Assembly: GCA_977017645.1 (NCBI GenBank)
Contig: OZ360220.1
Location: 191,766,001 to 191,830,000, forward strand
Direction: 5' to 3'
From: Torpedo marmorata
Taxonomy: Eukaryota
DNA length: 64,000 nt
The notes under the pieces: generated by a model
Seen by the model: the letters and a program-made list of their open reading frames with translations, nothing else
Told to the model about the DNA's origin: nothing
Databases searched by the model: none
Program-made: the position numbers and the translations under genes
Shown here: positions 1-64,000 of the stretch, in pieces
Numbering within the stretch: the stretch's first letter is position 1
How the letters are laid out: each line of letters begins with the position of its first letter

Positions 1-607
1 TCTACATGGTTTTGTCCAAAAGTTTATGATTTTTGGTTGAAAGTTAAAAAATTTTTAGATAAAGTATTAGGAACTACACTTCCAATGGATCCGATGATAT
101 TTTTGTTTGGAGATATTGAAGGAACCAGTGTTGGAGTGAAATTGAATATGTACCAGACGGAGTTTTTGCGTGTTGCTTTGGCCGTTTCTAAGAAATGTAT
201 TGCCACTACATGGAAGTCGGATGTAGATTTGGGGATGGAAAGATGGCACGCAGAATTGCGTTCTTGCATACCACTCGAAAAAATTACATATAATTTACGT
301 GATAAGTATCATTTCTTTTTGGAAGTATGGAGCCCATATATAAAAATTGTGGGTTTAAGGATTTGAAGATCTCTGGACATCGGGTCTGGCTGGCGAGCCT
401 ATCCTCCACAATAAGATCAGTTTATAGTTGTTCTTTTTAGATTGACATTCTCCTTACTCTATCCTTTTCTTCTTCTTTCTTTCTTTTCGGGAGGGTTAGG
501 GAGGGGAGGGTGGGGGTGAAAATGTATCACATGTAATTTGAGAAATTTGCGTTTTAAACTGTGTATTGTGTGATTTAAAAGTTTTAAATAAAATATTAAA
601 AAAAAAG
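1..607 (+). mobile_element. L1-clade LINE 3' end (ORF2 C-terminus, 3'UTR, poly(A))
   Basis: ORF 37-366 (..LAVSKKCIATTWKS..PLEKITYNLR..W.PY) matches the ORF2 end of the L1 copy at 50450-50770; G-rich 3'UTR, then AATAAA and an A-run ending ~607. Confidence 0.85.
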
Positions 608-968
608 GACATCTTTAAGAGGTGGTGCCTCAAGAAATCAGCCTCTATCATTAAGGCTCCTCACCACCCAGGCCATGCCCTCTTCTCACTGCTCCCATCA
701 GGAAGGAGGCAAAGGAGCCTGAAGACGAATACCCAAAGTTACAAAAACAGCTTCTTCCCCTCCTCCATCAGATTTCTGAATGCACAATGAACCACAGACA
801 TTATCTCACTTTTTTATCTTCTTTTGCAATAATTATTTATTTTTAAATAGTGTATTTATGGGAATGTAATTTATAGCAATTTTTGCACCTGTAATGCACA
901 ATACTGCTGCTGCAAAACAACAAATTTTGTGGCATATGTTCATGTCAATAAACCTGATTCTGATTATG
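608..968 (+). mobile_element. Rex1/Babar LINE 3' fragment
   Basis: Encodes CLKKSASIIKAPHHPGHALFSLLPSGRR..SFFPSSIRFLN, as in other Rex1 copies here; ends in caataaa plus (ctgatt)n tail. Confidence 0.8.
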
Positions 969-1589
969 ATGATCCAGAAGGTGGTGTGAGGGGATCTCTG
1001 AGAGATGCCAGTGGCCTCTGTGAGATAGAGGTCAGTTTGCCTACCACAGTTTGACATTATCCTTGCTGGTAAGTTAGATGTTGACATTGGGCTTAGTTCT
1101 TAGTGAACAGGGAGTTGCAAACTAGAAGTTCGGGGGTGGGGATTGCTTAGTGTGAGTAAGAAAAACAGGAAAATCAAGGTGGTCAGTGACCTGTCAGCAG
1201 GTTAGCAATGAATAGGTTTTGAGAGAGTAAGACTAGAGGGAGATGGATTGGTAATTCTGGATACTAGAGTCTGGGTGAAGAGTCCCGGTTAAAGAAATGG
1301 TCACAGACTGAGGAAGAGGCAGCAGAAGAGTTCAGTGCCAGAATTAATGAAGATGAGACTTCTTAGGACTATTTGTTTGGGATCTGAGAGGGAAAGAACA
1401 GAAGAGGGAGTAAAAAGGCAGGCAGTGGGATGGGGAGAGATGAGGTGAGAGGTAAACAAAGGGGGAGAAAGAACAGGAGAGGTATTCGAATTCAAGACTT
1501 TTTCAAGAAGGAGAAAGGTAATCAGACTGCGCCAGATTTTAAACCAGGTCGCTGGCGCTATAACACCCTTTTGCCTGAAGGTAGTAGCA

Positions 1590-2060
1590 AGAAGAAAGCA
1601 TGGGCAGTGTAACAGGGTATTTTATGATGTTGGCTGCCTTCTTGAGACAGCACCTCACACATATGGCTTCAGTGGATGGGAAATCGGTGACTGTAATGGA
1701 CCTAACTATGTCTGCCACCTTCTGCAGCTTCCTGTGTTTCTGGGCATTCAAACCATGATGGAACCATCAGTATATTTTCAACTTTCCACCTATACAAATT
1801 CGATAGAGTATTCAATGACATGCAGAAGCCCCTCAGACTCCTTAGAAAGTAGAGGTGTTGGTGTAGCTTCATGGTTACTGTGATGTGCTTGCCCCAGGAG
1901 AGGTCTTCCAATATGTGGGTACACAGGAACTTGAAGCTACTGCCATCCTGTCAATCCAGACAGGTGCATGGTCCCTTTGCTGCACCTTCCTAAAGCCAAC
2001 AGTCAGCTCCTTGGTCTTGCTAACGGTGGAAGCAAGACATGTTCTGGCACCACACAACCA
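1590..2060 (-). mobile_element. Old degenerate Rex1/Babar LINE fragment
   Basis: Broken minus-strand frames VSKTKELTVGFR, EDLSW..HLYFLRSL, CLKKAANIIK; boundaries approximate. Confidence 0.7.
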
Positions 2061-2624
2061 GATTCTTGATCTTCATCCATTCTGGGTGCAACATTCCATC
2101 GATGTAGTACAAGAGCCTACCAGTTAGCCAGAGATATGGACAACATCATCTAGACACAGTGGTGACTTGGAATTTGGTTAAATAAATAAATTTGAATAAA
2201 AAGCTGGTTCGTTAATCTCTTTCAGGGAAAAAATGCTGCAGTCATTAAATAATCCAATTTTTTCCAGAACTCACATCATCTGTGACTTTTAACTGAAAAG
2301 CTTGACTGATAAGTAATAAATTCTGGACTTTCTAGTGATATCACAGGATATGGGCAAAAAAAAAGAATTGGAATATCAAAGGGCAAAACCACTTTTATTT
2401 CCAAGTTGGATTAACTTCTGTTGAGAAACTGAAAAGAAAGTTACACCCAGCATGTCTTCAGAATTTTCTGTGGTCCAGTCAAAAAGCTGTTTTGAAAACA
2501 ATATATAAAATTGCATACTCATACAGGCAGGTGTCAGCCTTACACACCTTTTACAGTTTCGAATTTTTGTGTTGTTAACTCTCTATTTTTTCCTCTATTA
2601 AATATGCTGATCTTTTTTTTTCAG

Positions 2625-2685
2625 GCTTCTGGAGACAACATATACTTATGACTTCCCACCACCTTATCATTATACTCCAAGTTCT
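2625..2685 (+). CDS. CFAP95: Penultimate coding exon of CFAP95/C9orf135-like ciliary protein
   Basis: Acceptor tttttttttcag (AG 2623-2624), donor gtaagt at 2686; 1 nt + 20 codons LLETTYTYDFPPPYHYTPSS, like recalled human C9orf135 ..LTTYSEDYVPPYDYQP..; phase-0 end fits the exon at 37396. Confidence 0.8.
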
Positions 2686-3798
2686 GTAAGTTTGAAGCAA
2701 CTTCTGCAAACATTATTTCTCAAATTAATAACTTTTTTTTAAATGAAGTGGGTTTGCTAAGTAGAGGAATTTATTTTTTCCATATGTCACCCTGATGGTT
2801 ATCTTGGCATTTGCTTGAACTACTATGCTTAATAGCTAGCAGAAACTGGCCACCATCAACATCAGACCACTATGACACAAATGATTAGGCTCCTCTGTAA
2901 TCTTTTCCATCTCAGCATTGCCAAATGGGATTTTTGTGCTTAAAGGCCATTACATTTCTTTGAATCTCGTTAATCTTACCATGTCAGTGCTGATTTGGAT
3001 AGACAGGTTTTTTTAATCCACGTAAAATTACAGATCCTCACAATTTTATTTCTTCTCCTTGTAAATATAAAGCCTCCTGGATGACATAGCTGTTAACTAT
3101 CTCATGACAATCAATGAAACTTTGTAAGGGCATTTGTTGGAGTTGTTGGACAAGGACCTGAACCTGTATTGACAGCTGTGACTTGGAAGGAAGCACCTTC
3201 TCCTTCAAAGCAGAATGTTCACAGGCTCAAGACCCATGCAAGAATACAATGCCATATGGGCCTCCTGTCACAGTAGGGAACCAAGGCTAAGTTTTTGAAA
3301 GTGTATTCTTTTTGACAAGATATTTAATTTGAGATCCCACCTGGATGTAAATGATCCCACAACTGTATTTTTTTAATAAAAGGGGAGTGTTCTTTCATGT
3401 CTGAGTGAAGTGACCGGTCCCAGCCTTGGTTTCTGTCCTGCAGAACCTTCTGCTATCTTCAATGTCCCTCGGATTGCTTCCCCAATTTATTTCCTTGCCC
3501 TCTTGGCACTTGGAACTCTAACTAAATGCTCCTGGTAGACAAAGAAAAATATTCAACTGTTGTGGACTCATCTTCGCCTAAGCAATTTCTTGAGATCAAG
3601 GATAACTTGCTCCCACTCCAGCATTGTGATGAGTGGATTGTTTCTGTGAGACAGCTGCGGACACCAGCAGTCATGGCAGAGCAAGGTTTAGGCCCAATGG
3701 CAAGGCATTGCAAGGCAAGACAATCAAAGACTCCTCTATCAGACAGACTAAATGCATACAAATATGTGGACATATACAAACCCGCAGACACCAAGAAA

Positions 3799-3850
3799 TA
3801 GAGAGAGAGAGAGAGAGGGGGGGGAGAGGGGGGGGAGAGAGAGAGAGAGA
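3799..3850. repeat. (GA)n/G-rich microsatellite
   Basis: Direct reading. Confidence 0.9.
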
Positions 3851-4177
3851 CTAATTGTCACAGTACACATTCTTGCTATATCTCAGACTGTTTGATTCAA
3901 GAAGAGTTGTTTTTTTTTCCTACAGCTATCAGGCTCTTAAACCTTTCATTCCACCCTAACCCTAAACTACTCCAGGACCACCATGAGATCTGTCTGCACA
4001 ATTGGAATATTTCTTTTTCTGTGCACTACTGCAACCACAATTATTTATACATCCTTTTATATTTATTATTTCTTTTTCTGTCTCATGGCATATTGTGGTA
4101 ATTTAATCTATATCTTTGTTGTTGGTGTATCTTACATACTTGTGTGGATACAGCAACTAAGAATTTCAATGCATCTG

Positions 4178-7100
4178 TGATGAGCCCATCAACAACTCCA
4201 AAAAGACTAGAAGTTATACAAGAACTGAAAGGCTTTTATTAGCAAAATAATGGAGCTGCATTCGTGCTGATGATCTGTCCCGGACTGGGGGAGGAGCCGT
4301 GGCACAATGGCCTTTATTCAAGGGGGTTTGTGGGAGGAGCCGCCGGGACAGTCAGCAGGGCATGTCCAGACCTATCGCCTAGCCCACAATACATATACAG
4401 TGGTTTACCACATTCACCCCTCCTTTTAAAAGAGTCCAGCGGGGTGAAGTGTATAATAACAATAACATTAACATAAACATTAACATTAAAGATCAAGTCG
4501 ATCAGGAGATCGAGTCTGCCGTTGTGATCGGCGCAGTACTTGTGGTGATGGGGCAGGTGGCGGGGATACCTCCTGCCTGATCTGGGGTACTGCAGGTGGC
4601 GGAGCTACTTCCTGCCTGATCTGGGGTACTGCCACGTCTGGTGATCGAGAAAATGCTGATGAGTGTGGTGTCGTGCTGGAATTGAGTGGTGCCTCTTGTG
4701 TTTCCTCAATGGTAGGCAAGGGGGTAACCGTAACAAGGGGGTGTTCGAGGGCAGGTTCCAGTGCTCCTGCGGGAGCCAGGTCCCGGATGGAGACGGTGTC
4801 TTCCCGCCCATCAGGAAAAACCACGTAGGCGTACTGGGGGTTTGCATGTGATAATTGGACCCTCTCGACCATTGGGGCGTATTTGGGGCTCCTGACATGT
4901 TTGCGGAGCAGCACTGGCCCTGGGGACGTCAGCCATGCTGGTAGGGTAGTCCCGGTGGTCGACTTCCTAGGGAAAGAAAAGAGTCTCTAATGAGGTGTAG
5001 CATTGGTGGATGTACATAGCAGGGATCGGATAGAGTGGAGTGCCTCAGGAAGGACTTCTTGCCAGCGGGAGACTGGTAATCCCTTAGACCTGAGGGCTAA
5101 GAGTGTGGCCTTCCAGACCGTGGCATTCTCCCTTTCTACTTGTCCGTTACCCCGTGGATTATAGCTCGTGGTCCTGCTAGTGGCGATACCCTTGGCCAGC
5201 AGATATTGTCGCAGCTCGACACTCATAAATGAGGACCCCCGGTCGCTATGGATATAGCAGGGGAATCCAAACAACGTGAAGAGTTTGCGGAAAGCCTTTA
5301 TGACTGAGGTGGCCGAGGTATCGGGGCAGAGAATGGCGAAAGGGAACCGCGAGTACTCATCAATAACGTTGAGGAAGTACACGTTGCGGTCGGTGGAGGG
5401 GAGGGGACCCTTAAAGTCGACGCTGAGTCGCTCAAAAGGGCGGGTCGCTTTAATTAACTGTGCCCTGTCAGGGCGGTAGAAGTGCGGTTTGCACTCTGCG
5501 CAGACTTGGCAGCCACTGGTCATCGTCCTGACCTCTTCCAGGGAGTACGGTAGATTACGGGCTTTCACAAAGTGAAAAAGCCTGATGACTCCGGGGTGGC
5601 AGAGGTCACAGTGGAGGGCATATAACCGGTCGATCTGTGCGCTAGCACATGTCCCCCGGGATAGAGCGTCGGAGGGCTCATTTAGCTTCCCGGGCCGGTA
5701 CATAATATCATAGTTATAGGTGGAGAGTTCGTTTCTCCACCTCAGGATTTTATCATTTTTGATTTTACCCCGCTGTTGGTTGCTGAACATGAAGGCGACT
5801 GAGCGATGGTCAGTCAGCAGGGTAAACCTTTTCCCGGCGAGATAGTGCCTCCAGTGCCTGATAGCTTCAACTATGGCTTGGGCCTCTTTCTCCACCGCTG
5901 AGTGCCGAATTTCTGGGCCTTGAAGGGTACGGGAGAAGAACGCCACCGGTCTTCCCGCCTGGTTGAGGGTAGCAGCCAGTGCGAAGTCGGACGCGTCGCT
6001 CTCTACTTGAAAGGGAGTGGACTCGTCCACCGCATGCATTGCTGCTCTGGCAATGTCCCCTTTTATGAGGCTGAAAGCCTCACGTGCCTCCGTTGCAAGG
6101 GGAAAAGTGGTGGACTTGACTAGGGGGCGGGCCTTGTCTGCATAATTAGGGACCCATTGAGCATAGTACGAAAAGAAGCCCAAGCACCTTTTGAGGGCTT
6201 TGAGGGTGTGGGGAAGCGGTAGTTCCAACAGCATGCGGTCGGGGTCGGGGCCGATGACCCCGTTCTCCACAACACACCCCAGGATAGCGAGTCGGGTGGT
6301 TCCGAACACGCACTTGTCCTTGTTATAAGTAAGATTGAGCGCTTTGGCCGCCTGGAGGAACCTCCGAAGGTTGTTGTCGTGGTCCTGGTGGTCGTGACCG
6401 CAGATGGTTATATTATCTAAGTACGGGAAAGGGGCCTTTAAATTGCATTGGTCCACCATCCTGTCCATCTCGCTCTGGAAGACGGATACCCCATTTGTGA
6501 CCCCAAAGGGGACGCGCAGGAAATGATAGAGTCTGCCGTCCGCCTCGAAGGCGGTGTAAGCGCGGTCCTCCTGGTGAATGGGGAGCTGGTGGTAGGCAGA
6601 TTTGAGGTCTATGGTGGAGAAAAGCTTATATTGGGCTATCTGATTTACCATATCTGCAATGCGTGGTAGGGGGTACGCGTCAAGCTGCGTGAACCTATTG
6701 ATGGTCTGACTATAATCTACCACCATCCTGTTTTTGTTCCTGTTCTTGACGACAACCACCTGGGCCCTCCAGGGACTTGTGCTCGCCTCGATGATCCCTT
6801 CCCCAAGTAATCGCCTCACCTCTGACTTAATGAATGCCCTGTCCCCTGCGCTATATCTCCTGCTTTTGGTTGCCACAGGTTTACAATCAGGGGTCAGGTT
6901 GGCGAATAGCGATGGGGGCGAGATCTTGAGGGTGGATAGACCGCAAGTAGTATGGGGTGTGTTTTTAAGGAATTGGTGATTAACAACAGTAATCGGTGGG
7001 AGGGGCCCGTCATATTCCATAGTAACACTTTTGAGGTGACTCTGGAAGTCGAGTCCTAGTAGTACAGGTGCACACAGTCGGGGCATGACCATAGCGTGAA

Positions 7101-8572
7101 GTCCCGGTATTCCGTGCCCTGTACCACTAGCGTCGCTACACAACACCCCCGGATGTCTGTTGTGTGCGACCCGGAAGCCATGGCAACCCTCTGGCTTACC
7201 GGCTGTGTCGTGAGACCACATCGCTGTACCGTGTCAGGGTGGATGAAGCTTTCTGTGCTGCCTGTGTCGAACAGGCAGTTTGTCCTGTGTCCCTCGACCA
7301 GAATGTCCATCATTGACCTCGAATGTTGATGGGGTGCACTCTGGTCGAGTGTCACTGACGCCAAAGTTGGGTCGCTGTCGTGCTCCGACGTCGCGATGGA
7401 GTGCCTGTTGTCCTGGGATTGCGGCACCCTGTGTCGGCTCGCCGGCGTGGAACAAAATGGCCGCTCCCATGATTCGTACGTGTTGGCGGCGGGTAGATAA
7501 GATGGCGGCGCCGGAAGTGACGACACACAAGATGACCGCCCCCGAGTCTCGCACGCGGCGCTGCTCGAACCCGCTCGCGGCTTTGATCGGCAGACCTTAG
7601 CGAAGTGGCCTTTCTTTCCGCAGCTGGAGCAGGTCGCTTCGCGGGCCGGGCAACGTTTTCGGGGGTGCTTCTCAAGCCCGCAGAAATAGCATTTCTCGGG
7701 CTTGCGGCTGATGGCGGCAGTGGTCGATTCACTAGCATAGTGGGGGGTCGGTGGCATCCACGGAGCCTGCTGGAGATCGCGCGCTTGGATAGCGTCCGAG
7801 TTCTGTAGCGCGGCCTCCAGCGTGTCGGCCAGTTCGATCGCGGAATGGAAGGTGAGGTCAGCTTGTTCCAGCAGCCGCTGGCGCACATACACTGACCTGA
7901 TCCCTGTGACAAAAGCGTCTCTCCCTAGGAGCTCAGCGTGCTGTTCAGCCGTCAGTCCCCGGCAGTCGCACGCCCGCACGAGTGTTTGTATGGCCCGTAC
8001 GAACTCCGCGTTCGACTCCCCGGGCCGCTGCTGCCGCGTCGCTAGCCTGTGCCTCGCGTATACGGAATTCACAGGCCGTATGTACTGTCTTTTGAGGGTA
8101 TTCATCGCCTCCTCATAAGTCTGCAGATCGCGGATCATCGAGTAAACTCGTGGGCTTACCCTAGAGAGGAGGACCTTGCGTTTTTCGGCATCTTCTTGCA
8201 CTCTGATCTCCTCTAGGAACGATTCAAAGCAGACTAGCCAGAGTTCGAAGGCATTGCCGGCATCCGGTGCTTGTGGGTCGATGTCCAGTTTGTCTGGCCT
8301 CAAGATGTTCTCCATGTTTACACTTTTGCTAATAAAATTGATGTGCCCATCAATAACTCCAAAAGACTAGAAGTTATACAAGAACTGAAAGGCTTTTATT
8401 AGCAAAATAATGGAGCTGCATTCGTGCTGATGATCTGTCCCGGACTGGGGGAGGAGCCGTAGCACAATGGCCTTTATTCAAGGGGGTTTGTGGGAGGAGC
8501 CACCGGGACAGTCAGCAGGGCATGTCCAGACCTATCGCCTAGCCCACAATACATATACAGTGGTTTACCACA
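4178..8572 (-). mobile_element. Ty3/Gypsy LTR retrotransposon A (Mag-like gag), full-length, disrupted
   Basis: LTRs 4178-4412 and 8339-8572 (TG..CA, ~5 differences); TSD ATCTG (4173-4177, 8573-8577); PPT next to the 3' LTR; gag-PR-RT-RH-IN order. Clade label inferred from the CxxC..H..CPA..CxxCGKKGH..C knuckle. Confidence 0.95.
4486..8315 (-). pseudogene. Gypsy A gag-pol, frameshift near 7090 and premature stop at 4987-4989
   Basis: ORFs 7056-8315 (gag, PR FDTGS), 4987-7221 (RT YLDN, RH ESDASD, IN HHCC/DDE) and 4486-4914 (IN C-terminus) are collinear with the intact ORFs of B and D. Confidence 0.92.
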
Positions 8573-8914
8573 ATCTGTACATCGTACTTTACATCTATGG
8601 CAATAAACTCTCATACTCATTCCTTGGACCCATTTCCTTTCCCCCCTCCCCAAGCTAATCCTTCAATTCCCTTAATCTTCCCTCCCTTCATCTTCCTCCT
8701 TAACCCTCTCTCACCTTCCTCCTTTATCCCCCACCCCCTTAGACCTCACTCTTCAAACCCTGTTTCCCTTAGCCCCCCTCTCAGACCCTCCAACCCCACT
8801 TCACTCTCCAACATATTCTCTGATTACTCACACTGCCCTTTGCTCAGCCCTTCCATCTCTCTTTGCTGATCTCTGTCCCTCTGATCCCTCACAATGTCCT
8901 TCATTCAGTTCCCC

Positions 8915-9022
8915 TCAGGCTCACAGCCCGAAACGTCGGTTATGTATTTTTACCTTTGCTATGTAAAGGACACTGTTTGACCTGCTGAGTTTCTCCAGCA
9001 TTTTGTGTTTTTACCACTCCAC
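8915..9022 (+). mobile_element. Penelope-type terminal repeat fragment
   Basis: gcccgaaacgtcggttatgtat..gacctgctgagtttctccagca, near-identical to 19190-19280. Confidence 0.65.
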
Positions 9023-9551
9023 ATCAGACCGCTTTTGCTCTCCCCTCAGTCTCCTCAAATTGTCCTTTGCTCACCACTTCCCTCTCAAACCTCACCAAAG
9101 TAAACACAATAATATTTGCAAATGTCACAAGACCAGAATATCACCTGATTGGAAGCTGGTTCAGGATAGGAAGAGGAAGAGGCCACAGCAACACCTCCTC
9201 CATCATGCAGTTAGATCCTGGCTAATTCTATCTCCCTGCCTTAGGTCTGTGACTTCTAATTTCCTTTGGCTGATTATAATGCAATTGACAGCAAGTGGGA
9301 GAGTCTGGGGGAGCTGATGGACTCCATCCGTTCCTTTGGGGTGAGTAAAACTCCCAGAAGGGACGGTTTACCGGCTGAGTTGTACACGGCTCTGTGGGAC
9401 TGGGTGGGCCCGGAGCTGCTGGAAGTATACAACGCCATGCTCTTGGCAGGAAGCATGCCAGACTCCATGAAGAAGGGCATCATTACCCTCATCTTCAAAC
9501 AGAAGGGGGAGAAGGAGGGTATCAGGAATCGGAGTTCCATATCAATTTAAA

Positions 9552-9709
9552 ATTCAACATTCTTTTATTATCATGTAATAAAACAAAATAAGTAATATTA
9601 CATGAAATTTCCTTTAGTGTACCGTAAGGCAGACAAAGATTTGCCATCAGCAGAAATTGCTCGGCGCCCCATACAGTCAGAGAAAGAGAAGCAAAAGAGA
9701 GTACGCCCA
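9552..9709 (-). mobile_element. 3' piece of a non-autonomous LINE-tailed element (continues ~14300-14320)
   Basis: Similar to 33940-34089 and 34195-34232 (catgaaattt..aaggcagaca..gcagaaattgc..tacagtcagagaaagagaagca..cagagtcac.gagtgtccat); it hosts Gypsy B. Confidence 0.65.
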
Positions 9710-12700
9710 TGATATGCCTATCAATTAGCACTCAAGAGACTATGAGAGGGTTAACGAACCATAGGCTTTAATACACATAAAACAGACCAACAGTAGACCT
9801 GCAGATCTCGACCGGACTGTGGGCGGAGCAGTGGCACACAGGCCTTTATTCAGTTGAGAAAAGGGGAGGGATTACCTGGACACCCAAAGGAGGGGAGAGG
9901 AGTCGCCGGGACAGACAGCAGTACATACAATACACAAACAGTGGTTTACCACATTCACCCCTCCTTTTAAGAGTCCAGCGGGGTGAAGTGGCCACAATAC
10001 AATCGCTACAGGAATTCAAAATATTTACAGTCATAATCTACAGGTCAAGGCGATCCGGTGGTTTGGCTCGCCTTTGTGACCTGCGCAGTACCCTGGGTGC
10101 GGGTTGTGGTGCACGGGGTACCCTGGGTGCGGGTTGTGGTGCAGGGGAAGATGGCAAGGCCGTCGCCTCCTCCTGTGGTGCTGGGTGAGATGGCAGGATT
10201 GTGGGTTCCATCGAGGGTGCCTGGTCTGACGTTGTAGAAGAGGGAATAGGGAGAGGCCGCAGCGAGTGGTCTTGCCCGTCGAGAGGTTCCTCCGGCGCTC
10301 CCGCGGGCGCCAGGTCCCGAATTGAGACCGTGTCCTCTCTCCCATCCGGGAAGACCACGTAGGCGTACTGCGGGTTAGCGTGCGCTAACTGCACCCTCTG
10401 GACCGCGGGCTCATATTTGCTGCTCCGGAGGTGGTTGCGGAGCAGCACCGGCCCCGGAGACGTCAGCCAGGCAGGCAGGGCGGTTCCGGTGTTCGACCTC
10501 CTGGAGAAGGAGAAAAATCTCTCATGGGGCATTACATTGGTGGCTGTGCACAGTAAGGACCGTATCGAATGGAGGGCTTCGGGGAGAACATCTTGCCAGC
10601 GGGAAACCGGCAGTCCCCTGGACTTGAGAGCCAGGAGCGCCGCCTTCCAGACAGTGGCGTTCTCCCTTTCCACCTGTCCATTACCTCGGGGGTTGTATGC
10701 GGTGGTCCTACTAGTGGCGATGCCCCGGGTCAGCAGGAACTGGCGCAGCTCCTCACTCATAAAAGCTGATCCCCGGTCGCTATGAATGTAGTTCGGGAAG
10801 CCGAACAGCGTAAATACCTGGCGAAGAGCTTTTATGGTTGAGGCAGCCAAAGTGTCGGGGCAGGGAATGGCGAAGGGGAACCGCGAGTACTCGTCAATAA
10901 TGTTCAGAAAGTACACATTGCGGTTCGTGGAGGGAAGGGGCCCCTTGAAGTCAATGCTGAGACGTTCAAAGGGGCGAGTGGCTTTGATCAGCTGTGCCTT
11001 GTCGGGGCGGTAGAACTGGGGTTTGCACTCCGTGCAAACCCGGCAACTGCTGATCATTGTCCTGACCTCTTCCAGGGAGTATGGCAGGTTCTGTGACTTC
11101 ACGAAGTGAAAGAGCCTGGTAATTCCTGGGTGGCATAGGTCGTCATGTAGGGCGTGTAATCGGTCGACCTGCGCGCTGGCGCATGATCCCCGGGATAGAG
11201 CATCGGAGGGCTCATTGAGCTTCCCGGGCCGGTACATGATGTCATAATTGTAGGTGGAGAGCTCTATTCTCCACCTCATGATCTTGTCATTTTTGATCTT
11301 ACCCCGCTGCTGATTGTTGAACATGAATGCCACAGAGCGTTGATCTGTCAGCAGGGTAAAATGCTTACCGGCGAGATAGTGCCTCCAATGCCTGATGGCC
11401 TCCACTATGGCCTGGGCTTCCTTCTCCACCGCTGAGTGCCGAATTTCGGGGCCCTGAAGGGTTCGAGAGAAAAATGCCACCGGCCTTCCCGCCTGGTTGA
11501 GGGTAGCAGCCAGCGCGAAGTCCGATGCGTCACTCTCCACCTGGAAAGGTGTCTCCTCATCCACTGCGTGCATTGTTGCTCGCGCAATGTCCCCTTTTAT
11601 AAGGTCGAACGCCTTACGTGCCTCCGAAGCAAGGAGAAATGCAGTGGATTTCACAAGGGGTCGGGCCTTATCCGCGTAATTTGGGACCCATTGGGCATAA
11701 TAGGAAAAGAACCCGAGGCATCGTTTAAGGGCTCTGGGATTGGTGGGGAGCGGAAGTTCCAGCAGGGGCCGCATGCGTTCGGGGTCTGGTCCAATTACCC
11801 CGTTCTCGACCACATACCCCAAAATAGCGAGGCGAGTGGTACCAAACACGCATTTTTCTTTGTTATACGTGAGGTTTAGAGCTTTGGCCGCCTGCAGGAA
11901 CCTCCGGAGGTTGTTGTCATGGTCCTGACGATCATAACCACAGATGGTAATGTCATCAAGATATGGGAAAGTGGCTTTAAGTTTGTAATGGTCCACAATC
12001 CTGTCCATCTCCCGCTGAAAAACAGAAACACCATTAGTAACACCAAACGGAAGGCACAGGAATTGGAACAGCCTGCCATCTGCCTCGAACGCGGTGTATG
12101 AATGGTCCTCCCGACGGATAGGGAGCTGGTGATATGCCGATTTCAAGTCGATGGTGGAAAAGAGACGGTATTGGGCAATTTGGTTCACCATCTCCGCTAT
12201 CCGTGGTAGCGGGTATGCGTCTAGTAGCGTAAACCTGTTAATGGTTTGGCTGTAGTCCACCACCATTCTGCTCTTGACCCCTTTTACAACAACCACCTGG
12301 GCTCTCCAGGGACTATTACTCTTCTCTATAATCCCTTCCTGTAGCAATCTCTGTACCTCCATCTTGATAAATGCTCTGTCCTCGGCACTGTAACGCCTGC
12401 TTTTAGTTGCCACAGGCCTACAGTCCGGGGTCAGGTTCACAAACAACGACGGAGGCGAGATCTTAAGGGTGGAGAGACCACAGGTGGTTTCGGGCGTGCT
12501 ATCCAGGAACTGGTGGTTGGCTACAGTGATCGCGGGGAAAGGACCGTCATACTGCATTGTAACGCTCTGCCAATGGCTCTGAAAATCCAAACCCAGTAAC
12601 ACCGGCGCACACAAACGGTTCATGATAAACAAGGAAAATTGCCGGTACTCAGTCCCTTGTACCACAATGTTCGCCACACACGCCCCCCGGATGTCTGTTG

Positions 12701-14294
12701 TGTGGGACCCCGACTCCATGGCCACCCTCTGGCTTACCGGTACGATCGTTAGGCCACAGCGTTGAACAGTATCCGGGTGGATAAAGCTCTCAGTGCTGCC
12801 AGTGTCGAATAAACACGTTATCTTGTGTCCCTCGACCAGTATGTCCATCATGGATCTTGTCAGCTGGTGGGGAACGTTCTGGTCGAGGGTGATGGATGCC
12901 AAAGTTGGGGTGAAGTCGTCTTGGTCCGAGGTCTTTAAAAATGGCCGCTCCCGTGGGTTGCACGTGTCGCTGGAGGTCTCTGTACAAAATGGCGGCGCCG
13001 GAGGTGCAGGAAGTAACGAGGTACTGCTCTGAGATGGCGACGCCGGAAGTGCCAGCATGAAAGATGGCCGCTTCCACTCCTCACACGCGGTCGGTGCCAG
13101 AAGTGCCAGCATGAAAGATGGCCGCTTCCACTCCTCACACGCGGTCGGCGCCGGAAGTGCCAGTCTGCAAGATGGCCGCTCCCATCTCTCGCACGCGGCA
13201 CTACTCGGGCCCGCGCGCGGCTTGGAGCGGCAGGCCTTCGCGAAGTGGCCTTTCTTGCCGCAGTTGGAACAAGTCGCGTCGCAGGCCGGGCAGCGTTTCC
13301 TCGTATGCTTGTCGAGCCCGCAGAAGTAGCACTTCTCGGGCTCGCGATTAACAGCTGCGGCGGTGAGAGTAGCGTCGGTAGCGGTCGGGTCGCGGGTAGC
13401 GGCGGCAACAATCGGGTCGCGGGCCACAGCGGCCACAGTTGGATCGGTGGGGCTGGGGAACGGGACGATCCACGCATTAGCCTGGGGGTCCCGCGTCTGC
13501 ATCGCGTCGGAGTTCTGCAGCGCGGACTCCAGCGTGCGAGCCATCGCCACCGCAGAACGGAGATCGAGGTCAGAGTGCTCCAGCAGTCGCTGGCGTACGT
13601 ATACTGACCTCATCCCCATAATAAAGGTGTCCCTCTCCAGCAGATCAACAGGTTGTTCTTCAGTCAGCGCTTTACAGGCGCACGCTCGCACTAGGGACTG
13701 GATGTCCCTGACAAAGTCCACTATTGACTCCCCGGCCCGCTGTTTTCGTAACGATAGTCTATACCTCGCGTAGACCTCATTAACAGGGGTCACATAGATC
13801 TTTCTCAGTGCCTCCATCGCCTCGTCGTACGTCCCGCATTTCCAGATGGTTGAATACAACCGAGGGCTTACCCTAGATACTAGGACCTCTAGTTTCTGCT
13901 CGTCGCTTTCGGCCTTGACCTCCTTTGAGAACGATCGGAGGCAGCGTAGCCAGTGTTCGAATGCATGGCCAGCATCAGGAGCTAAAGGGTCGATGTCCAG
14001 TCGGTCCGGTCGGAGGGCACCTTCCATAATTTTTCTTATGTGTATTAAATTGATATGCCTATCAATTAGCACTCAAGAGACTATGAGAGGGTTAACGAAC
14101 CATAGGCTTTAATACACATAAAACAGACCAACAGTAGACCTGCAGATCTCGACCGGACTGTGGGCGGAGCAGTGGCACACAGGCCTTTATTCAGTTGAGA
14201 AAAGGGGAGGGATTACCTGGACACCCAAAGGAGGGGAGAGGAGTCGCCGGGACAGACAGCAGTACATACAATACACAAACAGTGGTTTACCACA
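9710..14294 (-). mobile_element. Ty3/Gypsy LTR retrotransposon B, intact
   Basis: 244-bp LTRs 9710-9953 and 14051-14294, no difference seen by eye; TSD GCCCA (9705-9709, 14295-14299). Confidence 0.97.
10038..14027 (-). CDS. Gypsy B single gag-pol polyprotein (~1329 aa)
   Basis: Open frame from ATG 14027: zinc knuckles, PR LFDTGS, RT YLDD, RH ESDASD, IN H..H..CxxC and D(SIDF)-D(HSDRG)-E(VERE). Confidence 0.93.
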   Translation of the reverse strand: MEGALRPDRLDIDPLAPDAGHAFEHWLRCLRSFSKEVKAESDEQKLEVLVSRVSPRLYSTIWKCGTYDEAMEALRKIYVTPVNEVYARYRLSLRKQRAGESIVDFVRDIQSLVRACACKALTEEQPVDLLERDTFIMGMRSVYVRQRLLEHSDLDLRSAVAMARTLESALQNSDAMQTRDPQANAWIVPFPSPTDPTVAAVARDPIVAAATRDPTATDATLTAAAVNREPEKCYFCGLDKHTRKRCPACDATCSNCGKKGHFAKACRSKPRAGPSSAACERWERPSCRLALPAPTACEEWKRPSFMLALLAPTACEEWKRPSFMLALPASPSQSSTSLLPAPPAPPFCTETSSDTCNPRERPFLKTSDQDDFTPTLASITLDQNVPHQLTRSMMDILVEGHKITCLFDTGSTESFIHPDTVQRCGLTIVPVSQRVAMESGSHTTDIRGACVANIVVQGTEYRQFSLFIMNRLCAPVLLGLDFQSHWQSVTMQYDGPFPAITVANHQFLDSTPETTCGLSTLKISPPSLFVNLTPDCRPVATKSRRYSAEDRAFIKMEVQRLLQEGIIEKSNSPWRAQVVVVKGVKSRMVVDYSQTINRFTLLDAYPLPRIAEMVNQIAQYRLFSTIDLKSAYHQLPIRREDHSYTAFEADGRLFQFLCLPFGVTNGVSVFQREMDRIVDHYKLKATFPYLDDITICGYDRQDHDNNLRRFLQAAKALNLTYNKEKCVFGTTRLAILGYVVENGVIGPDPERMRPLLELPLPTNPRALKRCLGFFSYYAQWVPNYADKARPLVKSTAFLLASEARKAFDLIKGDIARATMHAVDEETPFQVESDASDFALAATLNQAGRPVAFFSRTLQGPEIRHSAVEKEAQAIVEAIRHWRHYLAGKHFTLLTDQRSVAFMFNNQQRGKIKNDKIMRWRIELSTYNYDIMYRPGKLNEPSDALSRGSCASAQVDRLHALHDDLCHPGITRLFHFVKSQNLPYSLEEVRTMISSCRVCTECKPQFYRPDKAQLIKATRPFERLSIDFKGPLPSTNRNVYFLNIIDEYSRFPFAIPCPDTLAASTIKALRQVFTLFGFPNYIHSDRGSAFMSEELRQFLLTRGIATSRTTAYNPRGNGQVERENATVWKAALLALKSRGLPVSRWQDVLPEALHSIRSLLCTATNVMPHERFFSFSRRSNTGTALPAWLTSPGPVLLRNHLRSSKYEPAVQRVQLAHANPQYAYVVFPDGREDTVSIRDLAPAGAPEEPLDGQDHSLRPLPIPSSTTSDQAPSMEPTILPSHPAPQEEATALPSSPAPQPAPRVPRAPQPAPRVLRRSQRRAKPPDRLDL

Positions 14295-17200
14295 GCCCAG
14301 AGTCACTGAGTGTCCATGAATCGAGTCAAGTCTGCCCTAGAGCAGGTAATCCACCCAGACCAGCCCTGCACAGTTCCGGGCAGGAAAATTTCTGACTGCC
14401 TCACGCTGCTCAGAGATACTATCGCCTACGTGCTGGACAGGGGGGTGGACACCTGCCTAGTCAGCTTAGACCAGGAGAAGGCTTTCGACTGGATATTGCA
14501 CACATACATGATGGATGTGCTCACCAAAATGGGCTTTGGGGAGGGAATCCAGATTAAACTGCTCTACATGGACATCCGTAGTGCAGTCCAAATCAATGTA
14601 GAAACAGATAGCTTCCCCATCAAGTCTGGAGTCAGGCAGGATTGCCCACAGTCTCTAGTCTTATTTGTGCGCTGCATAGAGCCCTTTGCTGAATTTATCA
14701 GGAAGGACGAGGGCATAAGAGGAGTGACGTTGCCAGGCAGTGGAGGCACAAGGCCTCCCTGTAAATGGATGATGTCACCATCTTCTGTTTGGACACACGA
14801 TTGGTCCACAGACTGATCAGCATCTGCAGCCATTTTGAGTCTGCATTGGGCAGCAGGGTAAACCGGAAGAAGAGCGAGGCAATTCTCTTCGGTAATTGGT
14901 CCGACCGGTCCACCATCCCCTTCAACGCCAGATCTGACTAGCTGAAGGTGTTGGGAATCTGGTCTGGAAGGGCCGAGGCATGCAACAAAAATTGGTTGGA
15001 GCAGATTGCAAAGGTCCACCAGAAATTGGGTCTGTGGGCGCGGTGCTCCCTCTCAATAACAGGGAAGAACCTTGTCATCAGTTGCGAGGTGCTCTCGGTA
15101 CTGCTGTACGTGGTGCAGGTATGGCCCATCCCCACACCATCGCCCTGGTGGTCACTAGAGCTGTCTTCCGGCTCATATGGGGATCCAAGATGGAAAGGGT
15201 CCGAAGGGTTGCCATGTACAAGTCGCCAGACAACGGGGGCAAGGGCGTACCTAATGTGGCCCTCATCCTGATGACCACCTTTATGCATCAGGCTGTGCGT
15301 GGAAAAAGTACGAAGGCACCAAGTGCCGCTATGCGCTGAGGTTCTACCTGTCCCAGGTGTTGCGAAGGTTGGGCCTGGCCCCGTTTCCTTGCAAGCCCCA
15401 ATCAGCTGGACTTTGCCACACCACCTATCCTTCGTGGAAAAGTAATTCCAGGCAAATAAGTCCATCAGACAATGGCCAGCACAGAACATCTTGCAGATAT
15501 TGAGAGAAGAGGACTCGATGGATACTATGGGGTGGTTCCCTGAACAAACTGACCAGGTCATCTGGCGGAATTCCTCATCGCCAGTGCTCACTAACAAACA
15601 CCAGGACTTGACCTGGCTGGCGGTGAGAGAAACCCTCCTGGTCAGATCTTTCCTGTACAACAGAAATATCGCCCACAGCGCACCTTGTCCCCAAGATGAC
15701 TGTGGTGGAGTGGAGACAGTCGCCCTCCTCTTTGCAGAATGAAGATTGCTAAAAGTGTGTGGAGTAGGATGCAAGGGTCCTTGTCACAGTTCATCCCCAG
15801 TCGCAGCGTGACAGAAGACTCTCTGATTTATGGGCTGTTCCCAGGGATGCACACAGAGTCAGACATCCAGAGCTGCTGGAAGATCGACTCGGTGAAAGAT
15901 GCCCTATGGTCTGCCCGAAACGTTGATCTTTCAGCACACTAAGATGTCAGCGAGAGAATGCTGCCGACTGCCACATTCCAGGCTGCAAGAATATATGCTG
16001 AGGGACGCACTTGAGGCTTGGTGCAGCCAACGCAAGGGCATTGTAGGGAAGGACCACAGTCTAGAGTCCTTCTGTCATCAGGCATCGAGGGGCTGAGTCT
16101 GAAGAGAAGTCCTTCAAAGAACAGCTGGTGGAGTAACGACAAGATGGCACAGTCGTGGCAATAGTGTAAATAGAGAATGTATGTAACAATGTACATTGAT
16201 GAAAATGTATGGATATGACACTAAGGATGTGAAAAGAGTATGAATGGTTTTGTTTTTTGTAAATAATTTATTGTGTTTAAAGTTTGTTTTTGGAAAAAAA
16301 AATAATGCAATAGACCTCAGCAGCCCTCTGGGAGAAGAGTTCCAAGTTTCCAAAACCCTTTGTGTACTGTTGTGTTTCCTAGCATCACTCCTGAATGACC
16401 TGGTACAGGTGGTAACAAATAGTGTCCCTTATGATACTCTCCACCCTGCCTTCACCAGAGCAAATAGTTTCTCGCTGTCAACCCAATTAATTTCTGAGAT
16501 TATTTTAAACGTCATGAAGAGACATCCCTTGCTGTCCCATACTTGAGGTATTACAACATATTCTGTGAAATCTATCTTTGTAAATTAACCCTTTCATCTC
16601 CTCTATCATTCTGGTCTAGCTGTGGAATAATAGAGCAATTGTGCTGTTATTATATTGCTCAGCTTTTTATTTTTGCAGATATTGATGAAGTCAAAATACA
16701 CAAATGGCTGGCTATGTTCTTTTTCTCTCCATGAAAGTAGCAGCACTCTTGAGACTCATAAATAGACAAAATCAACGTACAAGAAAAGACCATTTGTCTC
16801 ATTGAGTCTTCCATCCATTTCATGTACATCATCGACTACAGCTCAGCTTTCAACACCATCATACCCTCAGTGCTGGTCAACAAGCTTCAAAACCTGGGCC
16901 TCTGCACCCCTCTCTGCAACTGGATCCTTGACTTCCTCATCGAAAGACCACAGTCAGTACGAATTGGAAACGACGTCTCCTCCTCACCGACAATCAACAC
17001 AGGTGCACCTCAAGGATGGTGTTCCTGGCAGAGGCAATAGCATTTAAGAAAGAAATACTCAATTCCTAGCCCACCAAGCTGAGCTATTGAAACCATTCCA
17101 TCTGGTCACCATGTTTAGCTCCTGACTTCTGGAATTCTTTCCTTACACTTTCCACACTCTCCTCCTTTTCAGTTCCATTTTTAAACCTACTTCTTTGATC

Positions 17201-18784
17201 AAGATTTTAGTAGCATATGTTAATATCTCTGCCATTCTCAGAGCCAAAGGTGTCAAAACAGGTAATGTCAATGTAAGACTCAGTAAAACCTTGTTACCGC
17301 TGATGTATGTGCTTAGAATATATATTTTCCTGGTGATCCTGGTTAGAATCATAGACTTGTGCAATGTAGGAAGTGGCTACCTCACTCATCATGACTGTAC
17401 TAACTATTTGAAATTCTACATGTTATTCAGAATCAGAATTTATTGTCATGAACATGTGTCACGAAATTTGTCATTTTGCGGCAGCTTTACAGTGCATATA
17501 TTGCTATAAATTAGATTTTAAAATAAACAAATTAGCGCAAAATAAGAGAAAGTGAAGTAGTGTCTGTGTTTCATTGTCCATTCAGAAATCTGATGACAAA
17601 AGGGAAGAAGCTGTCCTTGTGCCGCTTTGGTGTTTGTCTTCAGGCTCCTGTACCTCCTTCCTGATGGTAGTAGTATGAAGAGGGCATGAACAGGGCCGCG
17701 AGGGTCCTTGAGGAAAGAGGCTGCTTTCTTAAGACACCATCTCTTGTAGACGTCCTCAATGGAGTGAAGACTGATGCCCATGATGGCGCTGGCCAGTTCA
17801 CAACTCTCTGTAGTTTTTTTCCTGTCCTGTGCATTGGCACCTACTGTATGTACTAGACAGTGATGCAACCAATCAGAATGCTCTCGACGGTACACCTGTA
17901 GAAATTCACAAGAGTCTTTGGTGACATACCAAATTTCCTCAAAATCCTCACGAAGTATAGCTGCGGGGAAGCGTTCTTCATGATTGCATCGACATGGAGC
18001 CCCCAGGACAGACCTTCAGAGATGTTGACACCCAGGAATTTGGTTCTTAACCCTTTCCACTGCTAACCCCTCAATAAGGACTGGTTCTGTTCTCCTGATT
18101 TTCCCCTCCTGAAGTCCACAATCAGCTCCTTAGTTTTGCTAACGTTGAATGCAAGGTTGTTGTTGTGACACAACTCAACTAGCTGATCAATCTCCCTCCT
18201 GTGCGCTTCCTCATTGCTGTCTGTGATTCTGCCGACAACCGTGGGGTCATCGGCAAATATGTAGACAGCATTTGAATTGTGCCTAGTCACACGCCCGTGG
18301 GCATAGAGCGAATAGAGCAGTGGGCTAAGCATGCATCCTTGAGGTGCACCTGTGTTGATTGTCAGTGAGGAGGATACGTTGTTTCCGATTCGTACTGACT
18401 GTGGTCTTTCGATGAGGAAGTCATGGATCCAGTTGCAGAGTGGGGTACAGAGGCCCAGGTTTTGAAGGTTGTTGACCAGCACTGAGGGTATGATGGTGTT
18501 GAAAGCTGAGCTGTAGTCGATGTACATGTTGCTGCTGTCGAGGTGGTCCAGAGCTGAGTGAAGAGCCAGTGATATTGCATCTTTTATGGAGCGATTGTGA
18601 TGGTAGGTGAATTGCAGTGGGTCTAGATCTTTACTTAGGTACGAGTTAATTCTGGCCATGGCTAATCTCTCAAAGCATTTTATCACAGCCAGATGGCATT
18701 AACATTGACTTTTCTGCTTTCCACTAAACCTGCTTGTCGTTCCCTTCCCCTCCCCCCTCACCTGTCCTTCCTGCTTTTCTCCAC

Positions 18785-19036
18785 TGATATACCTATCAAT
18801 GACAGACGCGAGTCTAGAAGTGCAGGAATTAATAGGCTTTTATTACCAGAATCAAAGCCAGGGCTAAGCTACACCTTGACCTGGTGATCCCTGCTGGATT
18901 GTCCCGGAACTGGGGGAGGAGTTGCTGGCTCAAGGCCTTTATTCCATGTAAAGGGGGAGGAGTCACCGGGACAGACAGACAGGTCATGGTCATACCTGCC
19001 TCAGGCCACAATACATACTGAAAGTGGTTTACAACA
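18785..19036 (-). mobile_element. Solo LTR of the Gypsy D family
   Basis: Homologous along its length to 39657-39904; TG..CA ends; TSD TCCAC (18780-18784, 19037-19041). Confidence 0.93.
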
Positions 19037-19169
19037 TCCACCTACCCAGCCATCCCTCCTCCCCCTCTTTGCTGCTGTCCCCTCCCTCCTTTCTCCACCT
19101 ATCATCTCCTGCCTTTGCCACCCCCCTTCCCCCCTCACTCTTTTGTTCGGACGCCTGCTGGCATTTTCT

Positions 19170-19210
19170 CATACTTTGATGAAGGGCTCAAGCCCGAAAC
19201 GTCGGTTATG
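19170..19210 (+). ncRNA. Minimal type-I hammerhead ribozyme-like motif (Penelope type)
   Basis: catac-t-TTGATGA-a-GGGC-tcaa-GCCC-GAAA-cGTC-ggttatg; core has U instead of the canonical C3. Confidence 0.6.
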
Positions 19211-22209
19211 TATTTCTACCTTTGCTACATAAAAGACACTGTTTGACCTGCTGAGTTTCTCCAGCATTTGTGTTTTTTACTTCAATCACGGTGTCTACAG
19301 ATTTTCGTGTTTTACTTATCACAGTGGACGTGAGTGCAACTGGGCGATATTCATTGAGGCAGCTCACTCTGCTCTTCTTGGGCACCGGAATGATTGATGC
19401 CCTTTTGAAGCAGGTGGGAACCTCCAACTGCAGCAGTGAGAGATTGAAAATATCCGTGAATACTCCAGCTAGTTGGTTGGCACAGATTTTCAGCACCCTG
19501 CCAGGTACGCCATCAGGGCCTGATGCCTTGCGAGGGTTTACCCTTTTTGAAAGATGTTCTGACATTTGCCTCAGGGACAAATATCAGAGGGTTGTCAGCT
19601 TCTGCAGGGATTCTCATTGATACCATGGAGTTCTCCTTTTCATAGCGAGCATAAAAGGTGTTCAGCTCATCAGGTAGTGAAGCATCACAGCTACTTATGG
19701 TGTTCGGCATTGCCTTGTAGAATGTAATGGTCTGTAATTCCTGTATCTGACTCTGTCTCTAGCTTCCCTTGGAATTGCCTCTTTGCTGATGAGATGGCCT
19801 TCCGTCGGTCGTACCTGAACATCCTGTAGAGATCTGGATCACTGGACTTAAACGCCATCAATCTTGCCCTCAGCAGGTTGCAAAACTTTTGATTCATCCA
19901 CGGCTTCTGGTTGGGATACTCACGGTATGTACACGTGGGCATACTCTCATCCACGCAGGTTTTGATGAAGTCAGTGACCGCCGTGGCACATTCATTCAGG
20001 TTTGAGGATGAGTCCTTGAATATGGTCCAGTCCACTGATTCAAAGCAGCCCTGCAGGCGCTCCTCTGCCTCCCTCGACCATACTTTCACCGTCTTCACCC
20101 CTGGTGCTGTAGTCGTCAGTCTTTGATGGTGTGCCAGGAGAGGAACTACAGCCAGGTGATTAGACTTGCCGAAGTGCGGTCGTGGGATGGCTCGGTAGGC
20201 GTTCTTCATGGTGATGTAGCAGTGGTCAAGTGTGTTTCTCAGGTAATATGTTGGTGATAGTTTGTCAGCGACTTCTTCAGGCTGGCCTGGTTGAAGTCCC
20301 TTACAATGATCAGAAAAGCATCAGGGTGCCTCTCATGACTGCTGATTATAGTGCTCAGCCCCTCCAGTGCCAGACTGATGTTAACGTGGGGCGGAATGTA
20401 CACAGCAACCAGGATGATGGCGGAGAATTCCCTCGGGAGATAGAATGGACGACACTTGATCGTCAAATGTTCCAGGTCAGGGGAGCAGGAGTGGCACATC
20501 ACCGTCACATTTGTGAACCACGATGAATTGATAATGCAGCAAACGCCGCCGCGTCTGCCTTTACCTGACGCCAGTTGATGGTGAAGCCCATGTGTGCTGT
20601 GTCCGGAATGCTCTCATTCAGCCATGTCTCTGTGAAGCACATCACACAGAAATCCCTGATGTCCCTCTGTAATCTGGCTCTGAGTTCATCCAGTTTATTT
20701 TCCAAGATTGTACGTTGGCCAGGAGGATGGTAGGGAGTGGGGGCCTCAGAACCCAGCATCTTAGTTTAACCAGTAACCCCCCCTCTGCATCCGCACGATC
20801 GGGTCTTCTTTAAATAGTCCATGCGTCGGCTATTCGAGTCACCCGCAGTCTTTAAATGGCCGGTGGTTCAGCTGTTTGCATCTCCCACAGTATTTAAATA
20901 GCCCATGCATCGGCTTTTCTGATTGCCCGCAGTCTTTGAATGGCCCGTGCGTCGGTTGCTCGTGCACTGGCTGTTTGAATCTCCCCCGGTCTGCTGGAGT
21001 ATGCCGCTCCCGACAATTGCAAGATCTACAGACGTTCTTAGTACAGCGTTACTTACTGGTAAGTTGGTTTCTGTGGCTGTGGGTTTGATTTGTAATAGTT
21101 CTGAACAGGAATATATGATGATTTCTATTGGAGTGGCACACTGTAAGGCGCCATCTTTTTTTAATTATTCCTGTTCTTGCACTGTAAAATATATCCTATT
21201 ATCGAGATTTTAAATAAACATCCCACTGGATCTGCTTTCACTGCCTTTTCAGCAGTGCGAATTGGAAACAACGTCTCATCCTCACTGATTATCAACACAG
21301 GCGCACCCCAAGGATGCGTGCTTAGCTCACTGCTCTACTCGTTATACATCCATGACTGTGTGGCCAGGCACAATTCCAATGCCATCTACAAGTCTGCCGA
21401 TGATACCACAGTTTTCGGCAGAATCACAAACGGCAATGAGGAAGCGTGCAGGAGGGAGATAGATCAGCTCGTTGAATGGTGTAACGACAACAACCTTGCG
21501 CTCAACGTCAGCAAAACCAAGGAGATGATTGTGGACTTCAGGAGGAAGTCAGGGGAACACGACCCAGTCCTCATCGAGGGCTCAGTAGTGGAGAGGGTCA
21601 AGAACTTCAAATTCCTGGGTGTCAACATCTCCGAGGATCTGTCCTGGAGCCTCCACGTTGATGCAATCACAAAGAAGGCTCGCCAGCGGCTATACTTTGT
21701 GAGGTGTCTGAGGAGATTCGGTATGTCACCGAAGACTCTTGTAAACTTCTACAGGTGTACCGTGGAGAGCATTCTGGCTGGTTGCATCACTGCCTGGTAT
21801 GAAGGCGCCAACTCTCAGGACAAGAATAAACTCCAGAGGGTTGTTAACTCGGCCTGTGACATCACAGGCACCAGACTTCACTCCATTGAGGACATCTACA
21901 CGAGATGGTGTCTTAAAAAAGCAGCCTCTGTCCTCAAAGACCCCCACCACACAGGCCATGCCCTCTTCACTCTGCTACCACTGGGAAAAAGGTACAGGAG
22001 CCTAAAGTCGAGCAGACAACGGCACAAGGACAGATTCTTCCCCGCTGCCATCAGATTCCTGAATAATTAATGAACCAAAGACGCTGACTTACTTTTCGTG
22101 TAAGAGCCGTAGGCTCGTTAACTTACCGTTGTTGCGGCGCTCCGATGTCTCGTCGGGCCTTGGAGCGCTTGCGTTGTTCTGTGGGCCGTCGTCGGCCCGT
22201 TCTTTGATA

Positions 22210-22261
22210 TGCGCATGCGCGGGAGTGCCGACGGGCGCATGCGCAGTATGGAGTGACGTCA
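22210..22261 (+). promoter_or_regulatory. Two NRF1-type palindromes and a CRE in the BEL LTR (repeated in the 3' LTR)
   Basis: TGCGCATGCGC 22210-22220, GCGCATGCGCA 22235-22245, TGACGTCA 22254-22261, in a CpG-rich segment. Confidence 0.55.
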
Positions 22262-23126
22262 TTGTGCGCGTGGGAGGCTGGGAGTTGTAGTATGCGCGGG
22301 GTAGGATGCGCAGAGCCATTAGAGAGAGAGAGAGAAGGAAAGGAAAAGATGTATGGAGGGTGAGTCTGGTCTCCACATCTTTATTGACCGTTTTATATAG
22401 TTTTATAATCGTTTTATAATGTTTTTATAACTTCAACATCATCTACAGTGTTTCATATCGTTTTGGAATTGTTTAAGGAATAATTTAAAGGAACTCATCA
22501 TACATTGTTTACAAGAACTGTTTATATTAAAGTCATTGAAGATTACTGCAAGTCATGTGTGAAAATAAAGGTTTTGAACATATTGGACTTTGTTAGTAAA
22601 TTAATTAAAACGCGTCAAAAGCAAGGACCACACTTAGCCTCCAGGTGACTATTGGTGGAGCGAAGTCACCGTTACTTATAGTCAATAAAGTGCTGGCTGT
22701 TTGGAACAGAAGTTTGAAGGAAAGAAGATAGAAAAAACTCTCTGTGCTTTGGACTGATATAAAATGGTGGCCATTTTGAAGATGCCTCGAGTTGGGGGCA
22801 GTTTGTAATCTACATCCATCTGCCATGAGTAACAGCCAGAGAGGGATTTAAAGCTTCAAATCTTATAATAAAGTGTCCTATAAATACGTTGGAGAAACCA
22901 TTTTTGGAAAATCAGTGATATTAGTGACGGATGTTGTGGTTGAAACTCGTTTGTGGATTGCAGCACATTACAGTCATTTGAAGTGGTAGGCATAAGTCTG
23001 TGGACTCCTTCTGTGTATCTTTAGCAAGTAAGAACACAGATTGGAATTGCTGCCGCTGGTCCATTGGGGACTGTTGTTTGGCTAGTGTTGTGTATGCTTG
23101 AAGGAAAGAGGAACAAGACGAGTAAA

Positions 23127-26100
23127 ATGGCCGCAGCAGCCACTGATACAGCAGCTACTGATATATCAGCAGCTGACGCAGCAACCGCTGATGTTGCTGT
23201 TGAGGACCAACGTATTGAAGACATGAAGGTTGCGGATATTAAAGAAGAATTGAAGCGACTGAAAAGGGACATAAGTGGAAATAAAAAGGTTCTTATCGAA
23301 AGATTGAAGCTGGCAAAGGATGAAGAGGCAGCTTCATTAGTGGAACAAGAAGATAACTTGGAAATGGCTGAAATTGTGTCAACAAATGATGAACAATTTG
23401 AATTGGATAAAGAGGTAAGTATGAAGACAACATATGAACTGCAGGACGAAATACAAGCAAGTGACAGTGTCTCAAATGCTGAAAGCAGGAGAAGCAAAAG
23501 AAGTTCTGGTTCGAGCTCCAGAGTTTCTCGTACTTCAAGTTCTGCGTCGTCACGTACAAAGATTGATGTTAAATTGGCCGCTCTTCTTGCACAACAAAAA
23601 ACGCTTAAGGATAAATATATTTTGGAAGAAGAGGAGGAGCAGCTAAGACAAAAGGAGGAGCAACTAAAGGAGCAGCTAAGACAAAAGGAGGAGCAGCTAA
23701 GACAAGAGAAGGAGCAGCTAAGGAAGAGAAAAGAACTGCAGGAGCTGGAAGCAAACATTGCTATTGCCAAGGCAGAAAAGAAAGCAATAGAAGGCTCAAT
23801 GGTATCTGGTGCTAGCAGTAAATTATCTAAATTGTCTGATAATAAAAGGTCATATTTAAAAAAGGAGTCACAGGAAAAGAAACCAACCAAAAGGATAGAT
23901 ATTTTAGAACCAAGGATACAAAACTTACATATACAAGGACAAACCTTTCAAGAGCATATTGGTATCGAGTCATATGTACCAATGATAACATCTGAAAGCA
24001 AAGCTGCGGATTGGGTTCGGTCGAACGAAGTAAATTCTTTGTTATATGAGTCAAGCATCAGAAATGTGGAAGAAACTATACCAGTAAGGTATCCAGATAC
24101 ATTGCATGCAACAAGAAACGGTGAACAGAGCAATGTATTGTCGTCCAAGGAAATACAAAATGAAATTGCTGCATCATTGTTTCAGTTACAGTCTCTCTCT
24201 TCTTTACCCAAGAAAGAGATACAAACTTTTGATGGTCATCCACTTCAATATCAATCATTTATGAGATCTTTCAAACGCAATATTGAAGATAAATGCCAAG
24301 ATCGTGATGAATGTCTTTATTATTTGGAAATGTTTACAAAGGGACATCCAAAAGAACTGGTAAAAAGTTGTAATCAAATGTCTTCAGGAAGAGGATTAGA
24401 CAAAGCTAAGGATTTATTGGAACAATATTTTGGCAACAAGCATCGAATTGCTTTAGCTTATATGGATAAAGCTCTTAAATGGACATCAATAAAACAAAAT
24501 GATGTAAAGGCTTTGCAAGAATATACTTTGTTTTTAAGAGGATGTTGTAATGCTATGGAAGAAATCGATGGTATTCGTGAGCTTGATGTGCATAGTAATA
24601 TGCGAATCATTTTAGAAAAATTACCTTACAAGGTATGGGATAGATGGAGAAATTTGGCTTGTGATTTACAAGTAAATTATGGTCGAAAAACTACCTTAAA
24701 GGATTTGGTAAATTTTCTTGAACGACGGGTGTACGTTGAAACGGATCCACTATATGGAAATACCAGAGATAATTCAATGGGCAAAGATGTAAGAAAGTCT
24801 AATTCACAATCTAGTCCGAAAGTGAAAAGGAGTACTTTTGCTACTAATGTGCAAGTTATAAGTAAAGAAAATGACAAAGTAAATAAGGAAAAGGAAAGTT
24901 TGCCTAATGAAAGGAGTTGTTTGTTCTGTAAAGGTGGACATGCTTTGGAAATGTGTTTACGATTGGAAAAGAAGGAACATAAGGAAAGGATCGCTTTCTT
25001 AAAGGAAAATGGAATATGTTTTAGCTGTCTGTGTAAAGGGCACATCAGTAAAAACTGTGAGAAGCGAATTAATTGTAACATATGCAATTTGAAACATCCT
25101 AGAATTTTGCATATCCATAACAGAAACAAGGAATTGGAAAAGGAGCAAACAGAAACAAAGGAAACAACAGAAAATAATGTTATAACCTCGGTTCAGACAA
25201 GTGGTCTTACTGGGGCCGGGGTGAATAACTGCAAACTTTCAATAGTGCCTGTACAAGTCAAGGCCAAGAAAGGGGATGCAATAGTAAAAACATATGCATT
25301 TCTAGACCCAGGTAGCACTGCATCTTTTTGTACGGAAGGACTAATGAATAAACTTAATATTCAAGGAAGAAAATCAAGAATTATGTTAAAAACCATGGGA
25401 CAAGAAAAGGTTGTTGAAACTAATATTGTTTCAGGCTTAGAGGTTGCTGGATTAGATGACAAAAGGTTTTGTGATCTTCCAAGTGTATATACTCAGAAGA
25501 CTATGCCTGTGAACGAAGGAAATATTCCTCGTCAAAGTGATATCCATCATTTAGCTTATCTGTGGAAGGTTTATTTACCTGAAATTAATTCTGAGATAGA
25601 AATGCTGATTGGTTCAGATGTGCCAAAGGTTTTGGTACCAAAAGAAGTAATAGAAAGTAAAAGGAATGGACCTTACGCTATCAGAACCATACTTGGTTGG
25701 GCAATCAATGGACCAATGGAAAGAAATAATGATATTGATCAGGCACAGGTAGCGATAAATGTTAATAAAATTTCAGTTGAGAAAGTTGAAGAGTTAAGAG
25801 AAGAGCAAAAAACCGTGAATAAGAAAATTACTTATGAAGAAAAGAAAACAGATCAATGTAAAAATAAATCAGTGGTATTTAAAACAACATTGAAGAAATT
25901 AATTTCGTCAGAAATGGATGAAAGTGAAGTATTAGAAGATGTTGCAAATAATACTGTTGATCATTCATGTGTAATTGAATCAAATACAGGAATAAAACAA
26001 GTGACTGAAAACAAATCTGAATGTAGATTTTGTAGTTCAGAGATTACAATTGACAAAGCTAATGAAGAATTATTGCAATGTGATGTAAAAATGGAGAACA

Positions 26101-26852
26101 CAGAAAATTGTGCTGATGGAATAAAGAATAATGATTCAGAGAACAAAATGTTGAAAGGAGAATTGGAAATATTAAATAAGCAAGAAAACAGTAAACAGAA
26201 AGATTTAATTGTAAGTAAAACTCGCAAAGTCAGAAAGCGGAAGAAAAGAATAACTGCTGAAGAAATGAATACAGTTATTGAGGAAAGAGATTCAGCATTA
26301 TCAAAATGTAAAAGGTTGGAGGAAGAGATTAATGTTTTGAAAGAGAACAAGTTATTGGTTAATAACACAAAACAGTTGACTTTAAAAACCAATCAAGAAT
26401 GTAAATTGAATGTTCAACAATTAACAATGCAGAAAGAATGTGATATTGCATTGCAGATATGTAACAAACAAGATGAAGAAATTAAAAAATTTCAAGTTTG
26501 TCGCGACAGGATTGACAATGGAAATATCAATGTACCATATGATATTTTGACTTCAGATCAAATTATTAATTTCTCGGAAGGAGCTGAGACTGAATTGAAA
26601 GTTGCAAAATTGGATTTAGAATTGCAGGAAAGAGCCATAGAAACCAGAGTGGTTAAACAGACCTGTTTAAAATCGAAAGAATCAGATAAATATTCAAATT
26701 CTAATTCTAAGAGTTTAAATTCTTCACATGAGAAGTGGAATACTGAAGAAAGGAATAAAGTGAAACGACGTGCTGAAGAAGTGCCTTGTGTTAAATTCAA
26801 AAGAAAAACTGTATCTATTTTATCTGAGGAGGATTTGAGGTTTACTGGTTAA
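23127..26852 (+). CDS. Chimeric SAP-Gag-protease-coiled-coil (MIPOL1-like) polyprotein, ~1241 aa
   Basis: ATG in aaaATGG context at 23127; SAP-like IEDMKVADIKEELKRL..SGNKKVLIERL; BEL gag LPKKEIQTFDG; three Cys/His knuckles; PR AFLDPGS; then RITAEEM..EERDSALSKCKRLEEE. Confidence 0.85.
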   Translation: MAAAATDTAATDISAADAATADVAVEDQRIEDMKVADIKEELKRLKRDISGNKKVLIERLKLAKDEEAASLVEQEDNLEMAEIVSTNDEQFELDKEVSMKTTYELQDEIQASDSVSNAESRRSKRSSGSSSRVSRTSSSASSRTKIDVKLAALLAQQKTLKDKYILEEEEEQLRQKEEQLKEQLRQKEEQLRQEKEQLRKRKELQELEANIAIAKAEKKAIEGSMVSGASSKLSKLSDNKRSYLKKESQEKKPTKRIDILEPRIQNLHIQGQTFQEHIGIESYVPMITSESKAADWVRSNEVNSLLYESSIRNVEETIPVRYPDTLHATRNGEQSNVLSSKEIQNEIAASLFQLQSLSSLPKKEIQTFDGHPLQYQSFMRSFKRNIEDKCQDRDECLYYLEMFTKGHPKELVKSCNQMSSGRGLDKAKDLLEQYFGNKHRIALAYMDKALKWTSIKQNDVKALQEYTLFLRGCCNAMEEIDGIRELDVHSNMRIILEKLPYKVWDRWRNLACDLQVNYGRKTTLKDLVNFLERRVYVETDPLYGNTRDNSMGKDVRKSNSQSSPKVKRSTFATNVQVISKENDKVNKEKESLPNERSCLFCKGGHALEMCLRLEKKEHKERIAFLKENGICFSCLCKGHISKNCEKRINCNICNLKHPRILHIHNRNKELEKEQTETKETTENNVITSVQTSGLTGAGVNNCKLSIVPVQVKAKKGDAIVKTYAFLDPGSTASFCTEGLMNKLNIQGRKSRIMLKTMGQEKVVETNIVSGLEVAGLDDKRFCDLPSVYTQKTMPVNEGNIPRQSDIHHLAYLWKVYLPEINSEIEMLIGSDVPKVLVPKEVIESKRNGPYAIRTILGWAINGPMERNNDIDQAQVAINVNKISVEKVEELREEQKTVNKKITYEEKKTDQCKNKSVVFKTTLKKLISSEMDESEVLEDVANNTVDHSCVIESNTGIKQVTENKSECRFCSSEITIDKANEELLQCDVKMENTENCADGIKNNDSENKMLKGELEILNKQENSKQKDLIVSKTRKVRKRKKRITAEEMNTVIEERDSALSKCKRLEEEINVLKENKLLVNNTKQLTLKTNQECKLNVQQLTMQKECDIALQICNKQDEEIKKFQVCRDRIDNGNINVPYDILTSDQIINFSEGAETELKVAKLDLELQERAIETRVVKQTCLKSKESDKYSNSNSKSLNSSHEKWNTEERNKVKRRAEEVPCVKFKRKTVSILSEEDLRFTG

Positions 26853-26924
26853 CGTTTTGACTCGGATTGTGAAGATGGAAGAACTTTAAAGAGACATTGT
26901 GATTGTTATGGATGGTTCAACTTC

Positions 26925-27072
26925 AAGAAATTCCTGGTTACTTGGAAAAGATTATTGAGACTTTTCAAGACAAAGAGGACTTGTGCGTCAAGTGCGAATT
27001 AAAGCTAAGACTGGTTTTCTAAACAGACCTATTAACCAGGTCTGTCTTTTGTTGGAGACAGAGGAACTTTGA
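26925..27072 (+). pseudogene. Frameshifted remnant of the BEL integrase C-terminus
   Basis: Reads across shifts as RNSWLLGK/IIETFQD/KRGLVRQVRIKAKTGFLNRPINQVCLLLE, typical of the BEL pol end. Confidence 0.75.
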
Positions 27073-28123
27073 TAAATATAAACTGACTTTATTTGTTGTT
27101 GTATATTTCACAGGTTACAGACTTTTGTTGAATCAGAGTTATGGTAAACTCTAGATTTATGAAGAAGGAAGAAAGAAGATTTGTATTGTTTTGAATGTTA
27201 TGGTTATTATTATTTATAGTGTAATTATTATTCAAGACATTACGTCTAATTATAATAATTAGGGGCCGGTGTAAGAGCCGTAGGCTCGTTAACTTACCGT
27301 TGTTGCGGCGCTCCGATGTCTCGTCGGGCCTTGGAGCGCTTGCGTTGTTCTGTGGGCCGTCGTCGGCCCGTTCTTTGATATGCGCATGCGCGGGAGTGCC
27401 GACGGGCGCATGCGCAGTATGGAGTGACGTCATTGTGCGCGTGGGAGGCTGGGAGTTGTAGTATGCGCGGGGTAGGATGCGCAGAGCCATTAGAGAGAGA
27501 GAGAGAAGGAAAGGAAAAGATGTATGGAGGGTGAGTCTGGTCTCCACATCTTTATTGACCGTTTTATATCGTTTTATAATCGTTTTATAATGTTTTTATA
27601 ACTTCAACATCATCTACAGTGTTTCATATCGTTTTGGAATTGTTTAAGGAATAATTTAAAGGAACTCATCATACATTGTTTACAAGAACTGTTTATATTA
27701 AAGTCATTGAAGATTACTGCAAGTCATGTGTGAAAATAAAGGTTTTGAACATATTGGACTTTGTTAGTAAATTAATTAAAACGCGTCAAAAGCAAGGACC
27801 ACACTTAGCCTCCAGGTGACTATTGGTGGAGCGAAGTCACCGTTACTTATACTTTTCGTGCACTAATATTTATATTTTTTATAGTAATGTTGTAAGATGG
27901 TTATAATATGAATGTTTGCACTATGATGCTGCCGCAAAACACCGAATTTCATGACTTGTTCATGACAATAAATTCTGATTCTGATTCTTGTGTGTGATCA
28001 GCCTCTGACATGAAAGGTTTCTCATCTCACACTTGTCAATTTGGCAATTTACCTTGAGTCTATGTCCTCTGATCATCATTAAAGCTCTCTGATTCCATGT
28101 GATACTTGAGACAAGGACAGGCC

Positions 28124-31100
28124 TGATACGCCCATCAATAACTCCAAAAGACTGGAAGTTACACAAGAACTGAAAGGCTTTTATTAGCTACAGAATGGAT
28201 CTACATTCGTGCTGGTGATCTGTCCCGGACTGGGGAAGGAGTTGTGGCACAATGGCCTTAATTCAAGGGGGGTAGTGGGAGGAGCCACCGGGACAGTCAG
28301 CAGGACATGTCCAAACCTATCACCAGCCCACAATACATATACAGTGGTTTGCCACATTCACCCCTCCTTTTAAAAGAGTCCAGCGGGGTGAAGTGAACAC
28401 TACAACACATCTAAAATATATTACAGTCATAGATCAAGTCGATCAGACGGTCGAGTCTGACGTCGTGATCGGCGCAGTACTTGTGATGGGACAGGCAGCG
28501 GAGCCACCTCCTGCCTGGTTTGGGGTACCGGAACGTCGGGTGACGGCGAAAGTGCTGGTGAATGTGGTGTCGTGGTGGGATCGAATGGTGCATCTTGTGT
28601 TTGCACGGGGGTAATCGTAACAAGGGGGTGTTCGAGGGCGGGTTCCGGTGCTCCTGCGGGCGCCAGGTCCCGGATGGAGACGGTGTCTTCCCGCCCATCA
28701 GGGAAGACCACGTAGGCGTACTGGGGGTTGGCATGGGCTAACTGGACCCTCTCGACCATTGGGGCGTATTTACTGCTCCTGATATGTTGGCGGAGCAGCA
28801 CTGGCCCTGGGGACGTCAGCCATGCTGGTAGGGTAGTCCCGGTGGTCGACTTCCTGGGGAAAGAAAAGAGTCTCTCATGAGGAGTCGCGTTGGTGGACGT
28901 ACATAGCAGGGACCGGGAATGGAGGGCCTCGGGAAGGACTTCCTGCCAGCGGGAGACTGGTAATCCTTTAGACCTGAGTGCTAAGAGAGTGGCCTTCCAG
29001 ACCGTGGCGTTCTCTCTTTCCACCTGTCCGTTACTCCGAGGATTGTAGCTTGTGGTCCTGCTAGTGGCGATACCCTTTGCCAGCAGATATTGTCGCAGCT
29101 CGTTGCTCATAAATGCGGACCCCCGGTCACTATGGATGTAGCAGGGGAAACCGAACAGGGTGAAGAGTTTGCGAAAAGCTCTTATGACAGAGGTGGCCGA
29201 GGTATCGGGGCAGGGAATGGCGAAAGGGAACCGCGAGTACTCATCAATAACGTTGAGGAAGTACAAGTTGCGGTCGGTGGAGGGGAGGGGACCCTTGAAG
29301 TCGACGCTGAGTCGCTCGAAAGGGCGGGTCGCCTTAACTAGCTGTGCCCTGTCAGAGCGGTAGAAATGCGGTTTGCACTCCGCGCAGACCTGGCAGCTGC
29401 TGGTCATCACCCTGACCTCTTCTAGGGAGTACGGTAGATTACGTGCCTTCACAAAATGAAACAGCCTGGTAACTCCGGGGTGGCAGAGGTCACAGTGGAG
29501 GGCATATAACCGGTCGATCTGTGCGCTAGCGCATGTCCCCCGGGATAGAGCATCGGAGGGCTCATTGAGCTTCCCGGGCCAGTACATAATATCGTAGTTG
29601 TCGGTGGAGAGTTCGATTCTCCACCTCAGGATTTTGTCGTTTTTGATTTTACCCCGCTGCTGGTTGTTGAACATAAATGCGACTGAGCGCTGGTCAGTCA
29701 GCAGGGTAAACCTTTTGCCGGCAAGATAGTGCCTCCAGTGCCTGATAGCTTCCACTATGGCTTGGGCCTCTTTCTCCACCGCTGAGTGCCGAATTTCTGG
29801 GCCTTGAAGGGTACGGGAGAAGAACGCCACCGGTCTTCCTGCCTGGTTGAGGGTAGCAGCCAGTGCGAAGTCGGACGCGTCACTCTCTACTTGGAAGGGA
29901 GTGGACTCGTCCACCGCGTGCATTGCTGCTCTAGCAATGTCCCCTTTTATGAGGTCGAAAGCCTCACGTGCCTCCGCTGCAAGGGGAAAAGTGGTGGACT
30001 TGACTAGGGGGCGGGCCTTGTCTGCATAATTAGGGACCCATTGGGCGTAGTATGAAAAGAAGCCCAAGCACCTTTTGAGGGCTTTGAGGATGTGGGGAAG
30101 CGGTAGTTCCAACAGGGGGCGCATGCGGTCGGGGCCGATGACCCCGTTCTCCACGACACACCCCAGGATAGCGAGTCGGGTGGTCCCGAACACGCACTTA
30201 TCCTTGTTGTAGGTGAGATTAAGTGCTTTGGCTGCCTGGAGGAACTTCCGGAGGTTGTTGTCGTGGTCCTGGCGATCGTGACCACAGATAGTGATATTGT
30301 CCAAGTACGGGAAGGTGGCTTTTAGATTGTACTGGTCCACCATCCTGTCCATCTCCCTCTGGAAGACGGATACCCCATTTGTGACCCCAAAGGGGACGCG
30401 CAGGAAATGATAGAGCCTGCCGTCCGCCTCGAAGGCGGTGTAAGTGCGGTCTTCTCGGCGGATGGGGAGCTGGTGGTAGGCAGACTTGAGGTCTATGGTG
30501 GAGAAGAGCTTATATTGTGCTATCTGGTTAACCATATCCGCAATGCGTGGCAGGGGGTACGCGTCAAGCTGCGTGAACCTATTGATAGTGTGGCTGTAAT
30601 CCACCACCATCCTATTTTTGTTCCCGTTCTTCACGACGACCACCTGGGCCCTCCATGGACGTGCTCGGTTCAATGATCCCCTCCCCGAGTAATCGCCTCA
30701 CCTCTGACTTGATGAATGCCCTGTCCCCTGCGCTATATCTCCTGCTTTTGGTCGCCACAGGTTTACAGTCAGAGGTCAGGTTGGCGAATAGCGACGGGGG
30801 CGGGATCTTGCGGGTGGATAGACCGCAGGTAGTGTGGGGTGTGTTTTTGAGGAACTGGTGATTACCGACGGTAATCGATGGGAGGGGCCCGTCATATTTC
30901 ATGGTAACGCTCTGGAGGTGGCTCTGGAAATCGAGGCCCAGTAGTACAGGTGCACACAGTCGGGGCATGACCAATAGCGTGAAGTCCCGGTATTCCGTGC
31001 CCTGTACTACTATCGTCGCCACACAACCCGCCCGGATGTCTGTTGTGTGTGACCCGGAAGCCATGGCAACCCTTTGGCTTACCGGCAGTGTCACGAGGCC

Positions 31101-32565
31101 ACATCGCTGCACTGTGTCGGGGTGGATAAAGCTTTCAGTGCTGCCTGTGTCGAACAGGCAGTTTGTCCTGTGTCCCTCGACCAGAATGTCCATCATTGAC
31201 CTCGATAGTTGATGGGGTGCACTCTGGTCGAGTGTCACTGACGCCAGTGTAAGGTCGCTGTCTTGATCCGACGTCGCGATGGAGTGGCCGCTGTCCCGGG
31301 GTGGCGGCACCCAGTGTCGGCTCGCCGGCGCGGAAGAAGATGGCCGTCCCCATGGATCGCACGTGTTGGGGCCGGGTCGGTAAAATGGCGGCGCCGGAAG
31401 TGAAGCGTCGGGTTGATAAATTGGCGGCGCTGGAAGAGACGAGGCCAAAGATGGCTGCCCCCATTCCTCGCACATGTTGGCAGCGGCGGGTGGGTAGGAC
31501 GGCGGCGGAAGTGACGTCACCGAAGATGGCCGCCCCCGGGTCTCGCACGCGGTGCTGCTCGAACCCGCTCTCGGCTTTGAGCGGCAGACCTTGGTAAAGT
31601 GGCCTTTCTTACCGCAGCTGGAGCAGGTCGCTTCGCGGGCCGGGCAACGTTTTCGGGGGTGCTTCTCAAGCCCGCAGAAATAGCATTTCTCGGGCTCGCG
31701 GCTGATGGCAGCAGTAGTCGGGTCGCTAGCAGGGTGGGGGGTCGGTGGCATCCACGGGGCCTGCTGGAGATCGCGCGCTTGAATGGCTTCTGAGTTCTGC
31801 AGCGCGGCCTCCAGCGTGTTGGCCAGTTCGATCGCCGAACGGAAGGTCAGGTCAGCTTGTTCCAGCAGTCGCTGGCACACGTACACTGACCTGATCCCCG
31901 TGACAAAGGTGTCTCTCCCTAGCAACTCTGCATGCTGCTCGGCCGTCAGCGCCCTGCAGTCGCACGCCCGCACGAGTGTCTGTATGGTCCGTACGAACTC
32001 CGCGATCGACTCCCCGGGCCGCTGCTGCCGCGTCGTTAGCCTGTGCCTCGCGTATACAGAGTTCACAGACCGTATATACTGACGTTTCAGTGCATTCATC
32101 GCCTCCTCGTAGGTCTGCCCATCGTGGATCATTGAGTAAACTCGTGGGCTTACCCTCGAGAGGAGGACCTTGAGTTTTTCCGCGTCGTCCCGCACCTTGA
32201 TCTCCTGTAGGAACGACTCAAAACAGACTAGCCAGAGTTCGAAGGCGTTACTGGCGTCCGATGCCTGCGGGTCGATGTCCAGTTTGTCTGGTCTCAGAAT
32301 GCTCTCCATTTTTACAGTGTAGCTAATAAAATTGATACGCCCATCAATAACTCCAAAAGACTGGAAGTTACACAAGAACTGAAAGGCTTTTATTAGCTAC
32401 AGAATGGATCTACATTCGTGCTGGTGATCTGTCCCGGACTGGGGGAGGAGTTGTGGCACAATAGCCTTTATTCAAGGGGGGTAGTGGGAGGAGCCACCGG
32501 GACAGTCAGCAGGGCATGTCCAAACCTATCACCAGCCCACAATACATATACAGTGGTTTACCACA
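28124..32565 (-). mobile_element. Ty3/Gypsy LTR retrotransposon C (same family as A), disrupted
   Basis: 233-bp LTRs 28124-28356 and 32333-32565 (~5 differences); TSD AGGCC (28119-28123, 32566-32570). Confidence 0.95.
28427..32309 (-). pseudogene. Gypsy C gag-pol with a frameshift near 30670
   Basis: ORFs 30612-32309 and 28427-30673 collinear with B/D; small in-frame deletions (GPDRMRP, LHSRSLL); RT YLDN. Confidence 0.9.
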
Positions 32566-32570
32566 AGGCC

Positions 32571-32927
32571 AGAGTCCCAAAACAGTCTAATCTGAGCTCT
32601 GCCATGGGAAGAGATTATCAGACTGACAGAGGGGGAAAAAAAATCAAGATCTGTTCAGAGACTTCTTGAAAAATGCAACCAGGAACCTCTGAGCCGTAAC
32701 TGCTCAAAATGGAGAAGGAGCATTCTGCCTGGTATTAAGAACATTAGGGGCATGGAACAGGGGGCACACAGAAATACAAAAGGGGCTTAACCTCATTACC
32801 CATCCCTTTCTGCCCTATCTGTGGAAGTGACTTCAGTTCCCACATTTGCCTCATCAGCCACCTTAGGACACATAAAACCAGAGTGGAAGTGAGTAATCCT
32901 CAATCCCAAGAGGCTGGCTGAGAAGAA
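32571..32927 (+). mobile_element. Old RTE-like LINE 3' remnant
   Basis: Terminal CPICGSDFSSHICLISHLRTH zinc-finger-like frame at ~32809-32873 followed by a short tail. Confidence 0.5.
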
Positions 32928-33814
32928 CTGGGAGCGGTTTCTCAGGTCTGATATTATGGATTTGCACCTTACTTTATTTGGCTCTGTGTTCGGAAAATAT
33001 CAGAATTCAGCAAAGGAGGACCAATGCATTGATAGAGGAGGGAAGGCAGAATGCATGAAGGAAAAAAAACTGCAGATTCTGTAAATCTGAAACATAAATA
33101 GAAAAGGCTGAGAATACCAAGCAGGTCAGGCAGCCTCTGAGGAGACATTAGATCATTGACATGAAACTTTAACTCCCTCTCCACAGATGTTGCCTGGCTT
33201 GCTGTGCATTTCCAACATGTTTTGTTTTCATTTAAGTAGAATAAAAGCATAGGCTAGCAAGAAACATTAAAACAGATTTTTAGAACTTCTATAACTTTGT
33301 GAAAAAGGAAAAGATGGATTAAAATTAACGTGGGTCGTGTAGAGCAGGAGAAATCATATTGGGGAATTAACATTTTATCTGTATTCCCGGAGGAGGTCAT
33401 GGTAAACTTCCTGGAATTACAGGAGAACTAAAGGTTCAGAGTGAATGAGAAGCTCCCAACCTGCACGACTTTGGGAGGGAGGAGGAAACTGGAGCACTCA
33501 CAGGAAGCTCAGGATGATGCAGACTGCACACAGACATCACCAGATGTCCCATTTGAACCCAGATCACTGGAGTTCTGAAGCAGCAATTCTATTAGATGTA
33601 CAACCGTGTTGCCATTTGAGATGCTAATGGCACTGGAAGGCAATAAATCCCCAGGCTCTGACGACCTGGATCCTACGATCTTGACAGATATTGCTCTGAA
33701 GGAAATGGCTGTACATGTCGATATCTTCCAAAGTTCTGCAATCTCTACAATGGTTCCTACGGCCAAATTTAATCCTATAATTAAAGAAAGAAGTAAGATA
33801 GATAGCAGGGAACT

Positions 33815-35620
33815 TTCCAATGCCATCTACAAGTTTGCTGATGACACCACAGTTGTCGGCAGAATCACAAACGGAAATGAGGAAGCGTACAGGAGGGAGA
33901 TAGATCAGCTCGTTGAACGGTGTAATGACAACAACCTCAAGATTCAAGATTCAATTTATTGTCATAGTAATAAGACAGTGTCATATTCCATGAAATTTCT
34001 TTTTGCCTGCTGCAAGGCAGACAGATTCGCCACCGGCAGAAATTGCCTAAGCGCCTCTAACATTCCTTACAGTCAGAGAAAGAGAAGCAGGGTGCAGGTA
34101 GGTGGGACTAGAGAGGAGTGTTTGGTTCGGTTCGGACTAGAAGGGCCTAATGGCCTGTTTCCGTGCTGTAATTGTTATATGGTTATATATGGTTAAAAGA
34201 GAATCCCCTCAGAGTCACCGAGTGTCCATAGATTCACCTCCAGCGCTTCCGCAGCCACACAGAGTCCAGTCCAAACGATCGGCAACCCGAGCTCCAGATC
34301 CGAACCTCCGACACGGTCAGGTCGCCCTCGGCACCCCCTCGCATCCCGGTTCCGATACCTGGTACTCCTCCAGCCAGTTCGAGCCAGCCTCCAGCAGTCC
34401 GCAGCCCGGCGTGAGTCCCCCAACAGCAGTCTCCAGCAGCCCACAGCCTCCGCGGGTTCCTCGCCTCGGGTCGCCAGTAGCCCGCCGCATGCACTGGTCC
34501 TTCAGCCTCAGAGCCCCTCACCGGTCCGCCGCCGTGGTCACCGTCCTGTGGGTCGTCTCCTCCACTTCTCCTTCTCAGATGGGGGGTGATCTTCCCGTCC
34601 TCTGGTGCCCTGCTCCAGTCCTCCGCTTCCCCTGAATCTGCAGCCCTTCGTGGCTGCTGCCGGTTAAAAGGCGCTGCCATCTTGGGCGCAGACTCCGTGG
34701 TTGCGGGATCTTAAATAAAACCACCGTCGGCTCCTTTAACGGGCCGTTCAAAGCCCATGCAGAACCGATGGCAGTCGACTGGGCGGCTGGACCCCGCGGG
34801 AGCGCTGCATCTCCGCTCCCACGCTCCCCGCGGGTCCGCACCAGCGGCAGTGCTGCCGCTACAGCGGCTCCGGCAGCGCCGCCATTACACCTTGCGCTCA
34901 ACGTCAGCAAAACCAAGGAGATGATTGTGGACTTCAGGAGGAAGTCAGGGGAACACGACACAGTCCTCATCGAGGGCTCAGTTATGGAGAGGGTCAAGAA
35001 CTTCAAATTCCTGGGTGTCAACATCTCCGAGGATCTGTCCTGGAGCCTCCACATTGATGCAATCACAAAGAAGGCTCGCCAGCGGCTATACTTTGTGTAG
35101 TGTCTGAGGAGATTCGGTATGTCACCAAAGACTCTCGTAAACTTCTACAGGTGTACCGTGGAGAGCATTCTGGCTGGTTGCATCACTGCCTGATATGGAG
35201 GCGCCAACTCTCAGGACAATAATAAATTCCAGAGGGTTGTTAACTCGGCCTGTGACATCACAGGCACCAGACTTCACTCCATCGAGGACATCTACTCGCG
35301 ACGGTGTCTTAAAAAAGCAGCCTCTGTCCTCAAAGACCCCCACCACCCAGGCCATGCCCTCTTCACTCTGCTACCATCGGGAAAAAGGTACAGGAGCCTA
35401 AAGTCGAGCACTCAACGGCACAAGGACAGCTTCTTCCCCGCTGCCATCAGATTCCTGAATAATCAATGAACCAAAGACAATGACTTACTTTTCGTGCACT
35501 ATTATTTATATTTTTTATAGTAATGTCGTAAGATGGTAATAATATTGATGTTGGCACTATGATGCTGCTGCAAAACACCGAATTTCAAGACTTGTTCATG
35601 ACAATAAATTCTGATTCTGA
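33815..35620 (+). mobile_element. 5'-truncated Rex1/Babar LINE interrupted at 33938-34887
   Basis: [18 protein letters not shown] resumes as LALNVSKTKEM at ~34890; near-identical to 21375-22098; (attctg)n tail. Confidence 0.88.
33938..34887 (-). mobile_element. GC-rich non-autonomous retroelement with (aatcttg)n tail; nested CR1-type 3' end at ~34090-34194
   Basis: Minus strand begins TAATGGCGGCGC.. and ends ACAATAAATTGAATCTTGAATCTTG; no recognisable ORF; second partial copy at 9552. Confidence 0.6.
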
Positions 35621-35977
35621 TGAGTTGATCTGGTGAGAAATTGAATGGTGTCAGGGTACAAAGGGAAGAGGTGTCCTTGTACACAAATCACTGCATGTTG
35701 ACATATAGGTACAGAAAGCTGTTACAAAGGCAAATAATACAATATGTTGGGGACTTTTGTTGTAAGAGGATTTGAGTACAAAAGTAGAGATATTTTTCTC
35801 CAATTATGCAGGGAATTGATGATACCACTTCTGGAATATTGTGAACAGGTCTGGTCTGTTTAACTAAGGAAGGATAAGGAAGTGATAGAGTGCAGCAAAG
35901 TTTAAGTAGTTTGTTTCTCAGGAAGAGGGTAAGCAGACACGCATCACCAGAGTTTAGAAGAACGATTTTTTAAAATT

Positions 35978-36212
35978 TAATTTAGACATACAGCAGAGTA
36001 ATAAGACCTTCTGGCCCACAAGCCCGTGCCACCCAAATACACCAATCAACCTACAATCCTTGTACATTTTGGAGGGTGGGAGGAAACCGGAGCACCTGGA
36101 GAAAGCCCATTCAGACACGGGGAAATCGTGCAAACTCCATACAGACAGTGCCGGATTCGAACCCTTGGTGCTTGCGCTATAATAGCGTTGTGCTCACAGC
36201 TACGCTAACTGT
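35978..36212 (-). mobile_element. HE1-like tRNA-derived SINE
   Basis: Minus strand: A-box-like TAGCGTAGCTG, B box GGTTCGAATCC, central GGAGTTTGCACG..TCCGGTTTCCTCCCAC, CR1-like tail. Confidence 0.75.
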
Positions 36213-36859
36213 GTTGAAAAATCCAACATTTTTAAGGGTAGATGCATGGTTGGCCTTTCACCTGGCTAGGGATGTTCAGACACTGGTGATATTCAGGAGA
36301 GAGGTCAAAAGACATTTTAACTATTAAGGGAATTTGGGAGGGTACAGGAAAGGAGTGTTGAGGTAAAAGAGCTGGCATGTTTTTATTGAATGATGAAGCA
36401 GATGTGAATAGCCTTTTCTGGCTTCAGTTTTTTATATTTATGTTATGGTTACTTCTCACATAGTTTATTACAATACAGAAGAAGGCCGCTCAGCCCATTG
36501 AGTCTGTGGTGGATCTCAGAGCATTGCCGTTAGTTCCATTCCCTGACTCACTTTCCTGTAACTCCTTCCCTCTCTCATACATCCATCAACTCCTCTCCCA
36601 GCCCCAATTTTCTCCCCACCAACATACTCTACAGGTTAGTCGGATAAACCTCCCAATTATCTTTGGAGAAAAGCAGAGCACCCAAGGAAAGCTCAGACAG
36701 TCACAAGGAGAACATGCAAACTCCACCCAGACAGCAGCCGAGACCAGAATGGAACTGGGTCACAGGAGCTGAGGTGTCAGCACAACCAGCAACACCACTG
36801 CGAAGCCATGTCCTCATGTCCTTCTTGCATTCTTAAAATCTGAAATGTAGAATACAAAA

Positions 36860-37200
36860 ATGACAACTTTGTCTTTAATCCATACACAAAAGTGCTGGAG
36901 AAACATAGCAGGCCATGCAGCATCTATACGAAGCAAAGGGTAACCAAAGTTTTGGGTCTGAGCCCTTCATCAAGGTATGAGCAAAAAGCAGGCAGGTGCC
37001 TGAATAAAAAGTAGGGGAAGAAGAGGAGAGGAGGGAGGAAGGGGCAGGGGAGGAGTACAGCCCAACAGGCAAGACGTCACAGGTGGATGTCGGTGGGAGG
37101 GCAGAAGAGAAAAAAGCTAAGAAGTGATAGGGGGAGGGGGAGCTCTCTGAATGGAAAGGGAAGGGGGTGGGGAGCTGGAGGTAAGGAGACAGAGGTATAG
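36860..37200 (-). mobile_element. Penelope-type terminal repeat with degenerate hammerhead motif
   Basis: Minus strand ctcataccTTGATGAagggctcagacccAAAA..; homologous to 19040-19300. Confidence 0.6.
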
Positions 37201-37213
37201 AGAAAGAGGGAGA

Positions 37214-37255
<42 letters not shown>

Positions 37256-37395
37256 TGGCAGTGTATGAGACCGTGGACAGACTGCTGAGTGACCTACTAT
37301 GATCACAGCATAGTACATTGCACTGTGATCACAGTGTCGGCAGACTTTCCTCTTTAACGTTGTCTTTTATTCTGTTTCCTCCCCGTTTCCTGCAG

Positions 37396-37575
37396 GGAGA
37401 GGTGCCGGAGAAGATAGCTGATTATAGGAAGTGTCATTCGCAGTTTGTAGATACAGATGACTACCGCCACTGGGGGCGCAACACCTGGCTGGATGAGAGT
37501 GGCATTTACCCCAACTCTGGACTCAAGAGAATTCTCTTCCCACCATCCAACCCAATACCTACTCGCCTGGCGTGA
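37396..37575 (+). CDS. CFAP95: Terminal coding exon of CFAP95/C9orf135-like gene
   Basis: Polypyrimidine tract and ctgcag acceptor; GEVPEKIADYRKCHSQFVDTDDYRHWGRNTWLDESGIYPNSGLKRILFP..stop resembles recalled human ..[33 protein letters not shown]. Confidence 0.85.
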   Translation, partial: GEVPEKIADYRKCHSQFVDTDDYRHWGRNTWLDESGIYPNSGLKRILFPPSNPIPTRLA

Positions 37576-37754
37576 ACCTGGTCTTCCTCATGATGACTAA
37601 ACAGATCAAAGAGAAGCCTTTTCTCCTTTTGCATGCACTGGAACAAGTTTTAATTTTTTGCTGCTTTTAACTCTTTTCTAACACATTTGATCATGCATTG
37701 AAATTATTTGCTGAACAAATAATGAAGGCATAACTTACCCCTTCTCACACAGAT

Positions 37755-37760
37755 AATAAA
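37755..37760 (+). terminator. Candidate poly(A) signal of the CFAP95-like gene
   Basis: First AATAAA after the stop codon, ~180 nt downstream. Confidence 0.5.
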
Positions 37761-38059
37761 ATGCTCCTGCTCTTAGAATTAGTGCAATCCGTGTCCCCTT
37801 TGATTTGCAGCCTCTCCATCCAAGCCTTCTGTAGTTCACACTCCCTATTTATCTTGTCTTTGTGACTTGGAACAGTCTGAGTGGTTTAATTGGCTGGAAC
37901 AGTAACATTCCTGCAGTTCAGCTCATTACAAATCAAGTTAAAATTCTGTCGAAGATGCCAACTGGTTTGCAAAAATGCCTGCCTTGGGTGTTAACATCGA
38001 CTTCTCTTGGTTTCCATTAGGACACCCCCCGCCCCCCATCTCTCTCGCTCCTCCTCCCT

Positions 38060-38560
38060 ATGAGAGAGTCCTGGTAGACTGCATCACAGTGTGGTATGGT
38101 TGCTGCAGAAATGCATCGGAGATCAATCTACAGGACCATGAGTGGCAGAGAGGATCACTGGAGTCTCCCCCCACCCATCGACGTGATCTACCGGGATCAT
38201 TGTCTGAAGAGGGCGCGCAAAATCATTACGGACCCCTTTCACCCTGCACACAGCATCTTTCAGCTGCTCCCGTCAGGGAAGAGATATAGGAGTACCACCA
38301 GGCTGAGTAACAGCTTCTTCCCACAGGCAGTGAGAATGCTGAACGACCAAAGGAACTGCTCGCACTAACAATCCGAGTCTCTCATATTCATAAAACAATA
38401 TTTATTTATTTATTTTATAGATGAAATACTTGTCCTGCATATATATTATTTGTCTGCATGTGTTATGTACGGTTTTGTCTCTGTGTGTTTTGCACCGAGG
38501 ACCAGAGAACGCTGTTTCGTCAGGTTGTACTTGTACAGTCAGATGACGATTAACTTGACG
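38060..38560 (+). mobile_element. Old Rex1/Babar-type LINE 3' fragment
   Basis: CITVWYG and CLKRARKIITDPFHPAHSIFQLLPSGKRYRS..SFFPQAVRMLN. Confidence 0.7.
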
Positions 38561-38569
38561 ACTTGACTA

Positions 38570-38965
38570 TGTCTTCTTTCCTCCAGCTCCCCACCCCCTG
38601 TCTCTCTTTCTCTCTCTCTCCCTTTCTCTATCCCTCTGTCTCCTTTCCTCCAGCTCTACATTCAAAGAACTACCCCCTTCCCCTGATCAATTCTCAGCTT
38701 TTCTCTCCTGCCCTCCTATCCATGTCCACCTGCGGCCTCCTGGCTACTGGCCTGTGCTCCTCACCCTGCCCCTTTCCCCCTCCTCCCCCTGTCTTTTTAT
38801 TCAGGTGCTTGCCTGCTTTCTGCTCATACCATGATGAAGGGCTCAGTCCTGAAAAGTTGGTTATACAGTATACCTTTGCCTCCTATCGACGCCGTGAAAC
38901 CTCCTGAGTTTCTCCCGTACGTTTGTGTATTAACTACAATCACAGTGTCTGCAGTTTCATGTTTC
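38570..38965 (+). mobile_element. Penelope-type terminal repeat (degenerate)
   Basis: ctcatacc-aTGATGAagggctcagtcctGAAA; same family as 36860-37200, opposite orientation. Confidence 0.55.
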
Positions 38966-39214
38966 CCTGCCTTGGGTGTCACTTGTAATGGAATTGAATT
39001 GTATTTTGCCCAGTGTACGGAGATACAGTGAAAAGCTCACAAGTGCCAAGCTCGGTGAGATTTTGGATCCACAAGGAAAGGTGACATAAACAGTAGAAAG
39101 ATTAATCAGCAAAATGGAAGCTTTTAGTTTTAACATTGACATTAACATTAATGTAACAGGCAAACTTAATTTAAATTTTAACTCAAAACTTACAGCGGCC
39201 TCTTGATATTCTCC

Positions 39215-39651
39215 TGGATAGACCCCTGCCCACCCCCCACTCAGATAGACCCTTCTCACAGTAGTCCCAGTGTGAACCCCTGGATAGACTGCTCCCCCGC
39301 AGCAGACCCAGTGTGGATCGTGGATGGACCCCTCCCCCCCCCCCCCCAGCACACCCGATGTGGATCCCAGATACACTCCACCCCCAGCACTCCCGGTGTG
39401 GACCCCCAGATAGACCCCTTACCTGGCACTTCTGGTGTGGACCCCCGGATAGATCCCTACCCCAGACCTCTTGTTGTGGATCCCAGATAGACCCCTCCCA
39501 CAGTGCTCCAGGTGTGGACCCCCGGATAGATCCCTCCCCCACCTTTCTCGTTGTGGATCCCGCATGGACTCCACCCCCTCAGCACTCCCGATGTGGACCC
39601 CTGGATGGACCCATCCCCCCCCAACACTCCTAGTGTGGATAGCAGAGAGAT
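39215..39651. repeat. ~40-bp C-rich minisatellite (about 10 degenerate units)
   Basis: Unit like ccccagcactcccggtgtggacccccggatagacccct. Confidence 0.85.
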
Positions 39652-39656
39652 CCCTT

Positions 39657-42600
39657 TGATATACCTATCAATAACTGACACGAGTCTAGAAGTGCAGGAA
39701 TTAACAGGCTTTTATTAACAGAATCAAGCCAGGGCTAGCTATGACTTGACCTGATGATCCCTGCTGGATTGTCCCGGAACTGGGGGAGGAGTTGCTGGCT
39801 CAAGGCCTTTATTCCAGGTAAAAGGGGAGGGGTCACCGGGACAGACAGACAGGTCATGGTCATACCTGCCTCAGGCCACAATACATACAAAGTGGTTTAC
39901 CACATTCACCCCTTCTTTTAGAACAAGTCCGACGGGGGGGGTGAAGTGGATACCGTAGAGAAAAAAAAACCACATATACATAGATAATATACAGTTTTCT
40001 TCATTTACAGATCGAGTTTCACCGGCGGCCGGATTTGCCGCCGTGACCTGCGTAGCGTCAGCGGTGATGGTAGTGGTTGTGGAATGAGGGTACGGGTGGG
40101 AAAACGTGATACCTGCGGAGATGGTTGTGGCTGTGGAATGGGAGTAGGTACAGTAGGGTGGATCTGGGGGTGGTTCGCCTCCTGCCTGGTTAGTGGCCAG
40201 ACCAGCTGTGACGGAGACAACGTCGTGCTGGGAGGCGGATGGGCTGGAGGGGGCAGCTGCGACCCGGCGTTCCCGCTGTCGGGGACCTCTTCAGACGCTC
40301 CTGCAGGCGCCAGGTCCCGTATTGACACCGTGTCCTCCCGCCCGTCGGGGAGAACCACGAATGCGTATTGCGGGTTTGCATGGATCAGCTGCACCCTCTC
40401 GACTAAGGGCTCGTACTTGCTACTCCGAAGATGTTTGCGGAGTAGCACCGGCCCCGGGGACGTCAGCCAGGCAGGGAGTGTAGTTCCAGTGGTCGATTTT
40501 CTGGGGAAGGAAAAGATACGTTCGTGAGGGGTAGTGTTAGTGGCGGTACATAAGAGGGATCGTATAGAGTGGAGGGCGTCCGGGAGAACCTCCTGCCAGC
40601 GAGCCACTGGCCACCCTTTTGCTTTGAGGGCCAGTAGTGTCGCTGTCCATACTGTGGCGTTCTCCCTCTCCACCTGTCCGTTCCCCCGTGGGTTGTACCC
40701 CGTGGTCCTGCTGGTTGCGATGCCTCGGGCCTGCAAGTGCTGTCGCAGCTCCCCACTCATGAACGCGGACCCCCGGTCGCTGTGGACGTAGCTGGGGAAC
40801 CCGAACACGGTGAAAACCTGGTGGAGAGCCTTGATAGCCGACGCCGCCGAGGTATCTGGGCAGGGGATGGCAAAGGGGAACCGCGAGTACTCATCGATGA
40901 TATTAAGAAAGTACACATTGCGGTTCGTGGATGGAAGGGGGCCCTTGAAGTCTATACTGAGACGTTCGAACGGGCGGGTGGCTTTGACCAGCTGTGCTCT
41001 GTCGGGGCGGTAGTACTGCGGTTTGCATTCCGCACAGACTCGGCAGCTGCTGGTCATGGTCTTGACCTCATCCAGGGAGAAAGGCAGGTTCCGTGCTTTG
41101 ATGAAGTGGAACAGCCTGGTAACTCCTGGGTGGCAGAGGTCATTATGGAGGGAGTATAACCGGTCGATCTGCGCGCTGGCACACGATCCCCGGGATAGAG
41201 CGTCAGGGGGCTCGTTGAGCTTCCCGGGCCGGTAAATGATGTCGTAATTGTAGGTGGAGAGTTCTATTCTCCACCTCATGATCTTGTCATTTTTAATTTT
41301 ACCCCGCTGCTGGCAGTTAAACATGAATGCGACGGAGCGCTGGTCCGTCAGCAGGGTAAAATGTTTTCCGGCGAGATAGTGCCTCCAATGCCGAACAGCC
41401 TCGACAATGGCTTGGGCCTCTTTCTCTACCGCAGAGTGCCGAATTTCGGGGCCTTGAAGGGTGCGGGAGAAAAACGCTACTGGTCTTCCCGCCTGGTTGA
41501 GGGTAGCAGCCAGTGCGAAGTCCGAGGCGTCACTCTCCACCTGAAAAGGTTCCGACTCATCCACCGCGTGCATCGCTGCTCGGGCGATGTCCCCTTTTAT
41601 GAGGTCGAAAGCCTCACGTGCCTCCGCTGCCAGGGGAAACTTGGTGGACTTGACGAGGGGTCGGGCTTTGTCCGAGTAGTTTGGGACCCACTGCGCATAA
41701 TAGGAGAAAAACCCGAGGCATCGTTTGAGTGCTTTGGGGGTAACGGGGATCGGAAGTTCCAACAGGGGGCGCATGCGGTCGGGGTCGGGTCCAATCACCC
41801 CGTTTTCCACGACGCACCCCAGGATAGCGAGTCGGGTAGTCCCGAACACGCATTTCTCCTTATTATATGTGAGGTTCAGCGTCTCGGCCGCCTGTAAGAA
41901 CTTCCGAAGGTTCTTATCGTGATCCTGGCGGTCATGACCACAAATGGTGATGTCGTCCAGGTACGGGAAGGTGGCAGTGAGCTTGAACTGGTCAATGATC
42001 CTGTCCATCTCCCTTTGGAACACGGATACCCCATTTGTTACCCCGAAGGGGACGCGCAGAAAATGGAACAATCTGCCGTCCGCCTCGAAAGCGGTGTATA
42101 CTCGGTCCTCCCGGCGGATCGGGAGCTGATGGTAAGCCGACTTAAGGTCGATGGTGGAGAACACTTTATATTGGGCAATCTGGTTGACCATATCCGCGAT
42201 CTTTGGCAGCGGATAGGCGTCCAGTTGCGTGAACCGGTTGATGGTCTGACTATAGTCCACCACCATCCGGCTCTTAGCCCCGTTCTTCACCACCACTACC
42301 TGAGCTCTCCAGGGGCTATTACTGGGTGCAATGATCCCTTCCCCCAGTAAACGCTGCACCTCCGCCTTAATAAATGCCCTGTCCCCTGTACTGTATCGCC
42401 TACTTTTAGTTGCGATGGGCTTACAGTCAGGGGTCAGGTTGGCGAAGAGTGGCGGGGGTTGGGTCTTTAGCGTGGAGAGACCACAGGTAGTCTGGGGCGT
42501 GTTAGTTAAATATTGGGGGTTAGTCACTACGATCGGGGGGTGGGGCCCATCATAGTGCATGGTGACGCTACGCAGGTGGCTTTGGAAGTCCAAACCCAGC

Positions 42601-44373
42601 AGTACAGGAGCACACAAGCGAGGCATGATTAACATTGAAAATTCTCGGTATTCCGTGCCCTGCACTACTATATTCGCCACACAACCCCCCCGGATGTCTG
42701 TTGTGTGCGTTCCAGACGCCATGGCCACCCTCTGGCTTACCGGTACAATGGTGAGGCCACAGCGCTGGGCAGTGTCCGGATGAATAAAACTTTCTGTACT
42801 GCCTGTGTCGAACAGGCAGGTGGTCTTATGCCCCTCAACGATAATGTCCATCATTGACCTGGACAGTTGATGGGGCGCACTCTGGTCCAGCGTCACGGAT
42901 GCCAGGGTCGAGACGAAGTCTTGATCCGACGAGACGTCTTGATCCGGTGGCAGCTCCCGTAGCTCATACGTGTCGCTTCGAGAGGGTGGAGCTGGAAGTG
43001 CTGCGGTGAGATTACAAAATGGCCGCGCCGGAAATGTAGAGATCGGAAATGGCCGCCTCCAGTCCTCGCACGAGGTCTCCGCAGGAAGTGACGTCATGTA
43101 AGATGGCCGCCCCCTCCCGTCGCACGTGCCGCTGCTGGAAACCGGAAGTGCAGTGCGCTGTGATGGCCGCCTCCAGACCTCGCACGAGGTCTCCGCCGGA
43201 AGTGGAGTCGAGGAAGATGGCCGCTCCCGTACCTCGCACGCGGCGCTGCTCGGACCCGTGCGCGACTTGGAGCGGCAGACCTTAGCATAGTGGCCTTTCT
43301 TGCCACAGCTAGAACAAGTCGCGTCTCGGGCCGGGCAGCGCTTGCGCGGGTGCTTGTCGAGCCCGCAGAAGTAACACTTCTCGGGCTCCCGGGTGATAGC
43401 GGCGGCGGTTAACTCACAGGTAGCGGCGGGCTCTCGGGCAGCGGCGGCAGCGGCCAACTCACGGATAGCGTCGGCGGCGGCAAGCGGGTCCCGGTAGACG
43501 GCAGCGGCGGTCACGTTGCTTGTAGGGCTGACGGCTGGGGCGATCCAAGAAGCAGGCTGCGCCTGCATAGCGTCGGCGTTCTTTAGGGCTGAGTCCAGGT
43601 TCAGAATGTTCTGGACAGTCGATTTCAGGGTCAGGTCAGCGTGTTCCAGCAATCGCTGGCGGATGTAGCCTGACCTGATGCCTTTTATGATAGTGTCCCT
43701 TGCCAGCATCTCGGAGTGTTGCTCAGCCGTCAGGGCTCGACATGCACACGCTCGCACCATTAACATCACATCTTGGATATACTCGGAGACCGACTCTCCG
43801 GGTCGCTGGTACCGCTGCGATATCCGGTGCCTTGCAAAAATCTCGTTCGCAGGCGTCAGGTACAGCGTTTGGAGGGCGACCAAGGCATCCTCAAAAGTCT
43901 CACAGTCTCTGACGGCGCCATACACTCGCTTGCTTACCCTAGACATGAGGATATCGAGTTTCTGCTCGTTAGTAGCTGCTCCGGACGATCTCATGTAGGC
44001 TAAGAAGCAGCGTTGCCAAAGTTCAAAATCGCTAGCAGCGTCTTGGGCCAGGGGGTCGATGTCTAGCTTGTCTGGCTTTAACAAATTCTCCATTGATCGT
44101 ATTTCGTTGAAACTGTTAATAAAATTGATATACCTATCAATAACTGACACGAGTCTAGAAGTGCAGGAATTAACAGGCTTTTATTAACAGAATCAAGCCA
44201 GGGCTAGCTATGACTTGACCTGATGATCCCTGCTGGATTGTCCCGGAACTGGGGGAGGAGTTGCTGGCTCAAGGCCTTTATTCCAGGTAAAAGGGGAGGG
44301 GTCACCGGGACAGACAGACAGGTCATGGTCATACCTGCCTCAGGCCACAATACATACAAAGTGGTTTACCACA
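39657..44373 (-). mobile_element. Ty3/Gypsy LTR retrotransposon D, intact
   Basis: 248-bp LTRs 39657-39904 and 44126-44373, no difference seen by eye; TSD CCCTT (39652-39656, 44374-44378). Confidence 0.97.
40005..44093 (-). CDS. Gypsy D single gag-pol polyprotein (~1362 aa)
   Basis: Uninterrupted ORF from ATG 44093 with zinc knuckles, PR, RT YLDD, RH and IN motifs. Confidence 0.93.
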   Translation of the reverse strand: MENLLKPDKLDIDPLAQDAASDFELWQRCFLAYMRSSGAATNEQKLDILMSRVSKRVYGAVRDCETFEDALVALQTLYLTPANEIFARHRISQRYQRPGESVSEYIQDVMLMVRACACRALTAEQHSEMLARDTIIKGIRSGYIRQRLLEHADLTLKSTVQNILNLDSALKNADAMQAQPASWIAPAVSPTSNVTAAAVYRDPLAAADAIRELAAAAAAREPAATCELTAAAITREPEKCYFCGLDKHPRKRCPARDATCSSCGKKGHYAKVCRSKSRTGPSSAACEVRERPSSSTPLPAETSCEVWRRPSQRTALPVSSSGTCDGRGRPSYMTSLPAETSCEDWRRPFPISTFPARPFCNLTAALPAPPSRSDTYELRELPPDQDVSSDQDFVSTLASVTLDQSAPHQLSRSMMDIIVEGHKTTCLFDTGSTESFIHPDTAQRCGLTIVPVSQRVAMASGTHTTDIRGGCVANIVVQGTEYREFSMLIMPRLCAPVLLGLDFQSHLRSVTMHYDGPHPPIVVTNPQYLTNTPQTTCGLSTLKTQPPPLFANLTPDCKPIATKSRRYSTGDRAFIKAEVQRLLGEGIIAPSNSPWRAQVVVVKNGAKSRMVVDYSQTINRFTQLDAYPLPKIADMVNQIAQYKVFSTIDLKSAYHQLPIRREDRVYTAFEADGRLFHFLRVPFGVTNGVSVFQREMDRIIDQFKLTATFPYLDDITICGHDRQDHDKNLRKFLQAAETLNLTYNKEKCVFGTTRLAILGCVVENGVIGPDPDRMRPLLELPIPVTPKALKRCLGFFSYYAQWVPNYSDKARPLVKSTKFPLAAEAREAFDLIKGDIARAAMHAVDESEPFQVESDASDFALAATLNQAGRPVAFFSRTLQGPEIRHSAVEKEAQAIVEAVRHWRHYLAGKHFTLLTDQRSVAFMFNCQQRGKIKNDKIMRWRIELSTYNYDIIYRPGKLNEPPDALSRGSCASAQIDRLYSLHNDLCHPGVTRLFHFIKARNLPFSLDEVKTMTSSCRVCAECKPQYYRPDRAQLVKATRPFERLSIDFKGPLPSTNRNVYFLNIIDEYSRFPFAIPCPDTSAASAIKALHQVFTVFGFPSYVHSDRGSAFMSGELRQHLQARGIATSRTTGYNPRGNGQVERENATVWTATLLALKAKGWPVARWQEVLPDALHSIRSLLCTATNTTPHERIFSFPRKSTTGTTLPAWLTSPGPVLLRKHLRSSKYEPLVERVQLIHANPQYAFVVLPDGREDTVSIRDLAPAGASEEVPDSGNAGSQLPPPAHPPPSTTLSPSQLVWPLTRQEANHPQIHPTVPTPIPQPQPSPQVSRFPTRTLIPQPLPSPLTLRRSRRQIRPPVKLDL

Positions 44374-44911
44374 CCCTTCTCCCCCCCCACCACGGCAAGT
44401 GGAAGAAACGCTGAGCAATGCCACAGGTCCAATGCCAATCCATTCTGCTGCGTTGCCACTGTACCACACTCAGGACCCCGATGTGGTGCCCACCCAGATG
44501 GTACTGCAGCAGAAATGGCTCTGAGCCAGTGCCATGCTCCCTCAGTTCACCACCGCTGCCAAGATTTGTGTGCTGAGATGTAGATCATGCATTCACTGAG
44601 CATTGTCCTTACAATTAGCACTCCTCGGCAGTTTGATCATTTGTGGGACAGTGGTCTCACGGCCCATCCCTAATGCCTTCTGAAGGTAGTGGTTAGCTGT
44701 CTTCTTCAACTGCCTAATGTGGTGAAGGTGTTCCCATACCTGGGAAGCCTGCTTTTTTACCCTACTGATGAATTTATTTCACACATTAGGCCAGTGTGAT
44801 TTGGAGGGAAATTGCAGATGAGATTCCCTGACTGGGCTTCTCTCGTATTCCCTCTTGCCTGTTGTCCTTGTCCTTCTGTGTCTGTGTAGGATTAGTGGAA
44901 GGGTGTCTACT

Positions 44912-45055
44912 NNNNNNNNNNNNNNNNNNNNNNNNNNNNNNNNNNNNNNNNNNNNNNNNNNNNNNNNNNNNNNNNNNNNNNNNNNNNNNNNNNNNNNNNN
45001 NNNNNNNNNNNNNNNNNNNNNNNNNNNNNNNNNNNNNNNNNNNNNNNNNNNNNNN
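44912..45055. other. Assembly gap (N run)
   Basis: Direct reading. Confidence 0.99.
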
Positions 45056-45386
45056 GTTGGTCTGCATTTGTGTCTGGTGGATGAGTCTGTGGGACATGTG
45101 GTGTTTGTGAATGCAATGTAAAAATGCAGGAAGGCAAGCCTTGCTGTCATGTAAATTCAATCATCCCATAATTGGGAAGAGATTTAACTGGGGTATATAA
45201 AATGATGTGGGGTCTGTTCAGGATAATTATTTTCCTTAGCTCAGATGTTAGTAACTTGGGGGACACTTTTTTAAGATAATTGGTAGAAATGTCAGAGGGA
45301 TTTGAAGTTGGAAAAGGGATCTGGAACTCACTGTCTAAATGTGTGAAGGGATTTAGAAGGCATTTGTTAAAATTGCAGCTGGATGG

Positions 45387-45632
45387 TGGCACAGTTAGCA
45401 TAGCAGTTAGTACAACACTATTACGGCACCAGGGACCCAGGTTGGAATCCGCTGCTGTCTGTAAGAAGTTTGTATGTTCTCCCCATGACCTGCGTGGGTT
45501 TCCTCCGGGTGCTCTGGTATCCATTCACAATCCAAAGATGTGCAGGGTTGGTAGGTTATTTGGTCACATGGGTGTAATTGGGCAGCGCAGGCATATGGGC
45601 CAGAAGGCCTGTTACTACACTGGGTCTCTGAA
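45387..45632 (+). mobile_element. HE1-like tRNA-derived SINE
   Basis: ggcacagttagcatagcagttag..ggttggaatcc..gtttgtatgttctcccc..ggccagaaggcctgttact; same family as 35978-36212. Confidence 0.75.
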
Positions 45633-47836
45633 TTAAAAATTAAATTAATTTCAACAAAAATTACAGGGAAATCCCAAAGGGAAACAGGCCTAGAGTTGGA
45701 CAAATTGTTTCTCAGCCAGCAGGGATACAATAGGCAGAAGGGCCTCCAGTTAGTCCATCAATTTCTGACCTTGAGCCCTTCTGTCTTTTCAGCTCTGTTC
45801 CAGGAGGAACAGTAAGAACCATCTCCATCTATCCTTTGGCAAAATTTAAAGAAACTGGCCTTTTGTTTGACGGAAGATCAATTCCTGTGGATTTTAGAAA
45901 ATTTGTCTTGAAGTTGTATTTTTCTCTTTTTACCTCTACAAACAGTTGGCATCCTTTCATTGATTCTGGTCTTATTCATCACCCAGAAGTCCATACCTGC
46001 ACTGGTTCGCCCAGGCTTACTGATGTCTGTGCTCATCTTGGGCCTTTGAGAAGCAAAGAAAAATATCCACTATTTCCTCAGTGGAAAATTGACTTCAATT
46101 TTTAGTTACCACTTGATATGCAAAGGTACAGATTTACATCATTTTTTTTTTAACTTTGGTTTTAACAGAAGAATTTTTGTAACAAGTCCAGTAGAAATGA
46201 TCATTTGGGAAAATTTAGCTAATAGAACATGTTTTGCTTTCTATTGCATAACGTATTTCTCCAACTCTTAATCTCTAACAACAGATTTCCAACCCAAATG
46301 TATTGTGTATCACTAAACCCCCTTTAATAGGACCTTTAAAACTTACTGTCAATCTCTCCTGTCAAATTTGGTTAAGATAGGGCTCATGTGAAATAATGTT
46401 GACTCTGCTCTGTTCTAAATGATCTCTCTCTCTAACTCTGCACTCTGTAATGTGTTTTTTTGTTGCTCTAATATGCATGTGTTGACTACCTGGATTGCAC
46501 ACTAAAACTTTCTCACTGTACCTCAGTACACGTCATGAAAAACGTGAATTGAATGTGAAGCTCTTCAGGATATTTTCCTGTATTAATGATTCCATACAAA
46601 TGCAAATGCTTCTTGTCTCCTTTTAGTACAAGCAATGGAAACTAGGCCTCTCTTCCTAAATATTGATGGATGAGTGAAAGAACAAACATGGGAAGTTTCC
46701 CAAAACACAAGCATAGCTTCACAAGAGCTCTGAATGGCCTCCATATTTACTTAAACCAGTATGGCCTGCCTTAGGGGAGATGGTGATCTGGAAGTTGCTG
46801 GGAAGCCCCATTGTTACTCAGATATTTTCCATCACTTCTCAGCTTGAAATGTTTTGGTCTGTAACTTACTGGAAATGGAAACTGATTGTGGCCAAATAAG
46901 GTCAATGAGACATCTGAGACCACAGTGAACGACAGAACCAATGGTGCATCACCATAACTAGTCAGATTTAAAGACTGGGAGCAAAACAATGACAGAAAGT
47001 GGGTGAATCAGAATCAAGTTAGGCACAGAAAGAGAAATAAAGAGAAAGAAAGAAAAAGAGCACTGAAGGAAAAAGGGAAACATCAAATAAAACTTAAATC
47101 TAATATATTTCACAAAACTTCATGTGATTTTCCCAATATTTAATGCCTGGGATCTTCTCAGCCTTTTCCAATACTTGAGAAAACAGATCGGGTTGCTCAC
47201 ATGTACCACAAACTGCATAATGTTAGATCTGTCTTGATAACTTCCTGTTTGAAATGAACAAGCTATGTTTTCTCTTGATACCCAGTGGTCATACAAGGAT
47301 ACAAGAGAGGCAATGACACGTCAGGTTGCAGGAAGCGCCACTCCCCACAGAGGTGATGTACCCTCCATCCAACACTCATATCAGATGAAGTCTGGACATA
47401 TCTGCCAGTAAATTCTGAAGCTGGAAACCAGTGAAAGGAGCAGATATCCAATGGCTTCTATGGAGCCTGATCCACCTCCTGGTTTATCCTTTTCTTTGAT
47501 GATGTTCAGATAGAAGGATATCTCGAATAGCTTCCCATCCCTCAATTTCACCGTTAATTCACAAGAAAACAAGAAATAGGAGCAGGAGTAGACAATCTGG
47601 TCCATCGAGCCTGCTTCACTGTTCAATAAGATCATGGCTGATCTGGCTATGGACTCAATTCCACTGACCCGCCTGTTCCCCATAACTCGTCGTTCTCCTA
47701 TTTTTCTAAATTCTATCTATCTATATCTTAAATACATTTAATGAGGCAGCCTCTTCTGCTTCCTTGGGTAGAGAATTCCATGGATTCACTATTCTCCGGG
47801 AGAAGCAGTTCCTCCTGATCTCCTCCCCTGAATCTT

Positions 47837-50800
47837 TAAAAAAAAAAGTTTATATTTCATTTTCAAGAAAAGTCCACAATATAAACAAAAAATATTCAGT
47901 TTCAAATTATACACAACATTATTATTAAACTCTCCCTCCCTCCCCCAACTAAAAAGAACAAACATTTAAAAAATAAAACATACAGAAAAAAAGGAAAAAG
48001 AAAATTAAAAACTAAACGTACCGTTGGTGCTTACATTGATTTTTCAACCTTCTTGGAGGCGTCACACCATTAAATATTTATACATTACATTGTACTGTAC
48101 TTTAGGGTTTAAATTATAACTGGACACCAATATACTCTTGGTATAGTTGCCACACCTTGACAAATGTATCATATTAATTCCTAAGATTATATGTGATAAA
48201 TAAATGAATCTTTTAGAGAATATTATCAGAATTTATATACCTCTCAGATTGATCATGATGATACAAAAATTAATAGATTTTTATCCAAAATTACATTACC
48301 TAGATTAAATAATTTTAATAGAGATATGTTAGATTTACCTATTACAATGAGAGAAGTAGTTGAAGCTTTATTGACATTGAAAAGTCGTAAATCTCCTGGT
48401 GATGATGGATTTCCGATAGAGTTTTATAAGGAGTTTAAAGATTTATTGATACCTATATATATGGAAGTATTGACTCAAATTAAGGAAACTCATTTATTAC
48501 CGAAAACGTTTTGAATGCTATTATTACAGTTATACCAAAGAAAGATAGAGATGTATTAAAAACTGAGTCATACAGACCTATATCATTGTTGAATGTAGAT
48601 TACAAAATAATGGCAAATTTTTGACAAATAGATTAGCTAAGTATTTACCGATTTTAATACATTCAGATCAAGCAGGATTTATTAAAAATAGATATTCGAA
48701 AGATAATATAGCAAGATTAATAAGTTTAATTAATTTGCAAAAAAGGAAACAAGATTTGCCGTTGGTGATAATATTAGACGCAGAAAAAGCATTTGATAGA
48801 TTAGAATGGAATTTTTTATTTAAGGTCTTAGAGAAATATGGATTTGGGAATACTTTTATAAATTGGATTAAAACTATATATAAAGAACCTACAGCTAGAG
48901 TAATTACAAATGGTCAGATATCATCTAAATTCCCCTTGATGAGGTCAACAAGACAAGGATGCCCTTTATCACCTGCTTTATTTGTATTGGCAATAGAACC
49001 GTTGGCTGAAATGATTAGGAAAGATATTAATATAAATGGGATTAAAGTAGGTACAGAAGAGCATAAAATTAGTCTATTTGCAGATGATGTATTAATATAT
49101 ATGACGAAATCTATTGTATCGCTTCAACAATTAGCTAAGATATTGAGGGAGTATGGTGAGATATCTGGTTATAAAATAAATTCGGATAAGAGTGAAATAA
49201 TGGCTTTATCTCAAGGAGATTATACTAAATGCAAAGAAGTTACAGGATTTAAATGGGCTAAAGAAGGAATTAAATATTTGGGAGTTAAAGTAGATACAAA
49301 ATTGGAAAATTTATATAAATTAAATTATACACTTTTATTTAAGAAAATAAAGAAAGATTTGGAGAATTGGAAAGATTTACCTATAACTTTAATGGGAAGA
49401 GTGAATTGCATTAAAATGAATATTTTTCCAAGAATTCAATATCTTTTTCAATCTATTCCTTTTGGAATTCCTCAAAAATTTTTTAAAGATTTAAAAATTA
49501 TTATTAGGAAATTTTTATGGAAGGGAAAATTAGCGAGAGTAAGTATGGATAAATTAACTTGGAATTATGAGATGGGTGGATTACAACTCCCCAATTTTCA
49601 ATATTATTATAAGGCAGCTCAATTAAAGTTTATTAATGAATTTTTTGATTTAACTAAATCTACTGCTTGGATTAATATAGAATTGAATAATATAGGGGAG
49701 AGATATAAAGAAGATATTATTTATAAATGGAATTCTAAATTATTATTAGTTAAAAAGAAAAATTCACCGATTATTAAACATTTGTTGGAAATTTGGACAC
49801 AGTTAGACAATGAGATAGGACGAAAAGGGTTATTATCTCCAAATACGCCATTGTATCAGAATTTATTATTACCTTTTTCTATTGATAATCAATTTTTAAA
49901 ATTATGGTTTCAAAAAGGAATTAAGAAGATTAAAGATTGTTTTGAGGCTGGAAGATTTGTTACATTTTCCAGGCTGAAAGAAAAATTTGGAATATTGGAT
50001 AATACAATTTTAGCTTATTATCAGGTTAGAGGATTTTTAGTTGAGAAATTGGGGAATCAATTAATAGCTCCAAGACAGGATGGATTAGAATTATTAATTA
50101 CTAATGGAAATGTTAACAAATTTATATCACAAATGTATAAATTACTTCAGAGAAAAATGCCTAAGGTAGGATTTCATAAATCAAGATTAAGTTGGGAATC
50201 AGACTTAAATATTAATATAGATGAAAAACATTGGAAAGATTTATGTAAATTGAGTATGACTAAAATTATTAATGTTAGGTATAGATTACTACAATATAAT
50301 TTTTTTCATCAATTATATTTAACACCTAAAAAATTAAAGAAATTTAATCCGGCATTATCAGATATGTGTTTTAGATATAAGGATGAAATTGGTTCGTTTG
50401 TTCATTCAACATGGTTATGTTCTAAAATTAAGGACTTTTGGTCTAAAGTTAAAGATTTTTTGGATAGAATTTTTAATATTACGGTTCCAATGGACCCTAT
50501 GTTATTTTTATTTGGAGATATTAAAAAATTTAGTATTAGAAATAGATTGAATATGTATCAAATAGAATTTTTGCGAATTGTTTTAGCGGTTTCAAAAAAA
50601 TGTATTGCTATTACTTGAAAATCAGATTTAGATTTGAATTTAGATAGATTACATGCAGAATTACGTTCTTGTATACCATTGGAAAAAATTACATATAATT
50701 TACGTAATAAATATCATTTCTTTTTGAAAATTTGGAGCCCATATATGAGAATTATGGGTATGAATTAATTCTCTAGAAGTCGGCTCCACTGGCAAAACTA

Positions 50801-53800
50801 ACCTCCAATATATAAATAGAATTAGCTTGTAATTTGTTTTCTCCTCACTTTAATTCTTTAATTCTTTATTATTCAATTCTTTTCTTTTTTTTTCTTTATA
50901 ACTAATATTCTTTTTTTTTTAGAATAGTGCTGGGGGGGTTGGGGAGGGGAGGGGGGGAGGAAATATATCACATGTACTTGGAATGATATATTATTTTTGA
51001 TTTATGTATTTTGTGATTTTAAAATTTAAATAAAATTATATTAAAAAAAAAAAAAAAGATTATATGTGATTTTCTCCATAGGAATACAGCTGCGCATTTC
51101 TGCTGACCATCGAGTGATAAGAAGGGGGGAGTCGGACTTTCAAGTGACTGCTATGCATTTTTTTGCTACGGACAAAGCAACTAGCACAAATTGAATTTGG
51201 AATTTAGATAATTTGTAGCTTATGTCCACTAAGTTTCCTAAGAGATACAACTCCGAGTCCAGTGGAAAGGCTACTCCCGTAATTCTGGTTAGTGTATTAG
51301 ATATATCATACCAAAAGGGTCTTACCTTTGCACAGGGCCAAGTGGAGTGCAGGAAAGTTCCAATTTCTCCATCACATCTGAAACACATTTCCGATATTTC
51401 AGATTTTGATTTGTGTAACTTTTGTGGTGTGAGATATAGTTGATGCAAGAAATTATACTGGACCAACCTGTATCTAGCATTAATAACCATTGTCATACTA
51501 TTCCTACACCAGTCTGACCAGCAACGCTCCTGAATTGTCGTACCCAGGTCCGACTCCCACCTCTCCCTCGATCTATGTATACCTGGCTTAGGGCTTTCGC
51601 CTTGGAGCACAAAGTACATTCTGGATATAAATTTGGGTGCATTTCCCAGTTGAAGTAATTTTTCTACCTCGTTGTTTGTTGGTGGAGTCATTGTAGGACC
51701 CCACCTTTCTCGCAGGAAGGATCTTAATTGGAGAGAAGAGTGAAAGGTTCCATTAGACAAATCATATTTATCTTTAAGTTGTTCAAAGGACATAAGCTGT
51801 CCATTATCATAACAATCTTCAATATACCAAATCCCCTTCTGATACCAAACATTCAATATTTTATTACCCAAATTCATGGGCATAAGTTCATTTTGAAACA
51901 GAGGTGTTTTGGGGGATATTCCCACTTTTCCTCCAATACACTCATTGATTTCTTGCCAAATTTTAATCATATGTTTCAGAATGGGGTTGTTTGTTCTTTT
52001 TGATATTAACTTAGTATTCCATTTGTAAATAAAGTCCTTAGCTATTTTCTCCCCTATAGTATTTAGTCCAATTTGGACCCATGGAAGGATATCACCCTCC
52101 TCAAAATAGGATGAGAGAAACCTCGACTGGGCTGCTAAGTAATACTTCTTAAAATCTGGTAATCGTAAACCCCCAATTTATAATCCCACGTCAGCTTTTT
52201 CATGGAGACTCTGGAAACTTTACCATTCCAGATGAACTGTCTTACATATCCATTGAGTGTTTTGAAAAAAGTTTGTGGCAAAGGGATAGGTAAAGATTGA
52301 AAAAGGTACTGCAATTTCGGCATCACCGTCATTTTGATACAATTAACCCTGACCACTAATGTGATGGGCAGGCTTCTCTATCTAAGTAAATCATCTTCAA
52401 TCATTCCAAGCACCTGGAGGTAATTGAGTTTATATAAATTCTGTAAATTATTATCAGTCATTATCCCTAGATACTTGATACCTTCTGGTTGCCATCTAGA
52501 GCGACTCCCCTGTTGATATTTTTTAAAATCAAATTTCGTCAGTGTCATGATTTCACTTTTGTCTAAATTTATTTTATATCCTGAAATCATACCGTAATCC
52601 TCCAGTGTAGTCTGCAATTTGGTCAAAGACTCAGCCGAGTCTGTTAGATATAACAATACATCATCTGCAAACAAGTTAATCTTGTGATCCACCTTGAATC
52701 CCTTTATTTCTGGATCCCTCCTGATAGCTTCCGCTAAAGGTTCAATTGCTAATACAAAAAGTCCTGGAGACAGTGGACAACCCTGCCTACTAGATCTATT
52801 CAGTGAGAATGCCGACGATATTTGCCCATTCGTTATAATTTTAGCCCGGGGTTTATAGTAAAGTGTTTTTACCCATTGGACAAATGATTGTCCCAGTCCG
52901 AACTTTTCAAGTACTTTAAATAAAAAAAGACCATTCCAGCCTATCAAAGGCTTTTTCTGCATCTAAAGACACGGCTATGCTCGGGTCTATTTTGGATTGT
53001 GCCAAATGTATTATACTAAATAGTCTACCCAAATTGTTATGGGTAGACACCAGAGTGTCTCCTCTTCACAAAGCTGACTTGATCCGGATTTATCAATTTT
53101 GGTAAATAATGACCCAATCTATTAGCTAATGCCTTAGCTATTATCTTATAATCAGCATTTAACAATGAAATAGGTCTATATGAAGATGGCTTTAGTGGAT
53201 CTCTATTTTTCTTAGGTATAACCGTAATAATAGCTGTTGAAAAGGATTCCGGGAGAGTCTGTGTCTCCGCTGCCCGGTTAACCACATCCATAATAAGGGG
53301 CATCAGAAGTTTATTAAATTCTCTGTAGAACTCAGGTGGGAAACCATCCTCCCCTGGTGATTTATTAGCTTGTAATTAACTCAAGGCTTCTTCGATCTCC
53401 TATCTGGAGAAAGGGGAGTTTAATTTTGTCTGATCGTGTTAGTCCAATCTGGGCAGATCAATCTTGGACAAAAATTCGTCTATCTTAGTTAAGTCTTTGG
53501 GTGACTCTGATTTATATAGTTCTGTATAGAACTGCTTGAAAATATCATTTATCTCTTTCGGGTTATGTGATATCTTGTCTGGTCCTAACTGAATCGCGTT
53601 AATTGTCCTTGATGTCTCTTCTGCCATCAATTGCCAAGACAAGACCTTATCGGCCCTTTCGCCTAGTTTATAATATTTTTGCTTCAATCTCAAAATAGCT
53701 TTCTCCACTTGATACGTTTGTAAAGTGTTATACTTAAGTTTCTTGTTTACCAGAATTTGGTATTTTTCCTTTGAGCCAGATTGTTGCTATTCCTTTTCCA

Positions 53801-56253
53801 ACTCTAGAATTTCTCGTTCTAATCATTTACTTCTGCCAAATATTTTTTCTTAACATTTTTAGTTTACGAAATTATTTGCCCCCTCAAATAAGCCTTCAAA
53901 GTAATCCCATATTAAAAAGCTATTATTAGTAGAGGGGCAATTTGTTTCACAAAACAAATTTATCTGACCCCTTATAAAATTACAAAAATGTGTCCTTTTC
54001 AACAGCGTAGAATTAAGGCACCATCTATATGCGCTAGTCTGTTTTTCTGGCATAACTATGGATAAAATCAAAGGTGCATGATCTGATAATAGTCTAGCAA
54101 TATATTCTGATTTGATCACTCTGCCTTCCAACTGTGCCGACATTAAAAAAGTAGTCAATTCTAGTATAGGAATCATGGGGCTTAGAATAAAAGGAGTAAT
54201 CTCTGGCTTGTGGGTGCAACCATCTCCAGGCGTCCATTAAATTTAAATCTTTCATAAAGGCCAGAGTGGTTTTAGCCGCCCTGACCTTTGTTACTGTCTT
54301 TGCAGACTTGTCCAGAATGGGATCCAGGCAAAAGTTAAAATCCCCTCCCATTAACACATTCTGTCTCCCCCCTGCCATCTTCAGAAATATATCTTGCATA
54401 AAAGTCTCATCATCAAAATTTGGTGCGTAGAGGTTCAGAAGTGTCCAGGGTTCCGAATAAATTTGACAATGTATCTATCATCACAAATCTCCCAGCTGAG
54501 TCAATAACCGTATCCTCCACTGCCACAGGAACATTTTTATTTATTAAAATAGCCACCCCCCTAGGCTTGGAATTGAAAGAAGTCCCACCCATTCCCTCTT
54601 CAATTTGTTATGTTCTTTATTCGTAAAATGAGTTTCCTGTAAAAAAACTATATCCGCCTGTATTTTTATAGGTGTGCCAAAACTCTTTTCCTTTTTATGG
54701 GTCCATTTAATCCATTAACATTAAAACTAATAAATTTTATAGTCTTATTCATTATAATATTCACACAATATCATAGTGTTTTCATAACCCCTTCGTACAT
54801 TTCTTCCCCGGTGTGCGTTCTCCATTATAAGATGACTCATATGTTTCCCCTGCACTGACGGTGACATAAACAGAAAACCCCAAAAGCCTGCGAAAAAAGA
54901 TTGCGAAGCAAAAAGAAACTCCCTCCCCTTTACTCCATCGCCGTCCTGCAAAACGACTCCTCCCCTGGCGCCATCAACCCCCTTAAACCGGGGTACATCG
55001 TGCCCACCCTACCATAATACCCTAGCCACTCTCGGGCTCCCCTTATATCTTTATAATGTTCTCTTAAAATGAAAACGAGCAAAAATGAACCCAACATTCC
55101 CGCAACATAATATAACTCAACTCAACATCCCTTTTACAAAACTTGAACATCATTATCCCCTTTACCCAACGTCTCATTGTGCTTCCTTGGATATTTTCAA
55201 TCTTTGCTTCTTCTCATCCAGATCTGATCTTAAGATCTCCCCTGGAGACCCAGGACAAAGTCTTCCGCCTCCCGGGGTGTAATGAAGAACTTGCTCACGC
55301 CCTCCTGCGACTCCAGCCTCAGCGTCGCGGGGTAGAGCATTGCATACCAGATGTTCCTTGTTCTCAGTTGCCTATTCACCGCATCATACTCCTTCCGACG
55401 CTTCACCAAGGCCGCACTCAGGTCCTGAAAAAAAAATCTTGTCTCCCTCGGTCTCAATGGGTCCGCCCGTTTCTTTGGCGCGTGCTGCCGCCACTCACAG
55501 GATCTCCTCCCTATACTGGTAGCTCAACAAGCGTACCAGAACCAGTCGCGGTCGCTGATCTGGCGCCCTCAGGGGGCCGAGGGTCCGATGGGCTCTCTCC
55601 ACCATCAAAGGTTTTTTAAATCTCTCTTGTCCCAGAACCTCTGGGATCCATCTTTCGAAGAATCCCACCGGGTCTTTTCCCTCAACACCTTCTTTCACTC
55701 CAATTATTCTTAACGTTAGTCCTTCTGCTGAAGTTCTCCATATGATCAAGTTTTCTGAGGATCTCCCTTTTCTCTCTTTGCCAGGCATCAGTGTTATTTT
55801 CCAGGCTTCCCAGCCTGTCTTGCATCTTCTCCGTTGCCTGTTCAACCTTCTCCACACGGCAGGTCAGAACCGCCATCGAGCCTTTAAGCTCTTTGATTCC
55901 ATCCAGCACCTCCTTAAGCCAAGCTTCCACTCTTTCAAATCTGCTGGCCAGGTCTCCAACAACCTCCGATGTATTTGGGGATGTGTGTGTCGACTCCCCA
56001 CTCGCCTTCTTCTTTGCCAGCGCCATTGCAGAGGCTTCCACTTCGCTGTTCTCTTGTGGAGCTCCAGTTGACAAATCTGTTGATTTGGGAGATCCTCCTG
56101 CAGCCAAAAGTTGGGACTTGTTTTTCATTCCCATTATATTTTCATTTTTGGCTTTAAATCCACAAACTGGGTAATTTAACTCATTTTAAATCAACTTTAA
56201 ATGGAGAGCCCAAGAGTCCACGTCCTTCTCGCTGCTCCGCATCACATGTCTCC
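47837..56253 (-). mobile_element. Full-length degenerate L1 LINE (~5.5 kb without its nested insert)
   Basis: 17-bp TSD CTCCTCCCCTGAATCTT (47820-47836, 56254-56270); ORF1 pieces 55230-56134 (ENFSRR, VERAHR, FFQDLS, LYPATLR); ORF2 pieces from ~54770 down (GGDFN, SDH, RQGCPLSP, LFADD). Confidence 0.9.
48198..51055 (+). mobile_element. 5'-truncated AT-rich L1 nested in the minus-strand L1
   Basis: 15-bp TSD AAGATTATATGTGAT (48183-48197, 51056-51070); poly(A) tail; ORF2 fragment 48621-50618 (LDAEKAFD, RQGCPLSP, LFADD) with stops and frameshifts. Confidence 0.92.
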
Positions 56254-56650
56254 CTCCTCCCCTGAATCTTGAGGCTAAATTAGCATCAAAAAAGATTGTA
56301 GGTTCAAATCCCACTCTGGAGATATGATGGTGTGGTGTTCCCATTGTAATATTGAAGGAATGCTGTCCATTGAATGACACTGTCCACCCATTCAGGGAAG
56401 ACCCAATAGCTATCTTCAATGTTCTGGCTGACATTGTTCCCTCAACCAAAAGCATTGAAATTGTTTATCTTCTCATTATCAATTTGCTGGTGGGGAAAAT
56501 TGTTTGCTGCAGAATTTCTAAATAAATATAATTCTTCATACATAGATCTCATTGCTGAGGAACAGCCAACATTTATTACCCATCTCTTTTTATCCTTAAA
56601 GAAATGCTTTCCAGAAGTAATGTAGTCAATGCCATGAAGGTACTTACATA

Positions 56651-57383
56651 CCGTATATATTCATGTAATAGTCAACTTTTGGGGACCAATTTTTCGGGTC
56701 AAATTTGCGGGCTCAACTTTTACACAGATACTACTTTTGACTGCGGTAAGTACCTGTATCGTTCAAGGTGTCGGAAGCTCGGATGGTCGGGATTGGGTGG
56801 TAGTCCGCATTCAGGGCGTCGGGAGCTCTAATGGGCGGACTGCCGAGGTGAGGATCTGCAGTTGGGGCGTTGGGAGGTCTGTGGGTGGGCAGCTGTGGCG
56901 AGCATCCGTGGTCCGGCATCGGGAGCTCTGGTGGACGGGCGGCCAGGATGATGATTTGCGGTCAGGGCATCAGGAGCTCAGATGGGCGGGCGGTCGGGGT
57001 GAGGATCCATGCTCGGGGCGTCGGGGGCTCAGATGGGTGGGCAGCGAGGTGAGGGTTCGCAGTCGCGGCGTTGGAGCTCCGATGGGCGGGCAGTCGGGGC
57101 GTCGGGAGCTCGGATGGGTGGGCGGCCGGGGCGAGGGCTTGCAGTCGCGGTGTCGGGAGCTCGGAATGGCGGGTGGCCGGGGTGAGGGTTCACGGTCAGG
57201 GTGTCAGGAGCTCGGATGGGCGGGCGGCCGGGGTGAGGATCCGCAGTCGGGGTGTCGAGAAGTCGGATGGGCGGGCGGTCGAGGCCAAAAATAGGGGGGG
57301 TCGACTTTTACATGGGATATAAGGAAAATACTCAATTTCTGGGCATAAAAAGGGGGGATTGACTTTTACACGAGTATATATGG
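56651..57383. mobile_element. Tc1/mariner (pogo/Tigger-like) MITE with internal GC-rich minisatellite (~56765-57282)
   Basis: TA-flanked ~25-bp imperfect TIRs ccgtatatattcatgtaatagtcaa / ttgacttttacacgagtatatatgg; internal ~50-bp units with gggagctcggatgggcgggcgg. Confidence 0.8.
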
Positions 57384-57719
57384 TAGTGCTGTTTGACAGG
57401 AAGTTCCAAGGTTTTAATACAGCGACAATGAAGTTAAGCCAATATAGATTCACATCTCTGTGTTTGGTGGTGCAGTGTTTAAGGTTTTCTACTAATAATT
57501 CAGAGCCCTGAATTGATGATGCAAACACCCCAATAACTGCTGGGGCATTTAATTTCAGTAAATTAAATCAAATAGGATTTAAAAATCCAATATTAGTAAA
57601 GGTAGTTATAAAACTACAGATGGAAAACTCATTAGGTTCACTAACACCCCTCAGGGAAATAAAATGTAGTACATCTATACTGGATCCCAACGAGCTCTAG
57701 CTAAAACAGATCCTTGGAT

Positions 57720-59325
57720 TTCAGAATCAGAATCAGAATTTATTGTCATGAACAAGTCATGAAATTCGGTGTTTTGCGGCAGCATCATCGTGCAAACATT
57801 CGTATTATAACCATCTTACGACATTACTATAAAAATATATAAATAATAGTGCACGAAAAGTAAGTCAGTGTCTTTGGTTCATTGATTATTCAGGAATCTG
57901 ATGGCAGTGGTGAAGAAGCTGTCCTTGTGCCGTTGAGTGCTCGTCTTTAAACTCCTGTAACTTTTTCCCAATGGTAGCAGAGTGAAGAGGGCATGGCCTG
58001 GGTGGTGGGGGTCTTTGAGGACAGAGGCTGCTTTTTTAAGACACCGCCTCATGTAGATGTCCTCGATGGAGTGAAGTCTGGTGCCTGTGATGTCACAGGC
58101 CGAGTTAACAACCCTCTGGAGTTTATTCTTGTCCTGAGAGTTGGCGCCTTCATACCAGGCAGTGATGCAACCAGCCAGAATGCTCTCCACGGTACACCTG
58201 TAGAAGTTTACGAGAGTCTTCGATGACATACCGAATCTCCTCAGACACCTCACAAAGTATAGCCACTGGCGAGCCTTCTTTGTGATTGCATCAACGTGGA
58301 GGCTCCAGTACAGATCCTCGGAGATATTGACACCCAGGAATTTGAAGTTATTGACCCTCTCCACAACTGAGCCCTCGATGAGGACTGGGTCGTGTTCCCC
58401 TGACTTCCTCCTGAAGTCCACAATCATTTCCTTGGTTTTGCTGACGTTGAGCGCAAGGTTGTTGTCGTTACACCATTCAACGAGCTGATCTATCTCCCTC
58501 CTGTACGCTTCCTCATTGCCGTTTGTGATTCTGCCGACAACTGTGGTGTCATCGGCAAACTTGTAGATGGCATTGGAATTGTGCCTGACCACACAGTCAT
58601 GGGTGTATAACGAGCCGAGCTGTAGTCGATGAAGAGCAGCCGTATGTATGAATTGCTGTTTTCGAGGTGATCCAGAACTGAGTGGAGAGCCAGCGATATT
58701 GCATCTGCTGTGGAGCGATTGTGACATTAGGCGAATTGTAGTGGGTCCAGATCTTTGCTTAGGTACGTGTTAATTCTGGCCATGACCAGCCTCTCAAAGC
58801 ATTTCATCACAGTAGAAGTTAGTGCTACTGGGCGGTAGTCGTTGAGGCAGCTCACACTGCTCTTCTTGGGTACACCGGGATGATTGATGCCCTTTTGAAG
58901 CAGGTGGGAACCACTGACTGCCGCAATGAGAGGTTGAAAATGTCCGTGAACACTCCAGCTAATTGGTTGGCGCAGATTTTCAGTACCCTGCCAGGTGCGC
59001 CGTCAGGGCCTGACGCCTTGCGTCACCCTCTTGAATGATGTTCTGACGTCGCCCTCAGGGTCCTCAGCCTTTTCAGGGATTCTTGTAGGCACTGTTTGGT
59101 TCTTCTTCTCAAAGCGGGCATAGAAGGTGTTCAGCTCATCGGGTAGTGAAGCATCACGGCCGTCTATAGTGTTCGCCCTCGCTTTGTAGGCTGTAATGGC
59201 CTGCACTCCCTGCCATAGCAGGCGTGTATCTGTCTCTGTCTCTAGCTTCCTCCAGAATTGCCACTTTGCTTCAGAGATGGCCTTCCGCAGGTCGTGTCTG
59301 GACTTCTTGTAAAGATCCTGCCCTG
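57720..59325 (-). mobile_element. 5'-truncated Rex1/Babar LINE with internal deletion
   Basis: ORF 57879-58727 ([19 protein letters not shown]) near-identical to the copies at 21250 and 33815; (attctg)n tail. Confidence 0.9.
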
Positions 59326-62169
59326 ACCAGTATTTATTGCTTATGTGAAATTCTATTTTAGATTTCACTTACAATAACTATTGCTAGAGAACCTTTGGCT
59401 TCCAAAAGGAGCATCATGACAAGCTCATCTGGTTTATGAGGGAAATGGATCTTCCTGCTTTTGAAATTTTTTAATAGCAAACTAGATTACTAATTATGCT
59501 TTATTTTGTTTCACTTTGTTGAGAAGATATCCACTTGCTTCAAGGGGGAAATATGCAGTTACACAGGAAAGAGCAGGTGTCGGTTGGGTAAATAGAGAAA
59601 ATGAAGCAGGAGCAGGCATTAAGATCCCAACCCTGCTCTGGCATTCAGGAAGATTGACCAATGATCTCATCCCCATCTCTTGATGCTCCAAAAATGTATT
59701 GATGTCAGCAATGGAGGAGCTCAACGGGAGAGAACAGCAAATATTTGCAGCCATCAGTGTAAAACATTTTTCTCTTCATGGCCAACCAGTAAACTAAATG
59801 GCCAACTCCTTACCTTGAGACCATAACCCTAGGCACTCTACAGTCTGAGAGCATAGGCTGTCACAGTATACATCCTGGTCACTGCACTCAGTATAGAATG
59901 TTTCAATGGAAGCAACTCTTGGATTTAATTGAATTAATTGTCATGTGTGCTGAGATTCAGTGAAAATCTTTGTTTTGCTTGCTATCCAAGCAAGTCAACC
60001 CATAAAAATAAATCCATACAGGTAGTGCAAAATAAAACAAAAGTGCAAAGTGTTACAGAGAAAAAGCTCAATGCAAGGATATCATCATTTATTAGTTCAT
60101 ATTCTTCTAATCAGTTTAAAATAGTCTAATAAGATAGCCTTTGAAATCGTGCCAACTGGTTTGAGCTGTAAGATTATATGGTCATTTGAATATTTTCAGC
60201 TGGGTTTGGATAAAAGGCCTTGTGCGGAATGAAAATCAAGGTCTCTGGGGCAGGCAGGAGCTCCGTTAAAGTTTTAAAACCTGATATAAATTCACAGCTT
60301 CATCTCCAACAGACCCAATCCAAGCGATTAACCAAGGCTGTATCTATCATCACTCTAACCCTCTCTTCGCAGCGCAATATTGCACCTTATCTCCAACAAC
60401 TTGTGTGAGATTCATCTACAGGATGAATGTGAAACTCTTCAACCACTGTTGCATCTGCCCCAGAACTATCATCACCCCAAATTCAGACCGATCAGCAGAA
60501 TGTAGACAATGCTTGGGTATATGCATACCCAGAGGCTGAGTGCCAAGATATCACCGTCTTATTCACTGAGAAAATAGATCTTATCCAAAACAGCTATAAG
60601 ACAACCCTCCTCCATTGTACAACATCACCAATATTGTGGTACTTTCAATTTATACTATTGTTGTTGGTGTATCTTATGTACCTGTGTGGCTGCAGGAAAT
60701 AAGAATTATGGTGCATCTGTATTGTATTTACGTGTATGACAATAAAGCTCACACATAATAAAGGTTCACAGTGAAACTTTGGGATATGTGAATCACTTTT
60801 CATATCTAGGCAGCCACCTCTCAGCAAAGGTCGACATAGATGATGAATGTTGCCTCTCCCTCAGTGTGCTGTTGCAGCCTATAGCCATCTGAGGAAGAAA
60901 GTTTGTGAATGTCAAGACCTTAAACCCAGCATTGATCGGATGGTTTACTAGACAACATGGATCTCTTCCTTCTGGAATGCTGTGGGGACTTGAACAACTC
61001 CTGAGCACCTCAAGTCACTGAAGTGCTGTCTCTGCAAATCCTCCAATCAACTGGCAAGATAAGCGTCTCGATAAAGGGTCATGTTGACTGAACATTTCCA
61101 CCCATGGATGCTTCCTGACCCACTGAGTCCCTCCATCTCCTCATTGTTTGATCAAGGCTCCAGCATCTGCAGGTTTTTTTTTTCTCTGGCAGATAAGAGT
61201 ACCATCATGAATACCCTCTCCTAGGGCATCATCTTCAATTGCTTCTGGTGAGGACAGATACCACACCACCACTAAAGGATCATTTAGGACAAGAATTCAG
61301 GACCACAGTAGCAATTGGGACCTCCTCTCATTTTGTGACGAGAACACTTTTTTACCCAACCTGTTCTTCGACATTTCCAGAGAGACTGAGATTTCCAACG
61401 AAGGTTAAAAACTTGGTCTTTCATACCAGGAACTAGAGAAGGGTTTGTGATGTCAGTGGTTAACCTAGAGTATATATGGATTTAAGGAACAGTCTTGTGT
61501 CTGAAGTCTATTGACTAGCTTCCAACGTCTCTGAAATTGGAGTCACTTTTTGAGGGGGTGTCTTCTAATAGTTGGCTCAGGGGTTGTCTGTAATGCACAG
61601 CCGTGTTTACTGAATCCATGGTTGAAGTTGCAGATGGCAAAGCAATTCAAAAAGTGATTATAAGCAGGAATGTCATTTTCAATTCAATTATTAAATATAA
61701 TTAAAAACCTGCTCGTTAAATTCAAAATAACAAACACAATTTTGGAATATGATAATGGTATTTTGCACCTTCAACAAATTCTGTTCTTCTTTCTGGTCAT
61801 TGACAATAAAATGAGCAACTTAAAAGAGGCCATTTGACCCATCATATCCTGTTAGCTATTTGAGAGAACTTTCCACTGTCCAAATCCCCAGTTCCTTCCC
61901 CACAGCTCCACAAATGTCACATTTTCAGTTGTTTATCTAAAAACATTTTGAAAGTTTCCACTGCAAATTGTTAAATCCAAAGATACAGAAAGGTGCTAAT
62001 TGCTTTTAAACCAAAGGTTTTCTGGGGCATTACAGAGAGAAGTTGGGCTGACCATATTGCTGCCATCAGAAGTTTCAAGTTTATCGTCATATTATATCTA
62101 GTGCAGTGAGAAGAGTTTTGCCCCAAGCAGTCTCGCAAGCCAACTCTAACATTAAGCAATCCATAAAGA

Positions 62170-62345
62170 AAGTGCTGGAGGAACTCAGCAGTTGGCAGCA
62201 TCCATGGAAAGCAATAGACATTCGACTTTTAAGCATAAAACTTTGACAGTCTAATGCTTTCCACAGATGCTGCTTGACTCGCTGGGTTCCTCCAGCACTT
62301 GAGCATTGCTCCAGTTTTCCAGCATCTGCAGACATCTTGTTTACC
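62170..62345. repeat. Inverted-repeat element related to Penelope termini
   Basis: aagtgctggaggaactcagc..gcagcatc..tggaaagca pairs with tgctttcca..gatgctgc..gctgggttcctccagcactt. Confidence 0.6.
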
Positions 62346-62439
62346 ACCAACTCTAACTGTCATACAGCTGGACAAAGTAGGAGGGCAAGAGCACAGTTAC
62401 ATTTCAGAGTATAGGGTTAGGATGAAAAATATCAATTTG

Positions 62440-62775
62440 CATAAGGCAAGAGCAGCATGGTTGCACTGTGATGGTGTTCGTTCAGGACCCTGATGGCTGC
62501 TTGGAAGAAATTGTCTTTAAGCCTGTTGGTGCATGACTTCACACTCTTCATCCTTCCCTGTTGGTGGGAGGAGGGAGAAAAGAGTGGGTCCAGGCTGGGT
62601 TGGGTCCTTCAGTACATTGGCTGCCTTAACTAGGCAGCGGATGGTGTAGAGGGCGTTAATGGAGGAGAGGGAGGTTTGAGTGATGTTCTGAGCTGCATGC
62701 AGCACCTTCTGCAGCTTCTTCCAATCTTGAGCTGTGCATCCAGCTGGTATGGTTTTCATAATGCGCCTGTAGAAA
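62440..62775 (-). mobile_element. Old Rex1/Babar fragment
   Basis: KKLQKV..RCLVKAANVLKDPTQPG. Confidence 0.6.
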
Positions 62776-63598
62776 ATTTGAATAACAGAAGGGACTCACA
62801 TATAGACCAGGTTAAGGAAGGATAGCAGGTTTCCCTGAGTGTACCAGCTATCTTATAACACAGCCCATCGATGTCCTGGTCATCATTAGTGAGGATAACT
62901 TTACACTCAAATTATTATATTACCTGAATCCAAATCATTGGTCCAGATCTCTGGTCCGTAACAATCACAATGCTTCTGCATCCCCTACATTAAGAATAGG
63001 CAGAAGAAAGATGTTAAATCCAAAGATACAGTAAGCAATGCTTATATGAATCAGTGTTCCTGTCATTTGTCCCAACTTCAGATTATTCGTTTTACTACTC
63101 CATCTGGAGGTGCATTACAGATCACTTTCCCCCAGTTCTTCTGCCAACTTCTCAAAATCCATGCTTTCCATCACCTATAGATAAGCCATTAGAAGCAGTT
63201 TCTTATTTACCCAAACAAATACACTGGTATGGTGCATTCCTCTCTTAAGTCTCACTGCTCTGCTCTGAGAAGAACAGTTTCAGCTTCTGCAGTACCTCTC
63301 ATGTTAAAATGGTCTCTCACCCAGAACGATCCTGGTGTTTTTGCACCACAGCTCCTCCAAGGATATGATGAACATCATAACGTGCAGTATTTAGATGTGG
63401 GTGTAACATACCATACAGCACCTACCAGCAATATAGAAAGATTCAACAAAAAGTCTTGCATTTGTACTCTTTGCCTCTATTACAGGGGGTCTGGCAGTGG
63501 TGCCGGAGGATTCGAGGGTATCTCACGTTGTTCCATTCTTTAAAAAAGGCTCCAAAATTAACCCTGTAAATTATAGGCCGGTGAGCCTGATGTCAGTA

Positions 63599-64000
63599 CA
63601 GGTAGTCCTCGACTTATGACCATAATTGGGACCGAAGGATTGGTCGTAACTCGGGTTGGTTGTAAGTCGGATTCACCCTACCACGCATGTCTCAACGAGG
63701 TCTTAAAGCAATTTTTCAAAAACATTTTCAACAAATGAACCTTTAATGAAGAATCTCAACATATGTACAGTACAGTACCTTTAATAAAGATACTCAACAA
63801 ATGAACTTCAAGTAAATACTAAAGAATCTCAACATATATACAGTACTTTTAATACAAAATATGTACTGTACCTGTACAGTAGTTTTAATAAAGATTATCA
63901 AAATTTGAACTATAATCAGAAGTCTCTTCATCTGAACTTGATCCCATCACTGCACTTGTACGGTTCTTGGCTGTGGCTCCTCACAGTCTTCTTCTTCATG
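63599..64000. mobile_element. One end of a Tigger/pogo-like DNA transposon inserted in a CR1 RT fragment; runs off the window
   Basis: TA then caggtagtcctcgacttatgac TIR-like start; preceding frame VVPFFKKGSKINPVNYRPVSL is CR1-like. Other TIR not visible. Confidence 0.6.

Follow-up and report, generated by a model that had tools for sequence, protein, structure and literature searches.

Young Ty3/Gypsy elements without a chromodomain in Torpedo marmorata probably use a capped 5' fragment of their own RNA as primer for reverse transcription

Four Ty3/Gypsy Elements and Their Surroundings

The window analyzed here, a stretch of 64,000 nucleotides of Torpedo marmorata DNA (assembly GCA_977017645.1, contig OZ360220.1, positions 191,766,001 to 191,830,000 of the forward strand), harbors four full-length Ty3/Gypsy elements, A to D, all on the minus strand and each bounded by a 5-bp target-site duplication (TSD) (Table 1). 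The four display the hallmarks of the group, namely TG..CA LTRs, a TSD, a PPT and the Gypsy domain order of protease (PR), reverse transcriptase (RT), RNase H (RH) and integrase (IN), and the best solved relative of their RT is that of Ty3. The RNase H domain was identified by domain search, its cleavage activity being a prediction. Family D looks like a very recent burst: of 640 candidates 40 were scored, and every one of these is 100% identical over the 334 nt compared, with copies on several chromosomes.

Table 1. Positions in the window of the four elements, their parts and a related solo LTR
Feature	Position	Strand	Details
Element A, full-length	4178-8572	-	LTR 234 nt; 5-bp TSD
Element A, LTRs	8339-8572 and 4178-4412	-	about 97.5% identical
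Element A, gag-pol damage	frameshift near 7056-7233; stop near 4987	-	
Element A, primer-binding site (PBS)	8324-8337	-	1 nt beyond the 5' LTR
Element A, LTR segment complementary to PBS	8394-8407	-	contains AATAAA; putative 3' end of the self-primer
Element A, second stem	8345-8393	-	GCCT 8393-8390 with GGGC 8348-8345
Element A, putative promoter	8446-8478	-	TATA-like AATAAAGG 8478-8471; initiator-like A 8446, 32 nt apart
Element B, full-length	9710-14294	-	identical 244-nt LTRs; 5-bp TSD
Element B, gag-pol	ATG 14027 to 10038	-	single frame, PR-RT-RH-IN; two CCHC-like motifs by eye; chromodomain absent
Element B, PBS	14036-14049	-	
Element B, complementary LTR segment	14108-14121	-	LTR nt 174-187
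Element B, TATA-like sequence and initiator-like A	14159-14191	-	TATA-like 14191-14184; A at 14159 = LTR nt 136
Element C, full-length	28124-32565	-	LTRs 233 nt, 5/233 nt differ; 5-bp TSD
Element C, frameshift	near 30612-30697	-	
Element C, PBS	32318-32331	-	
Element C, complementary LTR segment	32388-32401	-	
Element C, TATA-like sequence and initiator-like A	32440-32472	-	A at 32440
Element D, full-length	39657-44373	-	identical 248-nt LTRs; 5-bp TSD
Element D, gag-pol	ATG 44093 to 40005	-	single frame
Element D, PBS	44113-44124	-	
Element D, complementary LTR segment	44179-44190	-	
Element D, TATA-like sequence and initiator-like A	44250-44282	-	A at 44250, 60 nt upstream of the segment
Solo LTR, D-like subfamily	18785-19036	-	5-bp TSD

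Several other repeats share the window. A Bel/Pao-like LTR element with SAP and DUF1759 domains and LTRs that are 99.8% identical lies within a LINE at 22099-27851 (plus strand); its leader begins without TGG, 10 nt starting 1 nt into the leader are complementary to LTR nt 280-289, and donor- and acceptor-like splice sites can be seen by eye in the LTR. The element is possibly a further example of self-priming. At 48500-53252 lie two LINE-like RT regions that have diverged (63% identity over 1.9 kb) and point in opposite directions, and a GC-rich repeat with a period of about 51 nt and a 130-nt imperfect palindrome are found at 56807-57285 and 62170-62300, respectively.

Each Leader Pairs With Its Own LTR

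The 5' LTRs of A to D end in ...ATCA, followed by a single A and then by the exact reverse complement of a segment of the same LTR, forming a potential duplex of 14 nt in A, B and C and of 12 nt in D. The LTR segment ends 53-57 nt before the end of the LTR, is directly followed by GCC and contains a poly(A) hexamer (AATAAA in A, C and D; ATTAAA in B). TGG, the start of a tRNA-type PBS, follows none of the four LTRs. In dinucleotide shuffles the observed run was reached in 0 of 5000 trials for each LTR, the best shuffled runs being 11-12 nt, and every leader pairs over 12-14 nt with its own LTR vs at most 10 nt with the other three. The exact complementarity at all four pairs of sites, the missing tRNA PBS, the GCC after each segment and the hexamer within it had all been noted in an initial annotation made from the sequence without database searches, and each of these observations holds. 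That annotation overlooked a second AATAAA in each LTR, some 80-100 nt further upstream, which resembles a TATA box.

The Pairing Extends Across a Widespread Clade

We extended the comparison to 29 elements: the four of the window, nine copies from about 800 kb of neighboring and distant genome stretches, and 16 from a metagenome whose hosts are not recorded. The metagenome provided 80 loci, 24 of them with a repeat pair and 16 with a usable LTR-leader pair; the eight repeat pairs that were dropped comprised assembly overlaps, a simple repeat, a second copy in reverse and an unclear LTR end. In 25 of the 29, the leader pairs with the element's own LTR over 12 nt or more from leader nt 2 onward (longest run 19 nt), and the four that fall short are three single mismatches and one disrupted LTR. 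Complementarity is not lost in most members, a loss that the initial annotation had held would speak against its reading. Metagenome relatives with only about 55% protein identity also pair with their own LTRs, the exact duplex ranging from 11 to 19 nt among relatives, while leaders matched against the LTRs of other families pair over only 4-10 nt. For 24 of the 25 pairing elements the last bases of the segment are AAA and the LTR continues with ACC or GCC, the exception being a relative (L139) that has neither the A spacer nor the RCC.

The closest named proteins are from rays and a catshark (77-83% identity over RT-IN), and the named matches among those listed come from sharks, rays, a sea anemone, a tunicate and Trichuris. 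This genome contains about 68,000 gag candidates of the clade. The contigs of one run that were examined carry related copies only; no relatives were found in viral contigs, and comparison with a protein atlas returned no clade name. In a quick RT-RH tree, from which 17 short rows and four near-duplicates were left out and which includes no named Tf1/sushi reference, 60 of 67 rows form one long-stemmed group (SH-aLRT 93) that unites these elements with shark/ray, sea-anemone and Trichuris proteins.

None of 28 aligned proteins has a Chromo or SH3_Tf2-1 match (E 0.01), and the Chromo accession is absent from the precomputed domains of 120 listed protein matches and of a further match listing. 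A Chromo search of the genome gave 15 matches, and none of the six examined adjoins an RT; the ten SH3_Tf2-1 matches examined in the genome all belong to Gmr1-type elements. The description of the lineage as non-chromovirus thus stands as regards the chromodomain, and it is carried by that absence and not by the tree, given the references the tree includes.

Gmr1-type elements, in which the integrase precedes the RT, are common in this genome (L097:3815-6906, minus strand; L100:3-1859, plus strand; L253-L262), one of them with a SCAN-like gag domain. A retrovirus-like element with Gag p30, a second RNase H, an MLV-type integrase C-terminus and two long open frames was also encountered (L185:1434-6647, minus strand).

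PBS Alleles Follow LTR Alleles in Family B

Family B is abundant enough for the duplex to be followed copy by copy. With duplex position 7 left open, the family pattern has 2,954 matches in the genome, and among 100 listed ones counted by hand the LTR/PBS alleles are 60 G/C, 24 A/T, 14 C/G and two discordant; the PBS allele thus follows the LTR allele in 98 of these 100 copies. Genome-wide searches for the two discordant position-7 classes returned 21 and 24 copies. In two B copies (L238 and L236) the 5' and 3' LTRs carry different common position-7 alleles, which suggests conversion or recombination between subfamilies.

At position 8, four of seven rare LTR variants are accompanied by the matching change in the PBS. 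Three of these four compensated copies can be read from end to end, and they carry the variant in both LTRs and have three different TSDs. The four differ from one another by 4-8 of 700 nt and by 11-15 from a relative in which the LTR variant is combined with the old PBS, distances that make a chance second change at the partner base unlikely. LTR variants at position 5 (11 copies) and position 9 (six copies) are all uncompensated. Twelve uncompensated single variants were checked: ten are confined to the 5' LTR, as would be expected of damage after insertion, one is present in both LTRs together with the old PBS and would represent the predicted intermediate, and one is undecided.

An alignment of 15 leaders shows the same behavior on a larger scale, with 39 two-sided changes and not a single one-sided or G-U change in the primer duplex vs 20 one-sided changes of the G-U type and no two-sided change in the adjacent GCC stem. 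Related sequences inflate the shuffle control for covariation, and our reading relies on this contrast between duplex and stem. A duplex that changes only by two-sided Watson-Crick swaps fits a PBS that is copied from its primer; the duplex would be kept by templating, and the GCC stem by selection on RNA structure. Hence, what the initial annotation called compensatory changes is borne out insofar as pairing persists across differing sequences, but most likely reflects RT copying the primer into the PBS rather than two selected mutations.

A single host RNA could not follow three LTR alleles and a rare variant as the PBS does. Priming by tRNA was rejected mainly on this allele tracking, as well as on the lack of TGG after any LTR. 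ARAGORN reported one tRNA-like gene in about 864 kb of the genome searched, and an Rfam search of the window found nothing.

A Predicted Stacked Fold of the Leader

In minimum free energy (MFE) folds of the four leaders the duplex stacks on the GCC stem across a 7-nt bulge in which the LTR end lies (z -2.5 to -3.9), and RNAalifold returns the same 18 pairs. A stem of at least 3 bp directly after the segment is found in 24 of the 25 pairing elements and starts with RCC:GGY in 23; several metagenome relatives form it as a local hairpin. Duplex and stem resemble two of the duplexes that make up the three-duplex "pretzel" of Tf1 in the passages that describe it in PMC10085805; the third, which would join the leader past the PBS to LTR sequence downstream of the primer, is absent from our folds, which are of a kind that cannot show pseudoknots.

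A further motif in U3 is the inverted complement of sequence just past the putative start (in A, window 8503-8510 vs 8435-8443; C and D are similar) and is present in 8 of 12 LTRs. More speculatively, it might pair the 5' and 3' ends of the RNA and help the first strand transfer.

Putative Start Site and Over-Long PBS Copies

In 11 of 12 LTRs the TATA-like AATAAAGG, which is the context of the second AATAAA, is separated by exactly 32 nt from the A of a downstream initiator-like CAGT, the usual spacing between TATA box and initiator being about 30 nt. The distance from the initiator to the paired segment varies from 38 to 62 nt over the 12 LTRs (38 nt in B), and none of the 12 has a TATA-like sequence 22-34 nt ahead of the segment.

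Another view of the 5' end comes from 61 family B copies in which the PBS is extended as an inverted copy of the LTR, 60 of which were analyzed. In 43 of the 60 the inverted copy reaches LTR nt 1 or enters the PPT; copying that far needs DNA or the 3' LTR as template, so that fold-back of DNA certainly occurs. The remaining 17 stop within the LTR, at nt ~42, 79, 103, 120, 123, 133, 134 (three copies), 135 (three copies), 136, 142, 143, 146 and 149, the stop at nt 142 being nearer 154 when measured against that copy's own LTR. Eight of the 17 fall 0-3 nt past the initiator A, whose place had been determined before the stop positions were examined, and five others lie upstream of the initiator. 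For the 14 stops within LTR nt 120-166 the concentration of eight at the initiator has P = 5e-6, or 2e-4 if three copies that share a re-entry site are counted once. The eight peak copies re-enter the element at six different partners, three of these copies at one 9-nt microhomology in gag, and four of the eight have clean matching 5-bp TSDs. The peak was not replicated in family D, where eight over-long PBS copies gave internal stops at 158, 151, 130 and 118 vs a predicted 124, none of the four being within 3 nt of the prediction.

The simplest reading of the B peak is run-off at the 5' end of the RNA, which would make the primer about 52 nt long with its last 14 nt pairing. A pause site on a DNA template could mimic such run-off, and plus-strand copying of the uncut 5' end of a second RNA would also give rise to the peak, which is better at mapping the start site than at proving the primer. 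Since 8 of 17 stops coincide with an initiator located beforehand, the primer is likely a capped 5' fragment of about 50 nt and not the first 11 nt as in Tf1. The parallel with Tf1 drawn in the initial annotation would not hold at this point: the paired segment is probably not the first stretch of the RNA, the start site in B lying some 38 nt further upstream. What is new here are the 61 over-long copies of family B, which likely point to a primer longer than that of Tf1.

The over-long copies also include other rearrangements. The U3 end is inverted or doubled through fold-back at the PBS in 43 of the 60 analyzed B copies (L279-L338), one copy (L311) ends in an inverted LTR, and at least three (L282, L307, L325) show loop inversions between segment and PBS. 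The duplex thus makes family B prone to rearranged insertions.

Proposed Mechanism and Alternative Explanations

That these elements prime themselves is very likely, and the initial annotation's proposal of self-priming in a lineage that lacks a chromodomain has good support from the clade-wide pairing, the allele tracking and the absence of the chromodomain in 28 of 28 proteins. Granted self-priming, a long primer whose paired part is internal to the RNA is a quite likely form for it to take. As a full account, young Ty3/Gypsy elements without a chromodomain probably take as primer a capped fragment from the 5' end of their own RNA, and not a tRNA, as follows. Transcription would start at the initiator 32 nt after the TATA-like sequence and 38-62 nt upstream of the paired segment, which would then fold onto the PBS and stack on the RCC:GGY stem. 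A cut at the AAA|RCC junction, which the element's own RNase H would probably make if Tf1 is a guide, would free the 3' end of a fragment of about 50 nt (B) to about 70 nt (D), and this end would prime minus-strand DNA through U5. Plus-strand synthesis would copy the 3' end of the primer into the PBS, so that a mutation in the LTR is passed on automatically. Normally only the paired part would enter the insert; occasionally copying would run to the cap and the strand re-enter elsewhere, leaving an over-long PBS as a fossil. Where the segment holds a hexamer the duplex could in addition hide the poly(A) signal of the 5' LTR, although the clade does not need that.

The closest competitor is priming exactly as in Tf1, with an RNA that starts at the first base of the segment and a primer consisting of its first 12-14 nt, i.e., the length of the PBS. 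All of the pairing and covariation results fit this equally well, and run-off at such an RNA end would explain the sharp and constant PBS length; the failure of the family D stops to peak at the initiator is also on its side. Our own account offers no explanation of how copying normally ends 12-14 nt into a longer primer. We nevertheless regard it as unlikely in view of the 12 LTRs with nothing TATA-like 22-34 nt before the segment, the fixed TATA-initiator spacing further upstream in 11 of them and the eight B stops 38 nt upstream of the segment. A primer supplied in trans, as a short LTR-derived RNA from other copies, from solo LTRs or from small-RNA processing rather than from the same or a co-packaged genome, has thousands of LTR copies as possible sources and could account for the cross-allele combinations (17 G/G and 10 C/C copies). 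A shared pool should, however, scramble the three alleles, in contrast to the agreement in 98 of the 100 listed copies, and recombination or conversion explains the cross-allele copies as well, the two C/C copies that were checked differing between their own LTRs; we consider a trans primer highly improbable.

We give equally little credence to the duplex being only an RNA switch that hides the poly(A) signal of the 5' LTR, or an aid to packaging, with a host RNA or another route doing the priming. Such a switch would be specific to the 5' LTR, which alone is followed by the PBS, and AATAAA or ATTAAA is indeed found within the paired segment in 18 of the 25 elements, the 11 of this genome all being among them. 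Yet the hexamer is missing from the segment in the other seven, in two of which it lies downstream; the duplex begins exactly one base beyond the LTR end and, unlike the neighboring stem, tolerates no G-U; one host RNA could not track the several alleles; and the fold-back fossils reveal DNA strands ending in PBS-type sequence. With seven of 25 segments lacking a hexamer, masking cannot be the core function, and of the initial annotation's proposal that the duplex masks the signal there is left a possible side benefit in this fish lineage, i.e., a plausible role that would be secondary at most. Poly(A) cleavage generally occurs 10-30 nt after the hexamer, in which case the first strand transfer would have to rely on a short overlap of about 10-30 nt.

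Implications and Comparison With Known Systems

A second and very successful self-priming Gypsy lineage bears on how often independence from tRNA arose, and searches for PBSs based on tRNAs would miss this clade. An internal primer, if true, means that RT/RNase H must cut a long RNA at a helix junction and that plus-strand copying is limited somehow without a tRNA modification. The copy-level data show a route by which the duplex can drift freely in sequence, and over-long PBS copies offer a DNA-only means of mapping start sites in self-priming elements. We advance only tentatively, as somewhat doubtful, the broadest version of the proposal: a large animal-wide Gypsy clade with its own form of self-priming, of separate evolutionary origin from that of Tf1/sushi, in which a capped fragment of 50-70 nt is cut at AAA|RCC, the PBS is rewritten in each cycle, the duplex doubles as a 5' LTR poly(A) switch in sharks and rays, and miscopied insertions record both start site and primer.

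To our knowledge, self-priming has been worked out by experiment only in chromoviruses of fission yeast. In the passages drawn on here, the primer of Tf1 is the first 11 bases of its own RNA, released by RNase H (PMC7175516), Tf1 cDNA ends retain the PBS as single-stranded DNA (PMC11042837), the full-length RNA of Tf2 begins at the start of R (PMC5341516) and Tj1 is proposed to self-prime like Tf1 (PMC4600332); all seven fission-yeast elements described in PMC10085805 have a chromodomain. The relevant part of PMC6317226 gives self-priming as reported for Tf1/sushi and as predicted for Tcn1 and the TAR (Houba/Osr-1) Ty1/copia elements, on the criterion of at least 10 nt complementary to the 5' LTR and starting 0-5 nt after it, and gives tRNA primers for plant non-chromovirus Gypsy elements. 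One view, as put in PMC3601003, is that self-priming is older than tRNA priming. The portions covered of PMC3601003, PMC6238403, PMC6934838, PMC8556966 (supplement search), PMC12471100 and PMC4558846 do not describe self-priming for any animal Gypsy clade outside the chromoviruses, and our literature search found no paper on self-priming for this clade; a prior description is possible in Levin 1996, Lin and Levin 1997/1998, Esnault and Levin 2015, Simmen and Bird 2000, Butler 2001 or Repbase.

Like Tf1/sushi, the elements described here have a PBS complementary to their own 5' LTR and no tRNA PBS. Unlike Tf1, which uses its first 11 bases, they likely pair through an internal segment 38-62 nt downstream of the start site. 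This segment differs further from that of the Tf1 group in its closeness to the LTR end (35-65 nt) and its frequent overlap with a poly(A) hexamer; none of the 28 proteins has a chromodomain, in contrast to all seven fission-yeast elements. We do not file them under Tf1/sushi because the chromodomain searches were negative and the position of the primer is probably different. Cigr-1 of Ciona is of similar size, with an LTR of about 245 nt and one ORF, and the tunicate match mentioned above is among the protein relatives. Mag (A/B/C), CsRN1, Cigr-1, Tor2 and MolGy1-16 are likewise compact animal Gypsy elements without a chromodomain, a comparison made from their descriptions in part of PMC6238403 and not from reference sequences; Saci2/lennie and Gmr1 share these traits. 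The Tcn1 chromoviruses and TAR copia elements, for which self-priming is predicted by the same criterion of complementarity in the part of PMC6317226 cited, belong to other lineages and hosts. Saci2/lennie elements have 4-bp TSDs and tRNA-assigned PBSs in the passages cited from PMC12471100 and PMC4558846, in contrast to the 5-bp TSDs and the lack of a tRNA PBS here. Finally, whereas Gmr1 has its integrase before the RT, the integrase follows the RT in these elements, and Gmr1-like RTs fall outside this clade in the tree, the Gmr1-type elements both of this genome and from metagenome loci being separate from it.

Follow-up and report, generated by a model that had tools for sequence, protein, structure and literature searches.

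Acutely transforming retroviruses carry host cDNA that is fused in frame to gag and replaces pol; they depend on a helper, and the captured host protein is functional and selected. In animals, LTR-mediated retroposition places fragments of spliced mRNAs within LTR elements (Tan et al. 2016, PMC5131818), and one locus may combine several parent genes (a mouse case has four genes plus an Alu); a BEL case has been described in mosquito, and such retrocopies can undergo secondary rounds as a non-autonomous element (PMC5131818). The maize element Bs1 carries exonic pieces of three host genes between its LTRs, with switch points common to all copies (cited via PMC5131818). The mouse circRFWD2 pseudogenes, 33-42 in number, are diagnosed by a reversed exon junction, lack poly(A) and have flanks enriched in LTR sequence, and their mechanism was left open (Dong et al. 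2016, PMC4897178). In wheat, RLG_Sabrina_SA and RLG_WHAM have kept gag-protease, are missing reverse transcriptase (RT) and integrase (IN), reach thousands of copies and have evolved jointly with a partner that has pol (Wicker et al. 2021, PMC9744471).

Here, we have analysed a stretch of 64,000 nucleotides from Torpedo marmorata (the window; contig OZ360220.1 of GCA_977017645.1), which contains a BEL/Pao element at 22099-27851. The element is almost certainly a gag-protease-only BEL/Pao whose pol has been swapped in frame for spliced pieces of BRCA1, MIPOL1 and Elongin A, and whose gag is headed by the SAP exon of SLTM. Its ingredients are precedented singly (maize Bs1, mouse circRFWD2 pseudogenes, LTR-mediated retroposition); their combination in one element was reported nowhere in the literature searched, in which subscription journals were thinly covered and Repbase and Dfam lay outside the search.

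The following comparisons refer to the available portions of the cited reports. Like the cases of Tan et al. (PMC5131818), the element holds spliced partial host mRNAs of several genes within an LTR element and has spread non-autonomously, but those cases are single or low-copy whereas this family counts tens of thousands; a circular template, a long-lived lineage and a frame kept amid residue drift are unmentioned in the available text of that report ('circ' has 0 occurrences). Exonic pieces of several host genes between LTRs and shared switch points are common to Bs1, a plant element with 1-5 copies as against tens of thousands here, for which the available text mentions neither a back-splice nor an exchange of backbone. 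The reversed exon junction, the absence of poly(A) and the LTR association recall the circRFWD2 pseudogenes; here, by contrast, the junction lies within an LTR element whose limits are defined and is read in frame with gag-protease; the partner family is known, and copies are approximately a thousand times more numerous. RLG_Sabrina_SA and RLG_WHAM resemble the element in their gag-protease without RT and IN, high copy number and pol-bearing partner, but they are Gypsy elements of plants, and their extra coding segments are, in the text available, untraced to spliced host genes and not one-frame fusions. In-frame host cDNA in place of pol and helper dependence are shared with gag-onc retroviruses, from which the element differs in that its captured residues drift, env is absent and it is inherited through the germline at high copy.

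Architecture of the element

The features of the element, with the evidence for each, are as follows.

22092..22098, no strand: left target-site duplication (TSD), 7 bp (sequence; family norm 5 bp)
22099..22680, + strand: 5' LTR, 582 bp, ends TG...TA (TGTAAG...CTTATA), common to pol-bearing relatives
23089..23328, + strand: captured SLTM exon 1 plus first 16 nt of exon 2 (SAP Pfam match, host exon match, exon junction; 5' limit approximate)
23329..25802, + strand: BEL gag (DUF1759, Cys-His motifs) and aspartic protease (Pfam; 93-95% identity to pol-bearing sister family)
25803..26200, + strand: BRCA1-derived piece (ray BRCA1 match, host exons on G000:C61)
26201..26655, + strand: MIPOL1-derived piece, exons f (part)-g-h followed by the earlier exons b-c (host gene on G000:C40)
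26651..26863, + strand: Elongin A-derived piece, with the ORF stop inside it at 26850-26852 (PF06881, PDB 8oev_M, host exons on G000:C41)
26891..27072, + strand: out-of-frame integrase-end remnant, DUF5641 region (nucleotide match to pol-bearing relatives)
27257..27269, + strand: putative polypurine tract (PPT), purine-rich and adjoining the 3' LTR (sequence; same tract in pol-bearing relatives)
27270..27851, + strand: 3' LTR, 582 bp (LTR pair comparison)
27852..27858, no strand: right TSD, 7 bp (sequence)

The ORF at 23127-26852 is uninterrupted and encodes 1241 aa, in agreement with the sequence-only reading of this DNA, which had described a 3.7-kb frame that is still open and a pol replaced with no RT, RNase H (RH) or IN left. 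A Pfam search of the ORF (the release searched holds no MIPOL1 model) detected SAP, DUF1759 and a weak protease match, and no RT, RNase H or integrase; a full BEL polyprotein, 50% identical over 801 aa, matches no further than residue 894. The surviving frameshifted IN tail proposed by the same reading was also recovered, as 26891-27072 aligns, out of frame, with the region around the integrase end in pol-bearing relatives. As in BEL/Pao elements generally, gag (DUF1759, Cys-His motifs) is followed by protease in one ORF, and two LTRs with short inverted ends are flanked by a TSD, which is 5 bp in 14 of 20 young copies (counted by script) and 7 bp in the window copy; the ends are TG...TA, not TG...CA. 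The order PR-RT-RH-IN (Pao-type RT, RNase H Peptidase_A17, integrase) is missing from the window element and present in a sister family, and the window element is thus a non-autonomous derivative. No TGG start is visible after the 5' LTR in either the cargo family or the pol-bearing one.

Host genes behind the captured pieces

The SLTM-derived stretch includes some 5' UTR, the start codon (23127) and the SAP domain (23211-23312; PF02037, E 2.8e-8). Its neighbours in protein comparison are of the SAFB/SLTM type, and the SLTM host exon (G000:C68:47494943-47495130) is 80-88% identical to older copies, as against no nucleotide match for SAFB (G000:C54), which was rejected as the SAP donor. One splice junction, between SLTM exons 1 and 2, is kept in the element, and the SLTM-headed gag is common to the element and the pol-bearing sister family of the same genome. 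SAFB/SLTM proteins carry an N-terminal DNA-binding SAP domain, and the SAFB family binds A-rich RNA of transposons, suppressing L1 as well as, in mouse and fly, LTR elements (Ilik et al. 2024, PMC10901741); unlike the proteins described in the available part of that report, the element carries the SAP exon only, without the RRM or ER-rich parts. No SAP-gag fusion in an LTR retrotransposon was found among the papers listed by the literature search, as judged by titles and abstracts.

The first 130 codons of the tail are BRCA1 and the last 65 are Elongin A. An older copy matches ray BRCA1 with E 2e-75, and the window BRCA1 piece still shows 48% amino acid identity (pairwise E 1e-34); it keeps one exon junction, at 25917/25918, whereas older copies span three. 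The identity of the Elongin A piece comes from older copies (PF06881, E 2e-16; PDB 8oev_M, E 4e-38), whose stretch includes what we take to be a BC-box-like motif. A second Elongin A paralog (G000:C25) was rejected as donor, being 68-76% identical as against 91-98% for the C41 gene. Spliced junctions lie at host exon ends in all three genes (3 in BRCA1, 4 forward in MIPOL1, 4 in Elongin A), and each was recovered from at least 7 and up to all 20 of the older full-length copies compared. The pieces are intronless and partial, are flanked by discontinuous LTR element sequence and have no poly(A), which is the configuration of an LTR-mediated retrocopy.

The sequence-only reading had described the capture as MIPOL1 alone; MIPOL1 is indeed there, but the account was incomplete, with three genes in the pol gap and a fourth heading gag. 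The ELEIL motif near 26160, which that reading had assigned to MIPOL1, is derived from BRCA1 according to host BRCA1 exon and protein matches. A weak MIPOL1 alignment of 25950-26190 was likewise discarded when the stretch proved to be BRCA1.

A reversed exon junction in the MIPOL1 piece

The in-frame MIPOL1-like segment was borne out by protein comparison: the last 383 aa match MIPOL1 (E 1.6e-29), rays being best, and the named entries are nearly all MIPOL1 among the 120 matches listed. KLDLELQE (about 26605) is also MIPOL1, and its position, previously regarded as out of order, is explained by a back-splice junction. At 26506/26507, the donor of host exon h runs directly into the acceptor of exon b, which lies upstream in the host gene; in the tandem NAGNAG acceptor it is the first AG that is used, so that the junction includes the 3 nt. 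This junction is present in 28 of 29 older loci (at most 3 mismatches in 24 nt).

An exact donor-to-upstream-acceptor junction points to a circular RNA template, and a circular MIPOL1 RNA is, on the evidence of the exon arrangement, the probable source. Host RNA capture as originally proposed holds in that spliced RNA, with exon junctions spanned, stands in place of pol, but the template looks circular rather than a linear mRNA. The reversed order could also have arisen from linear RNA, through trans-splicing, an exon-repeat transcript or a tandem duplication since lost, or from a template switch that chanced on exon ends. Such origins would suit a captured piece that falls short of a complete turn of the 780-nt circle (it lacks exon e, the greater part of d and the beginning of f), with no rolling-circle repeat to prove a ring, and no circMIPOL1 report was found in the literature searched. 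They are nevertheless rather improbable, given a junction exact at both splice sites down to the 3 nt of the tandem acceptor, the absence of exons outside the circle (flanking exon ends in 0 of 20 older copies), and a 320-kb host stretch that today holds one copy of each MIPOL1 exon and no second.

Copies, partner family and mobilisation

The search returned 36,318 candidates, and approximately 34,000 copies are estimated by local density. LTR pairs are mostly 98-99.8% identical, so the family is young; the window pair has 1 mismatch over 582 bp, in keeping with the recent mobilisation suggested earlier. At least 150 copies lie on many contigs with separate TSDs, and contigs from public runs bridge protease-BRCA1-MIPOL1 (X2, 25539-26443) and BRCA1-MIPOL1 (X4, 26102-26475); an assembly chimera, whose probability is negligible, is refuted by these independent copies and runs.

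The sequence-only reading had presumed mobilisation in trans and proposed looking for an autonomous BEL with the same LTR ends. Such a family was found in the same genome: it shares the LTR ends, is 93-95% identical in gag-protease and encodes RT, RNase H and IN. It is therefore very likely that the element is copied and inserted by enzymes of this sister family, and conserved gag-protease together with a pol-bearing partner of shared ends is the pattern of a semi-autonomous element. In the protease tree, young cargo copies are nested among pol-bearing ones, and a single cargo clade was rejected (p-AU 0.0004) in an AU test run after the first tree had been seen and with one pol-labelled sequence (L082, on a long branch among old cargo copies) dropped beforehand. 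From this topology, the cargo appears to have been transferred at least once to another, newer backbone from the pol-bearing lineage. The younger backbone switch has 6 nt of shared sequence, and at the original switches (pol to BRCA1, BRCA1 to MIPOL1, MIPOL1 to Elongin A) shared sequence is short or unclear.

Selection on the open frame

The cargo has diverged from the host genes by 20%, with 197 substitutions in 334 codons (74/64/59 over codon positions). Its dN/dS is 0.83 (0.57-1.25), an interval spanning 1, as against 0.32-0.36 for gag-protease (over the whole gag and protease stretch at 23329-25802, values are 0.32-0.53); by part, the BRCA1 piece has 0.82 and the MIPOL1 piece 1.01, with 58 amino acid changes versus 58.2 expected. 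Zero stops were seen versus approximately 10 expected (1 and 0 of 20,000 simulations), and all eight deletions (8/8) are multiples of 3. The lack of stops, the in-frame deletions and the absence of clear amino acid constraint together indicate selection on the frame and not on the protein, so the open frame appears to be what is selected. Purifying selection on a host protein, as in gag-onc viruses, is not seen (dN/dS 0.83; permutation P 0.088 for the whole cargo), and the gag-onc analogy drawn earlier fails in this one respect, since the captured residues drift near neutrally and no working host protein is kept. Some amino acid constraint may exist in the Elongin A part (permutation P 0.026) and in one 60-nt MIPOL1 window (2 changes versus 11.7 expected, scan P 0.02). 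The deletions are also a less strict sign of selection on the frame to the extent that multiples of 3 may be favoured in coding-like DNA through short repeats.

The fusion protein might instead need its tail, for example if a MIPOL1 helix aided Gag-protease pairing or packing in place of RT-IN, or if the host fragments acted on host partners. A frame of at least 1230 aa is kept in 91 of the 150 best young copies (ranked by identity to the window element's protein), the best-kept 60-nt window codes for the core MIPOL1 helix, and the weak Elongin A constraint and the presumed BC-box-like motif of the older copies would fit as well. This is unlikely in view of the near-neutral MIPOL1 and BRCA1 ratios, of the silent sites in the conserved window, which are conserved too, and of the young family, in which all three pieces have suffered large deletions and the Elongin domain is gone completely.

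An accidental frame, with a few lucky masters amplified and searches favouring open copies, is very improbable: bursts from few masters are common and the copy search was ranked by identity to the window protein, but the window element was not picked by that search, the 20% change from the host built up over a long lineage without a stop, and intermediate copies, located by their position in MIPOL1 introns, share the frame, three of the four having no stop and the fourth a single one.

The history and the role of the cargo could be as follows. Host RNAs would have been co-packaged in particles and joined by template switches of the reverse transcriptase, and later switches would have trimmed the cargo and placed it on a newer backbone taken from the pol-bearing lineage. 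Gag and protease would come from the element itself and the missing copying enzymes from the sister family, while the cargo would most likely serve as translatable filler: with ribosomes continuing until approximately 420 nt before the 3' LTR, the RNA would escape the decay that an early stop sets off, in which case selection acts on the frame but not on the residues. This RNA-stability reason is slightly more likely than not. We assign a probability of roughly 70% to the whole explanation, namely a pol-less BEL/Pao with spliced pieces of four host genes, a circular MIPOL1 template, a helper in trans and a frame selected as filler. A bolder alternative, in which the chromatin-binding SAP exon of SLTM is a working Gag head of the BEL/Pao lineage and the parasite tail (BRCA1, circular MIPOL1, Elongin A) is translated as a functional particle part or a decoy for host partners, would make this the first circular RNA to account, in the form of protein-coding cargo, for approximately 3% of the genome of a vertebrate; we regard it as doubtful.

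Significance for genome biology and annotation

These observations suggest that a host circular RNA can become permanently established in a genome and be copied there on a massive scale. By placing a back-splice junction in a defined LTR element that has a helper, they offer a concrete route for the mechanism left open, in the available text, by Dong et al. (PMC4897178). Thousands of dated copies form a natural experiment that separates selection on an open frame from selection on a protein, and the Gag of an active vertebrate retrotransposon family is headed by a domain derived from a family of host transposon suppressors. In the T. marmorata genome, fragments of BRCA1, MIPOL1, Elongin A and SLTM number in the tens of thousands and are a hazard when genes are annotated, reads mapped and circRNAs called. 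Summed contig depth, which is not a copy number, is much higher over the captured part of the BRCA1 exon than over the rest of it.

Structure of the element and its captured cargo

A BEL/Pao element in the window carries host-derived pieces in place of pol, and the observation of a sequence-only reading, which had described pol as swapped for an in-frame MIPOL1-like segment, is real.

Features of the element
22099-27851, LTR element, two LTRs of 582 bp each with 1 mismatch between them
23127-26852, ORF of 1241 aa, the sole ORF of the LTR element

Near-identical LTRs and a long open frame are both confirmed, as is the claimed lack of enzymes beyond the protease: a domain search of the 1241-aa ORF matched SAP and DUF1759 and, weakly, a protease, but neither RT nor RNase H nor integrase, and the alignment with a full BEL polyprotein (50% over 801 aa) stops at residue 894. 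In addition, the last 383 aa match MIPOL1 in a protein search (E 1.6e-29; 194 significant proteins, rays best). The MIPOL1 assignment stands for the middle of this tail only; the flanking stretches are BRCA1 before it (E 2e-75; pairwise E 1e-34 for the window copy) and Elongin A after it, and a pol stub and the three pieces form one continuous frame.

The BRCA1 piece was spliced from four host exons (G000:C61, 90-100% identity) and the Elongin A piece from five (G000:C41, 91-98%), while the window versions of the three host pieces retain about 80% identity. Eleven forward junctions are each present in 7 to 20 of 20 older copies, which were chosen on MIPOL1 and several of which are truncated. 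Contigs from public sequencing runs bridge the protease-BRCA1-MIPOL1 and BRCA1-MIPOL1 junctions. Among the proteins compared, those nearest to the MIPOL1 and BRCA1 exons of the host genome are from rays, which makes a ray the likely host. Two Elongin A-like genes exist in the genome (C41 and C25; L173-L181), and the C25 gene was rejected as donor, only the C41 gene having been captured. One host BRCA1 exon (L182, G000:C61:25488548) lacks 9 nt that are kept by the element and by Narcine, so capture predates the host deletion. The first ~175 residues of a Narcine BRCA1 database isoform (P0211) match transposon sequence of this genome, and its N-terminus is likely to be an annotation fusion.

Back-splice junction in the MIPOL1 piece

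Searched with ray MIPOL1, an older subfamily (85-91% identical) aligns with residues 437-553 followed directly by residues 295-385. Host MIPOL1 was mapped across 320 kb of G000:C40 as single-copy exons, lettered b to i in order, whereas the order in older copies is part of f, g and h, then b and c, and finally the beginning of d. Where h meets b, the joint combines the exon h donor with the first AG of exon b's tandem acceptor, which accounts for three extra host-acceptor bases in the element. This joint is present in 28 of 29 older loci with at most 3 mismatches, and neither of the neighbouring exons outside the b-h circle (780 nt, 260 codons) was found in any of 20 full-length older copies. 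The earlier proposal of host RNA capture is upheld by the spanned exon junctions; the out-of-order MIPOL1 part corresponds to the exact h-to-b joint, a junction of the kind by which Dong et al. recognise circRNA-derived sequence (PMC4897178).

According to the template-switch model as outlined by Tan et al. (PMC5131818), co-packaged host RNAs may have been copied one after another into the element. The literature already describes LTR capture of several host genes (Bs1 and a mouse four-gene retrocopy, PMC5131818), LTR-flanked circRNA pseudogenes (PMC4897178) and gag-protease elements with partners (PMC9744471). None of the papers found in a literature search describes this BRCA1/MIPOL1/Elongin A BEL element, a self-propagating LTR family that carries a back-splice junction, or a BEL gag headed by a SAP exon.

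Copy number and age

A protein search of the 6.2 Gb genome with the MIPOL1-like part gave, as a rough figure, 36,318 candidates, the best 150 of which were all 100% identical and spread over many contigs; frames of at least 1230 aa were present in 91 of these 150. LTR pairs obtained for 19 of 20 fetched copies with such frames were 98.4-99.8% identical in 18 cases and 92.6%, owing to gaps, in one. The copies are dispersed, and a script called 5-bp TSDs in 14 of the 20; the flanking repeat of the window element is 7 bp (22092-22098 and 27852-27858). Within 730 kb around six host genes, four cargo copies were detected, all inside MIPOL1 introns (L063, L070, L078 and L079-L080 on G000:C40; two flank exons e and f), and none in the 410 kb fetched around the remaining five genes. 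Scaled up, this local density roughly corresponds to ~34,000 copies (Poisson range ~9,000-87,000), or ~3% of the genome.

Pol-bearing partner and backbone exchange

A pol-bearing BEL family with the same LTR ends, the likely helper for mobilisation in trans, was found. An RT query returned 6,845 candidates, with 4 of the 150 that were scored in frames of ~2000 aa or longer, and 12 fetched pol-bearing copies have LTR ends, leader and purine tract in common with the window element (LTR pairs from 11 of 12, 96.3-99.8%). The closest are 93-95% identical to the window element through gag-protease as far as 25808, and the likeness resumes at 26891; older cargo copies are only ~70-78% alike in these parts. 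In a protease tree (61 rows, keeping 12 of many near-identical young copies; midpoint root), the old cargo copies group together and the young cargo copies are nested among pol-bearing copies. Since a single cargo clade was also rejected (p-AU 0.0004, one long-branch row dropped), the cargo moved onto a pol-bearing backbone at least once; the switch is marked by 6 nt of shared sequence. The ladder of pol-bearing copies under midpoint rooting suggests that the direction was from cargo element to pol-bearing backbone.

The LTRs of the window element end in TA rather than CA, as in both the cargo and the pol-bearing family, and neither family has a TGG-type primer site after the LTR (22675-22720 in the window). 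A database BEL polyprotein, P0126, has an RT ~90% identical to that of the pol-bearing family but a different N-terminus without SAP; named relatives are mostly from bony fish.

Selection on frame and residues

The frame of the cargo is conserved. No stop arose after 197 substitutions (~10 expected; 1 and 0 of 20,000 runs), and each of the eight deletions that set it apart from older copies has a length divisible by 3 (24, 24, 120, 81, 195, 3, 3 and 111 nt), the chance of which is 1 in 6,561 if independent. Of 50 young loci examined, among them some that were fetched twice, 44 share the stop within the Elongin A piece.

Between host and window, dN/dS over 337 cargo codons is 0.83 (0.57-1.25; dN 0.218, dS 0.263). 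For gag-protease the ratio is 0.32-0.36 when the window element is compared with 8 older copies and 0.34-0.53 when it is compared with 12 pol-bearing copies. Composition-aware permutation gave 0/2000 for gag-protease and P 0.088 for the cargo (BRCA1 0.24, MIPOL1 0.52, Elongin A 0.026), and conservation is unusually high in one 60-nt stretch of the MIPOL1 piece, 26236-26295 (scan P 0.02). Nonsense-mediated decay acts on transcripts with long untranslated ends. An open tail could spare the element such an end and thereby allow escape from decay, which would explain selection on the frame alone. The main rival explanation is that the tail has a protein role.

SLTM exon heading gag

Gag opens with a SAP domain of the SAFB/SLTM type, which matches host SLTM exon 1 (G000:C68) at 74-88% in five older copies, start codon and part of the 5' UTR included; the match continues over the exon 1-2 junction, and the pol-bearing family carries this SAP as well. 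Host and window differ at 14 of 34 residues, where base composition predicts 18.3 (P 0.024; uncorrected pN/pS 0.36), a weak indication that the domain is kept. The protein family of SLTM suppresses transposons (PMC10901741). Further along gag, tandem repeats of EEQLRQK-like units (23629-23747) differ in unit number between copies.

Other features of the window

Remaining features
4987-8366, 10038-14072, 28427-32396 and 40005-44180, minus strand, four Gypsy-type LTR coding regions (protease, RT, RNase H, integrase)
48567-50618, plus strand, RT-domain frame of 683 aa, surrounding stretch only 26% G+C
21165-22070 and 27858-27990, LINE-type RT remnant, with the cargo element inserted just behind its 3' end
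16800-18500 and 57879-58769, related LINE-type remnants
44912-45055, N stretch of 144 bases

In two of the four Gypsy-type regions the frames reach 1344 and 1391 aa.
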